Shown one piece after another: positions 1 through 64,000 of a stretch of DNA of 64,000 bases. The first letter of the stretch is position 1; each line of letters starts with the position of its first letter. The position numbers and the translations under genes were made by a program. The stretch lies in contig CATNEN010000001.1 of the NCBI GenBank assembly GCA_950097015.1, positions 25,234,001-25,298,000 of the forward strand, read 5' to 3'. The notes below the pieces were generated by a model. That model had not been told where the DNA came from, ran no database searches, and saw only the letters and a program-made list of their open reading frames with translations. The DNA is from Macrostomum hystrix (lineage: Eukaryota; Animalia; Platyhelminthes).

Positions 1-1496
1 GAACTATTTATAATCAAGATCAAAAATTAGAATGCAAGTATTGACATTCTTACGTGGAGAATATTGACAAGGACATTTACAGGTGTAATAAATATTACGA
101 TGTAACAATTACGAGCTGGGAATTTAAATTAAGTCTAATATTTTCCAAGAAAACCCAAACGGTGACATTTTAAGGTGTGGTGCATAATACATTTCGTTCT
201 CCGTGTTTTTTACTTGTACTGCTGCTACCTCACAATTGCATGCACTTAATTAAGGGTCATGGTTAAAAACTAAATACCAGGCCTACGTTTCTTTTTAGTA
301 TGTATTTCTCAAACTAAAAATATTGTAATTGAAATATGCCTGTCAGTCTAAAAACAAAAAAATTAAATGATGGAAGCTATATAGAAAAGTATATCTGTAT
401 GCTTGGACACTGTTTTAAACAACTTTTGCATGTTCTAATCCATAATCTCGAAGGTAGTTCATGCCCACGAGCTATAATACTTAATAAGTTAATATCACCT
501 ATAATTTTATTACTTTAGACAACTTACACCAGGCCTTATGCTATGCCTAACTAGTACTTTCCAGTAATGACTTACAATGGCTATACTAATGTTGGCCAAT
601 GCACTTGTTTAGGAAATTATCGTGTAGAATGTAATGTAGACCTGGGCCCCAATTTAAGATTCACATAGGCTTGATTAGAACTTTCCTAGGAATGTGTTAT
701 AATTCAGTTTGAATATTGACTAACCATCTCTAGGCTAGAACTGCCCAACCAACCTAAGGATAATTTGGTAACAGACATTTTGGTAGCAAAACAGGTACAT
801 TTAGGTAACACTGTGCATTTTGGTAACATCCTATATGCTTATTTGGCAATGACATCCTAGCTCGTATATGCTTTAAAGGGAAATCTCAACTATGTGCTTC
901 ACTAGGCCTAGAGCAATTGGCTCCATAATTTGGATTACTTATTTTTTTAGCTACCTATCAATACTATTTGGCTAAATATAGTCTTGTAGACAAGATACAA
1001 TTTGAATTTGTCCCAGCTTATAATTTGTATTTATCATATTTTCAGTCTTATAATTGGGGATGTTTCTTATCTGGCCAATTCAAATATCTGTTTTTAATCT
1101 AAATTGCTATATGTAACAATAATTTATGCTTTATAAGCTATTTATTGGCATACACATCTGTTACATAGTCCAGCAGTACATTATATCATTTTATTATTGT
1201 CTAAAATAAAATGTTGTCATACTCATAAGCATGAGCACTCTGCTACATTTTTCTGACCATGGTTTAATAAGTGAACTTTTAATTATAAAAAACATTCCTT
1301 TTATAATAATAGTAAATAAACAATTTCAGAAACTTTTTAAAAGCCTTAAATATATGAAATTTACCCTTGACACTTCACTAAAATTTTTATTTTTTTATTT
1401 TGTATGTATTGATTATAATATATATATATATAATCAATCAATATAATTGAGTATAAAATTGGAGTTATGCCTGTTATAATTTCAGAGCTAACAAAT

Positions 1497-1610
1497 TACC
1501 CACCAAGGCTATCTGCTATTACCCACCCAGCCTATCAGCTATTACCCACCCAGCCCATCAGCTATTACCCACCCAGCCCATCAGCCATTACCCACATGAA
1601 CCATCAGCTA
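1497..1610. repeat. Short ~23-bp tandem repeat
   Basis: ATTACCCACCCAGCCCATCAGCT, 4-5 copies. Confidence 0.75.
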
Positions 1611-1834
1611 TGACCTATTCCAGCACTTGAATAATTTTCCTAGAGCTATTTATCATTTTTTCATTAATTTCAGTGCTGTGTTGGCAAGGCTGTGCTATTT
1701 AAACAAAGACTTCTGGCCTAAACAAACAGTTTTTGTTATTTCTAATTTGCATCTCGACGCGCGCATGACTGGCTCAATCAGACTCAATCTAGCTTAGGAT
1801 TCACTAGGAGCCTTGCCACAGACAGACTTCACCG

Positions 1835-4800
1835 ATGGCCGCGGCAGCCATCGCCGCCGCAGAAGCAGCCGCGGCAGACGTTGAGAGGCGAGAAATTGTT
1901 GCTCGCTACGACGCCGGTCCGAGCCGGCCAGACCGCGAGGCGGAGGAGGGCCCGGACCCGGTGTACTCAGCCAGTCAGCTCGACCATTTCGGCTTCTTCC
2001 ACCGCAATGGCATACCGCCAGAGGTGCTGGCAGCAGAGGAGCGAATTAAACAGGCGGACAGGAAGCGCGAAGCCAAATGGCACCGGATGCTGGTGCCGAC
2101 CAACTTGACTGGGTCCGACAGTGCCTCTAGGTTCGCCAAGTGGGACAAAGTGTGCAGCCGCAGCAGCTCCGGGGAACTCAAGTTCAGCTTGAAGTTTGCG
2201 AGGCGCGTGTTCAAGGTTAGTGAAGCTCCTTTGTTAATTCTCAGTCCAAGGCAAAACTATTGGGATCCTTAAAGCACGACACTTTTTAATTAGTCTGTGA
2301 ACAGCTGTTCGCCATTCTACTCCCCTTCTGCGTCTTTCTACCCCCTTCTGCGTCTTTCTACCCCCTTCTGCGTCTTTCTACCCCCTTCTGCGTCTTTCTA
2401 CCCCCTTCTGCGTCTTTCTACCCCCTTCTGTGTTCTTCTATACCCTTCTGTGTCTTTCTACCACCTGTGTCTTTCTATCCCCTTCTGTGTCTTTCTACCA
2501 CCTTCTGTGTCTTTCTACCACCTTCTGTGTCTTTCTACCCTCTTCTGGGTCTTTCTACCCCCTTCTGCGTCTTTCTACCCCCTTCTGCGTCTTTCTACCC
2601 CCTTCTGTGTTCTTCTATACCCTTCTGTGTCTTCCTACCACCTGTGTCTTTCTATCCCCTTCTGTGTCTTTCTACCACCTTCTGTGTCTTTCTACCCTCT
2701 TCTGCGTCTTTCTACCCCTTCTGCGTCTTTCTACCCCCTTATGTGTCTTTCTATACCCTTCTGTATTATGTACCGATTCCACTAGAACAATATGCGTCCT
2801 TTTAGTAAGACGCTCAACTCTGTATTGCTTCAGTTCAATCAGCTGTTAAATGGGTACCAGCATCAGCTGGGGTGGTTGAGGGAGGATGTGGCGTTCCTCA
2901 AGTCCATGGACTGAACAGCTTAGACTGTACGCAATATTTGAATCGGGGCAGGTTTATTCTATCCTTCTTATTATTGCATCTTCTCTCCCATTTCCACTGT
3001 CAGAACTTGATCCTCTAAATAAGCCATCCTACCCCGCTAACCCAGGGCGTGCCGGAGAAGTACCGGTACCCAGTCTGGTACGAGCTGCTCTGCATAGACG
3101 ATGCTCGTTCTAAAAGCGGCGTCAGCTACTCCGAGGTGCTGCGCTTCGCCCGACTGCGCTCGCCTGATGTGCGGCAGATCGACTTGGACGTGAATCGCAC
3201 CTACAGGAATACGGATTACTACAGGGTCCGCTATAATCCCAGGTTTGTTGGATTATCTCAGATGGATTAACCGATGGATGGACTTCTGGATATGTATTTT
3301 TTCGCTTTTTACTGAAATTTGCTAGCTTTGAAGTACCAGACGCATTTTTATAGTGATGTCCCTTAAGCTCCGAGTCTTGAAGTCCATGGCGATACTGAAT
3401 CTTAAAGTCCATGGCGATGCTGAATCTTGAAGTCCAAGGCGATACTGAATCTTGAAGTCCATGGCGATACTGAATCTTGAAGTCCAAGGCGATACTGAAT
3501 CTTGAAGTCCAAGGCGATACTGAATCTTGAAGTTCATGGCGATACTGAATCTTGAAGTTCATGGCGATACTGAATCTTGAAGTCCCTGGCGATACTGAAT
3601 CTTGAAGTCCCTGGCGATACTGAATCTTGAAGTCCAAGGCGATACTGAATCTTGAAGTCCAAGGCGATACTGAATCTTGAAGTTCATGGCGATACTGAAT
3701 CTTGAAGTCCCTGGCGATACTGAATCTTGAAGTCCCTGGCGATACTGAATCTTGAAGTCCAAGGCGATACTGAATCTTGAAGTCCAAGGCGATACTGAAT
3801 CTTGAAGTCCAAGGCGATACTGAATCTTGAAGTTCATGGCGATACTGAATCTTGAAGTTCATGGCGATACTGAATCTTGAAGTCCAAGGCGATACTGAAT
3901 CTTGAAGTCCAAGGCGATACTGAATCTTGAAGTTCATGGCGATACTGAAGTCCCAGGTCCCTGTGCGTCAGACGCTACTGGTCTAGGTGCCATTTTTCCA
4001 GTTTATTCCCTTCAGCAAAGTTGTTACGATGGATCACAAATGAACCCCAACCGCCTGCAGGCAGCGGGTACTCTTCAACGTTCTCGTGGCCTACAGCATG
4101 TACAACATCGACGTCGGCTACTGTCAGGGCATGAGCCAGCTGGCTGCCTTCCTTCTGCTCTATTTCAACGACGAAGAGGAGACTTTCTACGCGCTGTCGC
4201 AGCTTTTCACAGACAGCAAGCACGCCATGCACGGCCTGTTCATTCCCTCATTTCCCAAGCTGTACCGCTACATTGAGCTCTACCAGCAGTGCCTGAAAAA
4301 ATTCCTATCCAAAGTGGACAGGCATGTGCACAGCAAGCACTGTGTGCCAGTCACCGCCTACACTGTCAAATGGTTTATGCAGGTGAGCTGTGCAATTTTT
4401 ACATTTCTGATGACTTTAATTCACCTGTATTAACCTCATCCCAGTTCTCATTTCTCACACTCTCAACTCATCCCAGTTCCCATTTCTCACACTCTCAACT
4501 CATCCCTGTTCCCATTTCTCACACTCTCAACTCATCCCAGTTCCCATTTCTCACACTCTCAACTCATCCCTGTTCCCATTTCTCACACTCTCAACTCATC
4601 CCACTTCCCATTTCTCACACTCTCAACTCATCCCAGTTCCCATTTCTCACACTCTCAACTCATCCCACTTCCCATTTCTCACACTCTCAACTCATCCCAG
4701 TTCCCATTTCTCACACTCTCAACTCATCCCAGTTCTCATTTCTCACACTCTCAACTCATCCCAGTTCCCATTTCTCACACTCTCAACTCATCCCAGTTCT

Positions 4801-7800
4801 CATTTCTCACACTCTCAACTCATCCCAGTTCCCATTTCTCACACTCTCAACTCATCCCACTTCCCATTTCTCACACTCTCAACTCATCCCAGTTCCCATT
4901 TCTCACACTCTCAACTCATCCCAGTTCTCATTTCTCACACTCTCAACTCATCCCAGTTCTCATTTCAAAAACTCAACTCATCCCAGTTCTCATTTCTAGC
5001 ACTCTCAACTCATCCCAGTTCCCATTTCTCACACTCTCAACTCATCCCAGTTCTCATTTCTAGCACTCTCAACTCATCCCAGTTCCCATTTCTCACACTC
5101 TCAACTCATCCCACTTCCCATTTCTCACACTCTCAACTCATCCCAGTTCCCATTTCTCACACTCTCAACTCATCCCAGTTCCCATTTCTCACACTCTCAA
5201 CTCATCCCAGTTCCCATTTCTCACACTCTCAACTCATCCCTGTTCCCATTTCTCACACTCTCAACTCATCCCACTTCCCATTTCTCACACTCTCAACTCA
5301 TCCCAGTTCCCATTTCTCACACTCTCAACTCATCCCACTTCCCATTTCTCACACTCTCAACTCATCCCAGTTCTCATTTCTAGCACTCTCAACTCATCCC
5401 AGTTCCCATTTCTCACACTCTCAACTCATCCCACTTCCCATTTCTCACACTCTCAACTCATCCCAGTTCCCATTTCTCACACTCTCAACTCATCCCAGTT
5501 CCCATTTCTCACACTCTCAACTCATCCCAGTTCTCATTTCTCACACTCTCAACTCATCCCAGTTCCCATTTCTCACACTCTCAACTCATCCCAGTTCCCA
5601 TTTCTCACACTCTCAACTCATCCCTGTTCCCATTTCTCACACTCTCAACTCATCCCACTTCCCATTTCTCACACTCTCAACTCATCCCAGTTCTCATTTC
5701 TAGCACTCTCAACTCATCCCTGTTCCCATTTCTCACACTCTCAACTCATCCCAGTTCTCATTTCTCACACTCTCAACGCATCCCAGTTCTCATTTCTAGC
5801 ACTCTCAACTCATCCCTGTTCCCATTTCTCACACTCTCAACTCATCCCACTTCCCATTTCTCACACTCTCAACTCATCCCAGTTCTCATTTCTCACACTC
5901 TCAACTCATATCGTTCTGATTTGTCACCATTTCAAACCCTGATAAATGGTCAACAATGTCAGAACATTAATCGGCAAAATGGTTCGCATGGGCTGTCATT
6001 CGGATGTACTTTTATCTCAGGCCTCATTGGCCCATTGTTGCTAGCTGTTCGCCTTTAACTGCAGTTGGTACATTTCTATGTTTCTTTACCACTACAAATG
6101 AGGCACAGATTCTGGGGCACATTTACTATCTGTTTAGACATAGCCTTCACTTTTTGAACTATCAAAATTTCAATCTTATTTTAGCATTCATATTCTGCGC
6201 GCACAGTTTTTACCTGTTTAGATTAGTTAACAAACGACGGCTTTGGTATGAAGCCGACTAAATTTATACTGTGGTGTAAGCTGTGTACTGTGTGGCAATG
6301 ACTACGAAATAGTAAATACAGATATAATCTAATACTGTTGTAGTTAAAAATTAATAAGTTATATCGTTCAAAGCAGCTGGTTATTGATAAATGTCTGTTC
6401 AAAATGGCAGGTCGTTGATAAATGTCTGTTCAAAATGACAGGCCATTAATAGATTGCTGTTCAAAATGGCAGGTCATTGATCGATTGCTGTTCAAAATGG
6501 AAGGTCATTGATCGATCGCTGTTCAAAATGGAAGGTCATTGATCGATCGCTGTTCAAAATGGCAGGTCATTGATCGATCGCTGTTCAAAATGGCAGGTCA
6601 TTGATCGATCGCTGTTCAAAATGGCAGGTCATTGACACTGCAGACAGCAGATGAGACATTACAGACAGCAGATGAGACACTGCAGACAGCAGATGAGACA
6701 CTGCAGATAGCAAATGAGACACTGCAGACAGCAGATGAGACACTGCAGATAGCAAATGAGACACTGCAGACAGCAGATGAGACACTGCAGACAGCAGATG
6801 AGACACTGCAGATAGCAAATGAGACACTGCAGACAGCAGATGAGACACTGCAGACAGCAGATGAGACACTGCAGACAGCAGATGAGACATTACAGATAGC
6901 AGATGAGACACAGCAGACAGCAGATGAGACACTGCAGACAGCAGATGAGACATTACAGACAGCAGATGAGACATTACACACAGCAGATGAGACACTGCAG
7001 ACAGCAGATGAGACACTGCAGACAGCAGATAGCAGATGAGACATTACACCTTATTCTGTCTGGTACCCATTTTACCGAACTGTGAAGTGACGCAGCTACG
7101 AAACTTTTAAGTTTTCCGCTTGTTTCTGGGTTGAGATATGAACTCCTGACCTCCCGTTAAAGCATAATTTTACCCATTTGCGCATGCAGGTGTTTCTAGA
7201 CTGCGTGCCATTCTCCCTGGCCATCCGGGTGTGGGATGTGTTCATGGCAGTCGGCGAGCCGGCGGTTGTCGGCATGGCCCTGAACATCATGCGGCTTCAT
7301 TCTCGACGAATTCTGAAGCTGCGCTCCGACGAAGAGCTGCTTCACTACTTTGGCCAGGTGCTGCCTAGTGACTACAGCTACAGCGAGGATGAGGTGCTGG
7401 ACGGCCTCAGGGACTGCCTGGCCGACATGCGAGCCGCGTCTCTCATGCCGGGCCGGAGTCTCGAAGCGGAGCTGCCAAAGACGCCGTTCTCATTTGAGCC
7501 CGGGCACCGCCTGGACGAGTCCGTGGTTGAGCAGCGGAGGGCGTCGCAGAACAATGTGCAGTCCGTCCTGCGCAGGTCTCTGCAGAGAAGGATGAGTCCG
7601 CCCACTGGGTGAGTCGGGCTGTGCCTGCTTACTGATTTCTGAGCACCTTATCTAGGGGTGAGTGGCAGAGCGGATAACGCATTTAACCCTCGCACCAAGG
7701 TCCCTGAGCTCGATTCCGCGGCGAGGCCACATTAAATTTGGGGCGCAGCCGCGAAGAGAAGGCTTGGGGGCTTGTCGTGCAATTTACACCCATGAAGGCC

Positions 7801-10800
7801 AACCCCCAATGCACTGTGAAGTGTAATCTGGCTGAAGATGAGAAAGTCAGGGCAGGTGTACACACCTGTGTGAGCGTGTGCCTGCGTACGGTATCTGTGT
7901 GCGTGTGTGCCCAGAAGCCAGTGAAATGGGCAGAATTGCCTCCTCGCTGGCTGCGGGTCTAGCGTCACCGAATGATGTGCCACTGCCTGCAGCCCTCCTG
8001 AAAGGATTAGAACTTATTGTTATTATTAAGGGTGCGATTTCAGATTTATTAGTCGATGATTAAGATTTTTGATTCTCCTATCGACGGGTGAGATTTGTAT
8101 GAGCTTATCTAATCTAGAGTAAGATTTGAGATTCCCAAATAAATAATTATGATTAAAAATTATGGAATCTATAGGTGGGATTAAAAAATAATTTTTTGGG
8201 GATAATAATTGGTATCGAGTTATTATCGAATTATTACGGGATAAGACATTAGATTAGATTAGATAATATTACCTTAGGTAGATAATGATTCTATCATAAA
8301 AGGTGAGATTCGAGATTCCATGATTCCATTGTGGTATGAGATTTGAGATTCTATGATTCCATTGTGGGATGGGATTTGAGATTCTATGATTCCATTGTGG
8401 GATGAGATTTAAGATTCTATGATTCCATTGTGGGATGGGATTTGAGATTCTCTGATTCCATTGTGGGATGGGATTTGAGATTCTGTGATTCCATTGTGGG
8501 ATGAGATTTGAGATTCTCTGATTCCATTGTGGGATGGGATTTGAGATTCTATGATTCCATTGTGCGATGGGATTTGAGATTCTATGATTCCATTGTGGGA
8601 TGAGATTTGAGATTCTATGATTCCATTGTGGGATGAGATTTGAGATTCTATGATTCCATTGTGGGATGAGATTTGAGATTCTATGATTCCATTGTGGGAT
8701 GGGATTTGAGATTCTATGATTCCATTGTGGGATGAGATTTGAGATTCTATGATTCCATTGTGGTATGGGATTTGAGATTCTATGATTCCATTGTGGTATG
8801 GGATTTGAGATTCTATGATTCCATTGTGGTATGGGATTTGAGATTCTATGATTCCATTGTGGGATGAGATTTGAGATTCTATGATTCCATTGTGGGATGA
8901 GATTTGAGATTCTATGATTCCATTGTGGGATGAGATTTGAGATTCTATGATTCCATTGTGGGATGGGATTTGAGATTCTATGATTCCATTGTGGGATGAG
9001 ATTTGAGATTCTATGATTCCATTGTGGGATGAGATTTGAGATTCTATGATTCCATTGTGGGATGGGATATGAGATTCTATGATTCCATTGTGGGATGGGA
9101 TTTGAGATTCTATGATTCCATTGTGGGATGAGATTTGAGATTCTATGATTCCATTGTGGTATGGGATTTGAGATTCTATGATTCCATTGTGGGATGAGAT
9201 TTGAGATTCTCTGATTCCATTGTGGTATGAGATTTGAGATTCTATGATTCCATTGTGGGATGGGATTTGAGATTCTATGATTCCATTGTGGGATGAGATT
9301 TGAGATTCTATGATTCCATTGTGGGATGAGATTTAAGATTCTATGATTCCATTGTGGGATGGGATTTGAGATTCTATGATTCCATTGTGGGATGAGATTT
9401 GAGATTCTATGATTCCATTGTGGGATGGGATTTGAGATTCTATGATTCCATTGTGGGATGGGATTTGAGATTCTCTGATTCCATTGTGGGATGGGATTTG
9501 AGATTCTATGATTCCATTGTGGGATGGGATTTGAGATTCTATGATTCCATTGTGGTATGGGATTTGAGATTCTATGATTCCATTGTGGGATGAGATTTGA
9601 GATTCTATGATTCCATTGTGGGATGAGATTTGAGATTCTATGATTCCATTGTGGTATGGGATTTGAGATTCTATGATTCCATTGTGGGATGAGATTTGAG
9701 ATTCTGTGATTCCATTGTGGTATGGGATTTGAGATTCTATGACTCCATTGTGGTATGGGATTTGAGATTCTATGATTCCATTGTGGGATGGGATTTGAGA
9801 TTCTATGATTCCATTGTGGGATGAGATTTGAGATTCTCTGATTCCATTGTGGGATGGGATTTGAGATTCTATGATTCCATTGTGGGATGAGATTTGAGAT
9901 TCTATGATTCCATTGTGGTATGGGATTTGAGATTCTATGATTCCATTGTGGTATGGGATTTGAGATTCTATGATTCCATTGTGGGATGAGATTTGAGATT
10001 CTATGATTCCATTGTGGGATGGGATTTGAGATTCTATGATTCCATTGTGGGATGAGATTTGAGATTCTATGATTCCATTGTGGGATGGGATTTGAGATTC
10101 TATGATTCCATTGTGGGATGAGATTTGAGATTCTATGATTCCATTGTGGTATGAGATTTGAGATTCTATGATTCCATTGTGGGATGGGATTTGAGATTCT
10201 ATGATTCCATTGTGGGATGAGATTTGAGATTCTATGATTCCATTGTGGGATGAGATTTAAGATTCTATGATTCCATTGTGGGATGGGATTTGAGATTCTA
10301 TGATTCCATTGTGGGATGGGATTTGAGATTCTCTGATTCCATTGTGGGATGAGATTTGAGATTCTATGATTCCATTGTGGGATGAGATTTGAGATTCTAT
10401 GATTCCATTGTGGTATGGGATTTGAGATTCTATGATTCCATTGTGGGATGAGATTTGAGATTCTATGATTCCATTGTGGGATGAGATTTGAGATTCTATG
10501 ATTCCATTGTGGGATGAGATTTGAGATTCTATGATTCCATTGTGGGATGAGATTTGAGATTCTATGATTCCATTGTGGGATGAGATTTGAGATTCTATGA
10601 TTCCATTGTGGTATGGGATTTGAGATTCTATGATTCCATTGTGGGATGAGATTTGAGATTCTATGATTCCATTGTGGTATGGGATTTGAGATTCTATGAT
10701 TCCATTGTGGGATGAGATTTGAGATTCTATGATTCCATTGTGGGATGAGATTTGAGATTCTATGATTCCATTGTGGTATGGGATTTGAGATTCTATGATT

Positions 10801-13800
10801 CCATTGTGGGATGAGATTTGAGATTCTATGATTCCATTGTGGGATGAGATTTGAGATTCTATGATTCCATTGTGGGATGAGATTTGAGATTCTATGATTC
10901 CATTGTGGGATGAGATTTGAGATTCTATGATTCCATTGTGGGATGGGATTTGAGATTCTATGATTCCATTGTGGGATGGGATTTGAGATTCTATGATTCC
11001 ATTGTGGGATGAGATTTGAGATTCTATGATTCCATTGTGGGATGGGATTTGAGATTCTATGATTCCATTGTGGTATGGGATTTGAGATTCTATGATTCCA
11101 TTGTGGGATGAGATTTGAGATTCTATGATTCCATTGTGGGATGAGATTCAAGATTCTATGATTCCATTGTGGGATGAGATTTGAGATTCTATGATTCCAT
11201 TGTGGGATGAGATTTGAGATTCTATGATTCCATTGTGGGATGAGATTTGAGATTCTATGATTCCATTGTGGTATGGGATTTGAGATTCTATGATTCCATT
11301 GTGGGATGAGATTTGAGATTCTATGATTCCATTGTGGGATGGGATTTGAGATTCTATGATTCCATTGTGGGATGAGATTTGAGATTCTATGATTCCATTG
11401 TGGTATGGGATTTGAGATTCTATGATTCCATTGTGAGATGGGATTTGAGATTCTATGATTCCATTGTGGTATGGGATTTGAGATTCTATGATTCCATTGT
11501 GGGATGAGATTTGAGATTCTTTGATTCCATTGTGGGATGAGATTTGAGATTCTATGATTCCATTGTGGGATGGGATTTGAGATTCTATGATTCCATTGTG
11601 GTATGAGATTTGAGATTCTATGATTCCATTGTGGGATGAGATTTGAGATTCTATGATTCCATTGTGGGATGAGATTTGAGATTCTATGATTCCATTGTGG
11701 GATGGGATTTGAGATTCTGTGATTCCATTGTGGGATGAGATTTGAGATTCTAAGATTCCATTGTGGGATGAGATTTGAGATTCTAGGATTCCATTGTGGT
11801 ATGGGATTTGAGATTCTATGATTCCATTGTGGGATGGGATTTGAGATTCTATGATTCCATTGTGGGATGAGATTTGAGATTCTATGATTCCATTGTGGTA
11901 TGGGATTTGAGATTCTATGATTCCATTGTGGGATGAGATTTGAGATTCTATGATTCCATTGTGGTATGGGATTTGAGATTCTATGATTCCATTGTGGGAT
12001 GGGATTTGAGATTCTATGATTCCATTGTGGTATGGGATTTGAGATTCTATGATTCCATTGTGGTATGAGATTTGAGATTCTATGATTCCATTGTGGGATG
12101 GGATTTGAGATTCTATGATTCCATTGTGGTATGAGATTTGAGATTCTGTTATTCCATTGTGGGATGGGATTTGAGATTCTATGATTCCATTGTGGTATGG
12201 GATTTGAGATTCTATGATTCCATTGTGGGATGGGATTTGAGATTCTATGATTCCATTGTGGGATGGGATTTGAGATTCTATGATTCCATTGTGGGATGAG
12301 ATTTGAGATTCTATGATTCCATTGTGGGATGGGATTTGAGATTCTATGATTCCATTGTGGGATGAGATTTGAGATTCTATGATTCCATTGTGGGATGAGA
12401 TTTGAGATTCTATGATTCCATTGTGGGATGGGATTTGAGATTCTATGATTCCATTGTGGGATGGGATTTGAGATTCTATGATTCCATTGTGGGATGAGAT
12501 TTGAGATTCTATGATTCCATTGTGGGATGAGATTTGAGATTCTATGATTCCATTGTGGGATGAGATTTGAGATTCTATGATTCCATTGTGGGATGAGATT
12601 TGAGATTCTATGATTCCATTGTGGGATGAGATTTGAGATTCTATGATTCCATTGTGGGATGAGATTTGAGATTCTATGATTCCATTGTGGGATGGGATTT
12701 GAGATTCTATGATTCCATTGTGGGATGGGATTTGAGATTCTATGATTCCATTGTGGGATGGGATATGAGATTCTATGATTCCATTGTGGGATGGGATTTG
12801 AGATTCTATGATTCCATTGTGGGATGGGATATGAGATTCTATGATTCCATTGTGGGATGGGATTTGAGATTCTATGATTCCATTGTGGGATGAGATTTGA
12901 GATTCTATGATTCCATTGTGGGATGGGATTTGAGATTCTATGATTCCATTGTGGGATGGGATATGAGATTCTATGATTCCATTGTGGGATGGGATATGAG
13001 ATTCTATGATTCCATTGTGGGATGAGATTTGAGATTCTATGATTCCATTGTGGGATGAGATTTGAGATTCTATGATTCCATTGTGGGATGGGATTTGAGA
13101 TTCTATGATTCCATTGTGGGATGGGATTTGAGATTCTATGATTCCATTGTGGGATGGGATTTGAGATTCTCTGATTCCATTGTGGGATGGGATTTGAGAT
13201 TCTATGATTCCATTGTGGGATGGGATTTGAGATTCTCTGATTCCATTGTGGGATGGGATTTGAGATTCTATGATTCCATTGTGGGATGGGATTTGAGATT
13301 CTCTGATTCCATTGTGGGATGAGATTTGAGATTCTATGATTCCATTGTGGGATGGGATTTGAGATTCTATGATTCCATTGTGGGATGGGATTTGAGATTC
13401 TATGATTCCATTGTGGGATGAGATTTGAGATTCTATGATTCCATTGTGGTATGGGATTTGAGATTCTATGATTCCATTGTGGGATGGGATTTGAGATTCT
13501 ATGATTCCATTGTGGTATGGGATTTGAGATTCTATGATTCCATTGTGGTATGGGATTTGAGATTCTATGATTCCATTGTGGGATGAGATTTGAGATTCTC
13601 TGATTCCATTGTGGGATGAGATTTGAGATTCTATGATTCCATTGTGGTATGAGATTTGAGATTCTATGATTCCATTGTGGGATGGGATTTGAGATTCTAT
13701 GATTCCATTGTGGTATGAGATTTGAGATTCTATGATTCCATTGTGGGATGAGATTTGAGATTCTATGATTCCATTGTGGTATGAGATTTGAGATTCTATG

Positions 13801-14267
13801 ATTCCATTGTGGGATGGGATTTGAGATTCTATGATTCCATTGTGGGATGGGATTTGAGATTCTATGATTCCATTGTGGTATGAGATTTGAGATTCTATGA
13901 TTCCATTGTGGGATGAGATTTGAGATTCTGTGATTCCATTGTGGGATGGGATTTGAGATTCTAAGATTCCATTGTGGGATGGGATTTGAGATTCTATGAT
14001 TCCATTGTGGTAAGAAATCGCTGAGATTTCGAGTTCCCATTGTATTATTGTATTCGTGGCTCACTGGTTTGTTGCGGTGGAGAATGAACTGGCAGCAGTT
14101 TCCACCACCACACTTGCAGCTCTCCGTCGGGGAACAATGGTGAAGCTGCAGGCACCAATGGCTTCGCATCCCCTGTTGCTGCTGCTGCTGTTGCTAGCTC
14201 GGTCGGTATCGACCGAGACGCGTCGGTTGTTGCTACGGACTCAACCGTGGTTGTCACGGCCCTGTGA
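1835..14267 (+). CDS. USP6NL: TBC-domain Rab GTPase-activating protein, USP6NL/RN-tre-like; exons 1835-2215, 3046-3242, 4061-4382, 7190-7608, 14120-14267 (~488 aa)
   Basis: Phase-consistent GT-AG splicing gives RVFK|GVPEKYRYPVWYELL, the Arg finger IDLDVNRTYR, the Gln finger YNIDVGYCQGMSQ, and KWFMQ|VFLDCVPFSLAIRVWDVF, all characteristic of the RN-tre TBC subfamily. The last exon (14120-14267) is inferred from phase fit only; the alternative is a stop at 7612. Confidence 0.88.
2315..2765. repeat. 20-bp minisatellite (TBC intron 1)
   Basis: TTCTGCGTCTTTCTACCCCC units. Confidence 0.95.
2790..2960 (+). mobile_element. SINE family 3, 5'-truncated
   Basis: CAGCTGTTAAATGGGTACCAGCA...GTCCATGGACTGAACAGC...GGGGCAGGTTTA matches 58850-59045. 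Confidence 0.6.
3374..3950. repeat. 25-bp minisatellite (TBC intron 2)
   Basis: GATACTGAATCTTGAAGTCCAAGGC units. Confidence 0.95.
4434..5908. repeat. 32-bp minisatellite (TBC intron 3)
   Basis: CTCAACTCATCCCAGTTCCCATTTCTCACACT units. Confidence 0.95.
6380..7045. repeat. Abutting 31-bp and 21-bp minisatellites
   Basis: AAAATGGCAGGTCATTGATCGATCGCTGTTC to ~6634, then GACACTGCAGACAGCAGATGA. Confidence 0.95.
7655..8029 (+). mobile_element. tRNA-derived SINE family 2 (~350 bp, (TTA)n tail)
   Basis: A-box TGGCAGAGCGG and B-box GCTCGATTCC. The body is shared with copies at ~28160, ~38360, ~52430, ~57095 and ~50770. Confidence 0.8.
8303..14010. repeat. 5.7-kb 33-bp minisatellite (~170 units)
   Basis: GATTTGAGATTCTATGATTCCATTGTGGGATG(A/G), with constant unit length throughout. 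Confidence 0.97.
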
Positions 14268-15191
14268 GGCTGTATTTGGAAATTGTTTTGCATTCTGCAG
14301 CAACAAGTGTTATCCACATATTTTTTATAAAGTAGTTTTCTATTGACAATCTCATTCGGAATATGATTGGAACAAATTTTAGCTCAGCTCAATTGAGCAC
14401 TGTTGAGCACTGTGGGCGGTGCAAACTTTGCTAGTCCAATAAGTAACTTTACCGATTCACTGAAACTTCCTTGCCATATATTTAAAAGTAGATTGCAGAA
14501 ATATTTTTCTAGAATTTGCTGTTTCACAATGACTATTTAAGACCGCTTTGTCTTCCCCGCTTTTGTTGTTTTTTTCTCTCAGACCGATGAGTCAAGGAAC
14601 AAATTTTGCCCTGCCTCATTTTTTCCTTTTCTTGCTCTATTTCTTGCTGAAGCAATTGGCACTACTGCCCGGTGTAAGTAGTGTGATTCGGTTTAAACAA
14701 CATATTTACGCATAATATTTAATATTAGTTTGTCCTGACCATCACAGCGTTGTCGCCCAGGAGTTTTACGACATTTTTCATTGTACGAGTAGTTGGCCGT
14801 GAAGTCACACGGATTCGAACTTCCGACCCTCAATCCTTAACCACTTTATAGGACAAAATGTCCTATATTTACTCGGTAAAATAGGTTCAGTAGTTTCAAT
14901 TATTAGAAGTACGGCTCTCTCTAAAGAAAGAAAATAGAAAAAATCTTATCATATGTCTTCTAGATTTCCTGGAATTCATATATTAGCTTCACTTTTTTCT
15001 AGACATATCGGCTAGACTCTAGATAAATCAACCAATCTTGCTTTACCATCAAGAAAAATAAAGTTTAATCTGATTCAAAATTATTCATACATCTAAATCT
15101 CAAAGTTAAACTTTCTATAATATTCTTTTTTCAGGAAGTTTTATGCATTGTCTTTAACTTTATAGTAAAATATTGGGTGAAATACGTCACA

Positions 15192-15850
15192 CAGGGGTCG
15201 ACAAACTCCGGCCCGCGGGCCAGATGCGGCCCTCAAAGCTCCCAAATCCGGCCCGTTGCCCCTTCCGGCACCTATTGTATACAGTTTCATCTTTCCCCTG
15301 CCTCATCTCTCCCGTGTGTCGCCTTTCCCCCTGTCTCATCTCACCCCTTGTCTTATCTCTCCATTGTCTCGTCTCTCCCGTGTCTTGTCTCTCCATTGTC
15401 TCGTCTCTCCCATGTCTTATCTCTCCATTGTCTCGTCTTTCCCGTGTCTTATCTCTCCATTGTCTCGTCTCTCCCGTGTCTTGTCTCTCCATTGTCTCGT
15501 CTCTCCCATGTCTTATCTCTCCATTGTCTCGTCTTTCCCGTGTCTTATCTCTCCATTGTCTCGTCTCTCCCGTGTCTTATCTCTCCATTGTCTCGTCTCT
15601 CCCATGTCTCATCTCTCCCGTGTCTCATCTCTCCCGTATGTCATCTCTCCCGTGTCTCATCTCGCCATTGTCTCGTCTCTCCCGTGTCTCGTCTCTCCCG
15701 TGTCTTATCTCTTCTCTCTCTCATCTCTCCTGTTTCTCATCTCTCCCCTATCTCTGATATATTTCTCTTAGATTTCTACAGTCTGGCGGCCCGCTGTCGT
15801 CTTTTAGGTTCTCTTTTTAACCCGCTAGCTAATAAGCTTGCCGACCCCTG
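15192..15850. mobile_element. hAT (Charlie/MER58-like) non-autonomous MITE containing a 20-bp satellite
   Basis: Terminal inverted repeats CAGGGGTCGACAA...TTGCCGACCCCTG and subterminal CGGCCCGCGGGCCAGATGCGGCCC. The TSD is degenerate. Confidence 0.75.
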
Positions 15851-16849
15851 ACGTACGTATTTGGATTGACGGAATCGGAACAGCGCAATGTTTTCTCAGC
15901 TATCCAGATTTGTCGCGCAATTCTACTAATTCTCTTCTCTAATTGAATTTCTCAATCTGTTGTACACTGCCTATGAGCTGTACTTTTGTAGACTGTTGTC
16001 CAGTTTACACACGCCATTTTTTGTTCTCCACGTTGCTTAAAGCCAATTCTGTCTTTTGTTTAAACTGTTTCCTTTAGAAATTCAACGGAATCATTCCGTT
16101 TTTCTGCTTGGAGACATTCTATTGTGTATTTTTTATTGGTACACGTTCACAGTTGCGAACTGTTTTCCTAATATTTTTTATGTGTTGGAATGTCATGTGC
16201 AATGCTATTATGCTGCTATTTAAATTGTTATCTAGATCATAGTCACCTATTATTATTTATTTAAACTTTATTCTATTTTTTGCAAAAATGTTCTCATAAA
16301 AACGCATGATTTCTTATTATAAGATCTTATGATCAGTGTCATAGTTCAAATCCCCAAATTATCAGATCCCATCAACATTCGCATTATTTAAAATCCCCAT
16401 CAAGTGACAATACCACCAGGTGCAATAAATATTTGAGTTTTTTTAATCGCTTGCTCCCAATTTTCGAACTATTTTCCCTGCTTTTTTCGTTTTGATTTAA
16501 AGGCAGTGTGATATTAAAGAGAAGCGAAGTTATAATATTACTACTATTAGTTGCGATAATTGACAAAATAGTTACGAAAGTACACCTGCGGCGATCACAC
16601 GCTTTGAATATGCTTATCTAATGCTTACTGTGTACATAGTTAATTAGTATATACTCGCGTTTGCATAATTGTTCAATTAAGCTCGTATTTAAATTGCGTT
16701 TGTACAGAAAGCCTTAAAAAAGGTCCTGCTTCTATTGTGCTTATTTATCTGTTTCTTAGTTGCTTCTTTTAATAGCAAACGGTACTTCAGTCTATTTGCC
16801 TGGGCTTAATATCTCTGTTTTGGTTTGATAGTTTGATAGAAATCAATTT

Positions 16850-17745
16850 TAAATCCCTTCTCACCTGTTTTTCCTTTCTGATTCTTAAATCCCATTCTCA
16901 CCTGTTTTTCCTTCCTGATTCTTAAATCCCATTCTCACCTGTATTTCCTTTCTGATTCTTAAATCCCATTCTCACCTGTTTTTCCTTCCTGATTCTTAAA
17001 TCCCATTCTCACCTGTATTTCCTTTCTGATTCTTAAATCCCATTCTCACCTGTATTCCCATTATGCTTTTCAAATCCCATTCTCACCTGTATTCCCCTTA
17101 TGCTTCTCAAATCCCATTCTCACCTGTTATTCCCCTTATGCTTCTTAAATCCCATTCTCACCTGTTATTCCCCTTATGCTTCTTAAATCCCATTCTCACC
17201 TGTTTTTCCTTTCTGATTCTTAAATCCCATTCTCACCTGTATTCCCATTATGCTTCTCAAATCCCATTCTCACCTGTATTCCCCTTATGCTTCTTAAATC
17301 CCATTCTCACCTGTTATTCCCCTTCTGCTTCTTAAATCCCATTCTCACCTGTATTTCCTTTCTGATTCTTAAATCCCATTCTCACCTGTATTCCCATTAT
17401 GCTTTTCAAATCCCATTCTCACCTGTATTCCCCTTATGCTTCTCAAATCCCATTCTCACCTGTTATTCCCCTTATGCTTCTTAAATCCCATTCTCACCTG
17501 TTATTCCCCTTATGCTTCTTAAATCCCATTCTCACCTGTTTTTCCTTTCTGATTCTTAAATCCCATTCTCACCTGTATTCCCATTATGCTTCTCAAATCC
17601 CATTCTCACCTGTATTCCCATTATGCTTCTCAAATCCCATTCTCACCTGTATTCCCCTTATGCTTCTTAAATCCCATTCTCACCTGTTATTCCCCTTCTG
17701 CTTCTTAAATCCCATTCTCACCTGTATCCCCTTCTGTTTCTCAAT
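16850..17745. repeat. ~36-38-bp minisatellite
   Basis: AAATCCCATTCTCACCTGT... units. Confidence 0.9.
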
Positions 17746-18505
17746 CTTCCCCTAGTTCTCCATTTCTTTATTCTCCATATTTCTCTTTCCTACAGGATGC
17801 AAACTTTTTTATGAGATTTCTTAATTAATAACAATTGTTTATAAAAAGCCAATGCACTGAGTAAATAAGCAATGCTCTATTTTGTTTTTTATTTTGTCAC
17901 CTGTTATTGTTCCGGTAAAGTTTGTACTCCAACTGAACTTCAGAGTTTTTCACAACAAGCTGTTAGAAAATTTGTTATATAAACCCGTCATAGGCTAATC
18001 GATAGTATCTGGTGTGACGTCATTGATTGGTGAGGATGAAGCAATGTTGTGAGTGACGTCACTCGTGCTATCGATTGAAACTTTTTCATTATTTTTTGTA
18101 GGACTTTGTTGTCATTTTTTAATAAATAATTTATGCGACTTAGTTAATGACGGAATTGTCGATCGATAATTTCGGATGTGATGCAACAAGTGACCTAATT
18201 TATCGATCGATAATTTCTAATGTTATGCAATAGGTGGCGTAGTTTATCGACAGATAATTTCAGTTCCATCGCATTTCATGTTAGCAGTTAGAGGCATTAT
18301 TTATCGATCGATAATTCCGTTCTGTCTCACCCTGAAGATTCACGCCTACAGATAATTTAATTTCAGCCTGAAAGAGCGAGCCAATCAGAAGCGAGCAAGC
18401 TTAATCAAAACTGGCCCCCACCCCAACTGACTCTAACGCCAAACCGGCCAATCAGAGCGAAGATAGCAACAACCCTGGGGCTGCCCGCACACCCGCGCGA
18501 GATTC

Positions 18506-21500
18506 ATGACTAAAGAGGCCACGGAATCTTCTGGCGAGGCCATCCATCGGCCCGCTGACGCTGTTGCTTCCGACTTCGCCGAAGCCGAAGTTATGCTGAC
18601 TGAGGCGGACGCGGCCTCGATGACTCCAATGAGCCTGCAGGAGGCCGGCATCAACTTGGCCGACCTGCGCTACCGGGGCGAGGGCAACTACACCCTGGTG
18701 GCCGCCTTGGAGAAGGTGACGCATTTTCTTTTTTCTTTTTATCCTCATTATTTATCACCCTTGCCTTTTTACCTATTTCATCCCTCAAATCCGTTCCGTT
18801 TTATCCCATTCCCTGCATACTAGTTTTTTCCCCTCCAGTCCACTCAAGCAAATTTTCCCCTATTCAACAGTTTTATCCCCTTCCCCTAGTCTACAGTTTT
18901 ATCCCCTTCAACTATTCAACTAATCAGTCTTTCGTGTATTACTTTTATGTCAAAAGATATTTAATAGCGATATATTTTCACCCCTTTGCTTCTCTGAACT
19001 CACCCTACTCAGAAGCGACAAGTGCTGCGCTTTCGCAAGGTCAAGGAGCCCTACGAAAAGATGCCTACAAATAAGGTAATGACGTCATCATTGATTTCTG
19101 ACTGCCGGATCTGTAGACCAGACTGAATCTCACACTAGATCAGACTGAATCTCACACTAGATCAGACTGAACCATACACTAGATCAGACTGAATCTCACA
19201 CTAGATCAGACTGAATCTCACACTAGATCACACTGAATCTCACACTAGATCAGACTGAATCTCACACTAGATCAGGAAAGATCTCACACTAGATCAGACT
19301 AGATCTCACACTAGATCAGACTGAATCTCACACTAGATCAGACTGGATCTCACACTAGATCAGACTAGATCTCACGCTAGATCAGACTAGATCTCACGCT
19401 AGATCAGACTGGATCTCACACTAGATCAGACTGAATCTCACACTAGATCAGACTAGATCTCACACTAGATCAGACTGAATCTCACACTAGATCAGACTGG
19501 ATCTCACACTAGATCAGACTGAATCTTACACTAGATCAGACTGAATCTCACACTAGATCAGACTGAATCTCACACTAGATCAGACTGAATCTCACACTAG
19601 ATCAGACTGAATCTCACACTAGATCAAACTGAATCTCACACTAGATCAGACTGAATCTCACACTAGATCAGACTGAATCTTACACTAGATCAGACTGAAT
19701 CTCACACTAGATCAGACTGAATCTTACACTAGATTAGACTGAATCTCACACTAGATCAGACTGAATCTTACACTAGATCAGACTGAATCTCACACTAGAT
19801 CAGACTGAATCTCACACTAGATCAGACTGAATCTCACACTAGATCAGACTGAATCTCACACTAGATCAGACTGAATCTCACACTAGATCAGACTATATCT
19901 CACGCTAGATCAGACTGGATCTCACGCTAGATCAGACTAGATCTCACGCTAGATCAGACTAGATCTCACGCTAGATCAGACTGGATCTCACGCTAGATCA
20001 GACTGGATCTCACGCTAGATCAGACTAGATCTCGCGCTAGATCAGACTGGATCTCACGCTAGATCAGACTGAATCTCACACTAGATCAGACTAGATCTCA
20101 CACTAGATCAGACTAGATCTCACACTAGATCAGACTGGATCTCACACTAGATCAGACTGGATCTCACACTAGATCAGACTGAATCTCACACTAGATCAGA
20201 CTAGATCTCACACTAGATCAGACTAGATCTCACACTAGATCAGACTGGATCTCACACTAGATCAGACTGAATCTCACACTAGATCAGACTGAATCTCACA
20301 CTAGATCAGACTGAATCTCACACTAGATCAGACTGAATCTCACACTAGATCAGACTGAATCTCACACTAGATCAGACTGAATCTCACACTAGATCAGACT
20401 AGATCTCACGCTAGATCAGACTAGATCTCACGCTAGATCAGACTAGATCTCACACTAGATCAGACTAGATCTCACGCTAGATCAGACTGAATCTCACACT
20501 AGATCAGACTAAATCTCACACTAGATCAGACTGAATCTCACGCTAGATCAGACTAGATCTCACGCTAGATCAGACTAGATCTCACACTAGATCAGACTAG
20601 ATCTCACGCTAGATCAGTCTGATCTCAAACGATGAACTATTTACTATAACGAAATATTTTTCAGTTTCCATCTCGGGCCTCATCGCTAAAAGCAGAGTTG
20701 AACCGTTTTAGTTTGCACTGCCTTCAGTTTCTGCTGTTCTTGCCTTTGAGTTTGCTGCTACTTTCTGAGCAAGTGGAGCCATCTGGCTTTACTTTCTCAA
20801 CCAGTAGGTTGCAAATGCTTACTTCTGAGAGGCGTCTGAGTCGGTACTGCTCAAATAGGATTGCTCAGTTCATGGTAGAAATGAGTTAAACCAGAGTGCA
20901 ACAAATAGCATATTTTTTTTTAATTGTAAATTTTTATTGTCTTTTTTTACTTGTGTGACTTACTGACTAATTTGATTGCTAAGTAACAAATATTTATTAT
21001 CCGTTTTTTAACCTGTCTGTTTGGGTTTGTAAAAATACGGATTGCTAATCTATTCTATTGACTGCTAGAAACACAAATGGATTGCTAATCTATTTGATAA
21101 ACAATTAGAAACGCAAATGGATTGCTAATCTATTCTATTGACTGCTAGAAACACAAATGGATTGCTAATCTATTTGATAAACAATTAGAAACGCAAATGG
21201 ATTGCTAATCTATTTGATAAACAATTAGAAACGCAAATGGATTGCTAATCTATTTGATAAACAATTAGAAACGCAAATGGATTGCTAATCTATTTGATAA
21301 ACAATTAGAAACGCAAATGGATTGCTAATCTATTTGATAAACAATTAGAAACGCAAATGGATTGCTAATCTATTTGATAAACAATTAGAAACACAAACGG
21401 ATTGCTAATCTATTCTATAGACTGTTAGAAACACAAACGGATTGCTAATCTATTTGATAAACAATTAGAAACGCAAATGGATTGCTAATCTATTTGATAA

Positions 21501-24500
21501 ACAATTAGAAACGCAAATGGATTGCTAATCTATTTGATAAACAATTAGAAACGCAAATGGATTGCTAATCTATTTGATAAACAATTAGAAACGCAAATGG
21601 ATTGCTAATCTATTTGATAAACAATTAGAAACGCAAATGGATTGCTAATCTATTTGATAAACAATTAGAAACACAAACGGATTGCTAATCTATTCTATAG
21701 ACTGTTAGAAACACAAACGGATTGCTAATCTATTTGATAAACAATTAGAAACGCAAATGGATTGCTAATCTATTTGATAAACAATTAGAAACGCAAATGG
21801 ATTGCTAATCTATTTGATAAACAATTAGAAACGCAAATGGATTGCTAATCTATTTGATAAACAATTAGAAACACAAATGGATTGCTAATCTATTTGATAA
21901 ACAATTAGAAACACAAATGGATTGCTAATCTATTCTATTGACTGCTAGAAACACAAATGGATTGCTAATCTATTCTATAGACTGTTAGAAACACAAATGG
22001 ATTGCTAATCTATTCTATAGACTGCTAGAAACACAAATGGATTGCTAATCTATTCTATAGACTGTTAGAAACACAAACGGATTGCTAATCTATTCTATAG
22101 ACTGCTAGAAACACACATGGATTGCTAATCTATTCTATTGACTGCTAGAAACACAAATGGATTGCTAATCTATTTGATAAACAATTAGAAACGCAAATGG
22201 ATTGCTAATCTATTTGATAAACAATTAGAAACGCAAATGGATTGCTAATCTATTTGATAAACAATTAGAAACGCAAATGGATTGCTAATCTATTTGATAA
22301 ACAATTAGAAACGCAAATGGATTGCTAATCTATTTGATAAACAATTAGAAACACAAACGGATTGCTAATCTATTCTATAGACTGTTAGAAACACAAACGG
22401 ATTGCTAATCTATTTGATAAACAATTAGAAACGCAAATGGATTGCTAATCTATTTGATAAACAATTAGAAACGCAAATGGATTGCTAATCTATTTGATAA
22501 ACAATTAGAAACGCAAATGGATTGCTAATCTATTTGATAAACAATTAGAAACGCAAATGGATTGCTAATCTATTTGATAAACAATTAGAAACGCAAATGG
22601 ATTGCTAATCTATTTGATAAACAATTAGAAACACAAACGGATTGCTAATCTATTCTATAGACTGTTAGAAACACAAACGGATTGCTAATCTATTTGATAA
22701 ACAATTAGAAACGCAAATGGATTGCTAATCTATTTGATAAACAATTAGAAACGCAAATGGATTGCTAATCTATTTGATAAACAATTAGAAACGCAAATGG
22801 ATTGCTAATCTATTTGATAAACAATTAGAAACACAAATGGATTGCTAATCTATTTGATAAACAATTAGAAACACAAATGGATTGCTAATCTATTCTATTG
22901 ACTGCTAGAAACACAAATGGATTGCTAATCTATTCTATAGACTGTTAGAAACACAAATGGATTGCTAATCTATTCTATAGACTGCTAGAAACACAAATGG
23001 ATTGCTAATCTATTCTATAGACTGTTAGAAACACAAACGGATTGCTAATCTATTCTATAGACTGCTAGAAACACACATGGATTGCTAATCTATTCTATTG
23101 ACTGCTAGAAACACAAATGGATTGCTAATCTATTCTATTGACTGCTAGAAACACACATGGATTGCTAATCTATTCTATAGACTGCTAGAAACACACATGG
23201 ATTGCTAATCTATTCTATTGACTGCTAGAAACACAAATGGATTGCTAATCTATTCTATAGACTGTTAGAAACACAAATGGATTGCTAATCTATTCTATAG
23301 ACTGCTAGAAACACAAATGGATTGCTAATCTATTCTATAGACTGTTAGAAACACAAACGGATTGCTAATCTATTCTATAGACTGTTAGGAAAAAATAGAT
23401 TTCTGACTTACACGATTGACTATAAGAAACACAGAACTGATGCTAAAAAGTTTTCTGTTTTACTTGTGATTTGTATTGCAAACTGTCACAGGAGATAGAA
23501 CATATGGCAGTTCATTTCCTATTTATTGATGACATGCACCTTTGCACCCACCCGCAGGCCAAGCTGTGCCACTCCTGCCACCTGAGTGTCTGCGAACCAG
23601 ACTGCTTAAACTCGGAGCAGCTGATTGGCTCGGTTGCTGATTCGTCATCGCTGCCCGGCACCTGCAGCTGCCCAATCTCCAAGCCCCACTGCTGCAGGTG
23701 CTATCATTCTCGCCTTATCAGCATCAAAAAGCTGCAGAGTCGCAAACTTAAGAAGCCGCCAAAGTCCTTGAACCTCACCTACATGTACATCGAGACTGTA
23801 ATGAAGCACCTGCTTGGTGTGCGCTTCATACCGCCTATTGTGAGTTATTTAGCATCAACCTTGCTAAGGTGTCCTCAACCTAAACCCTTCAGGTGCAACC
23901 CTTACCCAACCTAAAACCTTCAGGTGCAACCCTTACCCAACCTAAAACCTTCAGGTGCAACCCTTACCCAACCTAAAACCTTCAGGTGCAACCCTTACCC
24001 AACCTAAAACCTTCAGGTGCAACCCTTACCCAACCTAAAACCTTCAGGTGCAAGCCTTAATTAACCTAAAGCCTTCAGGTGTTACCCTCAGCTACCTAAC
24101 CTAAAAGCTTCAGGTGTTACCCTCAGCTACCTAACCTAAAAGCTTCAGGTGTTACCTTCAGCTACCTAACCTAAACCTTCAGGTGTTACCCTCAGCTACC
24201 TAACCTAAAGCCTTCAGGTGTTACCCTCAGCTACCTAACCTAAAGCCTTCAGGTGTTACCCTCAGCTACCTAACCTAAAGCCTTCAGGTGTTACCCTCAG
24301 CTACCTAACCTAAAGCCTCAGATACCTAACCTAAAACCTTCAGGTGTTACCCTCAGCTACCTAACCTAAAACCTTTAGGTGCTCCCCTTAAAAGCCTACT
24401 TACACTATCAGTAAATAATTTTAGTTACTGATCAAAGCTTCAGCAATCTGTCTCCCAGTAACAATGAGGCGCCCCACCCGGCGACTCAAATCAATCTCCA

Positions 24501-27500
24501 CAAACCTCACCCATGCCGCAGGAGGTGCTGCACGTGGACACAGATTCGCTGCGTCAAATCAACGACCTGATGCGGCCGTTTCGACCCCAGCTGCGTCTGG
24601 CGAAAGACATCGACGTGCACTATCACGAGGCCATCATCACTTCTGATGTGGCCTTCCTACCGCCTGAGTTCGATCCCTACGTGCTCAATGGGAGGCCGTC
24701 ACTGTGTATTGAAATCAAGGTAAATTGAAACGAGCCGCACACTAATTATACAGCAACGCTGCTATTTATTATTTCAGTATTGTTTATTTGTGACTATTGG
24801 AACTGATTGGCATTGTCCTTGGGCATTGTCACAGCTCATCATGGATGCCCACTGATCCGCCATAGTCGGTGGCAGCGGAGCCGGTGAATTCTCGCAGCGC
24901 TTCCAGCACCTCCGCTCTGCTCAGGCTGCCGTCCTTGTCCTTGTCTGCCGCTGCCATCAGCCTGTCCGCCTCCTCCGCGGCCTCGAGTTCCGCCTCGCCG
25001 TCGGCCTCGCCATCCTTGCCCTTCGCCGACTCCTCGAGATAGTCCAGCATCTTCTCCATCTCATTGGCGTCCAGCTGGCCGTCTTTGTCTGCATCCCAGA
25101 GTTCGCGGAAATTCTTCGCGTCCTCTTCTGACGCAGTCGTCGGCGTCGCCGATTCCGGCGCTCCGGCGAGGAATTCGGCCAGCGAGACTCGGCCGTCGCC
25201 ATCGGAGTCCATTCGCTCGAGCGCCTCCAGCGCCAGCACTCGACGCATCGCTGGCGACGGAGTTGACCAGGGCGCGGTGCCTTCTGCCAGGGCGAATGCG
25301 GCGAATTCCTTGCGGCTCAGCTGACCGTCGCCGTCAGCGTCGGCTGCCTCCCAGCGGCGACGATCGCGGCCCAACTCGACGGCCAGGCGCTGCTGATGCT
25401 GCTCCTTGCCATCAGATACTTGCTTCGCTGATTCCTTGTCGCCTGCGGGCCTCTGTTTCGGCAGCTCCGGCATGCCCACCTTGATGCCCGCCTTGTCTAT
25501 GCCCGTCTCCTTGCTGGCCTCTTCAATGGCTCGCTTTACATCGGCGTGAAGCTCCGCCTGCTGTTGCTCCTTGAGCTGATTGTCATCGCCTTCTGCTGAG
25601 TCCCAGCCAGCCGCTCTCCTGGCTGCGTGCGACTCCCAGTCCAGTCGAGTCTCAGCAGCTCCTGGCTCAGCCGAGGCCGCGGTGGTCAGGTTGTAGGCCT
25701 GCCAGGCTTCGTCCAGATCTCTTTCAGCCAGCTGCCTGTTGGCCTCGGCCAGCCAGCCCGTCAGCTCCTGCCGGGTCACCTTGCCATCCTTGTTCGCGTC
25801 CAGCTTCTCGTCGTAGAGCTTCGCCAGACTGTCCCTGGCTCTAGCCAGCTGCTCGACTGAGAAGTCTTCTTCATCAGCCGGCAAGGATTCCTCGGCACTG
25901 CTGCAGTGTGCCCAGCTAACAAAAGCTTGCAGTGAGAGCACAATGCCTAGCAGCCTTGCTAGCTGCATTGCCACGTGTCTTAGCTGCCACTCCGAGCCCA
26001 GCTCTGTCCATCCATTTATTCATTTTTCTGAGCAGAACTGACTCATTTTTATTGCAGACTTCCATCGTGTGCGCACGTGAGACACCCACCCCAATCTCCG
26101 CCACACAATGGCCCTCGGCCCCATTGTCTCTCATTCTCTGTCTCCCATACCCCTGTCTGTCAGGCTAACTGCGAGCTAGCCGCTTGAGTCGATGAACTCA
26201 AACTGAATGTATATTTGTACATTCTGCATTGTGCTAATGTAATAAAAAGATATGACTCAATTGTGTTAAATTGTGTTAAATTGTGTGGATTAATAAAAAT
26301 CAATGTATTCTGACAGATGTTTGCCTCAGCAGCTGTTACCCATTTTACAGTCTGGACAATAAAGCATTTAGGAATTCAATGTCTTGTTCAATAAATAAAA
26401 TTGTCTCCCTTTGTTGCTAAGGATTCGAACTCCCAACGTCTTAGAATTCCGCAGCTCCATGCCAACCAATGAGAGGCAAGCTCCCAAATTGGCCAATAGC
26501 GCGATAGGATTTTAATCACATCAATTGTCCGATCCCCATCAGGCCAAACAGGGCTTCATTCCGGTGTCAACGCAGGTGCAAGAGAAGGTGCGCCGGACTT
26601 GGTGCAGATTCTGTCTGATGCAGTTTCATCTGGTGAGCGAGTGTTTCAGCCCTAAAATTTCTTTTTCTTTTTTCACATTCTCATTTGCTAGATTTTCTCA
26701 TATTTCTACCTGCTTCTAGAAGAAAGGACGGCAGTACAATACTAGAAGTCAGTATTGCCCGTGCGATCTGTTCTCAGGGTGAGTGAACTATTTTTACTAC
26801 TCATAATACAAAGCTTAGAAGCTTTCTAAAGTTGGTAATTACTTTGCGGATTACAGCGACAAAACTCGAATGATTTCGGCCCTGAATGCGCTGATTGAGA
26901 CGCCTCAGATTAATCTGCGAGTTTTTCAGGTGAGCTCAGGTTTTCCTTGTGTACTTTTCACCCGGATATTAAGCCATTTGTTAAACATCCCATGCTCAAC
27001 CCAATGAAAACAACTCTACACTTTAGCCCAATGTACACTCCCCCTACCAACTCAGCCCAATGTACACTCCCCCTACCAACTCAGCCCAATGTACACTCCC
27101 CCTACCAACTCAGCCCAATGTACACTCCCCCTACCAACTCAGCCTAATGTACACTCCCCCTACCAACTCAGCCCAATGTACACTCCCCCTACCAACTCAG
27201 CCCAATGTACACTCCCCCTACCAACTCAGCCCAATGTACACTCCCCCTACCAACTCAGCCTAATGTACACTCCCCCTACCAACTCAGCCCAATGTACACT
27301 CCCCCTACCAACTCAGCCCAATGTACACTCCCCCTACCAACTCAGCCTAATGTACACTCCCCCTACCAACTCAGCCCAATGTACACTCCCCCTACCAACT
27401 CAGCCCAATGTACACTCCCCCTACCAACTCAGCCCAATGTACACTCCCCCTACCAACTCAGCCCAATGTACACTCCCCCTACCAACTCAGCCCAATGTAC

Positions 27501-29060
27501 ACTCCCCCTACCACCTCAGCCCAATGTACACTCCCCCTACCAACTTAACCCAATGTACACTCCCCCTACCACCTCAGCCCAATGTACAATCCCCCTACCA
27601 CCTCAGCCCAATGTACGCCATCCAAATGCACACTGTGGAATCTCCTGTCGCCAGAACGGCGTCCCGACCTACCACGCCGGCAGCTCCTGGGCAGTCGACC
27701 TTGCCGCCTGTCTGCGTGGCTTCTTCGAAAGCAGCCCCATGACAGCTTCGGCCTCCCATGATGGCGCGGTAGTCGAGGAAATCACAGACGGCCGACTGCT
27801 GTCTGGGTTTGTGGAGACCCTGTACCAGGCACTCACTTACGAGTTCGAGCCCGTGCCGGTAACCAGCTCCGAGGACACCCCGGCGGCCAATAGCAGCACT
27901 GCGGCACAGCGATTCGCCTATCCCGCCGATGCTCGCTACTCCCAGCTGTGCTGCCGTCGACGACAGCAACAACTGCAACAGCAGTCCAGCTCCAGGCTCA
28001 GCCCCAACTGCGTGCTGGGCCGCATTCTTGCCGTGCAACTGCTGGACCGGCTGGGCATCGATGGTACCCTGTCACACTACAACCGGCTGGTGAAGTTCCT
28101 GCAGGAGAATGACACGGCTTGGTGAGGAGTGACTCTACTCGCTTACTTCTTATCCCATAGTAATAATAATAATTGTGGGAGGGCTGCGGGCAGTGGCACA
28201 TCATTTGGTGACACTAGACCCGCAGCCAACGAGGAGGCAATTCTGCCCATTTCGCTGATTCCTGAGCACACACGCGCACAGATACTGTACGCAGGCACAC
28301 GTTCACACAGGTGTGTACATCTGCCCTGAGTTTCTCATTGTCAGTCAGTGTACACTCTCACTGTGCCTAGAAGGTCGTAAATTTCACGATGAGTCCCCAA
28401 AGCCTTCTCTCCGCGGCTGCGCCCCAAATTAATGTGGCCTTATCGCGGAATCGAGCTCAGGGACCTTGTTGCGAGAGGCAAAAGCGCTAACCGCTTTGCC
28501 ACTGACCCCCTTAGTTCCCACTCTGATCCCATCGATTTAGATTCTGATCCCATCGATTTAGATTCTGATCCTTTCAATTTAGATTCTGATCCCATCGATT
28601 TAGATTCTGATCCCATCGATGTAATTTCCAATCCCATTAGTTTTTCGCGATCCCATTATAAGAATGCAAAGTTTACAAACAATAATCCGAAAAATGCATA
28701 TGCCGCTTTCCCAGGGACTGCTCCAAGGGCAACCTGAAGGACTTCGTGGAATCCCTGAACGCTCCCATGTCCGTGACCCAGTCCGCTCAGCACTATGACG
28801 CCTACCTGACCTCCCTGGTGGCCAAGGATTGCTCCATCATGCTGACCCTGGCTCCCAGCCGCTTGGCAACCACCGACCTGCCGCCTGGTGTGTCCAGCGT
28901 GCCAGATCCCATCTCAGGCCGGGGCCTCCTATTCAGCCTGGCCATTGTGGACCTGGATCCCAAACCGTTCGACAAAATCCGGCTCAACTACAAGGAGGAG
29001 CTGGAGGCCTTGCGCCGCTACGATGTCGCCATCGCCGGCAAGCTGCAGCACAGCGCCTGA
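18506..29060 (+). CDS. IPPK: Inositol-pentakisphosphate 2-kinase (IP5 2-K/IPK1); exons 18506-18715, 19013-19075, 23558-23839, 24522-24719, 26543-26632, 26720-26778, 26857-26929, 27655-28121, 28715-29060 (~595 aa)
   Basis: IPK1-family motifs appear in order across phase-compatible exons: YRGEGN, VLRFRK, LCIEIK|AKQGF, CRFCLMQ, YCPCDLFSG, PQINLRVF|NG, AKDCSIM and IVDLDPKP. Confidence 0.92.
19118..20620. repeat. 22-bp minisatellite (IPPK intron 2)
   Basis: GACTGAATCTCACACTAGATCA units. Confidence 0.95.
21038..23388. repeat. 40-bp minisatellite with two variants and a 960-bp higher-order duplication
   Basis: GGATTGCTAATCTAT(TTGATAAACAAT/TCTATAGACTGT)TAGAAAC(G/A)CAAAT units. Confidence 0.95.
23875..24385. 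repeat. 31-bp grading into 34-bp minisatellite (IPPK intron 3)
   Basis: AACCTAAAACCTTCAGGTGCAACCCTTACCC, then AACCTAAAGCCTTCAGGTGTTACCCTCAGCTACCT. Confidence 0.9.
24829..25968 (-). CDS. CREC-family (calumenin/reticulocalbin-like) ER EF-hand Ca-binding protein, intronless, nested antisense in IPPK intron 4
   Basis: Signal peptide MQLARLLGIVLSLQAFVSWAHC (ATG 25968). EF loops DANKDGKVTRQE, DADGDGQLSRKE, DSDGDGRVSLAE, DADKDGQLDANE and DKDKDGSLSRAE. CREC C-terminal motif FTGSAATDYG and terminal HDEL. Confidence 0.9.
   Translation of the reverse strand: MQLARLLGIVLSLQAFVSWAHCSSAEESLPADEEDFSVEQLARARDSLAKLYDEKLDANKDGKVTRQELTGWLAEANRQLAERDLDEAWQAYNLTTAASAEPGAAETRLDWESHAARRAAGWDSAEGDDNQLKEQQQAELHADVKRAIEEASKETGIDKAGIKVGMPELPKQRPAGDKESAKQVSDGKEQHQQRLAVELGRDRRRWEAADADGDGQLSRKEFAAFALAEGTAPWSTPSPAMRRVLALEALERMDSDGDGRVSLAEFLAGAPESATPTTASEEDAKNFRELWDADKDGQLDANEMEKMLDYLEESAKGKDGEADGEAELEAAEEADRLMAAADKDKDGSLSRAEVLEALREFTGSAATDYGGSVGIHDEL
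27025..27615. repeat. 29-bp minisatellite (IPPK intron 7)
   Basis: CAGCCCAATGTACACTCCCCCTACCAACT units. Confidence 0.95.
28159..28510 (-). mobile_element. SINE family 2 copy in IPPK intron 8
   Basis: Reverse complement of the 7655 element, including the head and a (TAA)n tail. Confidence 0.8.
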
Positions 29061-29659
29061 GGCTCCCTGGGTAGATTGGACACAGGGGTCAACTGACCCC
29101 CCTCCCTGCTAATCTGGGTGCCCCGTGTCTTCCAGATTGGCAATTGAGGGGTCAATCGACATCAATTGGGCATGAGATAATTGGTATTGGGAGCTATCGA
29201 GAAGTGTGACTATTTGAAATGTCCAATGTGGTCTGCCAAATGTCAAATGTCAAATGGGTTTGTCAAATGTCTTCCAACCACTTGGTCTGAAGGGGGGGTC
29301 AGTTGACCCATCCTTTCATCTTTCTATCTAGTTCAATCTGTTCTAACGCAAATAACGGCTATTTTTAACCCCACCCCCGGCCTCATATCCAGCCACGATC
29401 AGTCACGTGACCATCAGCTAAGCTACTCACCTGCTTTTCCAAGCAGGTGGTAACCTTTTGCTGGCATATTTAGACTTTTTCTGCTTGTTTTCCATTGTGT
29501 CGCTAGTAGATCTAATTTGTGTGAATGAATTCCGCGTCGATCACTGAGAAGTTGAATTATTTCGAATTGATATTTTGAAATATAATCTATTTGTGTTAGC
29601 AAATATTTTGACACGATCTATATTTGATAGATACAAATTTAGGATATAACCTATTTGTG

Positions 29660-30060
29660 ATAGATGAGATTTTGGTATCGACAATCAGTATTGACAGATG
29701 AGATTTTTGAGATTTGAGATAATTGTTATTGATAGATGAGATTTTGAGATAATTGGTATTGATAGATAAGATTTATGAGATTTGAGATAATTGGTATTGA
29801 TAGATGAGATTTTAAGATAATTGGTATTGATAGATGAGATTTGAGATAATTGGTATTGACAGATGAGATTTTTGAGATTTGAGATAATTGGTATTGATAG
29901 ATGAGATTTTAAGATAATTGTTATTGATAGATGAGATTTGAGATAATTGGTATTGACAGATGAGATTTTTGAGATTTGAGATAATTGGTATTGATAGATG
30001 AGATTTTGAGATAATTAGTATTGATAGATGAGATTTTGAGATAAAATATTTGTGATCGGT
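29660..30060. repeat. ~30-bp degenerate minisatellite
   Basis: GAGATAATTGGTATTGATAGATGAGATTTT units. Confidence 0.85.
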
Positions 30061-31479
30061 GAGATTTCGGGATCGATAATTTCTAAACTTTAAAATAATA
30101 ATTGTTTAGTTGGTGTGGCTTCTTCGGCATGAGATTTGATTTTTTTAAATGCTTTGCATGTGTAATGAATATGTACATTTGATGCCAGCTTTTGTCATAT
30201 CCTTGTGTTTCTTACTGTGCCTTGTCACTGCCCAGTTGATCATGCTGTGTGTATTATTCTTTTTCTAATTTAGTTTTCAGTTTTTTTACCTACTCTAAAT
30301 TTTTTACATATTTTTGACATACTATATTCATGTACACAGTGCACTACTGCCGGACTGTTGCCTGGTCAGTAGTGCACTATGCGCATTATTATCAACTGCG
30401 GCTTTTTATTTAAGAAAGTAAGGTTCTCTTTGATATTTATTTGCAATTCATTTAAAATCGTTTGGATTATTTATTTTCAGTTATCGGATTCTGACTTTGT
30501 GAGTGTCGGTGAGTAGTTTTATATGGCACTTTCCGCCCTGTCTGGTAGATTTCGATGCATCAGCATCTATTTTGATTTATTTTTCAATTGCAAGCCAATC
30601 GGTCAATTTGCAGCTTCATCTGCTATTTTTTATTTTGTGCTAAAACTTTGTAACTTAAAATTTGAATATTTTCTTTACTTCTGTTGTTATTTATTTTAAT
30701 GCTTGGATAGCTCGGCTAGCGTGAGGATTTTATTGATTTTGCAATTCTCGCAATATCCGCATTATGCTACTTAGTGAGTAGAAATGCGAACAAATTGGTA
30801 TCGAAACAAATTCCGAATTTAATTACGCTAGTCGAGCTGATCTACTGTGCATATTATTATGAAAACAGCATTGCAGTGACTTGTGACAGTAATCTGTAAT
30901 TCAATCCTGTTTGACATTTGGCAAGCAATTGTTGGGAGGTAACAATTTCCCTGCTAATAATAGTCGCTTTTTCTTCCTATCCGGTTCGGCTGCAATCGGT
31001 TGATTGTTTTGAATTTTCTCCGCTTTTTCCAGTTTTTTTGTTTTAATTTTACCTGACTTCCATTGGACTGTCTCTGAGCAGATTGAGATGAAATGTATTT
31101 TTCTCATCAGACTTTTCTCATAAGATTGAAAAGTTATAATATCTCTTCTACAATATCAGCTCTGTGACCATATCTTTGAGTGGCTACTGTTTTAGCCGTA
31201 GAGTTAGTAGTGTGATTTGATCATATTTTCACATCTTTTTGTTCTAGTATTAGCAATAACTCTAGCCTTTGGCATCAACAGTGCAGAAGGGCCCAGTTTT
31301 GTGCTATAAAATATAAAACGTTTAATAATATATACAGTATCTATACAGCAAAGTTTATGAGATGCGATTTTACCTACCCAAATTTATTTAGCTGTTGGAA
31401 CCGCTCTGCTCTAAATTATCTGCTTGTGTTTCTCTTTTTATTTGTTGGGTTCAGAATTCGGGTTAAGATTTGGAATTCG

Positions 31480-32750
31480 GATATGGGATTCTGGTTTAGG
31501 TTTCGGGGTTCTGGTTTAGGTTTTGGGGTTCTGGTTTAGGTTTTGGGGTTCTGGTTTAGGTTTTGGGGTTCTGGTTTAGGTTTTGGGATTCTGGTTTAGG
31601 TTTGGGGATTCGGGTTAGTACTTTGAGATTCGGGCTTTGGTTCTATAGATTCAGATTTCGGTTTTGATATTCAGTTTAGGTTTTGAGATTCAGTTTTAGG
31701 TTTTGAGATTCAGTTTAGGTTTTGAGATTCAGTTTTAGGTTTTGAGATTCAGATTTAGGTTTTGAGATTCCGATTTAGGTTTTGAGGTTCAGTTTTAGGT
31801 TTTAAGATTCAGGTTTAGGTTTTGAGATTCAGTTTTAGGTTTTGAGATTCAGTTTAGGTTTTGAGATTCAGTTTTAGGTTTTGAGATTCAGTTTAGGTTT
31901 TGAGATTCAGTTTAGGTTTTGAGATTCAGTTTAGGTTTTGAGATTCAGATTTCGGTTTTGAGATTCAGTTTTAGGTTTTACGATTCAGGTTTAGGTTTTG
32001 AGATTCAGTTTTAGGTTTTGAGATTCAGTTATAGGTTTTAAGATTCAGGTTTAGGTTTTGAGATTCAATTTTAGGTTTTGAGATTCAGATTTCGGTTTTG
32101 AGATTCAGATTTCGGTTTTGAGATTCAGATTTAAGTTTTGAGATTCAGATTTCGGTTTTGATATTCAGTTTAGGTTTTGAGATTCAGTTTTAGGTTTTGA
32201 GATTCAGTTTAGGTTTTGAGATTCAGTTTTAGGTTTTAACATTCAGGTTTAGGTTTTAAGATTCAGTTTAGGTTTTGAGATTCAGTTTTAGGTTTTGAGA
32301 TTCAGTTTTAGGTTTTGAGATTCAGGTTTAGGTTTTGAGATTCAATTTTAGGTTTTGAGATTCAGATTTCGGTTTTGAGATTCAGATTTCGGTTTTGAGA
32401 TTCAGATTTCGGTTTTGAGATTCAGATTTCGGTTTTGAGATTCAGATTTCGGTTTTGAGATTCAGTTTAGGTTTTGAGATTCAGGTTTAGGTTTTGAGAT
32501 TCAGTTTTAGGTTTTGAGATTCAGGTTTAGGTTTTGAGATTCAGTTTTAGGTTTTGAGATTCAGTTTTAGGTTTTGAGATTCAGGTTTAGGTTTTGAGAT
32601 TCAATTTTAGGTTTTGAGATTCAGATTTCGGTTTTGAGATTCAGGTTTAGGTTTTGAGATTCAGTTTTAGGTTTTGAGATTCAGTTTTAGGTTTTGAGAT
32701 TCAGTTTTAGGTTTTGAGATTCAGTTTTAGGTTTTGAGATTCAGTTTTAA
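31480..32750. repeat. 19-20-bp minisatellite
   Basis: GGTTTTGAGATTCAGTTTTA units. Confidence 0.93.
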
Positions 32751-33319
32751 GTTAGTACTTTGAGATTGGGAGTTTAATGAGTTTAATGATAACTTAGTGA
32801 GTTTAATATTTCATGGTCAAACACGCGACATTTTTAGTGAGCACTAATATGTTTTTCTAAATATCAGCGAATAATGAATAATGATCAGTTGTATTTTGCT
32901 GTCGCTTAAAAAAACATTTACTAAAGCACTGCAGATAACATTTTTGAGGCGGTAACGGAAATAAAGCGGCTTCATGGCTATTGTTGAGTAATAATACTTT
33001 TTGTGTGCTCTGCACTCACTTGACTAAAAAACAAGTGACAGAAATAGGACATTGTTGAATTGTCAACAAGCTGCGAAAATCAGAAAATCCGAACTGCAAT
33101 AGAAACCTCAGGCCACAGAAAAACTGGACAGAACGCAAGAGGAACTCGAAAATTTTGGGAAGAGACAAATATGAATTAGCCCTCAGAGCTAAATATTTGA
33201 GACCTAAATTGTGGAGGCTGTGGATGATGCTGCTGGTTGGGGAGGCTGGGTGATGCTGTGTGTTAGTGAGTCTGATCAGCTTGTTGCCATGACAACGCAG
33301 ATGAGTTGACGCCGCGTCA

Positions 33320-36300
33320 TCAGTAGCCAGTGAGCTCGGCGAAGGTCTGGTCCAGCTCCTCGCTGAGACCCTTGTACCGCTCCTTCTCTGACAGCAGCTC
33401 GTCTGCGGGTTCGGGTGAAGATTTGGGATTCGGGTTTAGATTCTTGGGATTCGGGTTTAGATTCTTGGGATTCGGTTTTAGATTCTTGGAATTCGGGTGT
33501 AGATTTGGGATTCGGGTGTAGATTTCGGATTCGGGTGTAGATTTGGGATTCGGGTTTAGATTTGGTATTCGGGTTTAGATTTGGGATTCGGGTTCAGATT
33601 TGGGATTCGGGTTTAGATTTGGGATTCGGGTTCAGATTTGGGATTTGGGATTAGATTTAGGATTCGGGTTCAGATTTGGGATTCGGGTTTAGATTTGGGA
33701 TTCGGGTTCAGATTTGGGATTCGGGTTCAGATTTGGGATTCGGGTGTAGATTTGGAATTCGGGTTTAGGATTTGTACCAGTATTTATTGGTTTTTTGTTA
33801 CGCAGATTTTGTAAGTATTTTTAGCGCAAATGCTTGTAATTATCTGAAACTTCAAAGCTAATGCCTCAGTTTCGAAGAAAAAATCAGTTTAAAAATGTGT
33901 GGTGCACTCAGCGCTTGCTACAAGCTTAAACGTTATTGCACAGGGATCGTGTAGTTTTTTGTAGGCAATATGAACTGAATAATTGGTGAGTTTGTTAAAA
34001 TCACTCTATTAGACATATTTTAGTAAGCATAGAAAAGCGAATATTAGTACAAGCTGGATTAAAGCAAGCACCAAACAAGACAAAACGGTTTTGTACCAAC
34101 GCCAGCTGTCAAATGCTTTCAATCTCCTTGTAGTAGCTCTCCAGCTGTCCCTTGAGCAATATCAGGCTGTCCTTCTTCTGCAGCAGCTCAACTGACGATA
34201 CGATGGATATTGTGCAATCATTAGTAATTTGATCCCCAAGTCTAGGGATGATGCTATCCCATAAATAAGATCGATCGATAGAAATTTCTCAGGGCAAAAT
34301 TCTTAGCTGATGCTGGTTGCCCATGTTTTACAGGTGGGCGAACTGAAGCACTGAGGAAATCTGTGTCTTGCTCATGGACCCAAATTGATTCCCTAATATC
34401 GGTCTCTATCTATCTATTTGCAGGGGCGCCCGGGGCACTTGTCGCACAAGCGACGGAGCGGCACGCCCCCAGACCGGCGAACTAGGCGCTTAAGCGCCCA
34501 ACGCGCCGCCTCCCCTGAGCAGGCACCACACACAACAGCACAGACCAGCCGGGGAGGGCAGGAGGCACCCAGAATAGGCGGCAGTGTCCCCCACCCCAGC
34601 CCCACACACACATGGCAGACCAAGCCGGGGCGGAAGGCTGATAAGAAATCAGTCCTCAGGGGGGGGCCGGGTGATGAGTGTACACTTATCCAATCGCGCT
34701 GACGGAAGTCCAGAAAGCGCGCGGCGGTGTACACCCGCCCTCCAGCCACTCCCCGCAAGGTCTCACGCCCCAGCTCCAACGCACACAACTCACGCAACGC
34801 AGAACAGGCACACAGAAAGGTAGGAGCGAAGCTATTATTTCAAGCTTTGATTGCACGAAATATGGTGCACCTCCGCCGGTCGCTACTGTCCAAACCCCCC
34901 AACAAGTCCCGAAATTAATCGTGACTTGAAGGGTGAATCGAACTAGCGTCCTTTGGAGTGCGAGGCAGCGACGTTAGCCGCTGACCCACCCACTCCCTCC
35001 CTAATATCGGTCAGAAGTATTGTAACTCTAAACCAGCGGACTAACAGCACAAATTACTCGGGTGAGTTCTCAAATTATTTATTATATTTCACCTTCAGCC
35101 TCGTCGAGTTCCTTCTGTCTCTGGAGAGCCTCCTGTTCGGCGCTGATGGCTCGATGCTCGGCCTTCCAAAATGGCGATGTTAAAGTCATGCGCAGTACTC
35201 ATGCAGTGATTTAGAATGGGGTAAGCAGCAGCATGCATGTTTATAAGCAATCAAATTGATCTGCAGAGAGCGGATGTACAGCCCTGTGTGACTGTAAACA
35301 CCCCTGTAGGACCACTAGGAGCAAAACGACGGGAAACTATAAATTTCTTGGAAAATGTTTAGGAGACACGTTTCTTTCGCGGAAAAATACACCACGGAGT
35401 TGTGATCGCCGAAGTACAATTTTCTAAGAAACGCAGTCTTTCTACTCCTAGTGGGTCATTGTGTCCATTGCATAGATGGTTCAGGGCATGCGTTTTAAAA
35501 ACCTGTGGTTCCTTAAAACTAATATCAAGCAGTAAAACACAGTGTTGAAACATTATGAGATCACAGCTCAAGCATGCGACAAGCCAAGTCACAGATCCCC
35601 ATTGTGAGGATCTCGCACAGTCATGCAGGCACATGATCAGCCTATTCGTACCCTCCAGTCGATCCACCTCGCCCTGCAGCTTGGTCACCTGCCGTTCGGC
35701 CTCCGTGGCCCGCTGCTCAGCCTGCTCAGGAGAGAGCCAGTTTGGTGTGTTTGAGCACAATTAGGAGAATTTTTTTATCTACCAGAGACGGTCAAGATGC
35801 CAGGCGCATGCAATACTGACTACTTGTTAGTAGGGTTCAACGCATTTTTCTATGTTAACAGTCGAGTGAACACGACATTCTCCCCTGAGCAAAGTTTCAT
35901 CGGACAGAGCGGAAAATTTTAGCCCTGTCTTTTCATGGTAATTGCTCTGATCTTTTAGAAGATGCAGAAAATATAAATGTGGACATTATAAAATACCCCC
36001 TTGGTATTTCAATTGTTAATTTGATGTTGAAGTTCAGCAATTTTTACCTCCTGCAGTTTGAATTGCAGCTCTTGAATAAGCTTCTCCAGGTGGGTCTCCT
36101 TGCTCGAAGCCTTTCGTGCAAAAAGCGGATGGCATGCGAGGATATTTCGGGAATCGATGTTAAGATATCAGTTATTTGTGAATGCAACGTTAAATAATAT
36201 TGGCATGCGCTTCTATTTCTACTCTGAGTAGAACATTTCAGTGGTCTAACTTATTATTACTTTTCCAAGCCAAAAAGCCAGCAACCACGCCATGCTTTGA

Positions 36301-39300
36301 GTAGGGAATGGGGTGGCAGTTCACGGCAGCCGTCTCTGATTGGTTGGGTTCTGTTAAACTCATCAGCCAATGAGCGAATGCCTCACAGCCTTCAGACGGT
36401 CCGTCAGGTCCCGGATGGTCTCCTCGTAGGACTCCTCTCGTTGGGCGGCCTCCTGCTCGGAGATCTCCAGCGACTTCATGTTGCTGCCAACAACTCGAAG
36501 CTCTTCCTCCAGCTCGAGCACTTTGCTGCAACAATGCGCGTGAAACTTTCTTTCTTTTGGTCCAGTGCGTGCCGCTTGCGAGTGTTAGCAAATAATTTGT
36601 GATTAGCGTTATAGTTGAGTCTGAGTGACAGGATTGGAATTCTAGTTGAGTCTGAGTGACAGGATTGGGATTCTAGTTAGGTCTGAGTGACAGGATTGGG
36701 ATTCTAGTTGAGTCTGAGTGACAGGATTGGGATTCTAGTTGAGTCTGAGTGTGACAGGATTGTGATTCTAGTTGAGTCTGAGTGTGACAGGATTGGGATT
36801 CTAGTTGAGTCTGAGTGTGACAGGGTTGTGATTCTAGTTGAGTCTGAGTGTGACAGGATTGGGATTCTAGTTGAGTCTGAGTGTGACAGGATTGGGATTC
36901 TAGTTGAGTCTGAGTGTGACAGGATTGGGATTCTAGTTGAGTCTGAGTGTGACAGGATTGGGATTCTAGTTTTAAAGAATGTATCGAAAATGTGAATACT
37001 AGCTAGTAGCTAGGTTATATGATTTTTGTTTAATTTCCGTAATGCTGTAACGCATAATTTAAGAATTTCGCGATAAAGAACAGGTGCATGCAGGCCCATT
37101 CGTTAAAGTAAATCATTACCTTTTTTCTGAAAGAAGCTGAAAAGATGAAACTATTTTTCTTTCATGCAATGCAAAAGATGGGAATATTATCTGAGAGCCT
37201 GGCGTGGTTGTTGACTTTATAATTTTTTTAATTATAACACTTTTCTCGGCAGCCACCTTACGCCACACGCCCACAGTGCGAAAAAACACCACCTCATTCC
37301 CCGCCTGACCTTTCCTGCTTAACTTCTAACCCTCATTGGCACCCACCTCACGCCGCGTTAACAGCACCCAGGCTTAAAACACCAACCACCTCATTCCATG
37401 CCTTCTCTCTCCGTCTGAACTTCTAACCCTTCTCGATACCCACCTCACGCCACTCCAAAAGTACACAGGCTTAAAACACCAACCACCCCATGCTTAACTT
37501 CTAACACTTTCAGCCATTTGTCGATAGCAAGCTACATAACCGAACCTTCTCTTCGCTGATCTGCAGCGACTTCAAGTTGTTGCTGACTGTGCTCAACTCG
37601 TCACGAAGTTGACGCGCCTTGGCGGTGCCATTTTCGGCTCGCTCCTCTGCCTGGTCCACTTCTTTGTCAACTTCGATCCACCGATTGTACACCTTGTTGG
37701 TGGGGAGATTCGACACGTGCTTCGTTAAACTACATGCACCTTTTGATCAATCATGCAATTGAAAAACGCTTAGAAATCATGCAACTAATCGGGATGCTTA
37801 ATTAAAACGTCAAAGCACGCAATTTTCAACTCTAACCGCCGTGGACCCCAGCTAAAAGTGCAACCTCTCGGCGCTCTCCAGGCGAGACTCGGCCCTCTCC
37901 AGGTCGCCCTCGGTGATGGCCAGCTTCCTGGCCGCCTCGTCGTACTTTCGGTCGGCGTCCTCGGCGATGTACTTGGCCTCCTTCAGCTGCTCCTCCAGCG
38001 AGTTGATGCGCTCGTCGTCAGAGATGGAGCGAGTTTCCAGCACTTTGCGGCCTCTGACCAACACAGAAGTTGCGCAAGGTTGCTAATTACGGGACACTTG
38101 CTCCCAGCCCATAGCCTCAATTGTCTAGCCAGAAAAACTCACGATTATTGATAAGGAAATGCACTCGTGTTGATTTTGTGCGGTTACTTTTTAGCAAGTT
38201 CACGCATTAGATTAGCTAATGAAATGACTAATCCGTTGCTTCAGTTCCACGCAGCGGTAAAGTGGGTGGACGTTCGTGGCGCCTCCCACCCAGTCCGCAG
38301 ACTGAAAAACTTGTGCCTATCTAAGTTGCTCATCATTCATTGTAATTGATGAGCCTTGAGTTGTGGTAAATGATAACGCGTTTGCCTCTCGCACCAAGGT
38401 CCCTGAGCTTGATTCCGCGGCGAGGCCAAATTAATTTGGGGCGCAGCCACTGAGAGAAGGCTTGGGGGCTTGTCGTACACTTTATACGCCCTTGAGGGCC
38501 AACCTTTAAGGCACAGTGAGAGTGTACACTGCCTGATGATGAGAAGGTCAGGCCAGATGTACACACCTGTGTGAGCGTGTGCCTGCGTACGGTATCTGTG
38601 TGCGTGTGTGCTCAGGAGTCAGCGAAATGGGCAGAATTGCCTCCTCGCTGGCTGCGGGTCTAGCGTCACCAAATGATGTGCCATTGCCCGCAGCCCTACT
38701 GCAATAAAGTGCAATGCAGAGACATAATGCAATTTTGGTTTTTGCTAAGTAGATTTTCCATCACCAACAAGTTTGGGTTGGTTGTAAAACTCACTCTTAA
38801 AATTAGCACACTTGAATTGTGTTTGTTAAAATGCTTCTACCATAAAAGCTTGTGTTAAGCAACATTATGATCGCTGATATGCAGTGCAGGTAATGACTAG
38901 TCACCTCTTTGTATTTCAGCTCATTTTCAGCGGCCAACTCGTCGGCCTCAGCGGCCTGACGCTCCAAATTGTCGAGCTGGCTGTCCTCGGCTGTGTGACG
39001 ACTTTCAAGCACATTCAGAGCCCTACGTTTGAGTCGACAGGCGCGTTTGAGATTGGGAAGGAAGCAAGACAGACGTGAGAGTTCTGATGGGGTGAAAATA
39101 TGAGAAGAGAGAGATGAAACAATCGAGGATGAGACAGGGAAAAGATAAGGTAGGGAGAGATGAGACAGGGGAGAGATGAGGCGGGGGAGAGATAAGGCAG
39201 GCAATAGATGAGACAGGGAAGAGATGAGGCAGGCGAGAGATGAGACAGGGGAGAGATGAGACAGGGGAGAGATGAGACAGGGGAAGGTTGAGGCAGGCGA

Positions 39301-42124
39301 TAGATGAGACAGGGAAGAGATGAGGCAGGCGAGAAATGAGGCAGGCGAGAAATGAGGCAGGCGATAGATGAGACAGGGAAGAGATGAGGCAGGCGAGAGA
39401 TGAGACAGGGGAGAGATGAGACAGGGGAGAGATGAGACAGGGAGAGATGAGACAGGGGAGAGATGAGACAGGGGAGAGATGAGACAGGGGAGAGATGAGG
39501 CACGCGATAGATGAGACAGGGGAGAGATGAGACAGGGAGAGATGAGGCAGGCGAGAGATGAGACAGGGGAGAGATGAGACAGGGGAGAGATGAGACAGGG
39601 GAGAGATGAGGCACGCGATAGATGAGACAGGGGAGAGATGAGACAGGGAGAGATGAGGCAGGCGAGAGATGAGACAGGGGAGAGATGAGACAGGGGAGAG
39701 ATGAGACAGGGGAGAGATGAGACAGGGAGAGATGAGACAGGGGAGAGATGAGGCAGGCGAGAGATGAGACAGGGGAGAGATGAGACAGGGGAGAGATGAG
39801 GCACGCGATAGATGAGACAGGGGAGAGATGAGACAGGGAGAGATGAGACAGGGGAGAGATGAGGCAGGCGAGAGATGAGACAGGGGAGAGATGAGACAGG
39901 GGAGAGATGAGGCACGCGATAGATGAGACAGGGGAGAGATGAGACAGGGAGAGATGAGGCAGGCGAGAGATGAGACAGGGGAGAGATGAGACAGGGGAGA
40001 GATGAGGCACGCGATAGATGAGACAGGGGAGAGATGAGACAGGGAGAGATGAGGCAGGCGAGAGATGAGACAAGGGAGAGATGAGACAGGGGAGAGATGA
40101 GACAGGGGAGAGATGAGACAGGCGAGAGATGAGACAGGGAAGAGATGAGGCAGGCGAGAGATGAGGCAGGGAAGGGATGAGGCAGGCGAGAGATGAGGCA
40201 GGCGATAGATGAGACAGGGGAGAGATGAGGCAGGGGAGAGAGAGTTTTGGAAGTGGCCGAGAAGCGAGGCTCGCTGTCAGCAGTTGGACGGCCCATGTTA
40301 TAAAATGATCAATCGAGAGAGCATGCAGAATTTACTGGGCTCAGGTGAACTCACCGTTCGCTCTCATCAGCGGCCTTGCTGGCCTCCTCCAGCTTCTGTG
40401 TGGCCTCCTGCAGGCGGGTCTCAGTCTGCTCAAGATCCTCCTCGATCAGTCGGATTCGCCTTGTCAGGGCTTGCACCTCAGCCTCGGCCTGCGAATTAAT
40501 TAGTAATCGGTGTTAATTTACAAATTTTGTCAACCATTCTATTAATTTAATTACTAAAATAAATTAATGACCAAAGCAATAAATTTGGTCTACAATCAGG
40601 ACAAAAAAGATTGCATTTCAAACTTTTCAAAAGAGTTTGAAACACAACTAGACTCCAGAATTAAATTTAAGAAGTTAAAACCCTCAACTTTATTTCTTTT
40701 AGACTGATAAAAAATGTTTTATTGAAGTTTTTTGTGATTTCGCTCTTGGCTTTAGATTCAGAGCTTGTTATTGTTATTTTATTGAAATATTGAAAAGTCC
40801 ATGGTCGTTTTATTGTTAATTTTCAAACAACCTTTATATAAACATAAAAATAGTCAAGAACCTAGGTGAAGGGACCATTTTTAAGCTACAATTGTCAAGT
40901 TAAAATAAATATTTATATTTCATATTTTATAACAATTATTTTGCAACTGGACTATTGTTACATCTGTTTGAAATCTGTACTGTTTATAGAGTATTTAGTG
41001 CCAAAAATAAAAAAATTGTTTTCAAAGTAATTTTGGCGCTGAATCTGATGCTTTAAACAATTTTTTTTCTTGCGCATACATCTCTCTTCTTGTTGTCCTC
41101 TTCGTCTAACTCCTGGGTCTTCTTCTCCAGTTCCTCATTGGTCGCGTCTAGTTCTTTGCGAAGCGTTTGCAATTTATGTTTCAAAATTGACAGAACGCTC
41201 TGAGACTGTCCAGAATTAGCCATTCTATAAAGATTTTTAGCTCAAGATTAAAGTTGATGAAAATAACTTTTATTTGCTGTACGCCCCTTAGCTAAATAAC
41301 GGAAGTAAAATAAATTAAATTGCGGAAAATTCCAGACCACGTGCCAAGTTGAAAATGTTACTGTGTTAGCATTTAAACAAATTGCTAACGGCTCGCTTTT
41401 GCTAACATAGACTGTATTTTAGTAAAAATTGTGTTAAAACATATTTTATATGGTTTTGATTTTTAGCTTTTATATTTTAATACTTATTTGAAAGCACTAT
41501 TTTTGTTAATTAAAAGTCGTTCGCTTTTATTTATGAGTAAAACTTCAAAGGCTAGAAATGCGGCAGAAATGAAAAATGAAATCGAGTAATTTGACTGCAC
41601 TATTTAATTCAATGCTTCCATTGTGACAGCTAGTTTTTATTGAAAAGGCTGTTAATCCTAACTAAGCTCTCAAATCTTACCACACAAAAGTTTCACAGAA
41701 TTTAGGCGTGTAAATGCTCGCGTAAATTCAGTTTTATAACACGATGCAAAATCCAATAAAATTTGAGAGCTGAACACACAAAAGAACACTTACATCACTG
41801 GCTCTCTTTTCAGTGGCCTCAAGGTTGGTGTTAGCCCCAGCTAGGGCTTCCTGTGCAGTGTCCAGATCTTGTTGCAGCTGCGAGAACTTCTTCTGCAGCT
41901 CGCCCATCTCCTCCTCTTTCTTAGTCATTTCGTCTTCTTTTTCCTTGAGCTTGGCATCAACCTGGTCGGCCCTGGGTGTTACAAATCACTTTGGGGTTAA
42001 TTACGACTAGAGGTGCTTTATAATTTCACACTTCAAGCGCAAAATGTTCACCTATTGCTCACCTATCCATAGCGTTCTCTTTCTCAAGCTTCATAGCCAG
42101 CATCTTCTTCTTGATTGCGTCCAT
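33320..42124 (-). CDS. TPM: Tropomyosin, canonical long (muscle-type) isoform, 284 aa; exons 42063-42124, 41794-41971, 40355-40488, 37865-38053, 36387-36525, 35652-35721, 33320-33402
   Basis: [21 protein letters not shown]...[20 protein letters not shown]...[24 protein letters not shown]...[12 protein letters not shown]. The exons sum to 855 nt, exactly 284 aa plus stop, and all introns are GT-AG. Confidence 0.96.
33405..33770. repeat. 19-bp minisatellite abutting the acceptor of the last tropomyosin exon
   Basis: GGGATTCGGGTTTAGATTT units. Confidence 0.9.
34109..41223 (-). CDS. TPM: Tropomyosin, short divergent (cytoskeletal-type) isoform, 252 aa; exons 41080-41223, 40355-40488 (shared), 38905-39022, 37546-37692, 36048-36110, 35093-35162, 34109-34191
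   Basis: Alternative first exon [26 protein letters not shown]..., followed by exons of canonical tropomyosin sizes (134, 118, 71+76, 63, 70, 83 nt). Each has GT-AG borders, an open frame and heptad-like sequence. Total 759 nt. Confidence 0.85.
34405..34997 (-). mobile_element. tRNA-derived SINE family 1, full length (~590 bp), in a tropomyosin intron
   Basis: A-box TGGGTCAGCGG and B-box AGTTCGATTC on the minus strand, (ATAG)n tail, and a 15-bp TSD TCCCTAATATCGGTC (34390-34404 / 34998-35012). A near-identical copy lies at 51222-51808. Confidence 0.88.
36612..36970. repeat. 31/33-bp minisatellite
   Basis: TAGTTGAGTCTGAGTG(TG)ACAGGATTGGGATTC units. Confidence 0.9.
38357..38700 (+). mobile_element. 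SINE family 2 copy in a tropomyosin intron
   Basis: Colinear similarity to 7655-7995. Confidence 0.8.
39100..40242. repeat. 20-bp GA-rich satellite (same family as 15290 and 46520)
   Basis: GAGATGAGACAGGGGAGA-type units. Confidence 0.93.
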
Positions 42125-43508
42125 GTTTGTTCTTTTGGTTAAATTAGGCAGACAGTTAAAAAATCTAGGTTGACTTTTTGTCTGCTACGAAATTCGGTCA
42201 AACAATTCCGTCGACCTTCAAATATATCCTTCAGCCGTGCTAGCCGGGCGAAGACAATCCACCAGGACTCGGACACAGGACGGCTTTTAAATAATTGCTT
42301 GTACCGAGCGACCACCATTGGACCCAAGACTACAACCTATAGGAAATTTCCGGCTGATGGAAAGATGTGGGGAAAACCCATGGGGAACGGAAAATGAGGG
42401 CAAGACGGGAGGATTTTCGCAGACCCTCGGATCGTCCCTCAACCGTTATCGATCGTCCAAATTCACTCGACTCTGTCCCGGTGACGTCAGCCAACCATCA
42501 AGTTCGCCTTGTCCATCTAGACTTTGCAGTTTAGGCCGCATACCACAGACAAATCCCGCACCCCGTGAAGCAGCGAACCTGCCTTTCAGCTCCTTGCCAA
42601 CTTCTACGTGCGAGAGAAAACTTTTTTGGCGGCTTACTAACACGCCAGGTCATCCAGCCACTAGCACCACAGGAAGCTCTCGCGGCTTGAAGTACCGGAA
42701 TAATCGTAAATATATATATTAGGAAGCCATTTGCAGAAGATAATTGCTTCTGGCTCACTAAAATCTGGACTTGTTTGTGAAAAGAAGCAATCTTTCATAA
42801 TATATAGGTGTGCAGCTGCAGGCCAATATTCACACAGTTTAGAAAACGCATTTTCTAACGAGCATAAACAAATCAGAACCCCTCCTCACAGTGGCGCTAT
42901 CGCGGCTGCTGCAGCGATAAGGCTGATGGAACAGACCTCATTCGCGAATACCTGGCAAAGAGTTCATCTTTCGACTTGCATTAGCAATAAACTTTACAGT
43001 TGATTGTATATATTATACAGAAAACTCACGGCCGAAATAGTTTGCTTATAGAGTCTTAAGAAAGCGTCGAAGAAATGGAATTAATTGATGATGAACTTGC
43101 TTGGCCTTTCCTGGAGTCATGCAGCATTGGTTTGTGGTCTGTGTATAAATGCGATCGCTGCTTTAAGATTCTGTAGACTTTGATTGACAGAATCTATTCA
43201 GTCACAATGGAATCGTTTCGTTTCCAAGCGCACCCAGGTATGGGTCAGTACAGTTATTTGCAGCGTACATGTACTCCTATCTACCTCCGTAAAAAACTTC
43301 AACTCTAAGCCTGGGTATAACGAGTGAGACTTGCGTCAGTTTATTTGACTATTTCGTATTTGGGCCGTGCAGACCGGCATTGATTGATAAAAGCAGGTGA
43401 AATTATTGATGGCATTGATTGATAAAAGGATTTGTGATTAATAATTGGAGTCGAATGACAAAAATAAAATTTGTCCAAGTAAAAACACATTGCAGCTGCT
43501 TGCAGTTG

Positions 43509-43802
43509 CTAGTACAAGACGCCGCACACGACCGACTTATCATCGATTTCAAAGGCCCTGTCCTTGGTGGCGACGCCACTCTTGAACCAGCAGAGACCGG
43601 TGTGCGGGTTCCAAGTGAAGTGGGTGCATGTCTGGTGCTCGTGGCACTTTTGTCCACACCTGTCGCCGCTAGTTCTCACATTTCCAACGTCCCGGTCGCT
43701 GGGAAAGTCGCAGCCGAAGGCCCAGTTGCCATTCCAGATGATTCCAGCATTGGCGCTAGCAACCAAGCAGACCAGCAGGATGACGGGCACGATGAAACGC
43801 AT
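43509..43802 (-). CDS. Small secreted single PAN/apple-domain protein (97 aa), intronless
   Basis: Signal peptide MRFIVPVILLVCLVASANA followed by a six-Cys PAN pattern: WAFGCDF...CGQKC...CTHFTW...CWFK...VCG. Confidence 0.8.
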   Translation of the reverse strand: MRFIVPVILLVCLVASANAGIIWNGNWAFGCDFPSDRDVGNVRTSGDRCGQKCHEHQTCTHFTWNPHTGLCWFKSGVATKDRAFEIDDKSVVCGVLY

Positions 43803-43902
43803 TGTGGCGGTGTCGACTGCGGCTCTTGAAGATATTTGCGAATCGGAAGCTTCTCTGCTAGCGGGGAGCACTGCATGACTTCTTGAATTGGTCAGCTTTA
43901 CG

Positions 43903-43995
43903 TATTTATAGTCAGGGCGCGTGGCCATACGCAGTTTACTTTGTCAGCCAATCAGGGTGCGAGAGAGGCCGGTAAGCGAGTGAGCCAACCAATAG
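43903..43995 (-). promoter_or_regulatory. Putative core promoter of the PAN gene (TATA box plus CCAAT boxes)
   Basis: TATAAATA on the minus strand at 43903-43910, about 100 bp upstream of the ATG, with CCAAT motifs near 43948 and 43989. Confidence 0.45.
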
Positions 43996-44719
43996 GAAAC
44001 GACATAGTGTGAGAGATAATTAGAGACGGCGGAACCAGTTCATTCTGGCGCACCAGCATATATGTTTAAATTGTAAACATAAGGGCTTTGTCTGGATAGT
44101 AAAACATTCACCGATTTTTTGTAACCTGTCGCGACTTTCGTCTGTCTTCTGTCCTCTATTCACTTTCGTTCTCTGCACTTTTCTTGTTTACATCGTCCAG
44201 TTCAATCTATTTCTTTTTCTCTCGTTATCTGTGCGGCTGATCTCTCATTCTCCATCCTTTCTTCCTTTCCTCCTTTCTGATTGGTCCGCCGCTCACGTTC
44301 TAGCCTCCTATCCTAGCCTCAGTCGCGCACTCTTGTTATCGTACCGCAAACCTCCTCCAGTGTTGGAGGAGGTGAACCTCCTCCTTCACCTAACGCCTGT
44401 GTTTAATTCGGTCTTAATATTACAAGTATGCACTGCATGACATCATGTGTAAAACGAACTTTTTTTCTCCCAACTCACTGTTAATATTATTGTGAATATG
44501 AATTTGTATTGTTTACCCTTTAATTACTCATCTCACTCGTAAAGAACTAATCAAAATAGCCCCTTATAACTATTACTCCTCAGCTCGTAGCTTAAGAACC
44601 ATGTAGCCATGAACTTAAAACACTATAGCAGGTTAGCCACAATCTTTGGCTTAATCTCATCGCCGTTAAGCCTTTATCTTTAAGCACTTTAGCCATAATT
44701 TTATTTCAGTTTAACCACA

Positions 44720-46095
44720 AACATAGGAAACGTAGCTAGAATCGTACCAGGAAACGTAGCTAGAATCGTACCAGGAAACATATCTAGAATCGTACCAGGA
44801 AACGTAGCTAGAATCGTACCAGGAAACATAGCTAGAATCGTACCAGGAAACATATCTAGAATCGTACCAGGAAACGTAGCTAGAATCGTACCAGGAAACG
44901 TAGCTAGAATCGTACCAGGAAACATAGCTAGAATCGTACCAGGAAACGTAGCTAGAATCGTACCAGGAAACAAAGCTAGAATCGTACCAGGAAACATATC
45001 TAGAATCGTACCAGGAAACGTAGCTAGAATCGTACCAGGAAATTTAGCTAGAATCGTACCACGAAACATAGCTAGAATCGTACCAGGAAACGCAGCGAGA
45101 ATCGCACAAGGAAACATAGCTAGAATCGTACCAGGAAACGTAGCTAGAATCGTACCAGGAAATTTAGCTAGAATCGTACCACGAAACATAGCTAGAATCG
45201 TACCAGGAAACGCAGCGAGAATCGCACAAGGAAACATAGCTAGAATCGTACCAGGAAACGTAGCTAGAATCGTACCAGGAAATTTAGCTAGAATCGTACC
45301 ACGAAACATAGCTAGAATCGTACCAGTAAACGCAGCGAGAATAGCACAAGGAAACATAGCTAGAATCGTACCAGGAAACGTAGCTAGAATCGCACAAGGA
45401 AATGTAGCTAGAATCGTACCAGGAAACGTAGCTAGAATCGTACCAAGATCGTACTAGAATCGTAACAAGGAAAAGTATCTAGAATCGTACCAGGAAACGT
45501 AGCTAGAATCGTACCAAGATCGTACTAGAATCGTAACAAGGAAAAGTATCTAGAATCGTACCAGGAAACATAGCTAGAATCGTACCAGGAAACGTAGCTA
45601 GAATCGCACAAGGAAATGTAGCTAGAATCGTACCAGGAAACGTAGCTAGAATCGTACCAAGATCGTACTAGAATCGTAACAAGGAAAAGTATCTAGAATC
45701 GTACCAGGAAACGTAGCTAGAATCGTACCAAGATCGTACTAGAATCGTAGCAGGAAACATAGCTAGAATCGTACAAGGAAACGTAGCTAGAATCGTACCA
45801 GGAAACATAGCTAGAATCGTACTAGGAAACGTAGCTAGAATCGTACAAGGAAACGTATCTAGAATCGTAACAAGAACGTAGCCAGAATCGTACCAGGAAA
45901 CGTAGCTAGAATCGTACAACGAAACGTAGCTAGAATCGTACAAGGAAACGTATCTAGAATCGTAACAAGAACGTAGCTAGAATCGTACCAGGAAACGTAG
46001 CTAGAATCGTACAAGGAAACGTATCTAGAATCGTAACAAGAACGTAGTTAGAATCGTACCAGGAAACGTAGCTAGAAATCGTACAAGGAAACGTA
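44720..46095. repeat. 24-bp minisatellite
   Basis: AGGAAACGTAGCTAGAATCGTACC units. Confidence 0.93.
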
Positions 46096-49000
46096 GTCGT
46101 AGCTGGAATAGTAGTCGTTCGAGAAGCTTTTGAGTCGTCCATGAATCGTTGGAGTCGCTAAAGAAACTTTTAAGTCGTTAGAAAAAATGGTTGAGTAGCA
46201 AACAAGTGGTCTTGAACAACTCTGTATAAGACCGCTTGCCACGGTTCAGTTTTCAGCATTAAGAATTGTTTTAATTTTGTCTATAAGATACAGTCATTAC
46301 TGTTCTGATTCTACAAAAATATTGCCTCCAAATTTCACAGGTGCGACCGTCTGACCGATCCAAGCCCCTAGCCACCGATGTGAAGCCGGCCACTAACAGT
46401 CCATTGTGGAACTATGTTGCTGAGGCATCTCTTTGATAATTCATTGTTTACTTATCCGGATAAGGCCTGCCTGCTAACATTCAAGGTATGGAATACCTAT
46501 ATACCTACCTATATGGAATGCCTATCTCTCCCCTGTCTTATCTCTCCCCTGTCTCATCTCTCATTTGTCTCATCTCTTTTTTCGGAAGAGATGTCTTAAA
46601 ATAAACTTAAAATCCTTTCTATACGCAGATTCTGCTTTTTTTGTCAAAATTTTTTGTCGATTTCTCCCCTGTCTCATCTCTCCCATGTCTCATCTCTCCC
46701 CTGTCTCATCTCTCCCATGTCTCATCTCTCCCCTGTCTCATCTCTCCCCTGTCTCATCTCTTCCCTGTCTCATCTATCGCCTGCCTCATCTCTTCCCTGT
46801 CTCATCTCTCCCATGTATCATCTCTCCCCTGTCTCATCTCTCCCATGTATCATCTCTCCCCTGTCTCATCTCTCCCATGTCTCATCTCTCCCCTGTCTCA
46901 TCTCTCCCTTGTCTCATCTCTCGCCTGCCTCATCTCTTCCCTGTCTCATCTATCGCCTGCCTCATCTCTCCCCTGTCTCATCTCTCCCCTGTCTCATCTC
47001 TCCGGTGTCTCATCTCTTCCGTGTATAATCTTTCCCCTGTCTCATCTCTCCCCTGTCTCATCTCTCCCCTGTCTCATCTCTCCCATGTCTCATCTCTCCC
47101 CTGTCTTATCTCTCCCTTGTCTCATCTCTCCCATGTCTCATCTCTCCCCTGTCTCATCTCTTCCCTGTCTCATCTATCACCTGCCTCATCTCTCCCCTGT
47201 CTCATCTCTCCCATGTCTCATCTCTCCCCTGTCTCATCTCTCCCATGTCTCATCTCTCCCCTGTCTCATCTCTCCCCTGTCTCATCTCTTCCCTGTCTCA
47301 TCTATCGCCTGCCTCATCTCTTCCCTGTCTCATCTCTCCCATGTATCATCTCTCCCCTGTCTCATCTCTCCCATGTATCATCTCTCCCCTGTCTCATCTC
47401 TCCCATGTCTCATCTCTCCCCTGTCTCATCTCTCCCTTGTCTCATCTCTCGCCTGCCTCATCTCTTCCCTGTCTCATCTATCGCCTGCCTCATCTCTCCC
47501 CTGTCTCATCTCTCCCCTGTCTCATCTCTCCGGTGTCTCATCTCTTCCGTGTATAATCTTTCCCCTGTCTCATCTCTCCCCTGTCTCATCTCTCCCCTGT
47601 CTCATCTCTCCCATGTCTCATCTCTCCCCTGTCTTATCTCTCCCTTGTCTCATCTCTCCCATGTCTCATCTCTCCCCTGTCTCATCTCTTCCCTGTCTCA
47701 TCTATCACCTGCCTCATCTCTTCCCTGTCTCATCTCTCCCATGTCTCATCTCTCCCCTGTCTCATCTCTCCCATGTCTCATCTCTCCCCTGTCTTATCTC
47801 TCCCCTGTCTCATCTCTCCCATGTCTCATCTCTCCCCTGTCTCATCTCTCCCCTGTCTCATCTCTCCCATGTCTCATCTCTCCCCTGTCTCCCATGAATC
47901 GTACAAGGAAACGTATCTAGAATCGTAACAAGAACGTAGCCAGAATCGTACCAGGAAACGTAGCTAGAATCGTACAACGAAACGTAGCTAGAATCGTACA
48001 AGGAAACGTATCTAGAATCGTAACAAGAACGTAGCTAGAATCGTACCAGGAAACGTAGCTAGAATCGTACAAGGAAACGTATCTAGAATCGTAACAAGAA
48101 CGTAGTTAGAATCGTACCAGGAAACGTAGCTAGAAATCGTACAAGGAAACGTAGTCGTAGCTGGAATAGTAGTCGTTCGAGAAGCTTTTGAGTCGTCCAT
48201 GAATCGTTGGAGTCGCTAAAGAAACTTTTAAGTCGTTAGAAAAAATGGTTGAGTAGCAAACAAGTGGTCTTGAACAACTCTGTATAAGACCGCTTGCCAC
48301 GGTTCAGTTTTCAGCATTAAGAATTGTTTTAATTTTGTCTATAAGATACAGTCATTACTGTTCTGATTCTACAAAAATATTGCCTCCAAATTTCACAGGT
48401 GCGACCGTCTGACCGATCCAAGCCCCTAGCCACCGATGTGAAGCCGGCCACTAACAGTCCATTGTGGAACTATGTTGCTGAGGCATCTCTTTGATAATTC
48501 ATTGTTTACTTATCCGGATAAGGCCTGCCTGCTAACATTCAAGGTATGGAATACCTATATACCTACCTATATGGAATGCCTATCTCTCCCCTGTCTTATC
48601 TCTCCCCTGTCTCATCTCTCATTTGTCTCATCTCTTTTTTCGGAAGAGATGTCTTAAAATAAACTTAAAATCCTTTCTATACGCAGATTCTGCTTTTTTT
48701 GTCAAAATTTTTTGTCGATTTCTCCCCTGTCTCATCTCTCCCATGTCTCATCTCTCCCCTGTCTCATCTCTCCCATGTCTCATCTCTCCCCTGTCTCATC
48801 TCTCCCCTGTCTCATCTCTCCCCTGTCTCATCTCTCCCATGTCTCATCTCTCCCCTGTCTCATCTCTCCCCTGTCTCATCTCTCCCCTGTCTCATCTCTC
48901 CCATGTCTCATCTCTCCCCTGTCTCATCTCTCCCTTGTCTCATCTCTCCCTTGTCTCATCTCTCCCCTGTCTCATCTCTTCCCTGTCTCATCTCTCCCAT

Positions 49001-49780
49001 GTATCATCTCTCCCCTGTCTCATCTCTCCCATGTCTCATCTCTCCCCTGTCTCATCTCTCCCTTGTCTCATCTCTCCCTTGTCTCATCTCTCCCCTGTCT
49101 CATCTCTCCCCTGTCTCATCTCTTCCCTGTCTCATCTATCGCCTGCCTCATCTCTTCCCTGTCTCATCTCTCCCATGTATCATCTCTCCCCTGTCTCATC
49201 TCTCCCATGTATCATCTCTCCCCTGTCTCATCTCTCCCATGTCTCATCTCTCCCCTGTCTCATCTCTCCCTTGTCTCATCTCTCGCCTGCCTCATCTCTT
49301 CCCTGTCTCATCTATCGCCTGCCTCATCTCTCCCCTGTCTCATCTCTCCCCTGTCTCATCTCTCCGGTGTCTCATCTCTTCCGTGTATAATCTTTCCCCT
49401 GTCTCATCTCTCCCCTGTCTCATCTCTCCCCTGTCTCATCTCTCCCATGTCTCATCTCTCCCCTGTCTTATCTCTCCCTTGTCTCATCTCTCCCATGTCT
49501 CATCTCTCCCCTGTCTCATCTCTTCCCTGTCTCATCTATCACCTGCCTCATCTCTTCCCTGTCTCATCTCTCCCATGTCTCATCTCTCCCCTGTCTCATC
49601 TCTCCCATGTCTCATCTCTCCCCTGTCTTATCTCTCCCCTGTCTCATCTCTCCCATGTCTCATCTCTCCCCTGTCTCATCTCTCCCCTGTCTCATCTCTC
49701 CCATGTCTCATCTCTCCCCTGTCTCATCTCTTCCCAGTCTCATCTCTCCCATGTCTCATCTCTTCCCAGTCTCATATCTT
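45838..49780. repeat. 2058-bp-period tandem segmental duplication including 20-bp CT-rich satellite blocks
   Basis: The unique spacer at ~46100-46660 recurs at +2058 (identical ORFs 45954/48012 and 46414/48472). Junction at 47895/47896. Confidence 0.9.
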
Positions 49781-50125
49781 TTTTTGGAAGAGATGTCTCA
49801 GAATATACTCAAAATCCTTTCCATACGCATATTATGCTTTTTGCTCGGCAAAAATGTTTGTCTATCAAAAACAGTGGCCCGGATGTGTTGCAGTTACTGA
49901 AATCCCACATTACATTATCGATTTGCCACAGTATGGTTACTTGATTACAAATATTCACACTTCGAAAGAACGATGAGTTTATCATTTAGCTATCTACTCA
50001 GCTCGTGATAAGGTTTATTTTTTATTCATATGCACTGCCACCAACCATAGAAATTGTAGATTGTAAAAATCTCACAGTGTCTCACAGCCTACCTCTCACA
50101 GTGTCTCATGTATACTCATGTGTAC

Positions 50126-53100
50126 TCAGCGGAACACCAAGCCTGAGCAGTTCAACGCCTTGTCAATCCACAGCCTGGCACGGTCTTTGCCAACCAGACG
50201 GAGCAAACGGAAATAGACGGGCTTCTCGACGTTCAAGGATGTACTGGCGATGCTGTCAAGCGCGGCCTGCTTCGCCGCTCCGGTCAGCAAGAAGGCAACT
50301 TCATTGGAGCGAGCAATTTCACTGGCCGCCAGGCTGACACGGAGCTGCGGTGCCTGCGGAGAAGAAGTGAATCGCGCCGACTGGCTGAGACAATCGGTTG
50401 ACAATGACAAACTGCAGTCGATTCCGCTCAAGTCCCGATCAGTAAACAGTGACGCTGCGTGGCCGTCAGCTCCGACGCCGAGGACGACAAAGTCGAAGCC
50501 GCTGCGGTCTCGCAGCCACAGGTTGACCTCGCTGGAGTAAGCAGCGGAGGCAGCCCTGCAGTCGGCAGCATCTTCGCTGGCAGGTCGGGGGAAATGCAGC
50601 CGACTGACTGGCAGCCTCGCAGCCGCAGGCAGCAGGTGCAGGAAGTACCGATCGATTACAGCGGAGTTTAGGCTGGAGCTCTTCAGCTTAGCAGCGTCCG
50701 GATCTGATGGATGCAGCGAAATTATTCTGTGAAATATTGGATGGCTTCTAGTTTGAATGAACCTTGAGCACACACGTAAACAGGTTTGAGTGAGTGCATG
50801 AGTACGGTATACGATTGTGTGCTCAGAAGTTAGTGGAATCAGCAGAATTGCCTCCTCGCTGGCTGCGGGTCTACAGTCACTAATATTTTGACCCAAATTT
50901 CTAACTGCAGCTGACTACATGAAAGCAATAGAGAATTTAGTGTTTTGCTTAACAATAGAGGGACCACAGGGATATTTGAAATACCAACATTTAATTAGTT
51001 GTCCTTATCATCAGGGTCTTCGACAAGAATCGTTGAATATCCCGACGATGCTCTAGTGTTCATCGTAAAGGGCGGAAAATTTAGATCCAGATGGTGGACT
51101 TTCACGAAAATCGGTCATTCGGTTTGGGAGCAGCAGTGAAGCACGTAGTGTGAATTTGACATACCCCGTGTTCTACTGTTAAGGACTTAAATGGCTTCTG
51201 AGATTAGAACTCGTGACGTCTCTCTATCTATTTGCAGGGGGCCCGGGGCACTTGTCGCACAAGCGACGGAGCGGCACGCCCCCAGACCGGCGAACTAGGC
51301 GCTTAAGCGCCCATTGCGCCGCTTCCCCTGAGCAGGCACCACACACAACAGCACAGACCAGCCGGGGAGGGCAGGAGGCACCCAGAATAGGCAGCAGTGT
51401 CCCCCACCCCAGCCCCGCACGCACAGAGCAGACCAAGCCGGGGCGGAAGGCTGATAAGAAATCAGTCCTCAGGGGGGGGCCGGGTGATGAGTGTACACTT
51501 ATCCAATCGCGCTGACGGAAGTCCAGAAAGCGCGCGGCGGTGTACACCCGCCCTCCAGCCACTCCCCGCAAGGTCTCACGCCCCAGCTCCAACGCACACA
51601 ACTCACGCAACGCAGAACAGGCACACAGAAGGTAGGAGCGAAGCTATTATTTCAAGCTTTGATTGCACGAAATATGGTGCACCTCCGCCGGTTGCTACTG
51701 TCCAAACCCCCCAACAAGTCCCGAAATTAATCGTGACTTGAAGGGTGAATCGAACTAGCGTCCTTTGGAGTGCGAGGCAGCGACGTTAGCCTCTGACCCA
51801 CTCGCCCCAACTCGTGACGTCTACCTCTGGGCTAATCGAATGGAGAAGTCAGACTCACCATCCAGGACACATCTCTCATCAGTCAGCCAGATGTGCACAA
51901 TGTGGCCAATAGCGTCCGCAAGGCTTCCATCGTCTCGAGCCATTGTGGCCAGCGACTGCATCAGAAGCTGCGCCGATTGGCCACCGGGCAGGGCCAGGTG
52001 AAAGTCGGGGTGCTCATCGCCGTGAGAGCCCGCAGCTGCTTTGATTTTCAAAGCGATTCGTTCAGCCAACTGACTCGATAAGGACTGAGGAGTGCCGCTG
52101 TGAATCAGGAAGGAGCAGTCTTCCAGTCCATCGCACAATGTCCGGTCGAAGCGAACCCGCCTCGGAGACGCTGATCCTCTGGCACTTGTTGTCGCGTGTG
52201 CACCAGCAGCGGCGCTGGACACCGTGACTTTCGGCTCCGCCGACCAGTCAAGACGACCCAGACGATCAACGGTGAAGTCTGGCAGCCAGTTGGGCTGGTA
52301 AACACGAAACTGTGGGACAGGGTTGAGTTTTTTTTCAGGGAAACCTTCAGTCTAAATTAATAAATTAATGTTTAATTAGTGTAATACTGGCCTTATAATT
52401 TACAAAATAATTAAAGCTACTAAACATTAATACTTTAATTTTGGGCGCAGCCGCGGAGAGAAGACTTGGAGGCTTGTCGTGCAATCTTCGCCCTTGAGAG
52501 CAAACCTCCAAGAAAAAGTGAAAGTGTACACTGCCTGATGATGAGAAAGTCAGGGAGATGTACACACCTGTGTGAGCGTCTGCTTGCTCTGCTTTCTCCT
52601 TGGAACACACACGCACACACGCACATTGCTCCTCCCAATGTGGCCTCGCCGCAGAATCGAGCTCAGGGACCTTGGTGCAAGAGGCGAACGAATTAGTATC
52701 TATCTACGAGTAGTCTGTAAGGTACGTGTAGAGAAGTAGGTAGGGTAGACGCGGCCACAGATAATATACAACTAGATTGGTCACTCAGTTAATTTTATCT
52801 CACACTACTCTTAGGACCAGCCATCAGTAGCAAAAATAGCCAAAAAAAAATCAAGTTTGCAAATTTGTAAAATAGTCTTTTGATAGCAAGAAACTTGATA
52901 TGCATGAGCACACTATGCATTTATTTCTGACATCAATGTATATTGTATTATTCGAATCGCTGTAAGCTCTAAATCCAGCTCAAGAATTCCTTTCCATCGA
53001 GTAGCCACCGCGTCATCGGCTGGGAATCTGTGCATTCGCACTGGAGTTCTGGTATCGCCAGTGTATGCTTGAGCTGTATTTGTGCAAGTGGCTGCATAAC

Positions 53101-56100
53101 ACATTTTTTGAACTGAATGTAAAATTTTGCGTCGCCATGGCCCAGGACAAAGGAAGGACAAGAAATTGGGCTTGGTCAAATACTCTTAAAACAATTAAGA
53201 GGAACGCAACGCTTATATTGAGATTGGTTCACAAGACGCATAGTGCTTGCACAACCATTCACCCTTCCCTCCCTCCCCTCAGTGCGGCTTCGTTGGCTTC
53301 TACATGTACGATGTACTAAAGTTAGGGTAGGGCAAATCTATGCTAGAGCTAGAGGGCTTTGGGCTTGCACTGTTTGTTGTACAGCCCTCGGCCTCCACCC
53401 ATCCACCCCTCCAAACTCCAACCCTTCAGTGCGCCCTTATTGGCTCCTACAAAAGAAGCAGGGCAAAGCTATGCAATAGCTGGAGGGCTTTGGGCTTGCA
53501 CTGTTTGTTGTACAGCCCTCGGCCTCCACCCATCCACCCCTCCAAACTCCAACCCTTCAGTGCGCCCTTATTGGCTCCTACAAAAGAAGCAGGGCAAAGC
53601 TATGCAATAGCTGGAGGGTTTGTACAGCCCTCGGCCTCCACCTTCACCCCTCCACAGTGCTATAGGCTAGCAAGAGGGTTGAAAGGGGAAGCGTGTTACT
53701 GGAAATTCAGGCTAGCGAAAACTTAGCTTAAAGTCAGGCATGTACATTGTATGTATGCTTGAAAACGTCATTCCCCTATTACATTTATTTTAGTCACTGA
53801 TATTTTTTGTTGTAATTTGCATTTACACTACCGTCCTAAGAGTAGTATCCATTTTGGACCCACAGCGAGATGGAGACTGACCAATCTAGTTATATATTAT
53901 CTGTGGACGTGGCATGAATCCCTAAACCCCAAATGCACAAGCCTTCACTGCAACCTTCGCACCGTGGCTGCTGCATCGCAGGCCATGAGCGACTGCTACC
54001 GCAGTGAGTTGAGTCAGTTCGGCATCCACGTGGCTGCCAGGTGACTTGTTGAGTTCTCCTACATCGGCTGCTTCGTTGACAACCCTGACAGAGCCTTGAA
54101 CGGACAGAGTTGCGTCAGCAGCATCGGTGGGCTCGAAGTCGTCGAAGCCAGCCACATTGACTCATCCAGCAACTCGCGCGAGTTCTGCAGCAGCGTCTGC
54201 TCACTGGGCGGCTTCCCCTACTTCAGTGTGCAAAACGGATCGAACTGCCTGTGCGGCAACTCATTCGGGTCGCATGGAAGAGCCGGTGAGAGTGACTGCA
54301 ACATGACGTGCACTGGAAACCCGCTGCAGAAGTGCGGATCAGTCTGGAGGAACTCTGTGTTCGCCCTCACCTATCCCAGAAAGTCGCCTTTCCATTCGTC
54401 ATAAAATCTAACGGCCCCCGAAACGTCTCAATTCACCTTCATTTTAGTGAAAAAACATTTTCAAGCCGGCGCCAAGGCCAGATAAGACTGTGGAAGCCAC
54501 TCAGCAGACATTCTGGACGGTCCCGGCCTTGGTCGAGCTCGAATGCCTGTTTCAGTGCGAGGCCAAGGCTGCCGACTGTCAGGCTGTGATCTTCTCAGGC
54601 CAGCAGCAGCTGTGCCACCTGCTCAGGTTCGCCTACCCGCCTGCCAACCTGAGCAGCTCAGCTGGAGACTACTACCTGCGTGGCTGATCCCATTCGTGTG
54701 GAAAGCATAGAAACTCATGCCTAAAATTATGTGACACTTCTGTCAACTCAAAATGCTAAACATTGAGCACTGACATTGATGTTTAAAACAACCGTGTTAA
54801 GATAAAAAATGTTTGAAATCACTTGTTTTTTTTATTCAGCAACCAAAATAAACCAACGAGCGACAGTTTTGATATTCACGTTTCACGTCACTACCGGTAT
54901 GCTTACCGTCTGTCTTGTTTATTATTTACACTGTCTCTAGCAGACAACCAATGTCTCTGATCTCTCCAACCAATGTCTCTGATCTCTCCAACCAATGTCT
55001 CTGATCACTCCAACCAATGTCTCTGATCTCTCCAACCAATGTCTCTCTGATCTCTCCAACGAATGTCTCTGATCTCTCCAACCAATGTCTCTCTGATCTC
55101 TCCAACCAATGTCTCTGATCTCTCCAACCAATGTCTCTGATCTCTCCAACCAATGTCTCTCTGATCTCTCCAACCAATGTCTCTGATCTCTCCAACGAAT
55201 GTCTCTGATCTCTCCAACCAATGTCTCTCTGATCTCTCCAACCAATGTCTCTGATCTCTCCAACCAATGTCTCTGATCTCTCCAACCAATGTCTCTCTGA
55301 TCTCTCCAACCAATGTCTCTCTGATCTCTCCAACCAATGTCTCTGATCTCTCCAACCAATGTCTCTGATCTCTCCAACCAATGTCTCTGATCTCTCCAAC
55401 CAATGTCTCTCTGATCTTTCTTGGGATAAACCCACGAAGGTCTCCGCCATCAGCGCCACCGAGAAGACGGATGGCAATGGATGGACGGAAGTCAGCGGCT
55501 TGTCTTCCTTGGCGTTCGCATAGGCAAACGCGATAGACCACTCTGCCACTCAGCCCACTTAACATCAACAATCACAGCATATCAAAACTAACCCCATTTT
55601 CATCATCATCGCTGACTGGCAACTCGGCCGCAGCCGCCAGCACTGGGTCCCACAGTTGCCACGCGGCCAGCAGGCTGGGCAGGCCGACAAAGCAGGAGGA
55701 AGCAGCCGATGCCTTCTTGGCCAGCAGTTGCTTAGCAACCTGAACGTAGGCGTTCTCAGAAGCGGATTTTGAGACGCTGAAAAAGTTGTATTGAGTAACC
55801 GGAAGCCGAAGCAATCCAGACTTGTCCTGATCGCGGAGTTCCGGGTGTACGAGGGCCTCGTTGCTAGGCAACGCATGAAGATCGGCAGAGGCGCTGCACC
55901 GCAGCCCGGCAGAGCAGGCGATCAGAGGTCGCGCTAGTCCCGTGGCCTTGGCATTTCCGCCGATGTAGACAAGCAGTTCGTCTTCCTGGCTGCGACCAGT
56001 GGCGGGAGCTGGCAGCTGGAATGTCAGCCGGATGAAGGAGGCCTTGAAGGCAAGCCGTTTGCCAGCCGAGGCAACGATGGGCACTGAATGCCACCTGGCG

Positions 56101-58727
56101 CGGCCGCAAAATGTCAGGCCGACAGCGGCAAAGGTTGGCGTCGATCGGGAGCCACCGTAGCCAGAGTATCGTCCAGCCAGGAGGTGCCGAGCCGCAACCG
56201 GCGGACAGTAGGCAGTCAGGAGGCGCGACTTTTCGTTCTCCAGCCAATCGGGTGGAGGCGGAGACTGGGAGGGTGGCAGCTCCATCAGCACCAAGGTGAG
56301 CATCTCAGTCAGGTGGTTTTGCATCACGTCGCGAATGACGCCCTCGCTGTCGTAGAAGTCGAGACGATCTGAGATGCGGGATTCGGATTCAATACGGTTC
56401 GGCTTGCATACCAGAACTGTTATGGGATTTCGCCAAGTTGACGAGGATAATTAGGATAACTGAGGGGATAATTTAGTAACTGAAGCGGATAATTTGGTAA
56501 CTAAGGAGGATATTTTGGTAACTAAAGAGGATATTTTGGTAACTAAGGAGGATATTTTGGTAACTAAGGAGGATATTTTGGTAACTAAGGATGATAATTT
56601 GGTTACTAAGGAAGGTAATTTGGTTACTAAGGAGGGCAATTTGGTTACTAAGGAGGGAAATTTGGTTACTAAGGAGGGTAATTTGGTTACTAAGGAGGGT
56701 AATTTGGTTACTAAGGAGGGTAATTTGGTTACTAAGGAGGGTAATTTGGTTACTAAGGAGGGTAATTTGGTTACTAAGGAGGGTAATTTGGTTATTAAGG
56801 AGGGTAATTTGGGGACTGAACGGGTAATTTGGTGACTGAAGGGGTAATTTGGTGACTGAAAGGGTAATTTGGTGACTGAAAGGGTAATTTGGTGACTGAA
56901 GGGGTAATTTGGTGACTGAAGGGGTAATTTGGTGACTGAGGGGGGTAATTTGGTAACTTAGGAGGTGGGGTAATTAAGTAACAGAAGAGTTAGATTTATT
57001 TACTCAATTTTCCTCATGGGGGTTGAAGTTGCATATTTTTTTTACTCTAAATGAACATTCATGTAGCCGTATTCAGAATAAAGAAAGACGTAGAGGGGTT
57101 TGCATTACGCAACCAAGATCCCTGAGCTCGATTCCGCGGCGAGGCCACATTGAGGGCTAACCCATAAGGCGCTGTGAGAGTGTACACTGCCTGAAGATGA
57201 GCAGTACATGTGTGAGTGTGTGCCTGTGTACGGTATCTGTTTGAGTTTATGCTTCGGAGTCAGCGAAACGAGCAGAATTGTTTCTTCTCGTTGGCTGTGG
57301 GTCGACTGTCACAGCATCATGATTATTATTAATATAAGCTAACTACAATGCATGCATAAAATCTTCACGTACGTAAATTTGGATCGAAATAAAGTTTTGA
57401 ATTACCTTCAACGCCCAAATTCTCCCAGATGGCTGCTTCAACGCGAATTACATAGGCCGACGATAGCAATGACTCCAAAGCCGGATTTGCCTGACTGAAC
57501 TCGGAAAGAGGGGTTTGGCGGGTGTTCATAAAGGCGCCATGGCTGGCGGGAATGGGGTAAAGGTTTTCTCGATTTATTTTTCAGGCCAAGCCGGGCTAGC
57601 CCACGTACATCAATGTACATGCATGCTTAGGCAGACAACCCCACCACCCTTCCTCAAACACAAGCAGAGCCGCCATCTAACGGCTAAGGATGGGATGAGA
57701 TAGAAAAATCTGACCAATCAGCAAAGTGCATTTAAGGAATGTACATTTTCGTTAATCAAAGGCTACAGTTGCCGCGGAAATCTATTAATATCTCATCCCC
57801 TCCGTGCCCATCTTGTTCGTTATTTCACTCCCTATCTCTCCCAATGTACGCTTGCTGGTAGCGTTATCGATTTTTCTGTGCCCTTCCTGACATTTTATGT
57901 ACTTGTGCGCGCCCCGCCACCCCATTCTCTTATCTCCAAAATTCACCCACCCCAAATATAAGCGGCTAAAAGGCCGGCTTATCGAAGTGTTTTGATTTCT
58001 GTCACGCTGTTTTACCGTATTCTGTATTTTACTCTTTTTTGCATGCCGTTCAAATTTCACTAATATAGTCACAAACGTGAGACAATATTGAAGAGAGGGT
58101 GTTGGACGAGCAATGAAGAAGCGCTGCTCACCGGAACTGGGTGAGTCCGGCCAGAACTGGCTTGGCCAGGTAGTGATCCACCCGGTGCAGCCTGTCCTCC
58201 GTGACGCCGGCTGCCGACAGCTCGCTGGCCAGCTGCTCAGCCGATGCAGCACTGGAGCCGAATGGCTTCTCCAGCACGAAGTCGCTGGCGGGACTGCCAG
58301 GCGCAGGCGGGCAGGCCCGCTGCAAAGCTCTGGCTACTTGAGCGTATGAACGCGGTGGTATGGACAGGTAAAAAATACGACGGCTGGGAACGGCCTCCGC
58401 CTGACTGCACAGACTGCGATAGCCGGCCTCGTCGCCAACTCCTGAGTGCAGGCGGACATTGGCGAAGAACCAGTCGCGCAAGCCGGGCTCAGCTGTGGCC
58501 AGAAAGGTGCCGGGATTCGCCGAGCTCAGGCTGCCTCTGGTGACGCAGTGCAGCTGCAACGGCTGGTCTGGCTGCTGCTGCCACACCCGGTGAAAAGCAG
58601 GCCATAGGTACCGCTGAGCCAGGTCGCCATTGCAGCCTAGGATAAATACATCGGTCTTCAAGGTGCTGCCGTCAGCTGCGACAGTTAGTAAGGCCGGCAA
58701 CAGCAACTGCAGCAGTGATAGCACCAT
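50126..58727 (-). CDS. H6PD: ER-luminal bifunctional hexose-6-phosphate dehydrogenase / 6-phosphogluconolactonase; exons 58132-58727, 57406-57494, 55593-56368, 51825-52309, 50126-50726 (~848 aa)
   Basis: Signal peptide. G6PD motifs GCNGDLA, EKPFG, RVDHYLAK, GVIRDVMQNHL, TPTFAA and SAGKRL. 6PGL motifs FHLALPGG, IWLTDERCV and LGVGADGHAASLF. Exon phases are consistent; the acceptor of the last exon and the exact start are less certain. Confidence 0.92.
51222..51808 (-). mobile_element. tRNA-derived SINE family 1, second copy, in H6PD intron 4
   Basis: Nearly identical to 34405-34997, with a 14-bp TSD AACTCGTGACGTCT (51208-51221 / 51809-51822). Confidence 0.88.
52430..52695. mobile_element. SINE family 2 copy, internally inverted
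   Basis: The body is on + (52430-~52600) and the tRNA head is on - (52637-52695). Confidence 0.65.
52913..53115 (-). pseudogene. THAP zinc-finger fragment (probable DNA-transposon relic)
   Basis: VQKMCYAATCTN...MHRFPADDAVATRW matches the THAP C-x4-C...FP...W pattern, but the C-terminal CxxH is not in frame. Confidence 0.55.
53352..53655. repeat. 131-bp tandem duplication (~2.3 copies)
   Basis: GAGGGCTTTGGGCTTGCACTG... at 53352 and 53483, with a partial copy at ~53614. Confidence 0.85.
54045..54687 (+). pseudogene. WSC + PAN domain gene remnant, nested antisense in H6PD intron 3
   Basis: WSC motif YIGCFVD...FCSSVC...YFSVQNGSNCLCGN...CNMTCTGNPLQKCG, then PAN-like ECLFQC...CQAVIF...CHL. In-frame TGA at 54042, a donor-like site reading GAAAGT instead of GTAAGT (~54379), and a frame mismatch after the acceptor at 54447. 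Confidence 0.65.
54945..55415. repeat. 22/24-bp minisatellite
   Basis: CCAATGTCTC(TC)TGATCTCTCCAA units. Confidence 0.93.
56465..56960. repeat. 20-21-bp minisatellite (H6PD intron 2)
   Basis: GGTAATTTGGTTACTAAGGAG units. Confidence 0.92.
57095..57332 (+). mobile_element. SINE family 2 copy with internal deletion
   Basis: Head CCTGAGCTCGATTCCGCGGCGAGGCCACATT, 3' body and ATT tail. Confidence 0.65.
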
Positions 58728-58787
58728 CAAAATATGCTGAGCTAATTTCCAAGAATCCTAAGGTGAGATATTTGATGCAGGGTTTAT

Positions 58788-59045
58788 AGGAGGTTGTAGC
58801 CTAGTGGTTAGAGCACTGGTTCGATTTCCGACTCCCAACTGGAAGAACAATTTGTGCCCATAAGCAAGAAATTTAACTCTGCATTGCTTCAGTTCAGTTC
58901 ACCCAGCTGTTAAATGAGTACCAGCATTATCTGGGGCGATTGAGGGTGGGTGTGGCGTCCAACCAGTCCATGGACTGAACAGCCGTACGCAGTGTTCAGA
59001 TGCACCTCGCAACAGCTGCGGCTGACCGAATGGGGCAGGTTTAAT
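58788..59045 (+). mobile_element. tRNA-derived SINE family 3 (central CACCCAGCTGTTAAATGRGTACC domain)
   Basis: A-box TAGCCTAGTGG and B-box GGTTCGATT. Related segments lie at 2790-2960 (+) and 62030-62460 (-). Confidence 0.7.
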
Positions 59046-60859
59046 CAGTTAATTTTAATTGATGCCGCATAAAGACCGGACTATACGTAAAAATCAATAA
59101 AAGAAACTGGTTTTTACTTTAATTTTGCTATTCTGAATAACGGCATTTATTGCTTGGGTTGAAACGAGGTTGAAGTCATTTGAGCTTTTCCAACTGTTTT
59201 TTAAACTGTTCTTTGAACCACGTTGTAGGAATAAAAAGAACAGATATGCAGCCGACAGCACAGCCGAAGCTATTGCGTCTGAAAGCCCATGGACAATGGA
59301 GGGAGGACAGAAATTGTTCCATTGAAGTCGGGAATCGAACCCCCGACCATCGGGTCGTGATTCCCATTCGTAACGGTTTGCATCTCGGCATTATGAAACA
59401 GACACCGTAATTTAAAAACAATGAAAAAGAAACTGATGAGGCCCTACCTGGTTTGTCAACTGCACCGTCATTTTTAACTCCTTGCAACTGTTAGTAGGGC
59501 ATCCAGTTTCTTTTAATCATAAAATAAAAATCCAAATATTTATCGACCTGGAAATAGTGCAATTCATATATTTAATGTATGTAAAGCTAATTATTAATTT
59601 CAAAGATTTTATTAGTAAAGGAAACGGTGTGCTTTATTGATAAAGCAGCAAATAAATTTCACAAGTTCATTGTCAACTAACTAAATGATTTTTAGGACAA
59701 TTTTTTTCGAACAGACACACACGAAGATGGCAGTAAGTTTTTTATTTCTATTTTTGGTTTAGTTTATAAAGGGGTGTACAAACCGCAGCAAAATCGTTAA
59801 AACGAAAAAATGAAAAAAAAAATGACAAAGACCTAATTTTTTAAATAGGTGAATATTGATTGCGAACACGAACTTCTGGACTCACCGACCGAACTGAATA
59901 TGCAGCATTATGATCAGAAACAATAGCCGACACGGTTACATGATGAAATTTTGTGAGTAGAAAAACTATGCCTATATTAGCGGTCTTTTGCCACCAAGAC
60001 ACCCACGACGAGAATTGTTGAATATCTCGACGAGGGCCGATGTTTTGTGATTCCGGAAGTTGTTTCATCGGAGAGAGTGGTAAAAATTGATCCGTGTTCT
60101 GGACTTACAAGGCGATCGGTTCAATATATTGTGAGACACAGAAAAAAACGTGGGTAGTGGTATTTCTACGGTCAAAGCAGGACACACAATTTCCTGCATA
60201 AAACTATATCTAAAACAGGTAAACAAAAATCTTTATTCTGGAAAATGTGTACAGCCTCAAAGATTGTTTGAAAACGATGAAACTAAAAACTAAAATTAAC
60301 CGATTTGTTACAGAACAGCAGCGTTTTACTCGGGTACAATAATCAACAACAAAAAAATCAAACAATAAGCATTACGTTAAATCATTCTGATTGGCTGGAA
60401 AGTTAAACAAAATTGATCGTTTCAAATAAGGAAGTGTTTTAAATCATAGGAAGCGCTTAAAGTATCGATAAACTGGAATACTCAACACCGTTCACACAGA
60501 TTTCTGCATTATAAAAAGTTGCTGAAATTGATAGATAAACTGTTTCGTTGGAAAATATTATTAAAGTTACATTGAAATCGTTACTTCTTTAGGTTCGTCG
60601 AAAAAAAAACATGAGCAGGACACGATCTTAATTCGTTAATTAATGAATAAATATTGATAATATGGAAATAATCGATACACTGAGGAATATATAGTATCGC
60701 CTTAGTGAAACAAGTCAAGAACAGATTAAATTATATTGAGATCATTATTAGTTATCATTTTACCAAGTGTATATACATTTTTATAAGAAACCAATCCAGG
60801 GTTTAAAAAGATTTGAGAATTATTTCTAACCTTTTAAGTAAGCAGCTGGAAATTCTTCT

Positions 60860-61487
60860 CTTGATTGGCTTTTGTCTATGGTCGAATGGACTTCTATGGC
60901 AGTGACTGGTACTGCAGTGAATAAGTGGATTCTCAGCTTGATTGGCTTTTGTCTATGGTCGAATGTACTTCTATGGCCGTGACTGCTAATGCAGTGAATA
61001 AGTGGACTCTCAGCTTGATTGGCTTTTGTCTATGGTCGAATGGACTTCTATGGCAGTGACTGCTACTGCAGTGAATAAGTGGACTCTCAGCTTGATTGGC
61101 TTTTGTCTATGGTCGAATGTACTTCTATGGCAGTGACTGGTACTGCAGTGAATAAGTGGATTCTCAGCTTGATTGGCTTTTGTCTATGGTCGAATGTACT
61201 TCTATGGCCGTGACTGCTAATGCAGTGAATAAGTGGACTCTCAGCTTGATTGGCTTTTGTCTATGGTCGAATGGACTTCTATGGCAGTGACTGCTACTGC
61301 AGTGAATAAGTGGACTCTCAGCTTGATTGGCTTTTGTCTATGGTCGAATGTACTTCTATGGCAGTGACTGCTACTGCAGTGAATAAGTGGACTCTCAGCT
61401 TGACTGGCTTTTGTCTATGGTCGAATGTACTTCTATGGCAGTGACTGCTACTGCAGTGAATAAGTGGACTCTCAGCTTGATTGGCTT
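60860..61487. repeat. 77-bp tandem repeat, ~8 copies
   Basis: TTGATTGGCTTTTGTCTATGGTCGAATG... at 60861, 60938, 61015 and onward. Confidence 0.93.
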
Positions 61488-61601
61488 AATTCTAGACTTG
61501 ACTGACAAAAGCGATACAAAGAATAGACAGATAGAACCAGCCGAAAAATGAATTGATTAATAATGTGAGTAATATCAGGTGTTCATTATTGGCAAGTCGG
61601 C

Positions 61602-63772
61602 TCACACTGCGCACACAGCCGCAGCAGCCTCCACCAGAGCCGGGTGCTGAGCGCGAGGCAGATTTGACAGTCGAACTAGCAGATTGCGCCATTCGATTTC
61701 GTCGTCGGATTTCGGCAGCACGAAGCTGGTGGCTCGGTCCCAGCTGACCGGAGCTTCGTCTGGCAGTTCAACGCCCTCCTCGGTGACTAGGAGCACCTGG
61801 CAGTGCTTGCTACCGTGGAAACAGGCGCGCAACATGCGGCTTTCAAGGCTGTCCGGAGTGCGCAGACTGCTGGCCATGGCCCGACCGATGAAGAACAGGG
61901 CAGCACGCACTGAGGGCTGCGAGGGAGGGGGCGATTGGTAGTGAGACAGAGTCATGTTAAAAGCATCAGTATCAAAATCTCTTCTCAATATAAAATGAAT
62001 ATCGAGACAGAGACAGCCGACACCACAGAAGCAGCTATTGCGCGGCGCATCTGAAGGCTGCGTACGGCCTTCAGTGGTGTGGTGTCCATGGACTGGGGGA
62101 ACGCCACACCCAACCTCAATTACCCCCAGACAGTGGTGTGGTGTCCATGGACTGTGGGAACGCCACACCCAACCTCAATTACCCCCAGACAGTGGTGTGG
62201 TGTCCATGGACTGGGGGAACGCCACACCCAACCTCAATTACCCCCAGACAGTGGTGTGGTGTCCATGGACTGGGGGAACGCCACACCCAACCTCAATTAC
62301 CCCCAGACAATGCTGGTACCCATATAACAGCTGCATGAACTGAAGCCATGCAGAGTTAAGTGACTTGCTAGAGGGCCAAATTGTTTCAGTGGAGCCGGGA
62401 ATCGAACCTCCGACCTTCAATTCGTGAGTCCGAAGCTCTAACCACAAGGCAACAACCTCGAAAAAAACTCAAAATTATTTTAATTTTCAATCATTTAAAA
62501 TGAAGATTCAATCATTCAAAATGAAGATTCAATCATTCAAAATGAAGATTCAATCATTCAAACTGAAGGTTTCAATCATTCAAAATGAAGATTCAATCAT
62601 TCAAAATGAAGATTCAATCATTCAAAATGAAGATTCAATCATTCAAAATGAATATTCAATCATTCAAAATGAAGATTCAATCATTCAAAATGAAGATTCA
62701 ATCATTCAAAATGAAGATTCAATCATTCAAAATGAAGATTCAATCATTCAAAATGAATATTCAATCATTCAAAATGAAGATTCAATCATTCAAAATGAAG
62801 ATTCAATCATTCAAAATGAAGATTCAATCATTCAAAATGAATATTCAATCATTCAAAATGAAGATTCAATCATTCAAAATGAAGATTCAATCATTCAAAA
62901 TAAAGATTCAATCATTCAAAATGAAGATTCAATCATTCAAAATGAAGATTCAATCATTCAAAATGAATATTCAATCATTCAAAATGAAGATTCAATCATT
63001 CAAAATGAAGATTCAATCATTCAAAATAAAGATTCAATCATTCAAAATGAAGATTCAATCATTCAAAATGAAGATTCAATCATTCAAAATGAAGATTCAA
63101 TCATTCAAAATGAAGATTCAATCATTCAAAATGAAGATTCAATCATTCAAAATGAAGATTCAATCATTCAAAATGAAGATTCAATCATTCAAAATGAAGA
63201 TTCAATCATTCAAAATGAAGATTCAATCATTCAAAATGAAGATTCAATCATTCAAAATGAAGGTCTCAATCATTCAATCATTAAAAAATGTCCAATCCAT
63301 CGCAGCTCACATGAGCCAGTTGCTCATTCTCGAACAGGTGCAGCGATTCGGAGCCGAAGTACTGCAGGCGAGTGTCCTCATTGGAGCAGTACGGTGCCAC
63401 GAACACCCCGGACTCGGCCAGGTTGACAGGCTCAGTGCGGCCCCGCTGGAACATGCAGATCAGGCGGCTGAGATTGACGCTCGGCATGCCGTTCGGATAT
63501 TCGTCAACCACAACCACGCACGACGGCAGGCGAAGAACGAACTGGACCTCAACTTCGGTTGCATTGCTGGGCATTAGGCGGGCCATGCAGCCACGCCTGA
63601 CTGGCGAGCTTTCTGGCTCAGCGGCTGGTAGGGCCGGCTGGCCCAGCGAGAAGGCGATGAGCTGGCCGAGACGCAGCAGCTGGAAATCCTCGCTAGGCTC
63701 CAGGATGCTGCGAAGCACCTGCGAGACAGTCTGGCCGCGAACCTGGTTCAAGGCCTCGTGAAGGATGGCCGA
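61602..63772 (-). CDS. 3' exons of an unidentified protein-coding gene continuing beyond the window; exons ~63311-63772 and 61602-61916
   Basis: GC-rich stop-free frames with a phase-0 junction CAT|GTGAGC...CTCGCAG|CCC. No family recognised; the outer exon limits are uncertain. Confidence 0.6.
62030..62460 (-). mobile_element. SINE family 3 copy with an internal 59-bp segment amplified 4 times
   Basis: Minus-strand head GAGGTTGTTGCCTTGTGGTTAGAGC...GGTTCGATTCC; tandem 59-mers at 62074-62310. Confidence 0.7.
62488..63282. repeat. 21-bp minisatellite
   Basis: TCAATCATTCAAAATGAAGAT units. Confidence 0.95.
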
Positions 63773-63801
63773 CTGCGGATTGCGGAATGTGCGCTGGTGA
63801 A

Positions 63802-64000
63802 AGCTGATTGGTGGGAAGAGGGTGACAGCTGATTGGTGGGCAGAGAGTGACAGCTGATTGGTGGGCAGAGGGTGACAGCTGATTGGTTGGCAAAGGGTGA
63901 CAGCTGATTGGTTGGCAGAGGGTGACAGCTGATTGGTGGGCAGAGGTTGGCAGTTGATTGGTGGGCAGAGGTTGGCAGTTGATTGGTGGGCAGAGGGTGA
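63802..64000. repeat. 25-bp minisatellite (runs off the window)
   Basis: AGCTGATTGGTGGGCAGAGGGTGAC units. Confidence 0.9.

Follow-up and report, generated by a model that had tools for sequence, protein, structure and literature searches.

The tropomyosin locus described here encodes two proteins that share a single coding exon, and two paralogs of it elsewhere in the genome bring the number of such genes to three. With a probability of roughly 85%, we consider it a flatworm tropomyosin gene of the 'internal paralogs' type, in which a long (M) and a short (C) chain are spliced as predicted, the block of exons 4 to 7 is used in an all-or-none manner, the remaining choices are regulated, and the layout derives from tandem exon duplicates followed by intron loss. 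The M chain is the conserved 284-aa muscle-type protein and the C chain a short tropomyosin of 252 aa, presumably cytoskeletal. The locus offers a clean expressed case of one transcription unit that holds two proteins with just one coding exon in common, and it has RNA support at the level of individual junctions.

Exon map of the locus

Translation of positions 33000-42400, together with a reading of the DNA at each border, located 13 tropomyosin exons on the minus strand of the window, that is, the whole 64,000-nt stretch of DNA analysed (Table 1). All internal exon borders carry AG...GT. The chain M1-M2-E3-M4+5-M6+7-M8-M9 adds up to 852 nt or 284 codons, and the chain C1-E3-C4-C5+6-C7-C8-C9 to 756 nt or 252 codons, both without an internal stop. 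The only coding exon common to the two is E3 (40488-40355), so that form-specific coding sequence makes up 82% of the short form and 84% of the long form. At the 5′ end the two forms begin with different coding exons, M1 plus M2 (80 codons) versus C1 (48 codons, with its own ATG), and this is the case in all three paralogs.

The exon lengths correspond to the ancestral tropomyosin sizes or to sums of two neighbours (134, 118, 118+71, 71+76, 76+63, 63, and 70 nt). Exon by exon, the matches of the larger exons to the Pfam family Tropomyosin (PF00261) are colinear; E3, M4+5, and M6+7 each pass the cut-off of 38.6 bits alone, and M2 and C4 (E-values of 4.6e-6 to 2.6e-4) and C5+6 (4.1e-8) fall where expected along the profile. 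The exons C7, C8, and C9 (21-26 aa) are shorter than the length that can be scored by this profile. The border reading, the open chains, and the colinear Pfam matches agree with the original prediction on the number, order, and positions of the exons, as well as on an M set of 284 aa and a C set of 252 aa with canonical exon sizes. A tblastn search of positions 30000-46000 found no additional tropomyosin-like exon, and an Rfam search of the whole window returned no match. A 1.1-kb tandem array occupies positions 39100-40241.

Table 1. Exons, GCATG clusters, and spliced joints of the tropomyosin locus. Positions are those of the window; X2, X3, and X4 are public sequencing runs, and Pfam ranges are positions in profile PF00261.
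Feature	Position	Strand	Details
M1, first coding exon, long form	42063-42124	-	62 nt; ATG at 42124, donor GTGAGC; 62-nt counterpart in both paralogs
M2	41794-41971	-	178 nt; ends residues 1-80 of the long form; PF00261 22-79
C1, alternative first coding exon, short form	41080-41223	-	144 nt; 48 codons; own ATG
E3, common exon	40355-40488	-	134 nt; PF00261 39-82, E 5.8e-11; one copy in the locus
C4, short-form exon 4	38905-39022	-	118 nt; PF00261 86-122
M4+5, exons 4 and 5 fused, long form	37865-38053	-	189 nt; PF00261 85-145, E 1.5e-20
(T)GCATG cluster, 3 motifs	37733-37782	-	172-nt interval M4+5 to C5+6
C5+6, exons 5 and 6 fused, short form	37546-37692	-	147 nt; PF00261 130-171
M6+7, exons 6 and 7 fused, long form	36387-36525	-	139 nt; PF00261 147-192, E 4.1e-15
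GCATG cluster, 3 motifs	36133-36295	-	276-nt interval M6+7 to C7
C7, short-form exon 7	36048-36110	-	63 nt; spliced to C5+6 and C8 in X2, X4
M8, long-form exon 8	35652-35721	-	70 nt; spliced to M6+7 and M9 in X2, X3, X4
GCATG cluster, 6 motifs	35187-35626	-	489-nt interval M8 to C8; 3 within 75 nt of the C8 acceptor
C8, short-form exon 8	35093-35162	-	70 nt; spliced to C7 and C9 in X2, X4
C9, last short-form coding exon	34097-34191	-	coding 34191-34112, stop 34111-34109
M9, last long-form coding exon	33320-33402	-	coding 33402-33323, stop 33322-33320
Joint M4+5 > M6+7		-	X2, X3, X4
Joint M6+7 > M8		-	X2, X3, X4
Joint M8 > M9		-	X2, X3, X4
Joint C4 > C5+6		-	X4; 296-nt contig, short side 122 letters
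Joint C5+6 > C7		-	X2, X4
Joint C7 > C8		-	X2, X4
Joint C8 > C9		-	X2, X4

How far the reading frame enforces two products

Enumeration of the 512 ordered exon paths through the locus gave 80 that stay in frame and 16 that are full length. The latter are the products of two starts, two versions of the block 4-7, two exons 8, and two exons 9; not one full-length in-frame hybrid between M and C occurs within the block. The M chain is cut there as 4+5 and 6+7 and the C chain as 4, 5+6, and 7, so that any crossing from one to the other repeats an exon equivalent, skips one, or puts the sequence out of frame. The block 4-7 is therefore all-M or all-C in any full-length product, hard-wired by the staggered fusions. 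The start, exon 8, and exon 9 are formally free, which leaves three decisions that still need regulation. The picture of two genes zipped together, with exon choice coordinated across the locus, thus stands as far as the two chains are concerned; the coordination it called for is partly supplied by the frame, and regulation is left with the start, exon 8, and exon 9 only.

Two paralogous genes with the same layout

Two further tropomyosin loci are present in the genome (220 Mb in 42 contigs), one near 3.03 Mb of the contig named C8 and the other near 11.8 Mb of contig C38. The 13 exons recur in both, interleaved in the order seen here, with identical exon lengths and phases (62, 178, 134, 118, 189, 147, 139, 63, 70, 70, 80, and 80 nt), an open M chain of 284 aa, and open C chains of 251 and 258 aa. 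After exon 3, the M sets of the three genes share 86-94% identity and the C sets of the two paralogs share 58% with each other, and the C set of the present gene is only 31% and 38% identical to theirs. Judged by these identities, the short chain of the present gene has evolved faster than the other two. In a tree built from the 159 residues that follow exon 3, M and C separate with support of 100/99. Given the same layout in three genes and the M/C split in the tree, the layout is older than the gene duplications and has been retained in each of the three genes.

Coordination of the remaining choices

Sequences that might keep the remaining choices in step were sought, with no motif presupposed, by ranking 921 5-mers for enrichment over the 200 nt that precede C4, C5+6, C7, C8, and C9 in the three genes. 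GCATG ranked first upstream of the C exons, with 27 occurrences versus 5.1 expected (binomial P 6.6e-14, corrected 6e-11). Upstream of M4+5, M6+7, M8, and M9 the same motif was found three times (rank 571) and is not enriched. In the present gene, 12 of the 18 GCATG motifs fall in the three short intervals that lead from an M exon to the following C exon (Table 1), and C4 and C9 have none upstream.

The RNA form of this motif, (U)GCAUG, is the Rbfox site, and Rbfox proteins follow a position rule by which sites downstream of an exon favour the exon and sites upstream repress it. In rat heart, RBFOX2 controls an alternative exon of Tpm1 (PMC8419188). The GCATG clusters before the C exons point to a shared Rbfox-like splicing factor, rather than to promoter coupling alone. 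Since the clusters follow M exons and immediately precede C exons, M would be promoted and C repressed, an effect to be expected in cells with the putative factor, such as muscle. The choices of start, exon 8, and exon 9 would then be coordinated by regulation, at least partly via the (U)GCAUG clusters; the lack of GCATG before C4 and C9 of the present gene counts against this. A search of the genome for the Rbfox family with PF12414 (Fox-1_C) came back blank, as did its controls, and is hence uninformative.

A stronger form of this model would have one (U)GCAUG-binding factor switch the entire short-form exon set of all three paralogs as a unit, a single binding event both promoting an M exon and blocking the C exon that follows, with the present C chain as a fast-evolving, neofunctionalised short tropomyosin. 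We put this forward as tentative, and rather unlikely in its full extent. If true and unpublished, it would amount to a simple cis-code coordinating five or more distant splice choices. The strong enrichment of GCATG before short-form exons, conserved among the paralogs, in any case provides a model, open to direct testing, of what may keep the choices that the frame leaves free in step.

It is also possible, though we lean against it, that exon choice is coupled to the promoter, as the original prediction had it: the promoter in use, before M1 or before C1, would set every later exon choice, perhaps via factors that load onto the polymerase or via elongation rate. In each of the three paralogs C1 has its own ATG and is located after M2 and before E3, which fits such coupling, and a review of tropomyosin genes ties exon assignment to alternative promoters (PMC3342872). 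However, the strongest cis signal that we found is a splicing-factor motif beside the C exons, a signal that would do just as well were the promoter and the splicing factor merely co-expressed in one cell type. On the sequence evidence, the shared splicing motif is the better-supported coordinating device of the two.

Somewhat more doubtful is the existence of the short-form 5′ end without a separate internal promoter, made instead by spliced-leader trans-splicing or by an upstream non-coding exon joined to an acceptor before the C1 ATG. Pyrimidine-run, acceptor-like sequences do lie 1-9 nt before this ATG in the three genes (tctttatAG, catcctctAG, and atatatccAG, the first being immediately 5′ of C1 in the present gene), but chance alone would place an AG within 10 nt about 40% of the time.

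Spliced messages

Spliced joints were taken from assembled contigs of the public runs X2, X3, and X4, placed on positions 33300-39060, a range that stops short of the 1.1-kb tandem array. The types of these runs are only guessed ('RNA?') and none is recorded as RNA; the canonical spliced joints in all three show that they contain RNA-derived sequence. The joints are canonical GT..AG on the minus strand and fall exactly at the predicted borders (Table 1). A single X2 contig of 276 nt contains C5+6-C7-C8-C9 in one piece, and an X3 contig of 322 nt contains M6+7-M8-M9 in one piece with 0 mismatches. Over the range covered by the joint evidence, exon 4 to exon 9, both chains are thus transcribed, and their splicing agrees with the prediction. 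The contigs break at a shared exon, and the linkage of the start exons across E3 is therefore not readable from them.

Two findings that the original prediction had named as able to overturn it can be compared with these contigs. Absence of the C exons from transcripts is contradicted by the spliced contigs running C4 > C5+6 > C7 > C8 > C9, and free mixing of M and C exons is not seen among the best 15 of 26 joints on 33300-39060, none of which is mixed. The broader proposal that the exons combine freely and give many isoforms instead of two can draw on the 16 full-length in-frame combinations and on the joint evidence being the best 15 of 26 joints, a basis on which rare mixed forms could occur. 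It appears quite improbable to us, as the best-supported joints are all M-M or C-C, the single contigs run from C5+6 to C9 and from M6+7 to M9 without branching, and the C-type exons 8 and 9 have diverged along with the rest of the C chain.

An extra joint, 34097 > 33402, occurs in X4 only, with a short side of 29 letters, and is tentative. It uses a GT (34096) located 12 nt past the C9 stop together with the M9 acceptor, and may indicate that C9 can be an internal exon spliced to M9, with M9 doubling as the 3′ UTR of short-form messages. If this joint is real, 'single shared exon' is slightly too strict at the RNA level. The sharing of one exon, as originally claimed, thus holds for coding sequence, where E3 is that exon, and perhaps fails for the message, where M9 could be a second.

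Another candidate joint, 36503/37934, has non-canonical borders (TT..CC) and 10 mismatches; we discarded it as a paralog's message mapped to the wrong gene. Separately, loose contig ends at 33324 match the 3′ flank of paralog gene B.

The short chain as a protein

A closer look at the C chain finds one heptad register running from C1 to C9, with a hydrophobic fraction of 0.78 at a/d positions versus 0.47 in the next register. The corresponding a/d value of the M chain is 0.83, and the next register gives 0.47-0.49 over M and C. After exon 3, the two chains share 33% identity. Database searches were made with single exons, and the joined chains of 284 and 252 aa were used in local computation only. 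In a HMMER search of about 1.84 billion representatives, C5+6 matched generic tropomyosin pieces at best, with 43-57% identity, and this exon led to no orthologue of the C chain; a word-indexed search with region 258-300 of the open frame containing C4 gave no match. The low identity to M and the best database matches of 43-57% bear out the description of the C sequence as very divergent.

The C chain is divergent yet intact and expressed. That the C exons of the present gene are decaying, non-functional duplicates, as might be read from their being the most divergent C set (31-38% to the paralogous sets versus 58% between those two) and from the missing close database relative in the C5+6 and C4 searches, is extremely improbable and is contradicted by spliced C contigs in the same runs as the M chain, besides an open chain of 252 codons with exact exon lengths, canonical splice sites, and an unbroken heptad register.

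Relation to known tropomyosin genes

Measured against the criterion that the original prediction itself had set, the novelty attributed to this architecture did not hold up. Tropomyosin exons have been duplicated independently in most bilaterian lineages, and each copy of a duplicated exon is assigned to one of two promoter-defined isoforms (PMC3342872). These 'internal paralogs' resemble the present gene in their alternative promoters, repeated tandem exon duplication, and division of the copies between a long and a short form (PMC3342872, a review that cites Irimia et al. 2010 and Koziol et al. 2011). 'Two genes zipped together' fairly describes a design that is already known, and the architecture, being textbook in tropomyosin evolution ('internal paralogy'), teaches little that is new. 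Our literature search found no paper on the structure of a Macrostomum tropomyosin gene.

For flatworms, Koziol et al. in 2011 reportedly found that the exons are mostly duplicated and mutually exclusive and that the long and short isoforms share one exon only. The same work and that of Alvite & Esteves in 2009 are said to describe two genes, tpm-1 and tpm-2, each with alternative starts from which a long isoform of muscle and a short one are made. To our knowledge, the macrostomid lineage was not covered by either. The present gene is like tpm-1 and tpm-2 in making long and short isoforms from alternative starts, and differs in being one of three such genes, in a macrostomid, with an unusually divergent short chain. 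The layout is the usual, previously described tropomyosin arrangement, reportedly also that of flatworms. As to extent, Irimia et al. in 2010 are said to have put the part of two transcripts that comes from different DNA at up to 77%; compared with that figure, the 82% (short) and 84% (long) found here mark roughly the upper end of what is known. Exons 4-9 are homologous between M and C and add up to equal total lengths.

The C. elegans gene lev-11 has retained several common exons and combines the alternative ones into many isoforms, and we know of no staggered exon fusion in it. Like the present locus, lev-11 is one gene that makes long and short tropomyosins from mutually exclusive exon sets, with two promoters, several such sets, and tissue-specific use (PMC5921574). 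Vertebrate TPM1 has the same ancestral exon sizes (134, 118, 71, 76, 63, and 70 nt), starts of the exon 1b type and the 1a+2 type as here, and muscle exons that are linked along the message; its exon 6a is under RBFOX2/PTBP1 control (PMC8419188). The common core of vertebrate genes spans several exons (3, 4, 5, 7, and 8), whereas here it is exon 3 only. Cestodes have two genes, tpm-1 and tpm-2, the long (HMW) isoforms of which are restricted to muscle, and isoform-specific HMW probes exist for them (PMC4015340). By analogy with these other flatworms (PMC4015340), the M form would be specific to muscle and the C form cytoskeletal.

Origin of the staggered exons

Exons 4, 5, 6, and 7 may each have undergone a tandem duplication, with the order of the two copies alternating from one exon to the next (C M, M C, C M, M C), after which the three introns between neighbours of the same type would have been lost. 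Alternating duplicates with the loss of three introns give the order C4, M4+5, C5+6, M6+7, C7. This staggered intron loss, which hard-wires part of the exon coordination, may interest specialists, as may the GCATG enrichment.

Units of these exon types are found in a gene model of the annelid Paralvinella palmiformis (KAK2162087.1). The model contains a 49-aa unit of the 5+6 type, with 28 of 49 residues identical to the C5+6 of a paralog, and this unit abuts one of the 6+7 type (39/45) and an exon of the M8 type (19/23). This suggests that the staggered neighbouring exons are older than flatworms.

Tropomyosin exons

In each of the three C1 exons, the alternative first coding exons of the short form, a pyrimidine-rich AG site resembling a splice acceptor lies 1 to 9 nt 5′ of the ATG, while no good form of this site is seen at the M1 exons of the long form. 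These sites raise the possibility that an upstream exon or a spliced leader forms the 5′ start of short-form messages. The paralog on contig C38 of the same genome carries an additional open stretch similar to exon 8, which may represent a third exon-8 variant. In the annelid Paralvinella palmiformis, gene model KAK2162087.1 combines a 5+6-type unit, a 6+7-type unit, an M8-type exon and a short-form-type C-terminus in a single “protein”; it probably reflects wrong joining of exons from a tropomyosin gene that is interleaved like the one in the window.

Features located in the window and in related loci of the M. hystrix genome
Feature	Position	Strand	Remark
Acceptor-like sites before C1 exons	window 41224-41232; L005:6239-6258; L006:6806-6825		L005, L006: loci from own genome
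Extra exon-8-like open stretch	L008:7079-7162 (= G000:C38:11820079-11820162)		between C8 and C9 exons, contig C38 paralog
Minisatellite, 16-bp unit × 71	39100-40241
Minisatellite, 33-bp unit × 11	36612-36971
Minisatellite, 19-bp unit × 19	33410-33774
Minisatellite, 20-bp unit × 38	32000-32753
Interspersed repeat, ~330 bp	38374-38703		C4>M4+5 intron
Interspersed repeat, 585 bp, young	34405-34989		C8>C9 intron
Second copy of 585-bp repeat	51219-51801		among the 40 scored copies
Intronless ORF, 381 aa	24829-25974	(−)
ORF	50126-50896	(−)	6-phosphogluconolactonase-like by eye
Exon ORF	58128-58730	(−)	distant glucose-6-phosphate dehydrogenase matches

Repeats in and around the gene

Long minisatellite arrays lie within introns of the tropomyosin gene and in its 3′ flank, and tandem repeats make up a large part of the window as a whole, including a 5.9-kb array at 8269-14169. 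Translations of the arrays at 15173-15851 and 46565-49976 are similar to that of the 16-bp array.

Two introns additionally contain interspersed repeats. The ~330-bp element has at least 3090 first-look candidates in the genome, with 92% to 93% identity across 40 scored copies. It looks SINE-like; an Rfam search of the whole window returned no match for it. Among contigs of the public sequence run X4 its depth reaches about 14 900, with numerous variants, so that the family is either abundantly transcribed or present at very high copy number. The 585-bp repeat, which is G+C-rich and also found among RNA-type contigs, has at least 526 genomic candidates, the 40 scored copies being 96% to 98% identical.

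Other open reading frames

The product of the intronless ORF, with its signal-peptide-like start, C-terminal HDEL and acidic sequence appearing EF-hand-like by eye, is probably an ER-resident calcium-binding protein, a prediction made from sequence features. The dehydrogenase matches of one remaining ORF and the lactonase-like appearance of the other suggest that the two may belong to one bifunctional gene of the H6PD type.
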